Shown piece by piece: positions 1 to 64,000 of a stretch of 64,000 nt of DNA. The DNA is from Anaeramoeba ignava BMAN (taxonomy: Eukaryota > Protista > Anaeramoebae): NCBI GenBank assembly GCA_028826165.1, contig JAPDFW010000096.1, positions 1 through 64,000 on the forward strand, read 5' to 3'. Under the pieces are notes generated by a model. That model was not told where the DNA came from. It did not search any database and saw only the letters and a list, made by a program, of their open reading frames with translations. A program made the translations under genes and the position numbers. Position 1 is the first letter of the stretch. Every line of letters begins with the position of its first letter.

Positions 1-1565
1 CATAGATATAATATTCTTCATTTGAATAGTTTGCTGTTATTGTTTCATTTGTTATTGTTAAATTAAACGAACCAATATCTTCTCCATTTTGTGATTGATA
101 AGTGAAATTATAAAATGAAGGAGAAAGTGTTCCATTTGGTTCATTCCATAAACAAATAATTGTAAATGAATCTGATATTGAACAACTTAAATTAACTTCT
201 CCAAATATTGTTGTATTAATTGTTGTATTTGAAACATTTCCACATATACCATTTATATCACAAGCTGAAACATAGATATAATATTCTTGATCTGAATAAT
301 TTGCTGTTATAGTTTCATTTGTTATTGTTAAATTAAATGAACCATTATCTTCTCCATTTTGTGATTGATAAGTGAAATTATAAAATGAAGGAATAAGTGT
401 TCCATTTGGTTCATCCCATGAACATATAATTGTAAATGAATCAGATATTGAACAATTTAAATTAACTTGTCCAAATATTGTTGTAGTAACTGTTGTATTT
501 GAAGCATCTCCACATATACCATTTATATCACAAGCTGAAACATATATATAATATTCTTCATCTGAATAATTTGCTGTTATTGTTTCATTTGTTATTGTTA
601 AATTAAATGAACCAATATCTTCTCCATTTTGTGATTGATAAGTGAAATTATAAAATGAAGGAATAAGTGTTCCATTTGGTTCATTCCATGAGCAAATAAT
701 TGTAAATGAATCTGATATTGAACAATTTAAATTATTAACTTGTCCAAATATTGTTGTATTAACTATTTTATTTGAAACATCTCCACATATACCATTTATA
801 TCACAAGCTGAAACATAGATATAATATTCTTCATTTGAATAATTTGCTGTTATTGTTTCATTTGTTATTGTTAAATTAAGTGAACCAATATCTTCTCCAT
901 TTTGTGATTGATAACTGAAATTATAAAATGAAGGAGAAAGTGTTCCATTTGGTTTATCCCATAAACAAATAATTGTAAATGAATCTGATATTGAACAACT
1001 TAAATTATTAACTTGTTCAAATATTAATGTATTAACTGTTGTATTTGAAATATCTCCACATATACCATTTATATCACAAGCTGAAACATAGATATAATAT
1101 TCTTCATTTGAATAATTTGCTGTTATTGTTTCATTTGTTATTGTTAAATTAAGTGAACCAATATCTTCTCCATTTTGTGATTGATAAGTAAAATTATAAG
1201 ATGAAGGAATAAGTGTTCCATTTGGTTCATCCCATAAACAAATAATTGTAAATGAATCTGATATTGAACAATTTAAATTATTAACTTGTCCAAATATTAA
1301 TGTATTAACTGTTGTATTTGAAACATCTCCACATATACCATTTATATCACAAGCTGAAACATAGATATAATATTCTTCATTTGAATAATTTGCTGTTATT
1401 GTTTCATTTGTTATTGTTAAATTAAGTGAACCAATAACTTCTCCATTTTGTGATTGATAACTGAAATTATAAAATGAAGGAGAAAGTGTTCCATTTGGTT
1501 CATCCCATGAGCAAATAATTGTAAATGAATCAGATATTGAACAACTTAAATTAACTTGTCCAAAT
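1..1565 (-). repeat. Intragenic tandem repeat, 270-273 bp unit (90-91 aa FN3-like domain), more than 5.5 copies
   Basis: The anchor CATAGATATAATATTC (one mismatch at 541) recurs at 1, 271, 541, 814, 1087 and 1360. Unit is approximately GQVNLSCSISDSFTIICSWDEPNGTLSPSFYNFSYQSQNGEDIGSLNLTITNETITANYSNEEYYIYVSACDINGICGDVSNTT. Confidence 0.9.
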
Positions 1566-2824
1566 ATCGTTGTATTTGAAATTGTGGAAACTTCTCCTTT
1601 AGAATCTCCTTGGCATTCAGATGTTTGACAAGCCCATATTGAAATTGAATAATTGCTCCCCGAATTTAAATTACTCAAGTTGTATGAAGTAGATGAATTG
1701 TTAATAGTAGCATCTCCCACTTCTTCTTCCATATTTAAAGAATAAGAAATAGCATAATGATCAAGTTTTGGAACACCTTCAATGATTGGAACATTTGGAT
1801 AATTCCATGAAATATCAATAGATGTTGATGACAATGTTATTGCTGATAAATTTTTTACTGAATCAATTCTAGTTGTTAAATTGACTTCATTTGTAGAATT
1901 CCCACATTGATCCTCTGCATCGCAAGCTATTATTTGAATTGTGTAATTTTCATTCCCAGAAATATTTGGATAATTCGAAGAATCAAAAATTTGATAAAGA
2001 GTATTGTCTTGTACTTCCGGATTTTGAATTATATTCCAATCTCCGTTATAATTGATCTTATATGTGATATTGTCTTGAGAAACGTTATACCAATAACATT
2101 CAAAAGAAGAAAACAAAGTTGTACAGTTGATAATAGTAACATTATCTGGAGTTACTTGTTCATGAAAGTTGAGGTAATTTTGAAGATTTGAAAATGGGAT
2201 TTTGGATTCTATCCAATTTTTTCCGTTGAATTTAAACAAATAGACTGAATTTTGATTTGAATTTAGATTTGAATTTAGATTTAAATTTTGATTTAAATTT
2301 TGATTTGAATTTTGATTTGAATTTTGATTTGAATTTTGATTTGAATTTAGATTTGAATTTTGATTTGAATTTTGATTTGAATTTTGATTTAAATTTTGAT
2401 TTAAATTTTGATTTGAATTTTGATTTGAATTTATCCCCTTTGTTTGAACTAGCAAAATATCATCTTCTAAAATTGAACAACTTGAGCCAAAATAACCATT
2501 TGCAATTCCATCACTTGCAATAAGTGTTGCTTCTTTATTCCAATTTGATCCTTCCTTTCGATAAACATAAACTTTTCCTTGGTTTTTATTGTTTCTAATT
2601 GAAGCTTCAGGAAATCCTATAAGAATTAAATTTTTTGAAACACTAATTTCCTTGCCACATTTTTCTTGATAATTTTTTTGATTAAAATCTTTTGGAATGC
2701 ATTCAATTTTGTGGAAATTTGTTTTTGCTTTCTGTTTTTCTGTGATTTGGTAAGTTTTGCTATTGAAAATTGTTATTGATAAAGAAAGGAAAATTAAAAT
2801 AAAAAATAGTTTGTTTTGTTTCAT
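1..2824 (-). CDS. Secreted/surface protein: signal peptide, partial FG-GAP (integrin-alpha-like) repeats, then tandem fibronectin type III repeats; runs off the window start
   Basis: Manual translation from ATG at 2824 gives MKQNKLFFILIFLSLSITIFNS..., then LILIGFPEA..NQGKVYVYRKEGSNWNKEATLIASDGIANGYFGSS (FG-GAP-like), an in-frame (NSNQ)n insert and FN3-like segments (ISWNY..YNLSNLNSGSNYSISIWAC). No stop was seen before position 1, which explains its absence from the ORF track. Confidence 0.8.
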   Translation of the reverse strand, partial: MKQNKLFFILIFLSLSITIFNSKTYQITEKQKAKTNFHKIECIPKDFNQKNYQEKCGKEISVSKNLILIGFPEASIRNNKNQGKVYVYRKEGSNWNKEATLIASDGIANGYFGSSCSILEDDILLVQTKGINSNQNSNQNLNQNLNQNSNQNSNQNSNLNSNQNSNQNSNQNSNQNLNQNLNLNSNLNSNQNSVYLFKFNGKNWIESKIPFSNLQNYLNFHEQVTPDNVTIINCTTLFSSFECYWYNVSQDNITYKINYNGDWNIIQNPEVQDNTLYQIFDSSNYPNISGNENYTIQIIACDAEDQCGNSTNEVNLTTRIDSVKNLSAITLSSTSIDISWNYPNVPIIEGVPKLDHYAISYSLNMEEEVGDATINNSSTSYNLSNLNSGSNYSISIWACQTSECQGDSKGEVSTISNTTIFGQVNLSCSISDSFTIICSWDEPNGTLSPSFYNFSYQSQNGEVIGSLNLTITNETITANYSNEEYYIYVSACDINGICGDVSNTTVNTLIFGQVNNLNCSISDSFTIICLWDEPNGTLIPSSYNFTYQSQNGEDIGSLNLTITNETITANYSNEEYYIYVSACDINGICGDISNTTVNTLIFEQVNNLSCSISDSFTIICLWDKPNGTLSPSFYNFSYQSQNGEDIGSLNLTITNETITANYSNEEYYIYVSACDINGICGDVSNKIVNTTIFGQVNNLNCSISDSFTIICSWNEPNGTLIPSFYNFTYQSQNGEDIGSFNLTITNETITANYSDEEYYIYVSACDINGICGDASNTTVTTTIFGQVNLNCSISDSFTIICSWDEPNGTLIPSFYNFTYQSQNGEDNGSFNLTITNETITANYSDQEYYIYVSACDINGICGNVSNTTINTTIFGEVNLSCSISDSFTIICLWNEPNGTLSPSFYNFTYQSQNGEDIGSFNLTITNETITANYSNEEYYIY

Positions 2825-2989
2825 TTTAAAAAATTAAGAAAAAAAATTTTTTTGTTAATTTCTTTGTTAAAAAAAAAGAAAAAAGAAAGAAAAAAAATGA
2901 TTTTTAAATTAAAAAAAAAAAGGAAAAAAAATTTTTTTTATTTAATTTTAATTTTAATCCAATTTTCTTTTTTCTTTTGCTTTTTAAAG

Positions 2990-3438
2990 TTAATTTTGAT
3001 TTTAATTTTAATTTTAATTTTAATTTTGATTTTGATTTTAATTTTGATTTTAATTTTAATTTTAATTTTAATTTTGATTTTAATTTTAATTTTGATTTTA
3101 ATTTTAATTTTGATTTTAATTTTAATTTTGATTTTAATTTTAATTTTTATTTTAATTTTAATTTTAATTTTAATTTTAATTTTAATTTTAATTTTAATTT
3201 TGATTTTGATTTTGATTTTGATTTTGATTTTGATTTTAATTTTTGATTTTAATTTTAATTTTAATTTTAATTTTAATTTTAATTTTAATTTTAATTTTAA
3301 TTTTGATTTTGATTTTGATTTTTGATTTTGATTTTTTAATTTTAATTTTAATTTTGATTTTTAATTTTTAATTTTAATTTTAATTTTAATTTTGATTTTA
3401 ATTTTAATTTTGATTTTAATTTTAATTTTAATTTTAAT
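2990..3438. repeat. (TTTTAA/TTTTGA)n hexamer microsatellite, intergenic
   Basis: Directly visible; it produces the spurious ILIL/NFNF ORFs. Confidence 0.95.
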
Positions 3439-5239
3439 TTAAAAAATTAAACAATTTTCTTTGTTTTTCTCTTTTTTTCTTTTTTGATTTTGATTATTAA
3501 ATTTGTTAATTAATAAATCAAATAAATTTGGATTTGTTTGATTTAATTGAAAATAATCAATTCCAATTTGAATTTCATCAATTATTTCTTGTGTAATTTC
3601 AATTTCATCTTTAATTTGATTTGAATAAATCCAATATTCAAATATTTGAAATGATTTATTACTTAATTCACTATAATCTGTAACTTTATTAGAAGTATCT
3701 TCAGTTACAGATAAAAACATTCCTCGATATAATTTACTTCTCATTATTAATATTAATTTTGGGAAATTTATATTGTTTTTCTTTTCTTTCAATTATAAAA
3801 TCATTTTCATTTTCATTTAAATAAATTCTTTTCATTGTTTCTTCAATTTTTTCATTTGAATTTATAATTTCTTTAATTTCAAAATATAATATTGGATTTA
3901 TTTTGGAATTATTTGAATAAATCATTTCAAATATTTGATTTGATTCTTTAATTGATTTTTTTGAAATAATTTCTTGAAGTTTTTCAATTTCATTTTCATC
4001 TTTTAATCTATATTTCAATATTAATTTATGAGCTGAGATTATTTCTCCATTTTCTGTTTTAAATGAAATATTACAAAATTCTTTTCTTCTAAATAATTTT
4101 ATCAAATCTTCTTCAAGATTGGAAAAAGAAGGAGGAGAATAATAAATAAATGAATTGTTAAATCCACAAGAAATATGATAATTAGAAATATCTTCATTAA
4201 ATCTTAATTTAGGAAGTTCAATTTGAATTGGAATTAATTGATGTTGTTCATTTTCATTTCCTAATTGGCCATAAAAGTTATTTCCAAATGAAATAAGATT
4301 TTCTTTGGAAGTTAAAATCAAAGTATGATTAAATCCACAAGAAAAATCAAGAATATTATCATCATTCTCAAATAAAGATGATTTGATTTCAGTAAATTCA
4401 TAAATATCTTCATTTTTGCCAAGTCCATTGAATTCATAATAACCACATGAATAAAGTTTTCTTTTTGGATTTTCATTTTGATTTTCATTTTCAATCAACA
4501 TTATTGAATAAATACTTCCACATTGAATATCAACTATTTTACCTTTTGGAATATTTTGGATTTTGATTAATTTATCAATTTTCCACTCTTGTCTTAATTC
4601 ACCTAATCCAAGTTGACCATCACTATTTAATCCGCATACAAATAATTCTTGATTTGAATTTAAAAGAAAAGCATGATTTGAAGAATTTCCTAAAAATATT
4701 TTAGAAACATTTTTCATCATTAAAATTGGTTTTTCTGTTTTTTCAAGTATTTCAGAATCAAAACCAAGTTGACCATAATAATTTGAACCAATTCCATAAA
4801 CATTTTGATTTGAAGTTAATAAGTAAATTGATTTAGCTCCAGAAACAACATCTTGAATTATTCTATCATTTGTATCTTCAATTAATGATGAAATATTGAT
4901 AAATTCATTTGAATTATTTGGATTAATATCTTCTCCTTTTGCAAATACATTTCCTTCTAATGTTAAAATAGCTTCATTTTCAACGCCAGCATTTACTTTT
5001 TGAATATTTTCAATTTGGATTTTTGAAGGATTTTGTTTTGATTCTTCTTGATTTAAATATTCTATTGCTTTTCCATTTTTAAAAAGGAAAATTGTTGAAA
5101 AATTTCCTGTTGAAATTTGTTTAATTTGTTTTTCATTTTCATTTTCAAATTTAAATTGAATTGGTTTTGTTATTTTATTTGGTTCATTTTCGATAAATTT
5201 TGGATATTGATTTAAACCAAAAAATAAAATTTCATTCAT
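3439..5239 (-). CDS. RCC1-repeat + BTB/POZ protein (copy 1), 1-nt frameshift near 3762
   Basis: RCC1 motifs (GSNYYGQLG, CGFNHTLIL) and a BTB tail (AHKLIL, RGMFLSV..DYS). The sequence reads TTTTGGGAAA where paralogs read TTTTGGAAA, splitting it into ORFs 3734-5239 and 3439-3792. Confidence 0.85.
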
Positions 5240-5327
5240 TTTTGAAAAGAAAAAAATGAAAAATGATTTTTGGAATTTTAATTTTAATTTTAATTTTGAT
5301 TTTGATTTTCTTATTATTAATTAATTT

Positions 5328-6764
5328 TTAAATAAAATAAGTCTCAAGTTCATCAACTTCCCATTTATCATAAGAACCAGCTAAATAACTCTTAGCTTCA
5401 TTTGTATCAAACTTAATTCCATTAGGCAAATTGTAGCTTTGACCAAAATTCGAAAAACCATTTCTCAAATTAGATGACAAACCAATATCGGTTTCATATC
5501 CAAATCCAAAATATGGACCATAATTTGAATAAGAAAAAATTGCAAATTGTTCTTGATCTTTTCTAATTTGAAATTTCTCTGGCTTTCTGTCTCCTTTATC
5601 ATTTCTTATCGAAAAAATAAATGCAGTGGAATCGATTTGATATCCTCGATCAGGATTTGACCAAAATTGACCCCATTTTGATTTATCTTTGGGGAAAAAT
5701 CCAACTTGAGTAAAACCTCCAAAAATAAAATTATCTTTGGTTTGAATAATAACTAATGTTTTTCCTTTATCATCACAAATTGAATGCCATTTTTTAGAAT
5801 CAAATCCATCTCTTTTTGCTGAAAATCCTTTTTTCATTTTGGAAAAGAATTGATTATCATGTATCCATCTCCTTAATGCGTTAATATTTTTAATATCTTT
5901 CATGATTTCCGACGAAGTTAAACTAAATCTTGTTTTGAAAATTAATGACTTTTCTTGCTCGATAAATTGATCGATTTTATTTACATCGTTTCCAGTTTGA
6001 AGTCTTTGAAATTCAATTAATTTTTGTGAAATTTCATTCGGAAGCAAATTTTCTTTCAAAGCATCCCTAATTTCTTCTTCCATAAAATCAATAAATCTTA
6101 TTTGATGGAGAATATTTGAAATTTGATTTTGTAATTGCTGCTTGTCTTGATTAACATTTGATTTATGTTTTCCCCATTTTATTATTGATTGAAAAAGTTC
6201 AAATTCATTTGTTTGGATTTCATCATGTGATAAAATTGAATGTAAATGATTTTCTTCGAGTTGAAGAAAAAATGGAGTTTTGATAAATTCTTGAAAATTA
6301 TCCAAAATAAATTGATAAGAATAGTTCAATAATTGATTTAAGTTCATTGTTTCAGATAATTTAAGAACATCAGCAATAATTTCAAACTGTAAATTGTTTT
6401 TGATAAAATTTGAGCAATTTTCAACTAATTCATCAATTAAGTATTTTGAAGAAAAATACAAAATTTCACCAACATTTTCAAAGTGAATTTTAATTTTCCC
6501 TGAATAAAGATAAGTCAAAATTGAAGATATGGTTAAATTTGAAAAATCTTTTATAATTAATTTATTTTCTTGGAATTCTTCCGTTTTTGAATTGAAAAGA
6601 GTTCTAAAATATCGACTTCTTGATGAAAGAATTGATTTATGAGTTTTAAATGAAATTTGGTTTTGTTCACAAATTATTTCAAAATCAGAATAATTTTCCT
6701 TTTTATTTTGAAATAAATTTTTTAAATCATTTGAAAGTTTTTCTAAATTTGAATAAGTTTCCAT
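5328..6764 (-). CDS. BTB-BACK-TLDc domain protein
   Basis: N-terminal BTB (SDFEIIC..FKTHKSILSSRSRYF), BACK (EFELFQSIIKW) and TLDc (FSAKRDGF..GKTLVII..FIFGGFT..AFIFS..GPYFG..VDELETY). Confidence 0.9.
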   Translation of the reverse strand: METYSNLEKLSNDLKNLFQNKKENYSDFEIICEQNQISFKTHKSILSSRSRYFRTLFNSKTEEFQENKLIIKDFSNLTISSILTYLYSGKIKIHFENVGEILYFSSKYLIDELVENCSNFIKNNLQFEIIADVLKLSETMNLNQLLNYSYQFILDNFQEFIKTPFFLQLEENHLHSILSHDEIQTNEFELFQSIIKWGKHKSNVNQDKQQLQNQISNILHQIRFIDFMEEEIRDALKENLLPNEISQKLIEFQRLQTGNDVNKIDQFIEQEKSLIFKTRFSLTSSEIMKDIKNINALRRWIHDNQFFSKMKKGFSAKRDGFDSKKWHSICDDKGKTLVIIQTKDNFIFGGFTQVGFFPKDKSKWGQFWSNPDRGYQIDSTAFIFSIRNDKGDRKPEKFQIRKDQEQFAIFSYSNYGPYFGFGYETDIGLSSNLRNGFSNFGQSYNLPNGIKFDTNEAKSYLAGSYDKWEVDELETYFI

Positions 6765-6913
6765 TTTGAATGAAGAAAAAATGAAAAATGAAAAATGAAA
6801 AATGAAATTTTGGATTTTTAATTTTAATTTTAATTTTGATTTTAATTTTAATTTTGATTTTAATTTTAATTTTAATTTTAATTTTAATTTTGATTTTGAT
6901 TTTGATTTTAATT

Positions 6914-8710
6914 TTAATTTTGATTTTGATTATTAAATTTGTTAATTAATAAATCAAATAAATTTGGATTTGTTTGATTTAATTGAAAATAATCAATTCC
7001 AATTTGAATTTCATCAATTATTTCTTGTGTAATTTCAATTCCATCTTTAATTTGATTTGAATAAATCCAATATTCAAATATTTGGAATGATTTATTATTT
7101 AATTCACTATAATCTGTAACTTTATTAGAAGTATCTTCTGTTACAGATAAAAACATTCCTCGATATAATTCACTTCTCATTATTAATATTAATTTTGGAA
7201 ATTTATATTGTTTTTCTTTTCTTTCAATTATAAAATCTTTTTCATTTTCATTTTCATTTTCATTTAAATAAATTCTTTTAATTGTTTCTTCAATTTTTTC
7301 ATTAGAATTTATAATTTCTTTAATTTCAAAATATAATATTGGATTTATTTTGGAATTATTTGAATAAATCATTTCAAATATTTGATTTGATTCTTTAATT
7401 GATTTTTTTGAAATAATTTCTTGAAGTTTTTCATTTTGATTTTGATTTTGATTTAATCTATATTTCAATATTAATTTATGAGCTGAGATTATTTCTCCAT
7501 TTTCTGTTTTAAATGAAATATTGCAAAATTCTTTTCTTCTAAATAATTTTATCAAATCTTCTTCAAGATTGGAAAAAGAAAGAGGAGAATAATAAATAAA
7601 TGAATTGTTAAATCCACAAGAAATATGATAATTAGAAATATTTTCATTAAATTTTAATTTAGGAAGTTCAATTTGAATTGGAATTAATTGATGTTGTTCA
7701 TTTTCATTTCCTAATTGACCATAAAAGTTATTTCCAAATGAAATAAGATTTTCTTTGGAAGTTAAAATCAAAGTATGATTAAATCCACAAGAAAAATCAA
7801 GAATATTATCATCATTCTCAAATAAAGATGATTTGATTTCAGTAAATTCATAAGTACCTCTATTTTTGCCAAGTCCATTGAATTTATAATAACCACATGA
7901 ATAAAGTTTTCTTTTTGGATTTTCATTTTCATTTTCATTTTCAATCAACATTATTGAATGACAATTTCCGCATTGGATATCAATTATTTCGCCTTTTGAA
8001 ATATTTTGGATTTTGGTTAATTTATCAATTTTCCACTCTTGTCTTAATTCACCTAATCCAAGTTGGCCATCACTATTATCTCCACATCCAAATAATTCTT
8101 GATTTGAATTTAAAAGAAAAGCATGATAAGAAGAATTTCCTGAAAATATTTTAGAAACATTTTTCATCATTAAAATTGGTTTTTCTGTTTTATTAAGTGT
8201 TTTAGAATTAAAACCAAGTTGACCGTAATAATTTGAACCAATTCCATAAACATTTTGATTTGAAGTTAATAAATAAATTGAACTGTATCCAGAAACAATA
8301 TCTTGAATTATTCTATCATTTGTATCTTCAATTAATGATGAAATATTGATAAATTCATTTGGATTATTTGGATTAATATCTTCTCCTTTGGCAAATACAT
8401 TTCCTTCTATTGTTAAAATAGCTTCATTGTGAAAACCAACAGTTACTTTTTGAATATTTTCTTCAATTTGGATTTTTGAAGGATTTTGATTTGAATATTC
8501 TTCATTTAAATATTCTATTGCTTTTCCATTTTTAAAAAGGAAAATTGTTGAAAAAAAACTTGATGCAATTTGTTTAATTTGCTTTTCATTTTCATTTTCA
8601 TTTTCATTTTCATTTTCAAATTTAAATTGAATTGGTTTTGTTATTATTTCTGGTTTATTTTTGATAAGTTTTGGATATTGATTCCAACCAAAAAATATAA
8701 TTTCATTCAT
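6914..8710 (-). CDS. RCC1-repeat + BTB/POZ protein (copy 2)
   Basis: Intact 598-aa ORF, paralog of copy 1. Confidence 0.9.
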   Translation of the reverse strand: MNEIIFFGWNQYPKLIKNKPEIITKPIQFKFENENENENENEKQIKQIASSFFSTIFLFKNGKAIEYLNEEYSNQNPSKIQIEENIQKVTVGFHNEAILTIEGNVFAKGEDINPNNPNEFINISSLIEDTNDRIIQDIVSGYSSIYLLTSNQNVYGIGSNYYGQLGFNSKTLNKTEKPILMMKNVSKIFSGNSSYHAFLLNSNQELFGCGDNSDGQLGLGELRQEWKIDKLTKIQNISKGEIIDIQCGNCHSIMLIENENENENPKRKLYSCGYYKFNGLGKNRGTYEFTEIKSSLFENDDNILDFSCGFNHTLILTSKENLISFGNNFYGQLGNENEQHQLIPIQIELPKLKFNENISNYHISCGFNNSFIYYSPLSFSNLEEDLIKLFRRKEFCNISFKTENGEIISAHKLILKYRLNQNQNQNEKLQEIISKKSIKESNQIFEMIYSNNSKINPILYFEIKEIINSNEKIEETIKRIYLNENENENEKDFIIERKEKQYKFPKLILIMRSELYRGMFLSVTEDTSNKVTDYSELNNKSFQIFEYWIYSNQIKDGIEITQEIIDEIQIGIDYFQLNQTNPNLFDLLINKFNNQNQN

Positions 8711-8779
8711 TTTTGAAAAGAAAAGAAAAAAAATGAAAAAATAAATTTTGGAATTTTGATTTTGATTTTGATTTTAATT

Positions 8780-10570
8780 TTAATTATTAAATTTGTTAAT
8801 TAATAAATCAAATAAATTTGGATTTGTTTGATTTAATTGAAAATAATCAATTCCAATTTTAATTTCATCAATAATTTCTTGTGTAATTTTAATTTCATTT
8901 TTAATTTGATTTGAATAAATCCAATATTCAAATATTTGGAATGATTTATTACTTAATTCACTATAATCTGTAACTTTATTAGAAGTATCTTCAGTTACAG
9001 ATAAAAACATTCCTCGATATAATTCACTTCTCATTATTAATATTAATTTAGGAAATTTATATTGTTTTTCTTTTCTTTCAATTATAAAATCTTTTTCATT
9101 TTCATTTTCATTTTCATTTAAATAAATTCTTTTCATTGTTTCTTCAATTTTTTCATTTGAATTTATAATTTCTTTAATTTCAGAATATAATTTTGGATTT
9201 ATTTTGGAATTGTTTGAATAAATCATTTCAAATATTTGATTTGATTCTTTAATTGATTTTTTTGAAATAATTTCTTGAAGTTTTTCATTTTGATTTTGAT
9301 TTTGATTTAATCTATATTTCAATATTAATTTATGAGCTTTGATTATTTCTCCATTTTCTGTTTTAAATGAAATATCACAAAATTCTTTTCTTCTAAATAA
9401 TTTTATCAAATCTTCTTCAAGATTGGAAAAAGGAGAAGGAGAATAATAAAGAAATGATTTATAAGATCCACAAGAAATATGATAATTGGAAATATCTTCA
9501 TTAAATCTTATTTCAGGAAATTTAATTTGAATTGGAAATGTTTGATCTCCTGTATATATACTTCCTGATTGACCATAAAAATTATTTCCAAATACTATCA
9601 ATTTTGAATTAGAGGTTAAAATCAAAGTATGATTATATCCAATAGAAAAATCAATAATATTATCATCATTTTTAACTAAAGATTTGATTTCAGTAAATTC
9701 ATAAGTATCTAGATCTTTATCAAGTCCATTAACTTCCCAACTTCCACATGAATAAAATTTTCTTTTTGGATTTTCATTTTGATTTTCAATCAACATTATT
9801 GAATGAGACTTTCCACATTTGATATCAATTATTTTTCCTTTTGGAATATTTTGGATTTTGGTTAATTTTTGGATTTTCTTCTCTTCTTTTCTTTTTGATT
9901 CATTTAATCCAAGTTGGCCAGAATAATTCCATCCGCATCCAAATAATTCTTGTTTTGAATTTAAAAGAAAAGCATGATAAGAAGAATTTCCTGAAAATAT
10001 TTTAGAAACATTTTTCATCATTAAAATTGGTTTTTGTGTTTCTATTAATTTTTTAGAACCAAGTTGGCTAAGATGATTTGCACCAATTCCATAAGCATTG
10101 TGTTTTAAAGTTAATAAGTAAATTGATTTAGCTCCGGAAACAACATCTTGAATTATTCTATCTTTTTTATTTTTGATTAATGATGAAATATTGATAAATT
10201 GTTTTGGATAATTTGGAATTTTTGGATTAATATATTCTCCTTTTGCAAATACATTTCCTTCTATTGTTAAAATAGCTTCATTTTCAGAACCAACAGTTAC
10301 TTTTCGAATATTTTCTTCAATTTGGATTTTTTGAATATTTTTTCTTGAATATTCTTCATTTAAATATTCTATCGCTTTTCCATTTTTAAAAAGGAAAATT
10401 GTTCCAAAATAACCTGTTGAAATTTGTTCAATTTGTTTTTCATTTTCATTTTCATTTTCATTTTCATTTTCATTTTCAAATTTGAATTGAATTGGTTTTC
10501 TTATTTTTTCTGGTTCATTTTCAATAAGAACTGGGTGTTTATTCCAACCAAAAAATAAAATATCATTCAT
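8780..10570 (-). CDS. RCC1-repeat + BTB/POZ protein (copy 3)
   Basis: Intact 596-aa ORF with the same architecture. Confidence 0.9.
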   Translation of the reverse strand: MNDILFFGWNKHPVLIENEPEKIRKPIQFKFENENENENENENEKQIEQISTGYFGTIFLFKNGKAIEYLNEEYSRKNIQKIQIEENIRKVTVGSENEAILTIEGNVFAKGEYINPKIPNYPKQFINISSLIKNKKDRIIQDVVSGAKSIYLLTLKHNAYGIGANHLSQLGSKKLIETQKPILMMKNVSKIFSGNSSYHAFLLNSKQELFGCGWNYSGQLGLNESKRKEEKKIQKLTKIQNIPKGKIIDIKCGKSHSIMLIENQNENPKRKFYSCGSWEVNGLDKDLDTYEFTEIKSLVKNDDNIIDFSIGYNHTLILTSNSKLIVFGNNFYGQSGSIYTGDQTFPIQIKFPEIRFNEDISNYHISCGSYKSFLYYSPSPFSNLEEDLIKLFRRKEFCDISFKTENGEIIKAHKLILKYRLNQNQNQNEKLQEIISKKSIKESNQIFEMIYSNNSKINPKLYSEIKEIINSNEKIEETMKRIYLNENENENEKDFIIERKEKQYKFPKLILIMRSELYRGMFLSVTEDTSNKVTDYSELSNKSFQIFEYWIYSNQIKNEIKITQEIIDEIKIGIDYFQLNQTNPNLFDLLINKFNN

Positions 10571-10757
10571 TTTTAAAAGAAAAAATGAAAAAAAATTTTT
10601 GCTTTTTAATTTTAAAAAGGGAATTTGAATTGAATTTTGATCATTTTCTTAATTTATTTATTAATAAAGAATTTAAATTTAATTTTAATTAATTTCTATT
10701 AACAATTTTAATTTTTATTTATCATTTCACAACAAAAATATTTGATCAAATTTTGTT

Positions 10758-13700
10758 TTTAAAATATTTAAATCTAAAACAATAAAATATAAATTGAATA
10801 ATAAAATTAAATATTAAAATTATATTTTTAAATTAATTTATTGATTAAATATTAATTAATTATATTCTTATTTTATATTTATATGTTAAATAATGAAATA
10901 AGAAAATATTTAAATCTAAAACAATAAATTATAAATTTAATAATAAAATTAAATATTAAATTATATTTTTAAATTGATTTATAAATTAAATGTTAATTAA
11001 TTATATTCTTATTTTATATTTTATGTTAAATGTTTAAATAATAAAATATTTAAATCTAAAACAATAAAATATAAATTTAATAATAAAATTAAATATTAAA
11101 TTATATTTTTAAATTGATTTATTGATTAAATATTAATTAATTATATTCTTATTTTTATATTTATATGTTAAATGCTTAAATAATAAAATATTTAAATCTA
11201 AAACAATAAATTATTATTTTAATAATAAAATTAAATATTAAATTATATTTTTAAATTGATTTATGATTAAATATTAATTAATTATATTCTTATTTTTATA
11301 TTTATATGTTAAATAATGAAATAATAAAATATTTAAATCTAAAACAATAAAATATAAATTTAATAATAAAATTAAATATTAAATTATATTTTTAAATTGA
11401 TTTATAAATTAAATATTAATTAATTATATTCTTATTATTTATATTTATATGTTAAATAATGAAATAATAAAATATTTAAATCTAAAACATTAAATTATAA
11501 TTTTAATAATAAAAATTAAATATTAAATTATATTTTTAAATTGATTTATTGATTAAATATTAATTAATTATATTCTTATTTTTATATTTATATGTTAAAT
11601 AATGAAATAAGAAAATATTTAAATCTAAAACATTAAAATATAATTTAATAATAAAATTAAATATTAAATTATATTTTTAAATTGATTTATAAATTAAATA
11701 TTAATTAATTATATTCTTATTTTTATATTTATATGTTAAATGTTTAAATAATAAAATATTTAAATCTAAAACAATAAATTATAAATTGAATAATAAAATT
11801 AAATATTAAATTATATTTTTAAATTGATTTATTGATTAAATATTAATTAATTATATTCTTATTTTATATTTTTATTTTAAATAATGAAATAATAAAATAT
11901 TTAAATCTAAAACAATAAATATAAATTTAATAATAAAATTAAGTATTAAATTATATTTTTAAATTGATTTATAAATTAAATATTAATTAATTATATTCTT
12001 ATTTTTATATTTATATGTTAAATGTTTGAAATAATAAAATATTTAAATCTAAAACATTAAATTATAATTTTAATAATAAAATTAAATATTAAATTATATT
12101 TTTAAATTGATTTATTGATTAAATGTTAATTAATTATATTCTTATTTTTATATTTATATGTTAAATGTTTAAATAATAAAATATTTAAATCTAAAACAAT
12201 AAAATATAAATTTAATAATAAAATTAAATATTAAATTATATTTTTAAATTGATTTATGATTAAATATTAATTAATTATATTCTTATTTTTATATTTATAT
12301 GTTAAATAATGAAATAAGAAAATATTTAAATCTAAATCAATAAAATATTATTTTAATAATAAAATTAAATATTAAATTATATTTTTAAATTGATTTATAA
12401 ATTAAATATTAATTAATTATATTCTTATTTTTATATTTTTATGTTAAATGTTGAAATAATAAAATATTTAAATCTAAAACATTAAAATATAAATTGAATA
12501 ATAAAATTAAATATTAAATTATATTTTTAAATTGATTTATAAATTAAATGTTAATTAATTATATTCTTATTTTTATATTTATATGTTAAATGCTTAAATA
12601 ATAAAATATTTAAATCTAAAACAATAAATTATAAATTGAATAATAAAATTAAATATTAAATTATATTTTTAAATTGATTTATAAATTAAATATTAATTAA
12701 TTATATTCTTATTTTTAATATTTATATGTTAAATAATGAAATAAGAAAATATTTAAAACTAAAACATTAAAATATTATTTTTAATAATAAAATTAAATAT
12801 TAAATTATATTTTTAAATTAATTTATAAATTAAATATTAATTAATTATATTCTTATTTTTATATTTATATGTTAAATGTTTAAATAAGAAAATATTTAAA
12901 TCTAAAACATTAAAATATAAATTGAATAATAAAATTAAATATTAAATTATATTTCTAAATTGATTTATAAATTAAATATTAATTAATTATATTCTTATTA
13001 TTTATATTTATATGTTAAATAATGAAATAATAAAATATTTAAATCTAAAACATTAAATTATAATTTTAATAATAAAATTAAATATTAAATTATATTTTTA
13101 AATTGATTTATAAATTAAATATTAATTAATTATATTCTTATTTTTATATTTATATGTTAAATGCTTAAATAATAAAATATTTAAAACTAAAACAATAAAT
13201 TATAAATTGAATAATAAAATTAAATATTAAATTATATTTTTAAATTAATTTATAAATTAAATGTTAGTTAATTATATTCTTATTATTTATATTTTTATTT
13301 TAAATGTTTAAATAATAAAATATTTAAATATAAAACAATAAAATATTATTTTAATAATAAAATTAAATATTAAATTATATTTCTAAATTGATTTATTGAT
13401 TAAATATTAATTAATTATATTCTTATTTTTATATTTTTATTTTTAAATAATGAAATAAGAAAATATTTAAATCTAAAACAATAAAATATAAATTTAATAA
13501 TAAAATTAAATATTAAATTATATTTTTAAATTGATTTATAAATTAAATATTAATTAATTATATTCTTATTTTTATATTTATATGTTAAATGCTTAAATAA
13601 GAAAATATTTAAATCTAAAACAATAAAATATAACTTTAATAATAAAATTAAATATTAAATTATATTTTTAAATTGATTTATAAATTAAATATTAATTAAT

Positions 13701-14590
13701 TATATTCTTATTATTTATATTTTTATTTTAAATGCTTAAATAATAAAATATTTAAATCTAAAACAATAAATTATTATTTTTAATAATAAAATTAAATATT
13801 AAATTATATTTTTAAATTGATTTATAAATTAAATATTAATTAATTATATTCTTATTATTTAATATTTATATGTTAAATGTTGAAATAATAAAATATTTAA
13901 ATATAAAACAATAAATTATAAATTTAATAATAAAATTAAATATTAAATTATATTTTTAAATTGATTTATTGATTAAATGTTAATTAATTATATTCTTATT
14001 TTTATATTTATATGTTAAATGCTTAAATAATAAAATATTTAAATCTAAAACAATAAAATATAAATTTAATAATAAAATTAAATATTAAATTATATTTTTA
14101 AATTGATTTATAAATTAAATATTAATTAATTGTATTCTTATTATTTATATTTATATGTTAAATAATGAAATAAGAAAATATTTAAATCTAAAACATTAAA
14201 TTATAATTTTAATAATAAAATTAAATATTAAATTATATTTTTAAATTGATTTATTGATTAAATATTAATTAATTATATTCTTATTTTTAATATTTATATG
14301 TTAAATGCTTAAATAATAAAATATTTAAATCTAAAACAATAAATTATTATTTTAATAATAAAATTAAATATTAAATTATATTTCTAAATTAATTTATAAA
14401 TTAAATATTAATTAATTTTATTCTTATTTTTATATTTATATGTTAAATGTTTAAATAAGAAAATATTTAAATCTAAAACAATAAAATATAAATTGAATAA
14501 TAAAATTAAATATTAAATTATATTTTTAAATTGATTTATTGATTAAATATTAATTAATTTTATTCTTATTTTTATATTTTTAAATAAAAT
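10758..14590. repeat. AT-rich satellite, ~141-142 bp unit, ~27 copies
   Basis: The anchor AAAATATTTAAATCTAAAAC occurs at 10761, 10903, 11043, 11185 and onward to ~14460. Only about 6-7 G/C per unit. Confidence 0.95.
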
Positions 14591-14624
14591 ATTTTTATTA
14601 TTAATTAATTGAGAATGACAGTGT

Positions 14625-14634
14625 ATGACGTAAT
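14625..14634 (+). promoter_or_regulatory. CRE/ATF-like site ATGACGTAAT upstream of the bZIP gene
   Basis: CpG-containing TGACGTAA motif in otherwise almost CpG-free DNA, ~250 bp upstream of the bZIP ATG. Confidence 0.45.
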
Positions 14635-14880
14635 TCAATTTTATTATAAAATAGAGAACTAAAAAAATTAAAAAAAGAAATAAAAATTTTCATTTTTCAT
14701 TTTAATATTTTTTTCTTTCAATTTGCAAAAATAATAACTTTTTAACAAAAACAAAAACAAAAACAAAAACGAAAACGAAACAAATTTAAAATTTAATTTT
14801 AATTTGTTTTTTTTACAAAACAAAAAAATTTGCATTTAATTAATTGAATATAAAACAAAAACAACAACAACAAAAAAAAA

Positions 14881-16110
14881 ATGGTTGATCGATTTTCAAT
14901 AAATAACTTTGGACACTTTGATTCAATATTCAGTGATATTGACACTTCATTTGGAAACGAAATTGATTTTTTTGGAAATGAATATAAAGAAGAAAACATT
15001 TCTGAAGAATTCAATCTATTTTTCGTATCAAATTTTGGAGTTAATACACTTAATGAAGAGAATATTGAACAAAAAGATTCAAAGGAATTGTTTCCAAAAG
15101 AAAATGACAAGCAAGAAGTTTTAAAAGAAAATGACAAGCAAGAAGTTTTAAAAGAAAATGACAAGCAAGAAGTTTTAAAAGAAAATGACAAGCAAAATTC
15201 TAATAATAAAAATAATAAAAATAATAAGAATAATAAAAATAATAAGAAAAATAACAAGTCTTCAAAAAACTGTCGAAAAACGAAAAAACGAAAACAAAAA
15301 AATTCAAGTCAAAATTCAAGTCAAAATTCAAATGACAAAGATCCTGTCATTGAAAAATATCGACGAAGACTTGAGCTGAATAGAGTTAACGCCAAAAAAT
15401 CACGCGAAAGGAAAAAACTATACGTACAAAATCTGGAATCCACTGTTAGTTCTTTAAAAGATGAACGAAATGATTTGAAATCAAAATTGGAACAAATTAA
15501 CGAAAAAAACGAAAAATTAAAAAACGAAGCAGATTCTTTGAGACAAAAACTGCAAACGATGATCCAAACCGAGCAAAAACCAAACGATCCTTCATTCACG
15601 TTCTTTTCCATATTGTCTTATATTGGAGCACTTCCCAAATTTGATAAAAACAAAGCAAATCAAAACTTAAAAAGCGAAGAAGACAATTTACAAAAAAACA
15701 AGTCAAGCGAATCACAAGAACCAAAACAACGATACTCAGTACGATCTCAAGCAAGATACAACAATCTCTCAAATACTCAAAATATCGGTGTTGCTTTGTT
15801 TGTATTTTTTATTGCTTTTGGCTTTTTTTTCAAAAGAGGATTTTTTTACTTCCGCCAAAAGACAACTGAACAAATTATGTTTTCTTTAATATTTTTTGAA
15901 GATAATTTTAGCCATTTTGTTTCTCAAGTTCATGACAAGTTTGTTTTAATGGACAATCAAACTGAAAAGTTGTCTTTCTGCCCAAAAAATGAACTCATCA
16001 TTCTTCCAATTATTGAACCTATTACAACAACTACAACAACTACTACTACAACAACAACTACAACTGAAACAATTCCTTTGAATCACAAAATTTTAATCAA
16101 CGCAAATTAA
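14881..16110 (+). CDS. bZIP transcription factor with C-terminal hydrophobic segment (ATF6/CREB3-like topology)
   Basis: Basic region RRRLELNRVNAKKSRERKKLY, leucine zipper (LESTVSSLKDERNDLKSKL), putative TM IGVALFVFFIAFGFFF, and a 27-bp KENDKQEVL repeat. Confidence 0.85.
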   Translation: MVDRFSINNFGHFDSIFSDIDTSFGNEIDFFGNEYKEENISEEFNLFFVSNFGVNTLNEENIEQKDSKELFPKENDKQEVLKENDKQEVLKENDKQEVLKENDKQNSNNKNNKNNKNNKNNKKNNKSSKNCRKTKKRKQKNSSQNSSQNSNDKDPVIEKYRRRLELNRVNAKKSRERKKLYVQNLESTVSSLKDERNDLKSKLEQINEKNEKLKNEADSLRQKLQTMIQTEQKPNDPSFTFFSILSYIGALPKFDKNKANQNLKSEEDNLQKNKSSESQEPKQRYSVRSQARYNNLSNTQNIGVALFVFFIAFGFFFKRGFFYFRQKTTEQIMFSLIFFEDNFSHFVSQVHDKFVLMDNQTEKLSFCPKNELIILPIIEPITTTTTTTTTTTTTTETIPLNHKILINAN

Positions 16111-16236
16111 GGAAATTTTTTCTTTTCTTCATTTTCAAAATTTAAAGTTAATAAAAAGAAGACAACTAAAAATTTCTTTTTCCGTTTTTTATTAAAATTT
16201 CTTTTTGAAAAAAAAAAAAAAGAAATTGGAAAATCA

Positions 16237-17557
16237 CTATTTTTGTTTTTTGGAATGTGTTTTTTGATAAAGAATAACTAAATCATTTATTGAACCATCA
16301 AAATGCATAACAATATGTTGAAGTTCTCTTTTAGAAAAAGAAGGTTCAACTAAAAAATAATAAAATAATAAAAAAATAAAATAATTTAAATAAATAAATA
16401 AAAATTTTATAAATTGAATTTACCTTTTAAAATCTCTTTAAATAATTTCTCTTGAATCATTTCTTTAAAGGTGTCTCTTGTTGATTTCATTTCATTAATT
16501 AAAGAATTAAATCGAGAAACAATTTCCTTTTGATTTTTTTTTTATTTTTAAAAAATTTAAATAATTTAAATAATTTAATAATTAAAAATTTTTTACAAAA
16601 AATCTTGAAATTTTATCATCAATTTCTTTTGATTCTTCTTTTAATCCCAATTTTAAAGTTTCTTCTAAATCATCTAATTTAGTTGATAATTTTCTGCTTT
16701 CTGTCATAATCTCATCAATTAAAGTACAAAATGAATTATAAACTTCTCTTTCTTTAAAAAAGAATAAGAAAAGTTTCGTTTTATTTTATTTTTTTAAAAT
16801 TATAAATTATAAATTAATTTCTTTTACGTTGATTTGAATTGCAATTCAAAAAAGTTGAATGTTTTTCTTTTATCAAAAAAATCTTTTGTGAAATTAAATC
16901 TAAAAGTTGTTGAGATTGATTGAAATTGGATTGAATTTCAGTTTCATTATTTTTCTTAAAATAATTAGAAAGTTCATCACAAGGTTCAAAAAAATTATCT
17001 GAAATTAATTCAGGATAAAAATATTGGAATAAATAATAACGTTTTTGCTTTTTTTTTTGGAATTTGTTTTCATTTTGATTTTCATTTTGATTTTGATTTT
17101 GATTTTTATTATTTTGTTTAGAAAAATTAAAAGATTCCTTTTGAATTAATCTTGATTTATTTCCAACTTGATTTTCTTTTTGTAAATTTTGTTTTTGTAA
17201 ATTTTCTTTTTCTTTTTCTTTTAATTCTTGTTTTTCTTGTAAATCAATTTCTGAAATGAAATTTTTTGATAATTCTTCTGATAAATATTTTAAAAGTTTT
17301 TTTTGTTTTTTTAATGGAATAATTTTTTCATTTATTAAATATTTTAAAAAAATTTCCTTTTCTTTTAAATTTTGAAGAGATTTTATAATTAAAAGACTTT
17401 GAATCCAATCAATTAAATTTGTTTTTAAATAATCAAAAATAATTTCAATTAATTTTTCATTTGAATTTTGATTTAAATTTTTTAATAAAGAATCAAAAGA
17501 ATTAATTTTATTAATTTCTTTTAAATTTAAATTATTATTATTATTATTATTTGCCAT
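16237..17557 (-). CDS. Hypothetical coiled-coil protein, 4 exons
   Basis: The 247-aa ORF continues through GT-AG introns (approx. 16827-16752, 16596-16527, 16423-16350) to ...LVILYQKTHSKKQK with TAG at 16237. Confidence 0.6.
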
Positions 17558-17686
17558 TTTAAAAAAAAGAAAAAAGTAAAAAAATGAATTTTTAAAAAAG
17601 TAAAAAAAATTTTTTTTATTTAATCATAAAATTGTTTTTTGTTTTTGAATTAAAATTAAAAATAAAATTAAAAATAAAATTTCAAT

Positions 17687-17998
17687 TTAAACTCCATAAC
17701 CATAAACTGTTTTTCTTTGTCTTCTTAATGCATAAACAATATCAATTGTTGTAACTGTTTTTCTTTTTGAATGTTCTGTATAAGTAACTGCATCTCTAAC
17801 AACTGATTCAAGAAATGATTTTAATATTTTTCTTGTATCATCATAAACTTGACTTGAAATTCTTTTAACTCCTGCTCTTCTTGCAAGTCTTCTAATTGCA
17901 GGTCTTGAAACTCCTTTTGCAATTTCTTTCATTGATTCTTTTCTTTTTTTTCCTCCTTTTCCCATTCCTTTTCCTCTTCCTTTTCCTTTTCCTGACAT
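17687..17998 (-). CDS. H4: Histone H4, divergent variant
   Basis: [36 protein letters not shown] matches the H4 histone fold; the N-tail is divergent. Confidence 0.95.
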
Positions 17999-18101
17999 TT
18001 TTTAAATTATAATAATAAAAATAATAAAAATATTTAAAATAAAAAAATAAAAATGAAAAAAAAAATAAAAAAAATTTTCTTTTTATATTTTTTTTTAATC
18101 A

Positions 18102-18163
18102 AATATTATCCAATAATTTTTTATTTTTTATTTTTTAAAATTTAAAATTTATTGGATAATATT
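18102..18163. promoter_or_regulatory. 15-bp perfect inverted repeat carrying two opposed CCAAT boxes upstream of H4
   Basis: AATATTATCCAATAA (18102-18116) and TTATTGGATAATATT (18149-18163). Confidence 0.5.
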
Positions 18164-18198
18164 GTTTCGATTTTTTTAAAAAAGAAAATAAATTTTTT

Positions 18199-19940
18199 TT
18201 AATTCTTCTTTTCTTCTTCTTTCTCTTTATATTCTTTAGCAAGTGTGTATAGATTTGGTTCTAATTCATTTAATTGGAAAAAATCCATTGCCTTTTCTAA
18301 ATCATCAATAATTTCATTTGTGATTTCTTCATTAGTCTCAATTTGACCAGAATATAAAAAATTAATAAAAATTTTGAAAGAATTAGAAGAAATTCCACTA
18401 TAATCAGTAACTTGATTTGAATCATCAATAACATTCAAAAACATTCCTCTAAATAAATCACTTCTTGCCCATAAAATTATTTTATGAATATGAATTTCTT
18501 CTTGATTTGATTTAATTGTAAAATCTTTACTTTCTTCTTCATTTCTTAAAGTTTTTAAATCTTTAATTAATTCAAATTCCACATTTTTTGGATCGAAATT
18601 TCGAATTTTTCTCAATTCATTAAAAAGTTCATCATCATCTGGTAATATTCCTCCATAAATAAACTCTATAATCTCCTTTGCTTCATCCTTTGTTTTGGAA
18701 AAGATGAAATTTTGGAATTTGCTTAAATTGTCTTGCTTGATTCGATGTTTAATTATCAATTTATGGCAATCCAAATAACTCCCATCTCCAATTCTCAAAT
18801 GTAAATCACAATTTTCTTGTTTTTTAAAAAAGTGGATCAAATCTTCGCCCAATAAAAATCGATTTGAAAAATACAAAAAAGAATTGAAAGAACCGCAACA
18901 AATATGACAATTAAGTAAATCAGGAATTCTATTGGGGATATTGATTTCCACTGGTGTTTTTTGGATATAAGAATTAGGGATTCCAAGTTCGTGATTTGTA
19001 TTCATTCCAAATCCAAATAGTCTATATCCTGAAACATAAACAATAGAGTGATAGCAACCGCATTCAATTTCCAGAATATCATAACCATCGAAAAAATCTA
19101 TTTTGGTGAAAACTGGACTCATTTCATCTTTTCCAAGTCCGTTCCACTTTGCTTGACCAGTAGAATATAAATGAGTTTTCCCATTTTGCTTGGTCAACAT
19201 CAACGAATGTTCATGAGCACAAACAATTTTAACAATTTCTCCTTCTGGAATTTGATCCATTTTTTGCGGGAGGAAAAATTCTTGTCATGATCAATAGGAA
19301 TACCAAGTTCACCTGAAAAATTATATCCTGAACAATAAAGATCATTTGAGTTTGTAACCAAAAAAAGTGAGTGTGAATAATTTCCTGTAAAAACTTTTTT
19401 GATATCCTGCATGATCAAATAGAGTTCTAAAGAGAATCTATTTTCCAGTTCGTAGAACTCAGAAAAAGTGCCTCCAACACCATAAATTTTTGATTCCAAA
19501 GTGAGTAAAAAAAGCTGTCTACTTCCACAAATAAGATCTACAATTGGATCATTATTGATTTTTGGAGGAATAATATCAATGTATTCTTTTTTTAGATTTG
19601 ACAAGTTTTCATGCTCAGTTTCAATATCCCCAATGATATAAATACCCGATTTTGTGAGAGCCGCAAAGAAATAATAACCAGTTTGAATTTTGATGCAATT
19701 TTGGATTTGGTCCAATTTTTTCATTTTGTTTTCTTTTGGATCATCATTGAGTAATAAAGTATAAACCTCGCCTGAAAATGTGTTTATGAATGTTCCATAA
19801 TGGCCTGATGAAAGTTGTTTAATTGAGAGTTTTTTGCAGATATTTGTAGCTTGAGGTGTTTCCATTTGTGGATAAGTTGAATCATGAAGAGGATTTTGTG
19901 AATTTCTATTTTCTCCCCAATAATATAAATCATGCGTCAT
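18199..19940 (-). CDS. Divergent RCC1-repeat + BTB protein, 1-nt frameshift in a T-run near 19261
   Basis: Likely start MTHDLYYWG at 19940. ORFs 19200-20024 and 18199-19260 join at CAT-TTTTT-GCG. RCC1 motifs (CGCYHS, GYNFSGELG) and BTB (HKIILWARSDLFRGMF). Confidence 0.8.
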
Positions 19941-20056
19941 TTTCTTATTTAATTCCAAATCAAAAATCAAAAAAATTAAAAGAATTAAAAGAATTAAAAG
20001 AATTAAAAAAAATGAAAAATTCATTTTTCTTTTCTTTTCTTTTCATTTAAAAAAAA

Positions 20057-20386
20057 ATGTCTAATTTTAAAATTGATAAATTAATTTCTTCCATTTTAAA
20101 TCAAATTAATCAAATTCAATCTCAAATTGAAAATGTTTCTCAAGAAAATTTATCTCAAAAAGAAAAAGTTCAATTAACTTATTTAATGAATTTACTTTTT
20201 GAAATTTATGTTTTAAGTCATGGAGTTGAAGAACCAAGTGATTTACAAATTGAATTGAAACGAATAAAAGAAAATTTATTAAAATTTGAAGAAGAAAATA
20301 TAAAAGAAAATATAAAAGAAAATATAAAAGAAAATATAAAAGAAAATATAAAAGAAAATATAAAAGAAAATATAAAAAGAAAATAA
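20057..20386 (+). CDS. Probable C1D/Rrp47 (Sas10/C1D family) exosome cofactor, divergent, with ENIK repeat tail
   Basis: YLMNLLFEIYVLSHGV..ELKRIK resembles the C1D core (Y.LNS.FW.YL..QGV..EL.RI) as recalled; 12-bp GAAAATATAAAA repeats at the end. Confidence 0.55.
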   Translation: MSNFKIDKLISSILNQINQIQSQIENVSQENLSQKEKVQLTYLMNLLFEIYVLSHGVEEPSDLQIELKRIKENLLKFEEENIKENIKENIKENIKENIKENIKENIKRK

Positions 20387-20489
20387 AAGAAAATAAGAAA
20401 ATAAGAAATAAAAAGAAGAGAAAAAAAGATTTTAAACAAAATTAAAAAGGAAACCAAAATTAGAAATTAAAATCAAAAATCAAAAATAA

Positions 20490-21330
20490 AAACAAAATAA
20501 AATAAAAAATAAAAACAAAATAAAATAAGATTTTAAACAAATTTATAATTAAATTATAAATAAATTCTTTTAATAAAAATTGAAATAAAATTAATAAATT
20601 TTTTTAATAAATAAATATAAATAAAATTATTAATAAAATTGAAAAATAAGAAATAAAATCAAAACAAAATAAGATTTTAAACAAATTTATAATTAAATTA
20701 TAAATAAAATCTTTTAAATAAAAATTGAAATTAAAAATTAATAAATTTTTAATAAATAAAAACAAAATAAAAATAAACAAAATTAATAACAAAATTAATA
20801 AATAAGAAATAAAAAAATCAAAACAAAATAAAATTTTAAACAAATTTATAATTAAATTATAAATAAAATCTTTTTAATAAAAATTGAAATTAAAATAATA
20901 AATTTTTAATAAATAAATATAAATAAAATTAATATTAAAATTAAAAATAAGAAATAAAAACAAAATAAAATAGGATTTTAAATAAATTTATAATTAAATT
21001 ATAAATAAAATCTTTTAATAAAAATTGAAATTAAAAATAAATTTTTTTAATAAATAAATATAAACAAAATTATTAATAAAATTGATAAATAAGAAATAAA
21101 ATCAAAATAAAATAAGATTTTAAATAAATTTATAATTAAATTATAAATAAAATCTTTTAATAGAAATCAAAAATAAAAATAAATTTTTTTAATAAATAAA
21201 TATTAATAAAATTAATAATAAAATTAATAAATAAGAAATAAAAACAAAATAAAATAAGATTTTAAATAAATTTATAATTAAATTATAAATAAAATCTTTA
21301 AATAAAAATTGAAATTAAAATAATAAATTT
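20490..21330. repeat. Second AT-rich tandem repeat, ~142 bp unit, ~6 copies, each with an imperfect palindrome
   Basis: The anchor AAGATTTTAAA(C/T)AAATTTATAATTAAATTATAAATAAAATCTT recurs near 20527, 20671, 20830, 20972, 21114 and 21256. Confidence 0.85.
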
Positions 21331-21376
21331 TTTTTTCATTTTTTTTTTCATTTTTTTATTTCCAAATTAATTAATA

Positions 21377-23097
21377 ATGTCTCTTTTTGCAACTCCAAAA
21401 CAAACATCAGTAAAAAAAATAAAAACAAGAAAATATTTAAAATTCATTTCCCAATAAATTCCTAAATAAATATTAGAATGCTTTAGTTGAATTTCGAGCA
21501 GGAAAGATGCATTTAAGTGGGACAACAGTTATTGCAGATACTAGAAAAGGGAAGGTTAAATTAATAAGAGTATCATCAGTTTTTTTTTCTCTTTTCTTCT
21601 TTCTCTTTTCTTTTTTTTGTCTTATTTTTTATTTTCTTTTGTTTATTTTTTTTCTGTTTAAAAATTTTTTTGTATTAAAAGAGTCCTGATAATTTCCTTC
21701 ATTTTCAATGGTTAGAAAGACCTTCAGGAAAAATGGAAGATGTAATTTTAATCAAAATTAAATTTCAAAATCAATTATAATTTTAATTTTAATTCTAATT
21801 TTAAATATAATTTTAATTTTAAATATAATTTTAATTTTAATTTTAATTTTAATTTTAATTTTAATTTTAATTTTAATTTTAATTTTAATTTTAATTTTAA
21901 TTTTAATTTTAATTTTAATTTTAATTTTAATTTTAATTTTAATTTTAATTTTAATTTTAATTTTAATTTTAATTTTAATTTTAATTAATTTTAATTTTAA
22001 TTTTAATTTTAATTTTAATTTTAATTTTAATTTTAATTTTAATTTTAATTTTAATTTTAATTTTAATTTTAATTTTAATTTTAATTTTAATTTTAATTTT
22101 AATTTTAATTTTAATTTTAATTTTATAAATGAATTTTAATTTTAATTTTAATTTTAATTTTAATTTTAATTTTAATTCTAATTCTATAAATGAATTTTAA
22201 TTTTAATTATAATTTTAATTTTAATTTTAATTTTAATTTTAATATAAATTTTAAATTTGATTTTAATTTTAATTTTATAAATGAATTATAATTTTAATTC
22301 TAAATTAGGATTTAACAATTTTTCCAGATGAATGTGACTTTCTTCCAGTACCACAATGTACAACAGGAAGAGTATTTGTATTAAAATTCCGACAAGCAAA
22401 AGAACGAAGATTTTATTGGATGCAAGAACCAAATAAAGAAAAAGATGAAGAAATAAAAACAAAAGTGAATCAACTACTGAATAGCACAGCACCAAAAACA
22501 CCAAAAACACCAACAAAAAAACCGACAAAAACACAAACGACTCCACGCAAACAAAAGCAAACAAAGCCTGTAAACAAAGACGCGCAAGATATCTCTAACT
22601 TGCTATTAAACGCATTGAAAAACGTTCAATTCGCTCCAAAAAAAGGACGAAGAGTTCGCGATATTTTATCACCTAATATCGTTCTGGAAGCCCTTGAGAA
22701 CGACCAAATCCGCGAGCAATTACTCGAGTTTCTTCCTGAATCACAACGTTCTTTGGAAGACATACAAGCTTTTATTCACAGTTCTCAATATATTCAATCC
22801 TTGAAGAGGTTTGAACATGCTGTTGAATCAACTTCTTCAAATCAAATGTTTGGAATTCCAACTTCAAAAAAACATGGTTTTGAAGGTCTTTTGGATGGTC
22901 TTCATCAGATGTCTCCAAAATCTAGTCAAGACTCAGAAAATAAAGATCAAAAAATGGATATTGAAGAAGATGAAAAAAAAGAAGATGAAAAAGAAGATGA
23001 AAAAGAAGATGAAAAAAAAGATGAAGAAAAAGATGAAAAACAAGATGATGAAAAAAATCAAGAAAAAAAAGATGACAAACAAGATGATGAAAAATAA
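21377..23097 (+). CDS. RPN13: Proteasome ubiquitin receptor Rpn13/ADRM1, 4 exons
   Basis: Spliced Pru domain [58 protein letters not shown], and a C-terminal DEUBAD-like segment ([17 protein letters not shown]). Confidence 0.92.
21742..22308 (+). repeat. RPN13 intron filled with (TTTTAA)n
   Basis: GT at 21742, AG at 22307-22308; the flanking exons join in frame. Confidence 0.85.
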
Positions 23098-23299
23098 AAA
23101 TAATAATAATAATTTCAACCAAAAAAATTTCATTTGAAGTTTCTTTTCAAAAAAAAAAATAATCCAAAAAAAAATAACCTAAAGAAAATTAATAAAAAAA
23201 ATACTTCATTTTCCTTTCTTTTCTTATTTCTTTTTTTTATCCTTTTTTTTATCCTTTTTTTTTGAAGAACTTTTTTTCTTTTTATCTTTTTTTTTAGAT

Positions 23300-25086
23300 T
23301 CATCCTTTACATTTGAATGTTTTAATTTTTCAACATTTTTTCCAACAATTTGAAAAGCAAGACACCATTTATCAAATTCAACTTGATCTTTAGCATCAAT
23401 ATACCAAGTTCTTTCTTTTGTTTTTTTCTTTTTATGTTCTTGGGAAGTAATTGCAAATGTAAATTTAGATTTTCCAATTTTTTCAACTTGTTCAATTTTA
23501 GTAATTTCATCAATATTAATTGTTCCTTTTAATGATTTTTTTTCTGTAACAGTTGCATCTTTATTTTAATTATAAATTTTGATATAAATTTAATTATAAA
23601 TTTAATTATAAATATGATTATAAATTTAATTATAAATTTAATTATAAATTTTGATATAAATTTAATTATAAATTTAATTATAAATTTAATTATAAATTTA
23701 ATTATAAATTTAATTATAAATTTAATTATAAATTTAATTATAAATTTAATTATAAATTTAATTATAAATTTAATTATAAATTTAATTATAAATTTAATTA
23801 TAAATTTAATTATAAATTTAATTATAAATTTAATTATAAATTTAATTATAAATTTAATTATAAATTTAATTATAAATTTAATTATAAATTTAATAAATTT
23901 AATTATAAATTTAATAAATTTAATTTATAAATTTAATTATAAATTTAAATTAATTATATAAATTTAATTATAAATTTAATTATAAATTTAATTATAAATT
24001 TAATTATAAATTTAATTATAAATAAATTATAAAATTTAATTATAAATTTAATTATAGATATAATATAAATTATTATAAATTTAATTATAAATTTTTGATA
24101 TAAATTTGATATAAATTTAATTATAAATTTAATTATAAATTTAATTATAAATTTAATTATAAATTTAATTATAAATTTAATTATAAATTTAATTATAAAT
24201 TTAATTATAAATTTAATTTTATAAATTTTATTTAATTATAAATTTAATTTAAATTTAATTATAAATTTAATTATAAAAATTATAAATTATTTAATTATAA
24301 AAATTTATTATTATTAATTATAAATTTAATTATAAATTTTATTATAAATTTAATTATAAATTTAGTTATAAATTTAATTATAAATTTTATTATAAAATTT
24401 AAATTATAAATTTAATTATAAATTTAATTATAAATTTAATTATAAATTTTGATATAAATTTAATTATAAATTTAATTATAAATTTTATTATAAATTTAAT
24501 TATAAATTTAATTATAAATTTAATTATAAATTTAATTATAAATTTAATTATAAATTTTATTATAAATTTAATTATAAATTTTATTATAAATTTAATTTAA
24601 AATTTTGATTTAATAAATTATAATTATAAAATTTAATTATAAATTTAATTATAAATTTAAATTATAATTTTTATTATAAATTTTATTATAAATTTTATTA
24701 TAAATTTAATTATAAATTTTGATATAAATTTTACTTTTATAACGAGAAGCAAGTTGGGGATCAAAAGTGACAAAATTTGAAAGAGGATTTTTTGATTCGA
24801 TATGAAATTGAACTTTATAATATTTTAAATCTTTATGAGTTAAAATAAACTGTCTAACTTGCCAAGTTTTATGAAAAGCGCCACTTCTTTTCATAAGCCA
24901 ACTGCTTTCAATTTCTCTATTTTCATCATCTTTTTCATCAACTTTTTCATCAACTTGAATTTCTTTATTATTTTTTTTTTCTTTGGTTTCTTTTTTTTCT
25001 TTTGTTTCTTTTGTTTCTTCAATTGGTTTTTCTTTTTGTTGATCTTGTTGTCCATCAAAATCAAAAAAATCAAAATTATCTGTCAT
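23300..25086 (-). CDS. PH-domain protein, 2 exons
   Basis: SWLMKRSGAFHKTWQVRQFILTHKDLKYY | LKGTINIDEI..FTFAI..RTWYIDAKDQVEFDKWCLAF; intron 24734-23559; TGA at 23300. Confidence 0.85.
23559..24734 (-). repeat. Intron filled with the 12-mer (ATTATAAATTTA)n
   Basis: Directly visible between the PH exons. Confidence 0.9.
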
Positions 25087-25348
25087 TTTTTTTAAATTAA
25101 ATCAAATTAAATCAAATTAAATTAAAAATGAAAAATAAAAAAAATGAAAAATAAAAATGAAAAATAAAAATGAAAAAAATTTTTTTTTTAAATAAAAATT
25201 TTAAAAGCAAAAAAGTAAAAATAAACAATTTCATTCCGATTTTTTGATTTGGATTTAATTTTTTAAATGAGATTTTGTTTCAAAAAAAAAAATTAAAAAA
25301 AAGATAAATTTCAAATTAAAACCAATTATCATAAATAAATCCATAAAA

Positions 25349-28300
25349 TTAAAATAACTGAGTTTTATCAGCTATTGATCTTCCTAATTTTGATGTTAAT
25401 CCCATTAATCCAGTTCTGGAAACATTTTTTGCTTCTTCTTTTTTTATTTTTTCAAGTTCTTCATCTTTAAGTTGTTTTTGACATCGATCACAAACTCGAA
25501 CTTTTGTTTGAATACCAATATGTGGAAGTGTCATTCTAGTTGTTGAACAATCTGAACAAACAACTCTACCACAATTTCGACAATGATGCTTTAATAATCA
25601 AAATTAATATTAAAATTAAAATTCATTTATATTTAAATTTGAAATCAAAATTAAAATTCAAAATTAAAATTAAAATTAAAATTAAAATTAAAATTAAAAT
25701 TAAAATTAAAATTAAAATTAAAATTAAAATTAAAATCAAAATTAAAATTAAAATTAAAATTAAAATTAAAATTAAAATTAAAATTAAAATTAAAATTAAA
25801 ATTAAAATTAAAATTAAAATTAAAATTAAAATTAAAATTAAAATTAAAATTAAAATTAAAATTAAAATTAAAATTAAAATTAAAATTAAAATTAAAATTA
25901 AAATTAAAATTAAAATTAAAATCAAAATTAAAATTAAAATTAAAATTAAAATTAAAATTCATTATTAAAATTAAAATTAAAATTAAAATTAAAATCAAAA
26001 TTAAAATTAAATTTAAAATTAAAATTAAATTTAAAATTAAAATTAAAATTAAAATTAAAATTAAAATTAATATCAAAATTAAAATTAATATCAAAATTAA
26101 AATTGAAATTTCTTACTTTTCTTTTGAAAGATCCAAAAAATTGATCACAAAGCATACAAACTTTGCAATAATTATCAGGAATCCAAACAGGAGCTTCTTT
26201 TATAGGTTCACCATCTTGATCAATTTTAAGAGTATCTCTTGATGTCTCACAATCAGAAATTGTTTTATAAATAATATAATACCATCTCCTCTTTTCATCC
26301 TGACTTGAAGCATAAACTGTAAAAGATTTCTTTGGTCCACTAATTGTAAATGCATTTTTAACTTCTGTAATTTTTTAAATTTTTTTTTTCAAAATCGGAA
26401 AAAAATTTTTTAAAAATCGGAAAAAAAATTTTTCTTTTAAAATTATAAAAAAAAACCTCCAGAATCATGAACATTTTGAATACGAGTATTTTTTAATTCA
26501 AATTTTCCATGAAGCTATTTTAATAATTGAAAATATTAAATTAAATTTAAAATATTTAATTTAAAATATTTAATTTATAATATTTAATTTAAAATATTTA
26601 TTTGAATTTAAAATATTTATTTGAATTTAAAATATTTAATTTAAAATATTTAATTTATAATATTTAATTTATAATATTTAAAATATTTAATTTATAATAT
26701 TTAATTTAATTAAAAATATTTAATTTATAATATTTAATTTAAAATATTTAATACACTAAGTGCATTTGAATTGCCTGTTGCATAAAGAAGTAAATCACTA
26801 AATAAGATAAAATGCCTTTTAAGTGTTTTCTTTCGTGAAATCTTCATTAATGGTCCTTGACAAATGTATTTCCTTCCTGGAGTAACTAAATTCTAATCAA
26901 ATAATATTTAATATATAAAAATTTTTTTTTCGAAATTATTTTTTTTTTGAATTAATTTATTTACAATTTTTTTAGAAAATTTATTTTGTATATCTAAAAT
27001 TTTCTGGTTGTTTTCTCTTTCTTTAATTGCATTATTCACAAAATCATTAACATTAGCAATTTCGATTTCAGCTTTTCTTAATTTTTCAAAATCAGAATGA
27101 TTTGGTGGTGTGTATTTTAAAAGTTCCTAAAAATTAAAAATTAAAAAAATCGGAAAAATTAAAAATTAAAAAAATCGGAAAAATTTTCTTGTTAATAAAA
27201 AGAATTAATTAACTTTAAGTAATAATTGGTAACGAGGAAGTCTTTGAACAGGAAGAATTAAAAATGATTCAAGTTTAAATCCTTGGTATTTATTTTGCAA
27301 TTCCTTAAATTATTTTAAAATATTAAGTTAATTTTGAGATTAAAAAATTTTTTTGAATTAATTTTGAATTGAATTTACAAAAGTCCAATCAATATATCGT
27401 TGTTTCTTTGAGAATTGTTCAAGTAAATTAGTTGATTTATAGTAATCCTCAATATACTTTCTATATAATTTCAAATAAGGAATCTGATAAAAAATTGAAT
27501 AAAAAATTTGAATAAAAAATTTGAATAAAAATTTGAATAAAAATTGAATAAAAAATTTGAATAGAAAAATACAAAAGATGTAAAAACTCCTCCAAGTTCC
27601 GAATTATCACCCCAATTATTAACTGCTTTTTCTACATCTGAAAATAGTGAAGTATTAATCTAAAAAAAAATCATATTATCAAAATAAATTTGTAAATAAT
27701 TTTTATTAAAAAAATATTTTTTTGTTATTTTTTTTACTCCTAAAATTTGTTCAACATTTGAGAAGATTTGAGGAAGAAAGTCTTTTGGAAAGATTGAATT
27801 TTTTTTTAAATCAACTAAAATTTCCTGTATTTTTATTTATAAAGTAAATAAATATATAAATAAATTTGTAATTAAATATATAAATAGATTTATAAATAAA
27901 TTGATTTTATAATTAAATATATAAATAAATATATAATTAAATATATAATTAAATATATAAATAAATATATAAACAGATTTATAAATAGATTTATAAATAA
28001 ATTTGTAAATAAATTTGTAAATAAATATATAAATAATTAATTTTATAATTAAATATATAAATAAATATATAAATAAATATATAATTAAATATATAATTAA
28101 ATATATAAATGAATATATAATTAAATATATAAATAAATATATAAATAAATCTATAAATGAATATATAATTAAATATATAAATAGATATATAAATAATTAT
28201 ATAAATAAATTTGTAAATAAATTTGAGTTTGAAAAGTAAACAAACTTTAACAAGAATTTGCAAATTTTTAACATAACTTCTTTCTGTTTCAAGTATTTCT

Positions 28301-28485
28301 TTTGCAACTAATGAACGTTTTCTCATTTCTTTTTGCATTTGTTCTTGATTAACTTCTGATTCTTTTTCATTATCATTTCCATCATCATTTTCCTTTTCTT
28401 GTTCTTGTTCTTGTTCTTGTTCTTGTTCTTGTTCTATTTGCTGATCAAATTCTTTTTCTTGTTCTTTTTCTAAATCAAATTCCAT
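25349..28485 (-). CDS. DH-PH-FYVE Rho GEF (FGD/frabin-like), multi-exon
   Basis: DH ([48 protein letters not shown]), PH (RHFYLISDLLLYA) and FYVE (WIPD..CMLC..KRK|[20 protein letters not shown]). Intron 26116-25589 is (AAAATT)n. Confidence 0.9.
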
Positions 28486-28566
28486 TTCCAAAAAAAAAAT
28501 GAAAAAAAAAATAAAATTAAAAATTTTTGCTCATTTTTTTTTCATTTTTTTATTATAAATTTCCAA

Positions 28567-30334
28567 ATGAAAATTCTTTTTTGTTTTTTCTTTTCTTTTT
28601 CTTTACTTTTTTTAGTAAAATCTCATTCAAATATAATTGAAATGACAAAAGATAATTATCAAGAAATTCTTAGTGATTTAGATTCTTGTTTAGTAATAAA
28701 ATATTATACAACTTATTGTGGTTTGTATTTAAAATCAAATTACAATTATAATTATAATTAAAATTACAATTACAAATACAAATATAATTACAATTACAAT
28801 TACAATTACAATTACAAATACAAATACAAATACAATTATAATTACAATTACAAATATAAATATAATTACAAATACAATTACAATTACAAATTCAAATATA
28901 ATTACAATTACAATTACAATTACAATTACATTTATAATTAAAATTAAAATTAAAATTAAAATTAAAATACAATTACAATTACAATTACAATTACAATTAC
29001 AATTACAAATTACAATTACAATTATAATTATAATTAAAATTACAATTATAAATATAATCACAATTAAAATTACAATTACAATTAAAATTATAATTATAAT
29101 TACAATTTACAATTACAATTACAATTACAAATACAAATACAAATACAATTATAATTACAATTACAATTACAATTACAATTACAATTACAAATACAATTAC
29201 AAATACAATTATAATTACAATTACAATTACAAAATAAATTACAATTACAATTACAAATTAATTACAATTACAATTACAATTTACAATTTATAATTATAAA
29301 TAATTATAATTACAATTACAATTACAATTACAATTAAAATTAAAATTATAATTATAATTACAATTACAATTACAATTACAATTATAATTACAATTACAAA
29401 TATAAATACAATTACAAATACAAATACAATTACAAATACAAATACAAATACAAATACAATTACAAATACAATTACAAATACAATTACAATTACAAATACA
29501 AATATAATTATAATTACAAATACAATTACAATTACAATTAAAATTAAAATTATAAATACATTTACAATTAAAATTAAAATTACAAATATAATTATAATTA
29601 CAATTACAATTACAATTACAATTAAAATTAAAATTATAATTATAATTACAATTACAATTACAATTACAATTACAATTACAATTACAATTACAATTACAAT
29701 TATAATTACAATTACAATTACAATTACAATTACAATTACAATTACAATTACAATTACAATTACAAATACAATTATAAATATAATTACAATTACAATTACA
29801 AATATAATTACAATTACAATTACAAATACAAATACAAATACAATTACAATTACAATTACAATTACAATTACAATTACAATTAAAATTAAAATTAAAATTA
29901 AAATTATAATTAAAATAAAAATAATATTAATATTAAAATCGGATAAAAAATTATAATTAGGTGCTTGCAAAAGTTTTAAATTTACTTATGAAAAATTAGC
30001 AGAACATTTTGAAAATAATGAAAAAATTAAATTTTTAGAAGTTGAATGTGATGGTAAAGGAAAAGAAGTATGCATAAAAGCAAAACTAAAAGGATATCCA
30101 ACAATTCACCTTTTTGGAAAAAATAAAGAATTCCCAATTCAATTTGAATCAGCAAGATTACTTTCAAAATTAATTGATTTTGTTGATTCAAGTTGTTTTG
30201 ATGAAGAAACTGAAAATGAACCAATTTCTTTTCAAAAAAGACAAATTGAAAAACCATTAACAAGAAAAGAAAAGTTACAAACAATGTTGAATCCAATGTC
30301 GAAAAAAATATTTGGCAAAAAAAAAGAATTATAA
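28567..30334 (+). CDS. Signal-peptide single thioredoxin-domain (PDI-like) protein, CGAC active site, C-terminal KKEL; 2 exons
   Basis: Exon 1 (28567-28720) plus exon 2 (29961-30334) gives KYYTTYCGACKSFK..EVECD..KGYPTIHLF..GKKKEL*. Confidence 0.85.
28721..29960 (+). repeat. Intron filled with (ACAATT/ACAAAT)n
   Basis: GT at 28721, AG at 29959-29960; it splits the CxxC motif. Confidence 0.9.
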
Positions 30335-30497
30335 AAGTGGAATAAGGAAAAAAAAGAAGAATGAAAAAAAAATTTTTTCTCCTTTTTTTTTTTAATTTTC
30401 TCCTTTTAAAAAAAAACACAAAAATTATTTTTTCATTTTTCATTTTTCATTTTTCATTTTTCATTTTTTCATTTTTCATTTTTCATTTTTTTTTTAA

Positions 30498-33400
30498 ATG
30501 GGAAGATCCAAAAAAAAATCACATAAAAAAAGAGAAGCACCAAAAACTACAGTAAAATCTTGGTGGTGTTGGTATTGTGAAAGGCAATTTGATAACGAAA
30601 AAACTCTTATTCAACATCAAAGAGCTAAACATTTTAAATGCATGAGATGTTATAAAAAATTTAGTCATACTGGTGCTTTAATTGTTCATTTAATGCAGGT
30701 TCATAAACAAACTTTGCAAAGGTAATTATCCAAAATCAAATTCAATTTCAAATTCAATTTCAAATTCAATTTCAATTTCAATTTCAAATTTCAAATTCAA
30801 AATCAAATTCAATTTCAATTTCAATTTCAATTTCAATTTCAATTTCAATTTCAATTTCAAAATCAAAATCAAAATCAAATTCAAAATCAATTTCAATTTC
30901 AAATTCAATTTCAAATTCAAATTCAATTTCAAATTCAAATTCAATTTCAAATTCAAATTCAATTTCAAATTCAATTTCAAATTCAATTTCAATTTCAATT
31001 TCAAAATCAAATTCAAATTCAATTTCAAATTTCAATTTCAAATTCAATTTCAAATTCAATTTCAATTTCAAATTCAATTTCAATTTCAAATTCAAAATCA
31101 AAATTAAATTTCAATTTCAAATCAATTTCAATTTCAAATTAAATTTCAAAATCAATTTCAATTTCAATTTCAAAATCAATTTCAATTTCAATTTCAATTT
31201 CAATTTCAATTTCAATTTCAATTTCAAAATCAAAATCAAATTCAATTTCAATTTCAAATTCAATTTCAAATTCAATTTCAATTTCAAATTCAATTTCAAT
31301 TTCAATTTCAAAATCAAATTCAATTTCAAAATCAATTTCAAAATCAATTTCAATTTCAAATTCAATTTCAATTTCAAAATCAATTTCAAAATTAAATTTC
31401 AATTTCAAAATCAAATTCAATTTCAAAATCAATTTCAAAATCAATTTCAATTTCAAATTCAAATTCAAATTCAAATTCAAATTCAAATTCAATTTCAATT
31501 TCAATTTCAAAATCAATTTCAATTTCAATTTCAATTTCAAAATCAAATTCAATTTCAAATTCAATTTCAATTTCAATTTCAATTTCAATTTCAAATTCAA
31601 TTTCAAATTCAATTTCAAATTCAATTTCAATTTCAATTTCAATTTCAAAATCAAATTCAATTTCAAAATCAAAATCAATTTCAATTTCAAATTAAATTTC
31701 AATTTCAATTTCAAATTCAAAATCAATTTCAATTTCAAATTCAATTTCAAATTCAAATTCAAAATCAAAATCAAAATCAATTTCAAAATCAAATTAAAAA
31801 TCAAAATTAAAAATCAAAATCAAAATTAAAATCCAAAAAATAGAGTGCCAAATAGTATAGAAGGTAGAGATAACCCAGATATAACAATAGTAGGAATGGA
31901 TGGAATACCCGATGAAGATTACGATGATTTCATGCTAAGACATGATCCAAATTATCAACCAAAAAAATTAAAAACAAATACAACAATACCAAGTGTAGGA
32001 CTTCCAGTAACAAACATACCGACAACTATCACAGCATTACCACCCACAGAGCAGACAATAATAAATGGGAATACCCCATATACACCATATCAACAACAAC
32101 AACCAAATTTCCATACAGCAAATCCAGCAATAACACAATCAACACCAACAACTTATCCAATTATGAATAACAATTTATTAATAAGAAATAATCCGCAATT
32201 ACAAAATATCCCCTCATATAATAATATCCCCCAATATCAAACCACACAACCTGAAAGAACAACTCCCCAATATCAACAATTTCAAGGAAATAATGTGGTT
32301 TATCCAAATTATCCACCACAATATCCTTCATTTCAAAATCAACCTCAAAATCAATTGAATTCAAATATTAATTCTCCTCAAAATTATCCTCCACCACAAA
32401 ACTTCCCACAACAACGAATCCCTAATTCTTTTCAGCCTCAAACACCCCCAAATACTCCTCAACAACTTCTTCAAAGACAGAATCAACCTTATCCACCTCC
32501 AAATCAACCCTCACAAAAGCCTCCTTTTATATTTCCTCAAATTAATCCAAATTCACAACCAAATAATTCTTTGGATAAACCACCTACTGTATTAGAATCT
32601 GCACAAAATACACAATATTCTTCCAAGTACGTTTATTTCATTTAAAATTATTTAATTTAAAATTATTTAATTTAAAATTATTTCCAATTTAAAATTATTT
32701 CCAATTTAAAATTATTTCCAATTTAAAATTATTTGATTTAAAATTATTTAAAATTATTTAAAATTATTTAATTTAAAATTATTTCCAATTTAAAATTATT
32801 TAATTTAAAATTATTTAAAATTATTTCCGATTTAAAATTATTTAAAATTTAAAATTATTTGATTTAAAATTATTTAAAATTATTTCCGATTTAAAATTAT
32901 TTCCAATTTAAAATTATTTCCAATTTAAAATTATTTAATTTAAAATTATTTAAAATTATTTAATTTAAAATTATTTCCGATTTAAAATTATTTCCAATTT
33001 AAAATTGATTTAATTTAAAATTATATTTAATTTAAAATTATTTCCGATTTAAAATTATTTCCGATTTAAAATTATTTAAAATTTAAAATTATTTCCGATT
33101 TAAAATTATTTCCAATTTAAAATTATTTCCAATTTAAAATTATTTAATTTAAAATTATTTCCAATTTAAAATTATTTGATTTAAAATTATTTGATTTAAA
33201 ATTATTTAATTTAAAATTATTTCCAATTTAAAATTATTTCCAATTTAAAATTATTTCCAATTTAAAATTATTTCCAATTTAAAATTATTTAATTTAAAAT
33301 TATTTCCAATTTAAAATTATTTCCGATTTAAAATTGATTTAAAATTATTTAATTTAAAATTATTTAAAATTATTTTATTTAAAATTATTTAAAATTATTT

Positions 33401-34381
33401 CCAATTTAAAATTATTTCCAATTTAAAATTATTTCCAATTTAAAATTATTTAATTTAAAATTATTTAATTTAAAATTATTTAATTTAAAATTATTTAATT
33501 TAAAATTATTTCCGATTTAAAATTATTTAAAATTATTTCCGATTTAAAATTATTTCCAATTTAAAATTATTTCCAATTTAAAATTATTTAAAATTGATTT
33601 AAAATTATTTCCAATTTAAAATTATTTAATTTAAAATTATTTGATTTAAAATTATTTTATTTAAAATTATTTAATTTAAAATTATTTCCAATTTAAAAAT
33701 TATTTAAAATTATTTCCGATTTAAAATTATTTCCAATTTAAAATTATTTCAATTTAAAATTATTTAAAATTGATTTAAAATTATTTCGATTTAAAAATTA
33801 TTTTAATTTAAAATTATTTTATTTAAAATTATTTCCGATTTAAAATTATTTTATTTAAAATTATTTAAAATTTAAAATTATTTTATTTAAAATTATTTAA
33901 AATTATTTTAATTTAAAATTATTTTATTTAAAATTGATTTAAAATTTTTAATTTAAAATTATTTCCAATTTAAAATTATTTAAAATTATTTCCGATTTAA
34001 AAATTATTTAAAATTATTTCCAATTTAAAATTATTTCCGATTTAAAATTATTTCCAATTTAAAATTATTTCCAATTTAAAATTATTTCCAATTTAAAATT
34101 GATTTAAAATTATTTAATTTAAAATTATTTCCAATTTAAAATTATTTAAAATTGATTTAAAATTATTTTATTTAAAATTATTTCCTATTTAAAATTATTT
34201 GATTTTATTTAAAATTATTTATTTAAAATTATTTGATTTAATTTAAAATTTTTTCATTTAATTTAGTCCTCAAATTCAACACCCTACTCGTGAAGTCTTT
34301 ATTTTCCGAAATGATGAATTTTCAATGGAAGAACTTAGATCTTCTCTTTCTAAATACCTTCCTCGTTCAAAAAATAATTAA
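30498..34381 (+). CDS. ZNF207: BuGZ/ZNF207 (SUF4-like) zinc-finger protein, 3 exons
   Basis: MGRSKKK..WCWYCERQFDNEKTLIQHQRAKHFKC..H..QVHK|VPNSIEGRD..GMDGIP, a P/Q-rich middle, and a last exon NDEFSMEELRSSLSKY (GLEBS-like). Confidence 0.9.
30722..31843 (+). repeat. BuGZ intron 1 filled with (TTTCAA/ATTCAA)n
   Basis: GT at 30722, AG ending at 31843. Confidence 0.9.
32627..34266 (+). repeat. BuGZ intron 2 filled with a ~15-17-mer (AATTTAAAATTATTTCC)n
   Basis: GT at 32627, AG ending at 34266. Confidence 0.9.
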
Positions 34382-35062
34382 CATTAAACAAAGTAAATTG
34401 ATTAATTCATTCTTTCATTTGTTTTCCTTTTTGTGAATTTTTTCCCTATTTTTTTGCTTTTTTTTTCTTAAATTTTTTTTTTTTTGGCTTTTTAAATTTT
34501 TCTTTTTTTGTTTTGGATTGAAATATTCTTAAAACAACAACAAAAAAAAAAAGCAAAAAAAAAAAGGAAAAATTCCAAAATTTAAAAAATATTTTTTTTT
34601 TGTGAGAAATTTTGAAATAATATTTAACATATATATATTTTTTTGTGTTTATTTCTTTATTTATATTTAGATATTTCACTCTCTCTATATATATTATATA
34701 TTAAATATTTTTTTTCTGTTGATTGATTGATTGTTAAAACAAAACAAAACAAAACAAAACAATTTTTTTGACTTTATTTATTTAACGTAAGTCGAAAAAA
34801 ACAAAAACAATTTATTTTTATTTCAACATAAAAAAAAATAATTTTAATCCAAAAAATAAAAAATAATCCAAAAAATAAAAAGTAAGTTTTTCAAATTATT
34901 ATTTAATTTCAAAATCCTTTTTTTTTTCAAAAGAAATTTGATTTAATGAAGAAAACAGAAACTTTTTAATAAATCAAAAATAAATAAAAAATGAATTTTT
35001 GTTTTAATTTTTATTTGTGAAAACAACAGAAAAACAAAACTTAAAAAATTTTTGCAATTCTT

Positions 35063-38000
35063 TTAAGAAAATTTAACTCCTGAACAATAATTTTGGGTAT
35101 CTTTTTCATCTGGATAATGAATTTTTTGAATTTCTTTAATTCCATTTTTGTTCCTAATCCAAGATTCAATTTCTCTTGAATTTTCTTGAACTTTAATAAT
35201 TCTTGTTCCTTTTTTTTTAAATAATTTAATAATTTAATAATTTAATAATTTAATAATTTAATAATTTAATAATTTAATAATTTAATAATTTAATAATTTA
35301 ATATTTTAATATTTTAATAATTTAATAATTTAATAATTTAATAATTTAATAATTTAATAATTTAATAATTTGGATATTTTAATAATTTAATAATTTAATA
35401 ATTTAATAATTTAATAATTTAATAATTTAATAATTTAATAATTTAATAATTTAATAATTTAATAATTTAATATTTTAATAATTTAATAATTTGATAATTT
35501 AATATTTTAATATTTTAATAATTTAATAATTTAATAATTTAATAATTTAATAATTTAATAATTTAATAATTTAATAATTTTAATAATTTAATAATTTAAT
35601 AATTTAATAATTTAATAATTTAATAATTTAATAATTTAATATTTTAATAATTTAATAATTTAATATTTTAATAATTTAATAATTTAATATTTTAATATTT
35701 TAATAATTTGATAATTTAATATTTTAATAATAATTCAAACAAACCTTGAGGATGTAATGGTTGAGGTTCATAATATCCAAAACCAGATTTTCTTCCATAA
35801 GCAAGATAAATTCCATTATAATTTCCAATAAAATCATTTACATGATCATGTCCAACAAAAACTCCATAAACATCACCTTGTTCAAGAAATGTTTGATAAA
35901 GTCCTGTATTTTTTGGCCAACAAGCAATTATTTCTTCTTTAATTCCTTTTGTTTTAATTTCAAAATATAAATCAATTTAATAAATATATTTTATAAATAT
36001 TAAATTATTTCCAAAACTTACCATAACAGATATTATTATTCCAAACATCCAAGTATTCAGGAAGTGGGATATGAAAAAATGCTAAAGCAGGAATTGTTCT
36101 GTTATTCTTTTCCTTCAAATAATTTGATATATTCTTATACCATTCAATTTGATTATGAAAAACACAACCCCAACCAGGGATACCTTCACAAGTTTTATCA
36201 CCTATTTATTCAATTAAAAAAGGAATTATTTTGATTTGAATTGAATTTAGTTTAAATGATTTTGATTTTATATGATTTGATTTGATTTGATTTGATTTTA
36301 TTTAATTTAATTTTTGATTTTAATTTAAAATATTTTTAATATTTTAATAATTAAATAATTTGATTTAATTTAATAATTTGATAATTTGATTTAATTTATA
36401 ATTTAATATTTTAATTTAATTCAAACAAATTTTGATTTTGATTTTGGTTGAGATTTCATTTTGATCCAAAACCAGATTTTTCTTTTAAGATTTTAATTTT
36501 GATTTTGATTTTGATTTTAAATCATTTATTTGATCATTCCAACAAAAATTTGATAAACATCATTTTGTTCAAGAAATTTTTGATTTTGTATTTTTGGCCA
36601 ACAAGCAATTATTTCTTTTTTTTCCTTTTGATTTTAATTTCAAAATATTTCATTTTAATAAATATATTTTATGATTTTTATTTCCAAAACTTACCATAAC
36701 AGATATTATTATTCCAAACATTTTATTTTTGGGATTTGAAAAATGAGGAATTGATTTCTGTTATTTTTTCCTTCATTTTAATTTGAGATTTTGATACCAT
36801 TCAATTTGATTATGAAAAACACAACCCCAACCAGGGATACCTTCACAAGTTTTATCACCTATTTATTCAATTAAAAAAGGAATTATTTTGATTTGAATTG
36901 AATTTAGTTTGAATTGATTTTGATTTGATTTGATTTGATTTGATTTGATTTTATTTTAATTTTGATTTAGATTTAATTTGATTTGATTTGATTTGATTTG
37001 ATTTGATTTGATTTTGATTTAATTTAATTTGATTTAGATTTAATTTAATTTTGATTTTGATTTTGATTTTGATTTGATTTGATTTGATTTGATTTGAATT
37101 GAATTTAGTTTAAATTGATTTGATTTAATTTAATTTTGATTTTGATTTTGATTTTGATTTTGATTTTAATTTGATTTAATTTGATTTTGATTTTGAATTT
37201 GGATTTTGATTTTGATTTTGATTTTGAATTTGAATTTTGATTTTAATTTTGATTTAATTTGATTTTGATTTTGATTTTGAATTTGAATTTTGATTTTAAT
37301 TTTGATTTAATTTGATTTTGATTTTGATTTAATTTAATTTAATTTGATTTAGATTTAATTTGATTTAGATTTAATTTAAATTGATTTTAAAAACCTGTAT
37401 CAAAAAAATAAAGAATTAATTTAGTTTCATCTGAATCTGAACCAAGAACTTCAAGATAATAATTAGAAACTCCATGAATATTTTCTGGTCCTTTTTGTGA
37501 ATAACTGTATTCATTTTTTATATCTAAATCAATAAATTTTCTTCTTGAATAATAACTATTCCAAGAAAAAAAAATAATAATAATAATAATATTAAAATCA
37601 AAATTAAAATTTGTGTTAATGATTAAATTTGAAATTCAAACTCGATAAAATCATGATTTCCAAAAGTAACAGCATAATTTTTTTGATAAAAATTTGTAAA
37701 ATAAACTGCTTTTTGCCAAGCTATTAGTGGATCTTGAAAACCTTCACAAATTAAATCTCCCTATTTTAAAAAATTTTGAATTTAAAAAAAAAAATGAAGA
37801 AATTTAAATTTTAATTGAAAAATATAATTAAAAGAATTCATATTATTAAATAAAATAAAAATCAAGTTAAATTTTAATTTGAATTTTAATTTGAATTTTA
37901 ATTTTAATTTTAATTTTAGATCAATTTTTTATTTTTTATTTTAATTTTAATTTTAATTTGAATTTTAATTTGAATTTTAATTTGAATTTTAAATTGAATT

Positions 38001-38386
38001 TTAAATTGAATTTTAATTTTAATTTTAATTGACAGCTGTTAGTTTTGCTTTTATTAATTTTAATTTAATTTAATAAAAATTAAATTAAAAAGAGGAAGTT
38101 CAAATAAAATTTATCACAAAAAATAAATAATCAATAAAAATCAAATAATAAATAATAAAATACCTGTAAAAACAACGAAATCTGTATCTTTTCCTTCAGT
38201 TTTAAAATAAACTTTTTGTGCTTGATCCGTTTGCATATTTTGAGCAAAAGAATATCCATAATGTAAATCAGTTAATTGCATAATTTGAAAAGTTTTATCT
38301 GTTTTAAAGCGAAGTGATTCTTTTGTGAAACTAAACTGGAAAATCAAAAAGCTAAACAGAATAAAACTAAAAAAATTTTCAAACAT
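35063..38386 (-). CDS. Secreted calcineurin-like metallophosphoesterase, Dcr2/PAP29-like (copy A), multi-exon
   Basis: Signal peptide, then LRFKTDKTFQIMQLTDLHYG, VFTGD, FGNHD, GVSNY, AFFHIPLPEY, GHDHVND, GRKSGFG, GTRII. Has an extra base at the exon 2 acceptor and a degenerate internal duplicate. Confidence 0.85.
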
Positions 38387-38640
38387 TTTTTTCAAACAAA
38401 CAAAACAATTAAAAATTAAAAATTAAAAATTAAAAAATGATTAATTTTTTTTCTGTTTATTTTTTTTAAAATTGAAAAAAAAAATTTTATTTGCCATCTT
38501 TTCAAAATTTGTAAATTCTGTTATAGATTTTATAAGTAAATTTGCAAGAAATTTGTTGACCTTTACATATTCAATTTATATCTTTGCAAGTTCTTGTTTA
38601 TTGGTCTTTTCAATAACAAACAAACAAACAAACAAAATTT

Positions 38641-41600
38641 TCAAAGAAAAAAAGAAAAGAAAAAAAAAGAAAAAGAAAAAAGAAAAAAAGAGGAAATGTG
38701 AATTTTTGAGCCATTTGAAGAAGGAATAGGATTAGGATTGTGTTCTAAACAATAATTTTGGGTATCTTTTTCATCTGGATAATGAATTTTTTGAATTTCT
38801 TTAATTCCATTTTTGTTCCTAATCCAAGATTCAATTTCTCTTGAATTTTCTTGAACTTTAATAATTCTTGTTCCTTTTTTTTTTTAAATGATTTAATAAT
38901 TTAATAATTTAATAATTTAATATTTTAATAATTTAATAATTTAATAATTTAATAATTTAATAATTTAATAATTAAATATTTTGATAATTCAATAATTAAA
39001 TAATTTAATAATTTGGATAATTTAATATTTTAATATTTTAATATTTTAATATTTTAATAATTAAATATTTTAATAATTTAACAATTTAATAATTTAATAA
39101 TTTAATAATTTAATAATTTAATAATTTAATAATTTAATAATTTAATAATTTAATAATTTAATAATTTGATAATTTAATAATTTAATAATTTAATAATTTA
39201 ATAATTTAATAATTAAATAATTTAATAATTTAATGATTTAATAATTTAATAATTTAATAATTTAAATTTAAATAATTTAATAATTTAATAATTTAATAAT
39301 TTAATAATTTAATAATTTAATAATTTAATAATTTAATAATTTAATAATTTAATAATTTAATAATTTAATATTTTAATAATTTAATAATTTAATAATTTAA
39401 TAATTTAATATTTTAATAATTTAATAATTTAATAATTTAATATTTTAAACAAATAATTAAATAATTTAATAATTTAATAATTAAATAATTTAATAATTTA
39501 ATAATTTAATAATTTAATAATTTAATAATTTAATAATTTTAATAATTTAATAATTTAATAATTTAATAATTTAATAATTTAATAATTTTAAATTTAATAA
39601 TTTAATAATTTTAATATTTTAATAATTTAATTTTATTTTAATAATTTAATAATTTAATAATTTAATAATTTAATAATTTAATAATTTAATATTTTAATAT
39701 TTTTAATATTTTAATAATTTTAAATTTTAATTTAAATATTTTAATATTTTAATAATTTAATAATTTAATAATTTAATAATTTAATAATTTAATATTTTAA
39801 TAATTAAATATTTTAATAATTTAATAATTTAATAATTTAATAATTTAATAATTTAATAATTTAATAATTTAATATTTTAATAATTAAATATTTTAATAAT
39901 TTAATAATTTAATAATTTGGATATTTTAATAATTTAATAATTTAATAATTCAATAATTTGATAATTTAATAATTTAATAATTTAATAATAATTCAAACAA
40001 ACCTTGTACTGTTGGAAGTTCTGGTTCATAACACCCAAAACCAGATTTTCTTCCATAAGCAAGATAAATTCCATTATAATTTCCAATAAAATCATTTTTG
40101 TGATCATGTCCAACAAAAACTCCATAAACATCACCTTGTTCAAGAAATGTTTGATAAAGTCCTGTATTTTGTGACCAACAACAAGTTGTTTCTTCTTTGA
40201 ATCCTTTTGTTTTAATTTCAAAATATAAATCAATTTAATAAATATATTTTATAAATATTAAATTATTTCCAAAACTTACCATAACAGATATTATTATTCC
40301 AAACATCCAAGTATTCAGGAAGTGGGATATGAAAAAATGCTAAAGCAGGAATTGTTCTATTATTCTTTTCTTTCAAATAATTTGAGATATTCTTATACCA
40401 TTCAATTTGATTATGAAAAACGCAACCCCAACCAAGAACACCTTCACAATCTGAATCACCTATTTATTCAATTAAAAAAGAAATTATTTTTATTTGAATT
40501 GAATTTAGTTTAAATCGATTTTGATTTGATTTAATTTGAATTGAATTGATTTTGATTTGATTTGATTTAATTTTGATTTTGATTTAAATTGATTTGATTT
40601 GATTTTGATTTTGATTTTGATTTTGATTTAGATTTAATTTGATTTGATTTTGATTTAGATTTATATTTTGAATTTGATTTAATTTAATTTTAATTTTGAT
40701 TTGATTTGATTTTGATTTGATTTTGATTTTGATTTTGATTTGATTTGATTTTGATTTGAATTGATTTTGATTTGATTTAATTTGATTTATATTTTGATTT
40801 TGATTTTTAATTTAATTTAATTTAATTTGATTTGATTTGATTTAATTTGATTTCGATTTGATGTGTTTTGATTTTAAAAACCTGTATCAAAAAAATAAAG
40901 AATTAATTGAGTTTCATTTGAATCTGAACCAAGAACTTCAAGATAATAATTAGAAACTCCATGAATATTTTCTGGTCCTTTTTGTGAATAACTGTATTCA
41001 TATTCCATATCCATTGTGATCAATTTATCAAGTAAATAAAACCTAATTAAATAAAGAAAACAAAAATAGATTTAAATATGAAAATAAGAATGAAGAAAAC
41101 TAAAAATCAAACTCTGTATAATCATGATTTCCAAAAGTAACAGCATAATTTTTTTGATAAAAATTTGTAAAATAAACTGCTCTTTGCCAAGCCACTATAG
41201 GAATTTGACAAAAAACTGCAAGAATATCTCCTATTTTAAAACATAAATTAAAACATAAATTAAAACATAAATTAAAACATAAATTAAAACATAAATAAAA
41301 ACATAAAAATAAAATATAAATAAAAAAATGGCAAATAAAAAAAATAGCAAATAAATGAAAAAAAATTTTTTTTTTTTTGGGAAAATAAGATTAAAATTTA
41401 TTTGCTATATTTGCTAAAAAATAAACTCTATTTTTCAATCCTTTTACAAATCTTATTTACCATTCTTCTTTTAAAATTAAAAAGAAGAAAATAATAAAAA
41501 CTAAAATAATAATAAAATAATAAAATACCTGTAAAAACAACGAAATCTGTATTTTCTCCTTCAGTTTCGAAATAGGTTTGTTGAGCTAAATCTGATTGAA

Positions 41601-41751
41601 CATCTTCTGGAAAATAACCCCCATAATGTAAATCAGTTAATTGCATAATTTGGAATGTTCCATCTTTTCTAAATCTAAGTGGTTCCTTTGCAAAACTGTA
41701 TTGGAAAATCAAAAAGCTAAACAAAATAAAACCAAAAAATTTTTCAAACAT
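38641..41751 (-). CDS. Dcr2/PAP29-like metallophosphoesterase (copy B) with C-terminal GPI-signal-like tail
   Basis: Same exon structure. The last exon extends to ..QNYCLEHNPNPIPSSNGSKIHISSFFLFSFSFFFFSFFL* (TGA at 38641). Confidence 0.85.
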
Positions 41752-42500
41752 TTTTTAAAATCAAAAAAAAAAAAATTTTTTCAAATGAAAAAAAAAAATG
41801 TTTGGATTGAAAATTTTCTTTTAAATTAGATTTGAAATTTTTTTTTTTTTTTTTGACTTTTTTGCCATGATCTTTCTATTTTATTTTTTATTCATTCCAT
41901 TTTAAATTTTGCCATTTTCTTTTATAAAAAAAAATTTGGGAAAATGATCTCAAAAATATCATTTAGAAAATTAATTTGAAATTGATATTAAAATTGACAT
42001 TGAAATTGAAAATTAATTTGAAATTGAAATTGAAATTGGCATTGAAAGATCAAAAAAAATATAACTGTTTTTTGTTATTTTGTTTTTGGAAATTATGATG
42101 AGTTTTTCTTTAGGGGGTTTTGAATTAATTAAAAAATTGTTATTGATCAATTTTTTTTATTCTTCTTTTTGAAATTTTTTTTTTTGAGAATAAAATTTCC
42201 TCAAATTGATTTTGATTTTAATTTTAATTTTAATATTAATTTTAATTTTGATTTTAATTTTAATTTTAATTTAAATTTTAATTTTAATTATTAATTTTAA
42301 TTTTAATTTTGATTTTAATTTAAATTTTGATTTTAATTTTAATTTTAATTTTAATTTTAATTTTAATTTTAATTTTAATTTTAATTTTGATTTTAATTTT
42401 AATTTTAATTTTAATTTTGATTTTAATTTTAATTTTAATTTTAATTTTAATTTTAATTTTAATTTTAATTTAAATTTTAATTTTAATTTTAATTTTAATT

Positions 42501-44357
42501 TTAATTTTTATTTTGATTTTGATTATTAAATTTATTAATTAATAAATCAAATAAATTTGGATTTGTTTGATTTAATTGAAAATAATCAATTCCAATTTGA
42601 ATTTCATCAATTATTTCTTGTGTAATTTGAATTTCATCTTTAATTTGATTTGAATAAATCCAATATTCAAATATTTGAAATGATTTATTACTTAATTCAC
42701 TATAATCTGTAACTTTATTAGATTTATCTTCAGTTACAGATAAAAACATTCCTCGATATAATTCACTTCTCATTATTAATATTAATTTTGGAAATTTATA
42801 TTGTTTTTCTTTTCTTTCAATTATAAAATCTTTTTCATTTTCATTTTCATTTTCATTTAAATAAATTCTTTTAATTGTTTCTTCAATTTTTTCATTTGAA
42901 TTTATAATTTCTTTAATTTCAGAATATAATTTTGGATTTATTATTCTGTTTGAATAAATCATTTCAAATATTTGATTTGATTCTTTAATTGATTTTTTTG
43001 AAATAATTTCTTGAAGTTTTTCAATTTGATTTTGATTTTCATTTAATCTATATTTCAATATTAATTTATGAGCTTCAATTATTTCTCCATTTTCTGTTTT
43101 AAATGAAATATCACAAAATTCTTTTCTTTCAAATAATTTTATCAAATCTTCTTCAAGATTTGAAAAAGAAGGAGAAGAATAATAAAGAAATGAATTATAA
43201 TATCCACAAGAAATATGATAATTGGAAATATCTTCATTAAATCTTAATTTAGGAAGTTCAATTTGAATTGGAATTGATTGATATGTTGTATTTCCAGTTC
43301 CTAATTGACCAAAGAAATTATAACCAAATCCTATTAATTTTGATTTGGATGTTAAAATCAAAGTATGTATACCACCAACAGAAATTTCAAGAATATTATC
43401 ATCATTTTCAAATAAAGATGATTTAATTTCAGTAAATTCATAAGTATTTCTAATTCCGTTTTTGCCAAGTCCATTATATCTATAATCTCCACATGAATAA
43501 AGTTTTCTTTTTGGATTTTGATTTTGATTTTCATTTTCAATTAACATTAGTGAATGAGAATATCCACATTGAATATCAATTATTTTGCCTTTTGGAATAT
43601 TTTGGATTTTGGTTAATTTATGGATTTTTGTTTCTTCTCTTCTTGATTTTCCTAATCCAACTTGACTATAATTGTTATATCCGCATCCAAATAATTCTTG
43701 ATTTGAATTTAAAAGAAAAATAAAATCTGAAGAATTTCCTGAAAATATTTTAGAAACATTTTTCATTATTAAAATTGGTTTTTCTGTTTTATAAAGTGTT
43801 TTAGAATCTAAACCAAGTTGACAATATTGATTTGAACCAATTCCATAAGCATTTTGATTTGAAGTTAATAAATAAATTGATTTAGCTCCAGAAATAATAT
43901 CTCGAATTATTCTATCATTTGTATCTTCAATTAATGATGAAATATTGATAAATTCATTTGGATTTCCTGAATTAATATCTTTTCCTTTTGCAAATACATT
44001 TCCTTCTATTGTTAAAATAGCTTCATTTTGATAACCAACAGTTACTTTTTGAATATTTTCTTCAATTTGGATTTTTACAAGATTTTGATTTGAATCATTT
44101 TTATTTAAATATTCTATTGCTTTTTCATTTTCAAAAAGGAAAATTGTTGAAAATAAACTTGATGAAATTTGTTTAATTTGTTTTTCATTTTCATTTTCAT
44201 TTTCATTTTCATTTTCATTTTCATTTTCATTTTCATTTTCATTTTCATTTTCATTTTCATTTTCAAATTTAAATTGAATTGGTTTTGTTATTTTTTCTGG
44301 TTTATTTTTGATAAGTTTTGATTCTTGATTTCTTCCAAAAAATAAAATTTCATTCAT
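42501..44357 (-). CDS. RCC1-repeat + BTB/POZ protein (copy 4)
   Basis: Intact ORF; true start MNEILFF at 44357 by comparison with paralogs. Confidence 0.9.
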   Translation of the reverse strand: MNEILFFGRNQESKLIKNKPEKITKPIQFKFENENENENENENENENENENENENENEKQIKQISSSLFSTIFLFENEKAIEYLNKNDSNQNLVKIQIEENIQKVTVGYQNEAILTIEGNVFAKGKDINSGNPNEFINISSLIEDTNDRIIRDIISGAKSIYLLTSNQNAYGIGSNQYCQLGLDSKTLYKTEKPILIMKNVSKIFSGNSSDFIFLLNSNQELFGCGYNNYSQVGLGKSRREETKIHKLTKIQNIPKGKIIDIQCGYSHSLMLIENENQNQNPKRKLYSCGDYRYNGLGKNGIRNTYEFTEIKSSLFENDDNILEISVGGIHTLILTSKSKLIGFGYNFFGQLGTGNTTYQSIPIQIELPKLRFNEDISNYHISCGYYNSFLYYSSPSFSNLEEDLIKLFERKEFCDISFKTENGEIIEAHKLILKYRLNENQNQIEKLQEIISKKSIKESNQIFEMIYSNRIINPKLYSEIKEIINSNEKIEETIKRIYLNENENENEKDFIIERKEKQYKFPKLILIMRSELYRGMFLSVTEDKSNKVTDYSELSNKSFQIFEYWIYSNQIKDEIQITQEIIDEIQIGIDYFQLNQTNPNLFDLLINKFNNQNQNKN

Positions 44358-44601
44358 TTTCTTTTTTTTATTTTTTATTTTTTTTAATTTTTTGAAAAGA
44401 AAAAAATGAAAAAAATAATTTTGGAATTTTCTGTTCAAAAACCAAAAAATTTTTTCAAACAAAACAAAACAAATCAAAACAAATCAAAACAAAACAAATC
44501 AATCCAAATCAAATCAAATCAATTCAATTCAAATCAAATCAAATTTAAAAAAGGAAATGAATTAATTTGATTTAGGTTTTTTTAAAATATGAAAGAAGAA
44601 T

Positions 44602-46537
44602 TTAATTTGGACAAATATTTTGAATTTCATTTGAATTTGGATAATGAATTTCTTGTGTTTCAATTTCTCCATCTTTATTTCTAATATAAGTTTGAATTTC
44701 TCTTAAATTTTCTTCAACTCGAATAATTCTTGTTCCTTTTTATTATTTCAAATTTTAATTTAAATTTAAATTAATTTTTTGATTTTGTTTTGTTTTAATT
44801 TAAATAAACAAACCTTGAACTTTTGGAAGTTTAGGTTGATAAGATCCAAAACCTGATTTTCTTCCATAAGCAAGATAAATCCCATTATAATTTCCAATAA
44901 AATCATTTTCATGATCATGTCCAACAAAAACTCCATAAACATCTCCTTGTTCAAGAAATGTTTGATAAAGTCCTGTATTTTTTGACCAATAACTAATATC
45001 CTCTTCTTTAACACCTTTTAATTTTGAATTTGATTTTAATTTTGATTTTGATTTTGAATTTGATTTTAATTTTGATTTTGATTTTGATTTTGATTTTAAT
45101 TTTGATTTTGATTTTGATTTTGTGTTTAATTTTGATTTTGAATTTAATTTTGATTTTGATTTTAATTTTGATTTTGATTTTTATTTTGATTTTGTGTTTA
45201 ATTTTGATTTTGAATTTAATTTTTATTTTTATAAATTTACCATAACAAGTATTATTATTCCAAACATCCATGTATTCAGGAAGTGGGATATGAAAAAATG
45301 CTAAAGCAGGAATTGTTCTATTATTCTTTTCTTTCAAATAATTTGAAATATTCTTATACCATTCAATTTGATCAGGATAAACACAACTCCAACCAAGAAC
45401 ACCTTCACAATCTGAATCACCTATTTATTCAATATTATTTTAATATTCAATATTATTTTTTAATATTTTAATTGTAAAAACCTGTATCAAAAAAATAAAG
45501 AATTAATTTAGTTTCATTTGAATCTGAACCAAGAACTTCAAGATAATAATTAGAAACTCCATGAATATTTTCTGGTCCTTTTTGTGAATAACTGTATTCA
45601 TGTTTCATATCTAATTCAATAAAAGTATTTTCAGGAGAATAAAACCTTTTTAATTAAAAATTAAAAATTAAATTAAATTAAATTAAAATCAAAAAATTTG
45701 AATAACAATTCCAAAAAATAAATCAAACCCTGCATAATCATGATTTCCAAAAACAACACTATATTTCTTTTGATAAAAATTTGCAAAATAAACTGCTCTT
45801 TCCCAACCTATCATTGGTACTTCAGCATAAAAAGCAAGTAAATCACCTATTTTAATTTCAATTTAATTCCAATTTAATTTATTTATTCCAATTCATTTAT
45901 TCCAATTTATTTCAATTTATTTATTTCAATTTATTTATTTAAATTTATTTATTCCAATTTATTTATTTCAATTTATTTATTCCAATTTAATTTCAATTTA
46001 TTTATTTCAATTTATTTATTCCAATTTATTTATTTTTAATTTATTTATTTAAATTTATTTATTTAAATTTATTTATTTCAATTTATTTATTCTAATTTAT
46101 TTATTTCAATTTATTTATTTCAATTTATTTATTCCAATTTATTTATTCCAATTTATTTATTTTAATTTATTTATTTAAATTTATTTATTTCAATTTATTT
46201 ATTTAAATTTATTTATTCCAATTTATTTATTTCAATTTATTTATTTTAATTTATTTATTCCAATTTATTTATTTTTAATCCAAAATTAAATTAAAAATTA
46301 ATAAAAAAATTACCAGAAAAAACAACAAAATCAGTATTTAATCCTTCAGTTTGAAAATAAGTTTCTTGAGCTAAATCTGATTTTATATCGTTTGGGAAAA
46401 TAACCCCCATAATGTAAATCAGTTAATTGCATAATTTGGAATGTTCCATCACTTCTAAACCTTAATGGTTCTTTTGCTAAAATATTTTCAATTATTAAAA
46501 AACAAAAAAAAACAAAACTAACTTGATTTATATTCAT
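44602..46537 (-). CDS. Dcr2/PAP29-like metallophosphoesterase (copy C), 1-nt frameshift near 46395
   Basis: Same motifs and exons; reads TTTGGGAAAA where copy E reads TTTGGAAAA. Confidence 0.8.
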
Positions 46538-47281
46538 TTTTTAAACTCAAAATCAAAAATCAAAAATCAAAAATCAAAAAAATTTTTTAAATGAAAAAAA
46601 AGAAATGATTAAAATTTTTTTCGTTTTTATATTCCAATTTTAAACCAAAAAAATTTAAATTTTTATTATTTTTTATTTGATTTTAAATCTAATTTCTTTC
46701 AATATCATTTTCAATTTCATTTTTCTGGCAAATAACTAAAAAAAAATTTTATTTTTTCTTTCTTTTTTGATCTAAATTACCATCTTGATCCAAAAATTAT
46801 AACAATAAATAATTAAAAAGAAATTAAAAGGAAATTAAGAGAAAGTCAATTACTTTTATTTATTATTTTTTATTTTTAGGGGTTTTCGATCAATTAAAAA
46901 TTTTTTATTATTGATCAAATTTATTATTTAATTTAAATTTTTATTTATTTATTTTTTAATCCAAATCATTTTATTTTCTGTTAATAAAACAAAATAAAAT
47001 TAAATCTTTTTTCAATTTTTTAATCCAAAAAAAAAAACAAAAAATGATAAAAATTTCGTTTCTTTTTTTTTGGGGTTTTAATTTTAATTTTAATTTTGAT
47101 TTTTAATTTGATTTTTATTTTAATTTTAATTTTGATTTTAATTTTGATTTTGATTTTGATTTTAATTTTGATTTTAATTTTGATTTTGATTTTGGTTTTG
47201 ATTTTGATTTTAATTTTGATTTTGATTTTAATTTTGATTTTGATTTTGATTTTGATTTTGATTTTGATTTTGATTTTGATT

Positions 47282-48911
47282 TTAAATGAAATAAGTTTCA
47301 ACTTCATCAACAACCCATGAATTAAAAGAACCAGCTAAATAACTTTCCGATTCCTTTGTTCTATACTTAATTCCATTAGGAATATTGTAACTCCGACCCA
47401 TATTTGAATAACCAGGTTGTAAATCAGCATTCAAAGCAATATCTGGTCCATTGATTCCCCCTCTTCCAAATCTTGGGCCCTGATTTGGATGGGAAAAAAG
47501 AGCATAATTTTCTTCATCTTTTTGAATTGAAAATTTTTGCGGTTTTCTATCTCCTTTATCATTTCTTAATGAAAAAATAAATGCATTTGAATCATTAATG
47601 ATTTTTCCATTTGCATTTTTAAATCCAACTTGAGTAAAACCTCCAAAAATAAAATTATCTGTTGTTTTGATAATAACTAATGTTTTTCCTTTCCCATCAA
47701 CTGCTTTATGCCAATTTTGAGAATCAAATCCATCTCTTTTTGCTGAAAATCCTTTTTTCATTTTAGAAAAAAAATCATTATCATTTATCCATTCTTGTAA
47801 TTTCTTAACATATTCAATATCTTGAACAATTTCTGAATCTGAAAATTGAGGAAAATTCTTTCTTAATTCAAATCCGTTGATCATAAATTTCATTTTTTCC
47901 AATTCTCTTTTCAGATTTTCGTTTTCCAATTTAATTTTTTCAAATTCTTCATCTTTTTTCTCAACCATTGTTTCCAATTTATCTTCACTCTCTTTTTCTT
48001 TATCTTCACTCTCTTTTTCTTTATCTTCACTCTCTTTTTCTTGGTTTTCAACAACTCTTTGTGGTTGATTAAATAAAAAAGAATTTGAAAGAAAAAAGTC
48101 GAAATATTCTTGTTTTGAAATTGAATCTTTATCAAATAATGAAAAAAAAGAATGAAATAATCTTTCTTTTTCATAATCTTTTTCTTTCTCTCGTGTTAAT
48201 CTTTCATTTCTTTTTTCAATCCAATTATTTAAAAATTGAAAAAAATCAAATTGAAAAATTTCTTTTTTTTCTTGTTTAAATTGAATAAATTTGATAATTT
48301 CTTCTTTAGTTAAATTGAATAAATTCTCATTATTCTGAATTTGGGAAAAATTTTGATTTATTAATTCAAAACATTTTATTTCAATTTCATTTGAATTTAA
48401 ATTTCGATTTTGGAATAAAAATTGGAAAAAATTTGAATAATTAATTGAATTTGGAATTTTTTTTTGAATAATTTCTTTCAATAAATTTAATTTAAAATAA
48501 ATTGAAATTTCCAATAATTGGAGAAGATTTTCTTGATTCTCAAAAGAAATATTTCCATAATAAATATATTTCAAAATTGATTCCATTTCTTTTTTATTAA
48601 ATTGATTTAAAAAAATAGAATGAAAATCATTTTCTGCTCTTAAAAACTCATTAAAAAAAGGAGATCTTGAAGATAAAATTGATTTATGAACTTTAATTTC
48701 AAAAGGATTTGATTTATTCTCAACAAAAATTGAAAAATCTTTAAATGAATTTCCATTTAAAAGGTTTGAATAATCTTTAATTAAATTTTTTGTTACTTTT
48801 TTTTCTAAATTTTTCATTTTCATTTTGATTTTCAATTTGATTTTCAATTTGATTTTCAATTTGAATTTCATTTTCATTTTGATTGTTGTTATTATTATTA
48901 TTATTATCCAT
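47282..48911 (-). CDS. BTB + TLDc domain protein
   Basis: BTB (DFSIFV..VHKSILSSRSPFF) and TLDc (FSAKRDGF..FIFGGFT..GPRFG..VDEVETY). Probable start is MDNNN at 48911 with a 1-nt indel near 48812, otherwise the ATG at 48823. Confidence 0.85.
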
Positions 48912-49261
48912 TTTTGTTTTTTGGTTTTTAAAAAAAAAGGAAAAATGAAAAAAAATTTAAAAATGAAAAAGTGGATTTTGAAAATAAATAAAAATATAAA
49001 AATAAGAATAAATTTAAATTAATAATTAATTTAATTTTCTTTTTAATTTATTATTTTAAATTAATTTATTAATAAATTATTATTATTTTTATTAATTTTT
49101 ATTATTAAAAAGGAAAATTATTTTAATTTAATTTTTAATTTAATTTTTGAATTTAAAAATTATTAATAAATTTAAATTTTAAAACAATTTTCCAAATTAA
49201 TATTAATTCAATTTAATTCAAAAAGATAAAATTTTTAATTTCAAAAATCAATTTTCAAAAT

Positions 49262-49645
49262 ATTTTTAAATAATAAAATATTTAAATCTAAAACAATAAA
49301 TTATTATTTTAAACATAAAATTAAATATTAAATTATATTTTTAAATTAATTTATAAATTAAATATTAAATTAAACCTATTCTTATTTTTATATTTATATG
49401 TTAAATATTTAAATAATAAAATATTTAAATATAAAACAATAAATTATTATTTTAAACATAAAATTAAATATTAAATTATATTTTTAAATTAATTTATAAA
49501 TTAAATATTAAATTATATCTATTCTTATTTTTTATATTTATATGTTAAATATTTAAATAATAAAATATTTAAATATAAAACATTAAATTATTATTTTAAT
49601 AATAAAATTAATTATTAAATTAAATATTAAATTATATCTATTCTC
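49262..49645. repeat. Dispersed short copy (~2.5 units) of the 10758-14590 satellite
   Basis: AAATAATAAAATATTTAAATCTAAAACAATAAATTATTATTTT..ATTCTTATTTTTATATTTATATGTTAAAT matches the satellite unit. Confidence 0.85.
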
Positions 49646-49655
49646 ATTTTCTTTA

Positions 49656-51434
49656 TTAATTTTGATTATTAAATTTATTAATTAATAAATCAAATAAATT
49701 TGGATTTGTTTGATTTAATTGAAAATAATCAATTCCAATTTGAATTTCATCAATTATTTCTTGTGTAATTTGAATTTCATCTTTAATTTGATTTGAATAA
49801 ATCCAATATTCAAATATTTGAAATGATTTATTACTTAATTCACTATAATCTGTAACTTTATTAGAAGTATCATTTGTTACAGATAAAAACATTCCTCGAT
49901 ATAATTCACTTCTCATTATTAATATTAATTTTGGAAATTTATATTGTTTTTCTTTTCTTTCAATTATAAAATCTTTTTCATTTTCATTTTCATTTTCATT
50001 TAAATAAATTCTTTTCATTGTTTCTTCTATTTTTTCATTTGAATTTATAATTTCTTTAATTTCAGAATATAATTTTGGATTTATTATTCTGTTTGAATAA
50101 ATCATTTCAAATATTTGATTTGATTCTTTAATTGATTTTTTTGAAATAATTTCTTGAAGTTTTTCAATTTCATTTTGATTTTCATTTAATCTATATTTCA
50201 ATATTAATTTATGAGCTGAAATTATTTCTCCATTTTTGGTTTTAAATGAAATATCACAAAATTCTTTTCTTTCAAATAATTTTATCAAATCTTCTTCAAG
50301 ATTGGAAAAAGAAGGAGAATAATAATAAAGAAATGAATTATAATATCCACAAGAAATATGATAATTGGAAATATCTTCATTAAATCTTAATTTAGGAAGT
50401 TCAATTTGAATTGGAATTGATTGATATGTTGTATTTCCAGTTCCTAATTGACCAAAGAAATTATAACCAAATCCTATTAATTTTGATTTGGATGTTAAAA
50501 TCAAAGTATGTATACCACCAACAGAAATTTCAAGAATATTATCATCATTTTCAAATAAAGATGATTTGATTTCAGTAAATTCATAAGTATTTTCATTTTT
50601 GCCAAGTCCATTATATCTATAATCTCCACATGAATAAAGTTTTCTTTTTGGATTTTGATTTTGATTTTCATTTTCAATTAACATTAGTGAATGAGCGTAT
50701 CCAGATTGAATATCAATTATTTTGCCTTTTGGAATATTTTGGATTTTGGTTAATTTATGGATTTTTGTTTCTTCTCTTCTTGATTTTCCTAATCCAACTT
50801 GACTATATTCATTATATCCGCATCCAAATAATTCTTGATTTGAATTTAAAAGAAAAACATGATTTGAAGAATTTCCTGAAAATATTTTAGAAACATTTTT
50901 CATCATTAAAATTGGTTTTTCTGTTTTTGGAAGTGTTTCAGAATCAAAACCAAGTTGATCATATTCATTTGAACCAATTCCATAAGCATTTTGATTTGAA
51001 GTTAATAAATAAATTGATTTAGCTCCAGAAATAATATCTCGAATTATTCTATCATTTGTATCTTCAATTAATGATGAAATATTGATAAATTCATTTGGAT
51101 TTTTTGGATTAATATCTTTTCCTTTGGCAAATACATTTCCTTCTATTGTTAAAATAGCTTCATTTTGATAACCAACAGTTACTTTTTGAATATTTTCTTC
51201 AATTTGGATTTTTTCAGGATTTTGATTTAAATATTTTTCATATAAATATTCTATTGCTTTTCCATTTTTAAAAAAGAAAATTGTTGAAAATAAACTTGAT
51301 GAAATTTGTTTAATTTGATTTTCATTTTCATTTTCATTTTCAAATTTAAATTGAATTGGTTTTTTTATTTCATTTGATTCATTTTTGAAAAGTTTTGGTG
51401 AATAATTTGAACCAAAAAATAAACAATCATTCAT
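49656..51434 (-). CDS. RCC1-repeat + BTB/POZ protein (copy 5)
   Basis: Intact 592-aa ORF. Confidence 0.9.
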   Translation of the reverse strand: MNDCLFFGSNYSPKLFKNESNEIKKPIQFKFENENENENQIKQISSSLFSTIFFFKNGKAIEYLYEKYLNQNPEKIQIEENIQKVTVGYQNEAILTIEGNVFAKGKDINPKNPNEFINISSLIEDTNDRIIRDIISGAKSIYLLTSNQNAYGIGSNEYDQLGFDSETLPKTEKPILMMKNVSKIFSGNSSNHVFLLNSNQELFGCGYNEYSQVGLGKSRREETKIHKLTKIQNIPKGKIIDIQSGYAHSLMLIENENQNQNPKRKLYSCGDYRYNGLGKNENTYEFTEIKSSLFENDDNILEISVGGIHTLILTSKSKLIGFGYNFFGQLGTGNTTYQSIPIQIELPKLRFNEDISNYHISCGYYNSFLYYYSPSFSNLEEDLIKLFERKEFCDISFKTKNGEIISAHKLILKYRLNENQNEIEKLQEIISKKSIKESNQIFEMIYSNRIINPKLYSEIKEIINSNEKIEETMKRIYLNENENENEKDFIIERKEKQYKFPKLILIMRSELYRGMFLSVTNDTSNKVTDYSELSNKSFQIFEYWIYSNQIKDEIQITQEIIDEIQIGIDYFQLNQTNPNLFDLLINKFNNQN

Positions 51435-51544
51435 TTTGTTTTTTTTATTTTTTAATTTTTTTTAATTTTTTGAAAAGAAAAAAATGAAAAAAAAATTTTG
51501 AAGTTAAAATTGAAGTTGAAAATGTTTTGAATTTTGAATCAATT

Positions 51545-53611
51545 TTAAAATGGATCGCAAAAAGTTTGTGATGTTCCATTTGGATAATGAATTTCTTGGA
51601 TTTCTTTTATTCCTTCTTTGTTTCTAATATAAGTTTGAAATAGTCTTGAATTTTCTTGAACTTGAATAATTCTTGTTCCTTTTTTTATTTTGAAAAATTT
51701 AAATTTAATTTATTGATTTTGATTTTATTGATTTAATTCAAAAAAACCTTGAACTATTGGTCTTTCAGGTTCAGAACAACCAAATCCTGATTTTCTTCCA
51801 TAAGCAAGATAAATTCCATTATAATTTCCAATATAATCATTTTTGTGATCATGTCCAACAAAAACTCCATAAACATCTCCTTGTTCAAGAAATGTTTGAT
51901 AAAGTCCTGTATTTTTTGCAGAACAACAACTAAGTTCTCCTTTCACACCTTTTAAATTGATTTTGATTTTGATTTTGATTTTGATTTTAGATTTTGATTT
52001 TGATTTTGATTTTGATTTTGATTTTGATTTTAATTTTAATTTTTATAAATTTACCATAACAAGTATTATTATTCCAAACATACATGTATTCAGGAAATGG
52101 AATATGGAAAAATGCTAAAGCAGGTTTTGTTTCTCCATTCTTTTCTTTCAAATAATTTGATATATTCTTATACCATTCAATTTGATCAGGATAAACACAA
52201 CTCCAACCAAGAACACCTTCACAATTAAAGTCACCTATTTATTCAATATTATTTTAATATTCAATATTATTTTTTAATCCAAATTATTTTTAATCCAAAT
52301 TATTTTTAATTCAAAATTATTTTTAATTCCATATTATTTTTAATCCAAAATATTTTTAATTCAATATTATTTTTAATATTCAATATTATTTTTAATCCAA
52401 ATTATTTTTAATTCAAATTGTTTTTAATCCAAATTATTTTTAATATTCCATATTATTTTTAATATTCAATATTATTTTTTAATCCATATTATTTTTAATC
52501 CAAATTATTTTTAATTCAATATTATTTTTAATATTCAATATTATTTTTAATATTCAATATTATTTTTAATTCCATATTATTTTTAATTCAATATTATTTT
52601 TAATATTCAATATTATTTTTAATTCAATATTATTTTTAATATTCAATATTATTTTTAATCCAATATTATTTTTAATTCAAATTATTTTTAATTCAATATT
52701 ATTTTTAATCCAAAATATTTTTAATCCAATATTATTTTTAATCCAATATTATTTTTAATTCCATATTATTTTTAATTCAATATTATTTTTAATATTCAAT
52801 ATTATTTTTAATATTCAATATTATTTTTAATTCCATATTATTTTTAATTCAATATTATTTTTAATATTCAAAATTATTTTTAATTCAAATTATTTTTTAA
52901 TATTTTAATTGTAAAAACCTGTATCAAAAAAATAAAGAATTAATTTAGTTTCATTTGAATCTGAACCAAGAACTTCAAGATAATAATTAGAAACTCCATG
53001 AATATTTTCTGGTCCTTTTTGTGAATAACTGTATTCATGTTCCATATCAATTGCAATAAGTTCATCTCGAGTTAATCGACTAAAATTAAAAATTAAATTG
53101 AAAAATTAAATTGAATAAATGAAAAAATAATTAAATTGAAAATTATAACTAACCCTGAATCATCATGATTTCCAAATGTAATACAATATTTATGTTTCTT
53201 TGAGTTTGCAAAATAAATTGCATTTTCCCAAGCAATTTTTGGGTCTAAAACATATGGAAGAAGTAAATCACCTTTTTAAAATTAAATTTAAAATTAAAAA
53301 AAATAAACATTTGATTAACATTTAAAATAAAAAAAAATTAAAAAATTAAAAATAAATTAAAATAAATAAATTAAATAAAAATACCAGTAAAAATTACAAA
53401 ATCAGTATTTGATCCTTCTGTTTTAAAATAAGCTTCTTGTGCTAAATCTGATTCAATATCCTTAATAGAAAAATCTCCATAATGTAAATCAGTTAATTGC
53501 ATAATTTGAAATGTTCCATCACTTCTAAACCTTAATGGTTCTTTTTCAGCTTTGTTTTTTAAAATTAAAAAACCAAAAAAAATTAAACAAAAGTAAAATT
53601 TTCTTTATCAT
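51545..53611 (-). CDS. Dcr2/PAP29-like metallophosphoesterase (copy D), +1 nt in the signal-peptide region (error or pseudogene)
   Basis: Close paralog of copy F with an extra base near 53593; the remaining exons look intact to ..TFCDPF*. Confidence 0.75.
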
Positions 53612-53885
53612 TTTGTTTTTATGACAAAAAAAAAGAAGAAAGAAGAAAAAAAAATGAACCAAAAAATAAATTTTTTTTAAATTTACCAAAAAAAAAAAAG
53701 CAAAAAATTTTTTCAATAAACAAAAAGAAAAACTGAAAAGAATGATTTTGATTTTAATTTTAATTTTAATTTTAATTTTAATTTTAATTTTAATTTTAGT
53801 TTTAATTTTAATTTTGATTTTGATTTTGATTTTAATTTTAATTTTAATTTTGATTTTAATTTTAATTTTAATTTTGATTTTAATT

Positions 53886-55699
53886 TTAATTATTAAATTT
53901 GTTAATTAATAAATCAAATAAATTTGGATTTGTTTGATTTAATTGAAAATAATCAATTCCAAATTCAATTTCTTCAATTATTTCTTGTGTAATTTGAATT
54001 TCATCTTTAATTTGATTTGAATAAATCCAATATTCAAATATTTGAAATGATTTATTACTTAATTCACTATAATCTGTAACTTTATTGGAAGTATCATCTG
54101 TTACAGATAAAAACATTCCTCGATATAATTCACTTCTCATTATTAATATTAATTTAGGAAATTTATATTGTTTTTCTTTTCTTTCAATAATAAAATCTTT
54201 TTCATTTTCATTTAAATAAATTCTTTTCATTGTTTCTTCAATTTTTTCATTGGAATTTATAATTTCTTTAATTTCTGAATATAATTTTGGATTTATTTTG
54301 GAATTGTTTGAATAAATCATTTCAAATATTTGATTTGATTCTTTAATTGATTTATTTGAAATAATTTCTTGAAGTTTTTCAATTTGATTTTGATTTTCAT
54401 TTAATCTATATTTCAATATTAATTTATGAGCTTCAATTATTTCTCCATTTTTGGTTTTAAATGAAATATCACAAAATTCTTTTCTTCTAAATAATTTTAT
54501 CAAATCTTCTTCAAGATTGGAAAAAGAATGAGGAGAATAATAAAGAAATGATCCATAAAATGCACAAGAAACATGATAATTGGAAATATCTTCATTAAAT
54601 CTTAATTTAGGAAGTTTAATTTGAATTGGAATTGATTGATTTTTTGTATCTTCAGTTCCTAACTGACTATAATAATTATTTCCAAATCCAAATAATTTTG
54701 AATTGGATGTTAAAATCAAAGTATGAGAATGACCAACAGAAATATCAAGAATATTATCATCATTTTCAAATAAAGATGATTTGATTTCAGTAAATTCATA
54801 AGTATCTTCACTTTTTCCAAGTCCATTATATTTATAATATCCACATGAATAAAGTTTTCTTTTTGGATTTTCATTTTCATTTTCATTTTCAATCAACATT
54901 ATCGAATAAGCAACTCCACATTGAATATCAATTATTTTGCCTTTTGGAATATTTTGGATTTTGGTTAATTTATGGATTTTTATTTCTTCTTTTCTTGATT
55001 TTCCTAATCCAAGTTGACCATATTCATTCCAACCGCATCCAAATAATTCTTGATTTGAATTTAAAAGAAAAATTGAATCTGAAATATTTCCTGAAAATAT
55101 TTTAGAAACATTTTTCATCATTAAAATTGGTTTTTCTGTTTTTTTAAATGTTTCAGAATCAAAACCAAGTTGACCATATTCATTTGAACCAATTCCATAA
55201 GCATTTTGATTTGAAGTTAATAAGTAAATTGAATTGTATCCAGAAACAATATCTTCAATTATTCTATCATTTGTATCTTCAATTAATGATGAAATATTGA
55301 TAAATTCTTTTGGATTTTCTGAATTAATATCTTTTCCTTTGGCAAATACATTTCCTTCTATTGTTAAAATAGCTTCATTTCTAGCACCAACAGTTACTTT
55401 TTGAATATTTTCAATTTGGATTTTTTCAAGATTTTGATTTGAATCATTTCTATTTAAATATTCTATTGCTTTTCCATTTTCAAAAAGGAAAATTGTTGAA
55501 AATAAACTTGATGAAATTTGTTTAATTTGTTTTTATTTTCATTTTCATTTTCATTTTCATTTTCATTTTCATTTTCATTTTCATTTTCATTTTCATTTTC
55601 ATTTTCAAATTTAAATTGAATTGGTTTTGTTATTTTATATGGTTCATTTTTGATAAATTTTGATTCTTGATTTCTTCCAAAAAATAAACAATCATTCAT
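53886..55699 (-). CDS. RCC1-repeat + BTB/POZ protein (copy 6), frameshift near 55530
   Basis: ORFs 55463-55699 and 53886-55121 join into the paralog architecture; the indel is at the end of the ENEN tract. Confidence 0.8.
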
Positions 55700-55824
55700 T
55701 TTCTTTTTTTATTTTTTATTTTTTTTAATTTTTTGAAAAGAAAAAAATGAAAAATTTAGATTTTGATTTTAATTTTGATTTTAATTTTGAATTTTAATTT
55801 TGAATTTTAATTTTGAATTTAATT

Positions 55825-57623
55825 TTAATTATTAAATTTATTAATTAATAAATCAAATAAATTTGGATTTGTTTGATTTAATTGAAAATAATCAATTCCT
55901 GTTTCTAACTCATCAATTATTTCTTGTGTAATTTGAATTTCATCTTTAATTTGATTTGAATAAATCCAATATTCAAATATTTGAAATGATTTATTACTTA
56001 ATTCACTATAATCTGTAACTTTATTTGATTTATCATTTGTTACAGATAAAAACATTCCTCGATATAATTCACTTCTCATTATTAATATTAATTTTGGAAA
56101 TTTATATTGTTTTTCTTTTCTTTCAATAATAAAATCTTTTTCATTTTCATTTTCATTTTCATTTAAATAAATTCTTTTCATTGTTTCTTCAATTTTTTCA
56201 TTTGAATTTATAATTTCTTTAATTTCAGAATATAATTTTGGATTTATTATTCTATTTGAATAAATCATTTCAAATATTTGATTTGATTCTTTAATTGATT
56301 TATTTGAAATAATTTCTTGAAGTTTTTCAATTTGATTTTGATTTTGATTTTGATTTAATCTATATTTCAATATTAATTTATGAACTGAAATTATTTCTTC
56401 ATTTTTGGTTTTAAATGAAATATCACAAAATTCTTTTCTTCTAAATAATTTTATCAAATCTTCTTCAAGATTTGAAAAAGGAGAAAGAAAAGGAGAATAA
56501 TAAAGAAATGATTTTTTATATCCAGAAAGAACATGATAATTGAAAATATCTTCATTAAATCTTAATTTAGGAAGTTTAATTTGAATTGGAATCATTTGAT
56601 TTTCACTTGTATCTCCAATTCCTAATTGACCAAAGAAGTTATCTCCAAATCCTATCAATTTTGAATTGGATGTTAAAATCAAAGTATGAGAATGACCAAC
56701 AGAAATTTCAAGAATATTATCATTTTCATTTTCAAATAAAGATGATTTGATTTCAGTAAATCTTCTTTTATTTTCACTTTTACCAAGTCCATTATATCTA
56801 TAATCTCCACATGAATAAAGTTTTCTTTTTGGATTTTCATTTTCATTTTCATTTTCAATCAACATTATTGAATGATTAAATCCAGATTGAATATCAATTA
56901 TTTTGCCTTTTGGAATATTTTGGATTTTGGTTAATTTTTTGATTTTTGTTTCTTCTTTTCTTGATTCTCCTAACCCAAGTTGACCATGTTCATTCCAACC
57001 GCATACAAATAATTCTTGATTTGAATCTAAAAGAAAAATTGAATCTGAAGTATTTCCTGAAAATATTTTAGAAACATTTTTCATCATTAAAATTGGTTTT
57101 TTTGTTTCTTTGAAGTACTTCAGGATCAAAACCAAGTTGACAATATTGATTTGAACCAATTCCATAAGCATTTTGATTTGAAGTTAATAAGTAAATTGAA
57201 TTGTATCCAGAAACAATATCTTCAATTATTCTATCATTTGTATCTTCAATTAATGATGAAATATTGATAAATTCTTTTGGATTTTCTGGATTAATATCTT
57301 TTCCTTTGGCAAATACATTTCCTTCTATTGTTAAAATAGCTTCATTTCTAGCACCAACAGTTACTTTTTGAATATTTTCTTCAATTTGAATTTTTACAAG
57401 ATTTTGATTTGAATCATTTTTACTTAAATATTCTATTGCTTTTCCATTTTCAAAAAGGAAAATTGTTGAAAAATAAACTTGATGAAATTTGTTTAATTTG
57501 TTTTTCATTTTCATTTTCATTTTCATTTTCAAATTTAAATTGAATTGGTTTTATTATTTTTTCTGGTTTATTTTTGATAAGTTTTGATTCTCGATTTCTA
57601 CCAAAAAATAAACAATCATTCAT
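55825..57623 (-). CDS. RCC1-repeat + BTB/POZ protein (copy 7), two frameshifts (~57470, ~57110)
   Basis: Three overlapping ORFs reconstruct the paralog; start MNDCLF at 57623. Confidence 0.8.
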
Positions 57624-57877
57624 TTTCTTTTTATTATTTTTTAATTTTTTTAATTTTTTGAAAAGAAAAAAATGAAAAAAATAAATTTGGAATTTTCTGT
57701 TCAAAAACCAAAAAATTTTTTCAAACAAAACAAAACAAATCAAATCAATTCAAAACAAATCAAATCAATCCAAATCAAATCAAATCAAATCAATTCAAAT
57801 CAATTCAAATCAAATCAAATTTAAAAAAGGAAATGAATTAATTTGATTTAGGTTTTTTTAAAATATGAAAGAAGAAT

Positions 57878-59833
57878 TTAATTTGGACAAATATTTTGGA
57901 TTTCATTTGAATTTGGATAATGAATTTCTTGTGTTTCAATTTCTCCATCTTTATTTCTAATATAAGTTTGAATTTCTCTTAAATTTTCTTCAACTCGAAT
58001 AATTCTTGTTCCTTTTTATTATTTCAAATTTTAATTTAAATTTAAATTAATTTTTTGATTTTGTTTTGTTTTAATTTAAATAAATAAACCTTGAACTTTT
58101 GGAAGTTTAGGTTGATAAGATCCAAATCCTGATTTTCTTCCATAAGCAAGATAAATTCCATTATAATTTCCAATAAAATCATTTTCATGATCATGTCCAA
58201 CAAAAACTCCATAAACATCTCCTTGTTCAAGAAATGTTTGATAAAGTCCTGTATTTTTTGACCAACAACCAACATTCTCTCCTTTAACACCTTTTAATTT
58301 TGAATTTGATTTTTGATTTTGATTTTGATTTTAATTTTAATTTTGATTTTAATTTTGATTTTGATTTTGATTTTGATTTTTATTTTGATTTTAATTTTGA
58401 TTTTGATTTTAATTTTAATTTTAATTTTAATTTTAATTTTGATTTTGATTTTTATTTTGATTTTGATTTTTATAAATTTACCATAACAAACTTCACTATT
58501 CCAAACATTCATGTATTCAGGAAGTGCTATATGAAAAAATGCTAAAGCAGGAATTGTTCTATTATTCTTTTCCTTTCAAATAATTTGATATATTCTTATA
58601 CCATTCAATTTGATCAGGATAAACACAACTCCAACCAAGAACACCTTCACAATCAAAGACACCTATTTATTCAATATTATTTTAATATTCAATATTATTT
58701 TTAATCCAAATTATTTTTAAATATTTTGATTGTAAAAACCTGTATCAAAAAAATAAAGAATTAATTTAGTTTCATTTGAATTTGAACCAAGAACTTCAAG
58801 ATAATAATTAGAAACTCCATGAATATTTTCTGGTCCTTTTTGTGAATAACTGTATTCATGTTTCATATCTAATTCAATAAAAGTATTTTCAGGAGAATAA
58901 AACCTTTTTAATTAAAAATTAAATTAAATTAAAATCAAAAAATTTGAATAGCAATTCCAAAAAATAAATCAAACCCTGCATAATCATGATTTCCAAAAAC
59001 AACACTATATTTCTTTTGATAAAAATTTGCAAAATAGACTGCTCTTTCCCAACCTATCATTGGTACTTCAGCATAAACAGCAAGTAAATCACCTATTTTA
59101 ATTTCAATTTAATTCCAATTTAATTTAATTCAATTTATTTATTCCAATTTATTTATTTCAATTCATTTATTTCAATTTATTTATTTCAATTTATTTATTT
59201 AAATTTATTTATTCCAATTTATTTATTTCAATTTATTTATTTCAATTTATTTATTTCAATTTATTCCAATTCATTTATTCCAATTTATTTATTTCAATTT
59301 ATTTATTCCAATTTATTTATTTCAATTTATTTATTTAAATTTATTTATTTCAATTTATTTATTTCAATTTATTTATTCCAATTTATTTATTTAAATTTAT
59401 TTATTCCAATTTATTTATTTCAATTTATTTATTCCAATTTATTTATTTAAATTAATTTATTTATTCCAATTTATTTCAATTTATTTATTTCAATTTATTT
59501 ATTCCAATTTATTTATTTAAATTTATTTATTCCAATTTATTCCAATTTATTTATTCCCAATTTATTTATTTTTAATCCAAAATTAATAAAAAAATTAATA
59601 AAAAAATTACCAGAAAAAACAACAAAATCAGTATTTAATCCTTCAGTTTGAAAATAAGTTTCTTGAGCTAAATCTGATTTTATATCGTTTGGAAAATAAC
59701 CCCCATAATGTAAATCAGTTAATTGCATAATTTGGAATGTTCCATCACTTCTAAACCTTAATGGTTCTTTTGCTAAAATATTTTCAATTATTAAAAAACA
59801 AAAAAAAACAAAACTAACTTGATTTATATTCAT
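57878..59833 (-). CDS. Dcr2/PAP29-like metallophosphoesterase (copy E), probable 1-nt indel near 58572
   Basis: Near-duplicate of copy C, including introns and flanks. Confidence 0.8.
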
Positions 59834-60400
59834 TTTTTAAACTCAAAATCAAAAATCAAAAATCAAAAAAATTTTTTAAATGAAAAAAAAGAAATGATTA
59901 AAATTTTTCCGTTTTTTTATTCTAAATCTAATTTCTTCCAATATCATTTTCAATTTCATTTTTCTGGCAAATAATTAAAAAAAAATTTTATTCTTTCTTT
60001 CTTTTTTGATCTAAATTACCATCTTGATCCAAAAATTATAACAATAAATAATTAAAAGGAAATCACAAAATATAATCAAATTTACGAAACTCTTGTTTTT
60101 TTTTATTTATTATTTTTTATTTTTAGGGGTTTTCGATCAATTAAAAATTTTTTATTATTGATCAAATTCATTTTTTAATTTAAATTTTTAGTTATTTTTT
60201 AATCCAAATCATCTTATTTTCTGTTAATAAAACAAAATAAAAACAAAATCAAATTAAATCTTTTTCCAATTTTTTAATCCAAAAAAAAAAACAAAAAATG
60301 ATAAAAATTTCGTTTCTTTTTTTTTGGGTTTTTAATTTGATTTTTAATTTGATTTTTATTTTAATTTTGAATTTGATTTTAATTTTGATTTTGATTCCAT

Positions 60401-62650
60401 TCAATTTTTGCAAACGTTTTGTGATGTTCCATTTGGATAATGAATTTCTTGAATTTCTTTTCTTGATTCTCTGTTTCTAATATAAGTTTGAAATTGTCTT
60501 GAATTTTCTTCAACTCGAATAATTCTAGTTCCTTTTAATTGTAATTGTAATTTTTGATTTTAATTTTAATTTTGATTTTAATTTTGATTTTGATTTTGGA
60601 TTTTAATTTTGATTTTTAATTTTTGATTTTTTTTTTGATTTTGATTTTGATTTTGATTTTGATTTTGATTTTGAATTTAATTTGATTTTGATTTTGATTT
60701 TGATTTTGATTTTGATTTTGATTTTGATTTTAATTTTGATTTTGATTTTAATTTTTATTTTGATTTTGATTTTAATTTTAATTTTAATTTTGATTTTAAT
60801 TTTAATTTTGATTTGAATTTGATTTTGATTTTGATTTTAATTTTGATTTTGATTTTATTGATTTAATTGAAACAAACCTTGAATTGTTGGAGGTTCAGGT
60901 TCATAGCATCCAAATCCTGATTTTCTTCCATAAGCAAGATAAATTCCATTATAATTTCCAATATAATCATTTTTGTGATCATGTCCAACAAAAACTCCAT
61001 AAACATCTCCTTGTTCAAGAAATGTTTGATAAAGTCCTGTATTTTGTGACCAACAACAAACAAGTTCTTCTTTAACACCTTTTAATTTTAAATTTGATTT
61101 TGATTTTGATTTTAATTTTAATTTTAATTTTAATTTTAATTTTAATTTTAATTTTAATTTTAATTTTAATTTTAAATTTTTAATTTTAGATTTTAATTTT
61201 GATTTTATTTTAATTTTAATTTTGATTTTCATTTTGATTTTAATTTTAATTTTAATTTTAATTTTAATTTTGATTTTCATTTTGATTTTAATTTTAATTT
61301 TGATTTTGATTTTGATTTTGATTTTTGATTTTGATTTTAATTTTGATTTTAATTTGATTTTGATTTTGATTTTGATTTTAATTTTGATTTTAATTTTTAT
61401 TTTAATTTTGATTTTGAATTTTGATTTTGATTTTAATTTTTAATTTTAAATTTTGATTTTGATTTTGAATTTTGATTTTGATTTTGATTTTGATTTTGAT
61501 TTTGATTTTGATTTTGATTTTGATTTTGATTTTTGATTTTGATTTTGATTTTGATTTTGATTTTGATTTTGATTTTGATTTTGATTTTGATTTTGATTTT
61601 GATTTTGATTTTGATTTTGATTTTGATTTGTTTTTGATTTTTGATTTTGATTTTGATTTTGATTTTGATTTTGATTTTGATTTTGATTTTGATTTTGATT
61701 TTGATTTTTATAAATTTACCATAACAAGTATTATTATTCCAAACATACATGTATTCAGGAAATGGAATATGGAAAAATGCTAAAGCAGGTTTTGTTTCTC
61801 CATTCTTTTCTTTCAAATAATTTGAAATATTCTTATACCATTCAATTTGATCAGGATAAACACAACCCCAACCAGGAACACCTTCACAATCTGAATCACC
61901 TATTGATTCAATATATTTTAATATCCAAATTATTTTTTAATTCAAATTATTTTTAAATATTTTGATTGTAAAAACCTGTATCAAAAAAATAAAGAATTAA
62001 TTTAGTTTCATTTGAATTTGAACCAAGAACTTCAAGATAATAATTAGAAACTCCATGAATATTTTCTGGTCCTTTTTGTGAATAACTGTATTCATGTCCC
62101 ATATCAATTGCAATAAGTTCATCTCGACTTAACCAACTAAAAAATAAAAAATTAAAATTAAATTGAAAAATTAAATTGAAAAATTAAATTGAATAAATGA
62201 AAAAATAATTAAAATAAAATTATAACTAACCCTGAATCATCATGATTTCCAAATGTAATACAATATTTATGTTTCTTTGAGTTTGCAAAATAAACTGCAT
62301 TTTCCCAAGCAGTCATTGGGTCATATACTCCTGGAAGAAGTAAATCACCTTTTTTAAAAAAAAATTAAAAATAAAATTAAAATTAAAAATAAAATAAAAT
62401 AAAAATAAAATTAAATAAAAATACCAGTAAAAATAACTAAATCAGTGTTTTCTCCTTCTGTGTCAAAGTAAATATCTTGTGATAAATCTGATTCAATATC
62501 ATTAACAGAAAAATCTCCATAATGTAAATCAGTTAATTGCATAATTTGGAATGTTCCATCACTTCTAAACCTTAATGGTTCTTTTTCAGCTTTGTTTTTT
62601 AAAATTAAAAAACCAAAAAAAATTAAACAAAATAAAATTTTCTTGATCAT
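60401..62650 (-). CDS. Dcr2/PAP29-like metallophosphoesterase (copy F)
   Basis: Same exon structure; ends ..GTSQNVCKN*. Confidence 0.85.
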
Positions 62651-62791
62651 TTTGTTTTTTGTTTTTTGTTTTAATTAAAGAAGCAAAAAAAATGAAAAAA
62701 AAAATGAACTAAAAAATAAATTTTTTTAATTCAAAAAAAGTTTTTTGTTTTTTTGCTTTTTGTTTTTTGCTTTTTTTGCTTTTTATTCTCT

Positions 62792-64000
62792 TCATTTCTT
62801 TTGTTGAAGAAGTGTTAAAATTTCTTGATCTTGAGTAAAATCTTCTGGTTTCTTTTCCTAAATGAAAATTTAAATTTGAATTAAAATTTAAATTTGAATT
62901 AAAAACAAAACAATTTAATTAAAATAAATTTACTCTCTTTAATTTTTTTGAAATAAAATGAATTAATTATTAAATATTAAATGAAAAAATTTTTAATTTT
63001 GTTTACAATCTAATAAAATTTAAATTAAAATTTAAATTTAAATTAAAATATTAAAAAAATAGTGAATTGGATAATCTTATTAAATTACATCAACTGCATT
63101 TATATCAGCACCAAAATCAAGTAAAATTTGAATAATTTCTTTACTTGCTCCATATTCACAAGCAAGATGAAGTGGAGTTTTGTTCTAATTGAAAAAATAT
63201 TGAAAAAATATTACAATTACTAATGAATCTTTTTTTTAATTTTCAATTTTAAAATCAAACCCACTAAATAAAATTAAAATTCATTTTGAAAATTAAATTA
63301 AAATCAAAATTAATTTTGAAAATTAAAATTAAAATTAAAATTCATTTTGAAAATTAAATTAAAATTCATTTTGAAAATTAAATTTATAAAAATTAAATTT
63401 ATAAAAATTTTACAGCCTGATCTCAAAAATTCAATATAAATTATTCCAAATCAAAAAAAAAAAAAAGAAAGATAATTTTTTTTTCCATTTATTATATTAT
63501 ACAGCTTTTGAATGAATATCAGCTCCTGATGTTAATAAAAATTTTACTAATTCTACATTTGTTCGGTTTCTGCAAACACAATGAAGTGGACTATCTCTCT
63601 ATTTAAAATGAAAAATTATAAATCAACCTAATTTATTGAATTGATAAAGAAAAAAATACCATCTAAAAATTTTTTTATTTTTGAGAATTTAAATGTGAAT
63701 AAAAAATAATCAAATGTTTACTTTCTTAAAAAAATAAAAATATTTATTTTCATATTCATATTTTTGTTTTTGTTTTTGTTATTTTTATTTTACTGTTTTC
63801 GAATTAATACTTGCTCCTTTATCAAGTAATAATTTAACAATATCAATATTTGCATTCCATTGACAAGCAGAATGAAGTGGAGTATTTTGCTAAATAAAAA
63901 ATATTTGAAAATTAAGAGTGAAAATAAATTCCTCAAAAATAATCAAAATTAAAATCAATAATTCTTTTTTACCCACTAAATAAAAATAAAAAAAAATCAA
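62792..64000 (-). CDS. Ankyrin-repeat protein, 3' portion, built from 96-nt exons and 3-nt microexons
   Basis: Exons 63889-63794 (QNTPLHSACQWNANIDIVKLLLDKGASINSKT), 63598-63503 (RDSPLHCVCRNRTNVELVKFLLTSGADIHSKA), 63184-63089 (NKTPLHLACEYGASKEIIQILLDFGADINAVD) and terminal 62857-62792 (EKKPEDFTQDQEILTLLQQKK*). All are phase 0 with AG/GT boundaries. Confidence 0.9.
62934..63975 (-). other. Seven candidate single-codon microexons (AG-NNN-GT)
   Basis: TGG 63975-63973, AAA 63724-63722, ATG 63662-63660, GCT 63416-63414, TGG 63263-63261, ATT 63009-63007, AGA 62936-62934. Confidence 0.75.

Follow-up and report, generated by a model that had tools for sequence, protein, structure and literature searches.

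Codon-sized microexons have been described in the NACHT-ankyrin (nank) genes of Tuber melanosporum (Iotti et al. 2012, PMID 22289772, via PMC4986451, PMC3689799, PMC10197012, PMC13449251), an expanded ankyrin family in which tens of 3-nt exons are read as a source of binding-domain variation. Within the literature searched, such a codon-sized exon design is otherwise unreported, and nothing on microexons turned up there for Anaeramoeba or other protists (most subscription papers lay outside the search). Animal and plant microexons of 1-27 nt include GT-AG exons down to 1-3 nt, which are missed by annotation and often touch binding motifs; they are mostly isolated and located at conserved motifs, and the animal ones depend on dedicated factors, e.g. 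SRRM4 or PRP-40 (PMC8831610, PMC4674806). Two further systems share aspects of exon layout. The brown algal ROCO and NB-ARC-TPR genes, which are candidate receptor families, carry one repeat per same-phase exon (PMC11378527, PMC13449251). The schistosome MEGs encode secreted proteins, mostly from exons of 6-36 nt, with runs of tiny symmetrical exons.

The locus considered here belongs to Anaeramoeba ignava BMAN, a metamonad and not a fungus, whose genome has 19.35% GC; GC drops to 8.14% in the introns, which are most often 76 nt long (PMC11550330). The window, i. e. the whole stretch of 64,000 nt that was analysed, comprises bases 1-64000 of contig C97 in a searched assembly of 42,843,398 bp and 147 contigs. 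An ankyrin-only gene has its start at contig position 66308, past the window end, and its 3’ third at positions 62792-64000 on the minus strand. The full gene model encodes 389 aa in 32 exons separated by 31 GT-AG introns, with both a start codon and a capped C-terminal end; by inspection, the protein opens with a charged ankyrin cap and lacks an evident signal peptide. All 12 main exons are in phase 0 and measure 90, 90, nine times 96, and 66 nt. Ten of the 11 gaps between them contain exactly two AG-NNN-GT islands each, 20 in total, while the remaining gap (contig 65186-65275) is a single 90-nt intron with zero islands that leaves a loop two residues short. The features within and next to the window, with the 3-nt exons as predicted, are as follows.

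Contig 64046-64048, minus strand, just outside the window: 3-nt exon GAA, partner of the TGG before main exon 9
63973-63975, minus strand: 3-nt exon TGG (Trp), second of the pair before main exon 9
63794-63889, minus strand: main exon 9, 96 nt, phase 0, one ankyrin repeat minus two hairpin-tip residues (PF00023, E 2.6e-9)
63722-63724, minus strand: 3-nt exon AAA (Lys)
63660-63662, minus strand: 3-nt exon ATG (Met)
63503-63598, minus strand: main exon 10, 96 nt, ankyrin repeat (Pfam Ank match)
63414-63416, minus strand: 3-nt exon GCT (Ala)
63261-63263, minus strand: 3-nt exon TGG (Trp)
63089-63184, minus strand: main exon 11, 96 nt, ankyrin repeat (Pfam Ank match)
63007-63009, minus strand: 3-nt exon ATT (Ile)
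62934-62936, minus strand: 3-nt exon AGA (Arg)
62792-62857, minus strand: last exon, 21 codons plus stop, C-terminal cap

All three 96-nt window exons match PF00023 Ank above the Pfam cut-off. Split at the islands, the three window gaps of 195, 318 and 231 nt yield introns of 69/59/61, 86/150/76 and 79/70/76 nt, and the introns of the whole gene then measure 59-90 nt, with one of 150 nt. All 20 islands are preceded by AG and followed by GT, so that the definition of a microexon (≤27-30 nt, canonical sites) is met, and their donors resemble those of the main exons. A branch-point consensus was not found in the introns of the gene. The initial annotation, which was made from the sequence alone, had listed seven AG-NNN-GT islands with their flanks, phase-0 repeat exons of 96 nt, and the gap lengths and intron split; all of this held for the window, with every coordinate and flank correct on the minus strand. 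Its claim of two islands between every repeat exon likewise held in the window, but in the full gene only for 10 of 11 gaps. The absence of stops among the seven codons was confirmed and extends to all 20 triplets of the gene; the 12 main exons are stop-free as well.

The one-repeat-per-exon layout, with main exons of 90-96 nt in a single phase, is reminiscent of the brown algal genes. These, however, shuffle whole repeats and may keep spare ones on the other strand, whereas the variable unit in A. ignava is one codon; in a motif scan of the locus, all ankyrin motifs lay on the coding strand, with no spare ones on the non-coding strand. The schistosome MEGs share the runs of tiny symmetrical exons, but the product considered here, a folded repeat protein, lacks an evident signal peptide, and only 60 of its 1170 coding nucleotides are microexonic; it does not fit the MEG criterion (mostly microexonic, secreted). 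The Tuber-type criterion of tens of codon-sized exons is fulfilled by the window gene with its 20 triplets, as well as by a kinase-ankyrin gene with 27 (see below). Nevertheless, the window gene falls outside the nank family, since it lacks a NACHT domain and an exon-by-exon search of the A. ignava genome returned no NACHT (PF05729) match.

An obvious objection is that short motifs of this kind arise by chance or through assembly error in A+T-rich DNA. The 19% GC content, the long-read assembly and frameshifts visible elsewhere speak for such an artefact. Dinucleotide shuffles, however, gave an expectation of 0.21 islands in the three window gaps against 6 observed (maximum 3 in 3000), and a mean of 1.08 over the full gene against 20 observed (maximum 7 in 3000). 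Spacings k other than 3 in the range of 0-15 yielded 0-3 instances each, and the opposite strand has 0 islands at k=3. A scan of the whole window with filters placed five of five minus-strand 3-nt islands in an A+T-rich context inside the ankyrin gene. Together with the exclusion of stops and an independent transcriptome ORF of a paralogue, in which random agreement at 14 residues would have a probability of ~1e-19, these controls all but rule out chance or artefact.

The residues encoded by the triplets coincide with those that the main exons lack. In intronless ankyrin paralogues of the same genome, the loop from the GxDxN to the TPLH motif comprises seven residues in 178 of 191 repeats and five in none. 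With the islands, the loops of the window gene have seven residues, and without them five, the island-free gap excepted. This supports the earlier proposal that the islands restore full repeats, although shorter loops may be tolerated, as the one gap without islands gives a 5-residue loop. A junction HMM built from the intronless junctions scored "both islands" best at 9 of 10 junctions of the window gene, and the island order fits better than random order (permutation P=0.017). Aromatic residues favor slot 2 over slot 1 of the islands (11 vs 2 of 28), as they favor the second over the first position in the intronless repeats (24 vs 7 of 178). By motif counting, the islands map to repeat positions 2 and 3 of the β-turn, and these two positions are the most variable columns of the loop, with entropies of 2.84 and 3.34 bits. 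In designed ankyrin libraries (DARPin/ANK-N5C), β-turn positions including repeat positions 2 and 3 are randomised as part of the binding surface (PMC4308713). As an engineered system, these libraries offer an analogy limited to function. That the island residues contact a binding partner in this gene is inferred. Most likely, each repeat of this gene is assembled from one framework exon of 90-96 nt and two exons of a single codon, the latter encoding the β-hairpin tip.

Retention of the triplets in mRNA is shown for a paralogue. Searching the locus as DNA returned only low-complexity intron matches. A protein search with one window exon led to P0071, an ANK-BTB-BTB protein with EukProt as its sole source, whose name has the form used for ORFs predicted from A. 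ignava transcriptome contigs. It maps to contig C101, a paralogue with the same architecture as the window gene. At seven of seven double gaps, the residues missing from the main exons are those of the genomic islands, in order (KF, YA, NQ, TV, TN, EN and NS). P0071 furthermore agrees with the genome at a lone island (D) and at three exons that measure 9-12 nt; such 9- and 12-nt microexons (RRF, IENI, DESK; C101:195186, 196410, 197200, 197980), which the transcript contains, stand in for the island pair at some junctions. One island disagrees, with Ser in the transcript and GGT in the genome. This mismatch lies in a three-repeat block that is duplicated in the C101 assembly and single in P0071. 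Residues 1-68 of P0071 are absent from the locus, and its last exon is 97% identical. P0071 may hence represent another allele or a chimeric contig. The transcript evidence rests on one assembled contig of one paralogue and reveals one isoform only. Protein searches with single exons did not recover the window gene's own product, which is uninformative on longer proteins. For the window gene itself, neither read nor cDNA nor protein is at hand, and the presence of both codons in most of its mRNAs is a likely inference. Two further proteins, P0003 and P0004, run into intron-like low-complexity sequence shortly after the first ankyrin repeat and stop there.

The initial annotation had also expected standard gene predictors to miss these exons, and this could be shown for one GenBank model. 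KAJ5075632.1 (C65:394400-401250) leaves out the islands at almost all of its junctions and adds no residue at 13 double-island gaps; at two single-island gaps the following exons carry one extra leading codon, and island-free gaps are only partly compensated. Many models of A. ignava ankyrin, BTB and TLDc genes are probably wrong in the same way, at the most variable residues.

Taken together, the islands are likely real 3-nt exons that are spliced in. The canonical sites and unit-length introns are shown, as is triplet retention in the paralogue; inclusion in the window gene is inferred. The annotated idea of one-codon exons in tandem is thereby supported through loop length, stop exclusion, the paralogue transcript and a genome-wide enrichment detailed below. 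As to mechanism, splicing may proceed by intron definition, in which each ~70-nt A+T-rich intron would be removed on its own, marked by its own ends since GT and AG are rare at ~10% GC. Sites only 3 nt apart would not need to be occupied jointly, because removal of the first intron places the codon in a long exon. Stepwise removal of the introns around microexons has been proposed for plants (PMC8831610); the order of removal in A. ignava is only inferred. Apparently, the spliceosome routinely joins runs of 3-nt exons here, so that pure intron definition and the order of splicing can be tested in an organism that does so naturally.

Alternatively, the islands could be recursive or nested splice sites that clear an intron of 200-300 nt stepwise and leave nothing in the mRNA. 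Their consensus donors and acceptors and the division of the gaps into unit-sized introns would agree with this reading. However, recursive sites correspond to AG|GT at zero spacing, of which the gene has 2 (k=0) as compared with 20 at k=3, and they would neither exclude stops nor match loop residues. In addition, the transcript of the paralogue keeps its triplets, which contradicts the recursive reading there and renders it very unlikely overall. The earlier conclusion that pure intron definition or recursive splicing is needed can accordingly be narrowed: recursive splicing is not required, since the triplet stays in the mRNA and the introns are of ordinary size with GT-AG ends, while intron definition remains as an inference.

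It is also conceivable, yet unlikely, that the window copy is silent or mis-spliced and that its islands are relics of an inherited architecture. This view can draw on the lack of expression data for the copy, on the one gap without islands, and on a large, duplicating family in which decayed units occur in one array. Against it stand the conservation of GT-AG in 31 of 31 introns, the stop-free 12 exons and 20 triplets, the start codon and capped end, and islands that remained intact while the intron interiors diverged.

The preferred reading of functional 3-nt exons gains weight from other loci. The two-island design recurs at eight further ankyrin loci, of which two are nearly identical and some are fusions with BTB or kinase domains; they hold 42 more k=3 islands in 21 gaps, with exactly two in 19 of these. 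A strict tandem-island pattern matched 843 times genome-wide, compared with 24 matches for a 4-nt (N4) control and ~12 expected from scattered singles. These matches are not independent, because many derive from arrays. The genome-wide single-island count (5829, below the reversed control) says nothing by itself. Stops are avoided in both slots of the pairs: TAA/TAG occur 0 times in the first slot, where TAT/TAC occur 35 times, and TAA/TGA 0 times in the second.

How the triplets evolve can be glimpsed at locus L018 (C83:343500-344800), where a unit of two repeats was recently duplicated and the introns are ~97% identical. The two exon pairs differ by seven replacement codons, clustered at the loop and the first helix, versus one silent change, and one island changed from TTT to TCT. 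This hints at possible diversifying selection, albeit from a small sample. Tandem duplication may add a unit of intron plus triplet and deletion may remove one, which would alter loop length in frame. With the variable codons inferred to be uncoupled from the framework, loops could change in both residue and length through duplication, loss and mutation while staying in frame, and the family would diversify its binding surface mainly in the genome.

Longer runs of islands occur in three other types of gene, in which all array exons are inferred from sequence without transcript support. The first is a kinase-ankyrin gene (C2:7000-11000, minus strand) with 3, 10, 10 and 4 islands per gap, 27 in all, where ~3 per gap would give the canonical loop. 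Frameshifts are present in its kinase exon, reflecting either assembly error or decay. In the second, a BTB/coiled-coil gene (C1:409300-413200, minus strand), the tail consists of ~30 one-codon islands in near-identical 75-nt units whose flanks differ by 2-6% and whose triplets differ by 52-76%. Four units lack GT, two of these having GC instead, and a long (ATT)n tract interrupts the array. By inference, this is the expected trace of tandem duplication of intron plus triplet followed by fast change of the triplet. The third type comprises two tandem TLDc genes (C1:1057850-1064750, minus strand) with 30 and 16 consecutive islands after a GPSFG motif, inside the domain. As the array donor is in phase 1, each of these islands straddles two codons. 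Their middle base, the wobble position, is T in 42 of 46, and none of the 46 starts with AA, AG or GA, as compared with 42 of 75 in phase-0 arrays; following T, such starts would create a stop. The phase-1 reading gives a loop rich in Y/D/N/S/P/F. A phase-0 reading, which would result in 30 hydrophobic residues, was rejected in view of the phase-1 donor. Further arrays of this kind extend past the TLDc pair to about C1:1073200.

Such arrays bring up the question whether 3-nt exons are alternatively skipped to give many loop variants per gene, as described for Tuber nank. This reading is compatible with the main explanation. Several points are in its favor: any exon subset of the window gene stays in frame, since all its exons are in phase 0; the kinase-ankyrin gene holds far more islands than its canonical loop would take; no ordered pair of islands in the TLDc arrays can form a stop; and the Tuber genes set a precedent. 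On the other hand, the number of islands equals that of the residues needed at 10 of 11 gaps of the window gene, and the sole transcript seen includes both islands at each of its double gaps. Moreover, the arrays may be included whole, because intronless paralogues also have long loops (15 residues), and stop-free pairing is equally expected from growth by tandem duplication. On balance we lean slightly against skipping, which appears less likely at two-island gaps and more likely in the arrays of 10-30. An intronless ankyrin gene at C76:302119-305208 carries two loops of 15 residues and may have arisen by retrocopying from an array-type gene whose islands were all spliced in.

A bolder reading, which is possible but no more than that, would combine a genome-wide spelling of surface loops, triplet by triplet, in unrelated domains (ankyrin, TLDc, BTB tails) with skipping within arrays of 10-30 exons, so that single genes generate a large repertoire of binding loops in one cell. 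If true, skipping in phase-1 arrays would additionally change the neighboring amino acid, and a splicing-based receptor repertoire would have evolved in a unicellular, symbiont-bearing eukaryote apart from the truffle case. Whether splicing serves a protist to diversify its binding proteins can be tested directly on the arrays.

Codon-sized microexons of ankyrin genes are already known from Tuber, and single exons of 1-3 nt from plants and animals. New in A. ignava are the two-per-repeat pattern, the large genome-wide count, the non-ankyrin hosts and the codon-straddling arrays. Unlike in Tuber, as far as the citing papers describe it, the hosts comprise ankyrin-only, ANK-BTB, ANK-kinase, BTB and TLDc genes with about 800 tandem pairs, two islands are fixed per repeat at the hairpin tip, and arrays can be in phase 1. 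Extensive alternative splicing has been reported for Tuber; the sole assembled transcript from A. ignava contains all of its double-gap islands. Compared with animal and plant microexons, those of A. ignava are serial, with up to 30 in a row and minimal introns between them, and the triplet is the variable part. With codon-sized exons at ankyrin loops now seen in a second and distantly related organism, convergence with Tuber becomes testable.

Directly upstream of the ankyrin gene (C97:66700-69000) lies a degenerate A+T-rich tandem repeat of 9-10 nt that spans >2 kb. Several tandem intronless long ORFs of 410-660 codons, unidentified, occupy window positions 3734-10570 and 42501-57171 on the minus strand. 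At 35700-62620, also on the minus strand, at least six tandem gene copies with DLH, GNHD and GHDH motifs are found, which we take to be metallophosphoesterase-like; their introns are ordinary, with lengths of ~76-94 nt, and some are expanded by (ATTTTG)n.
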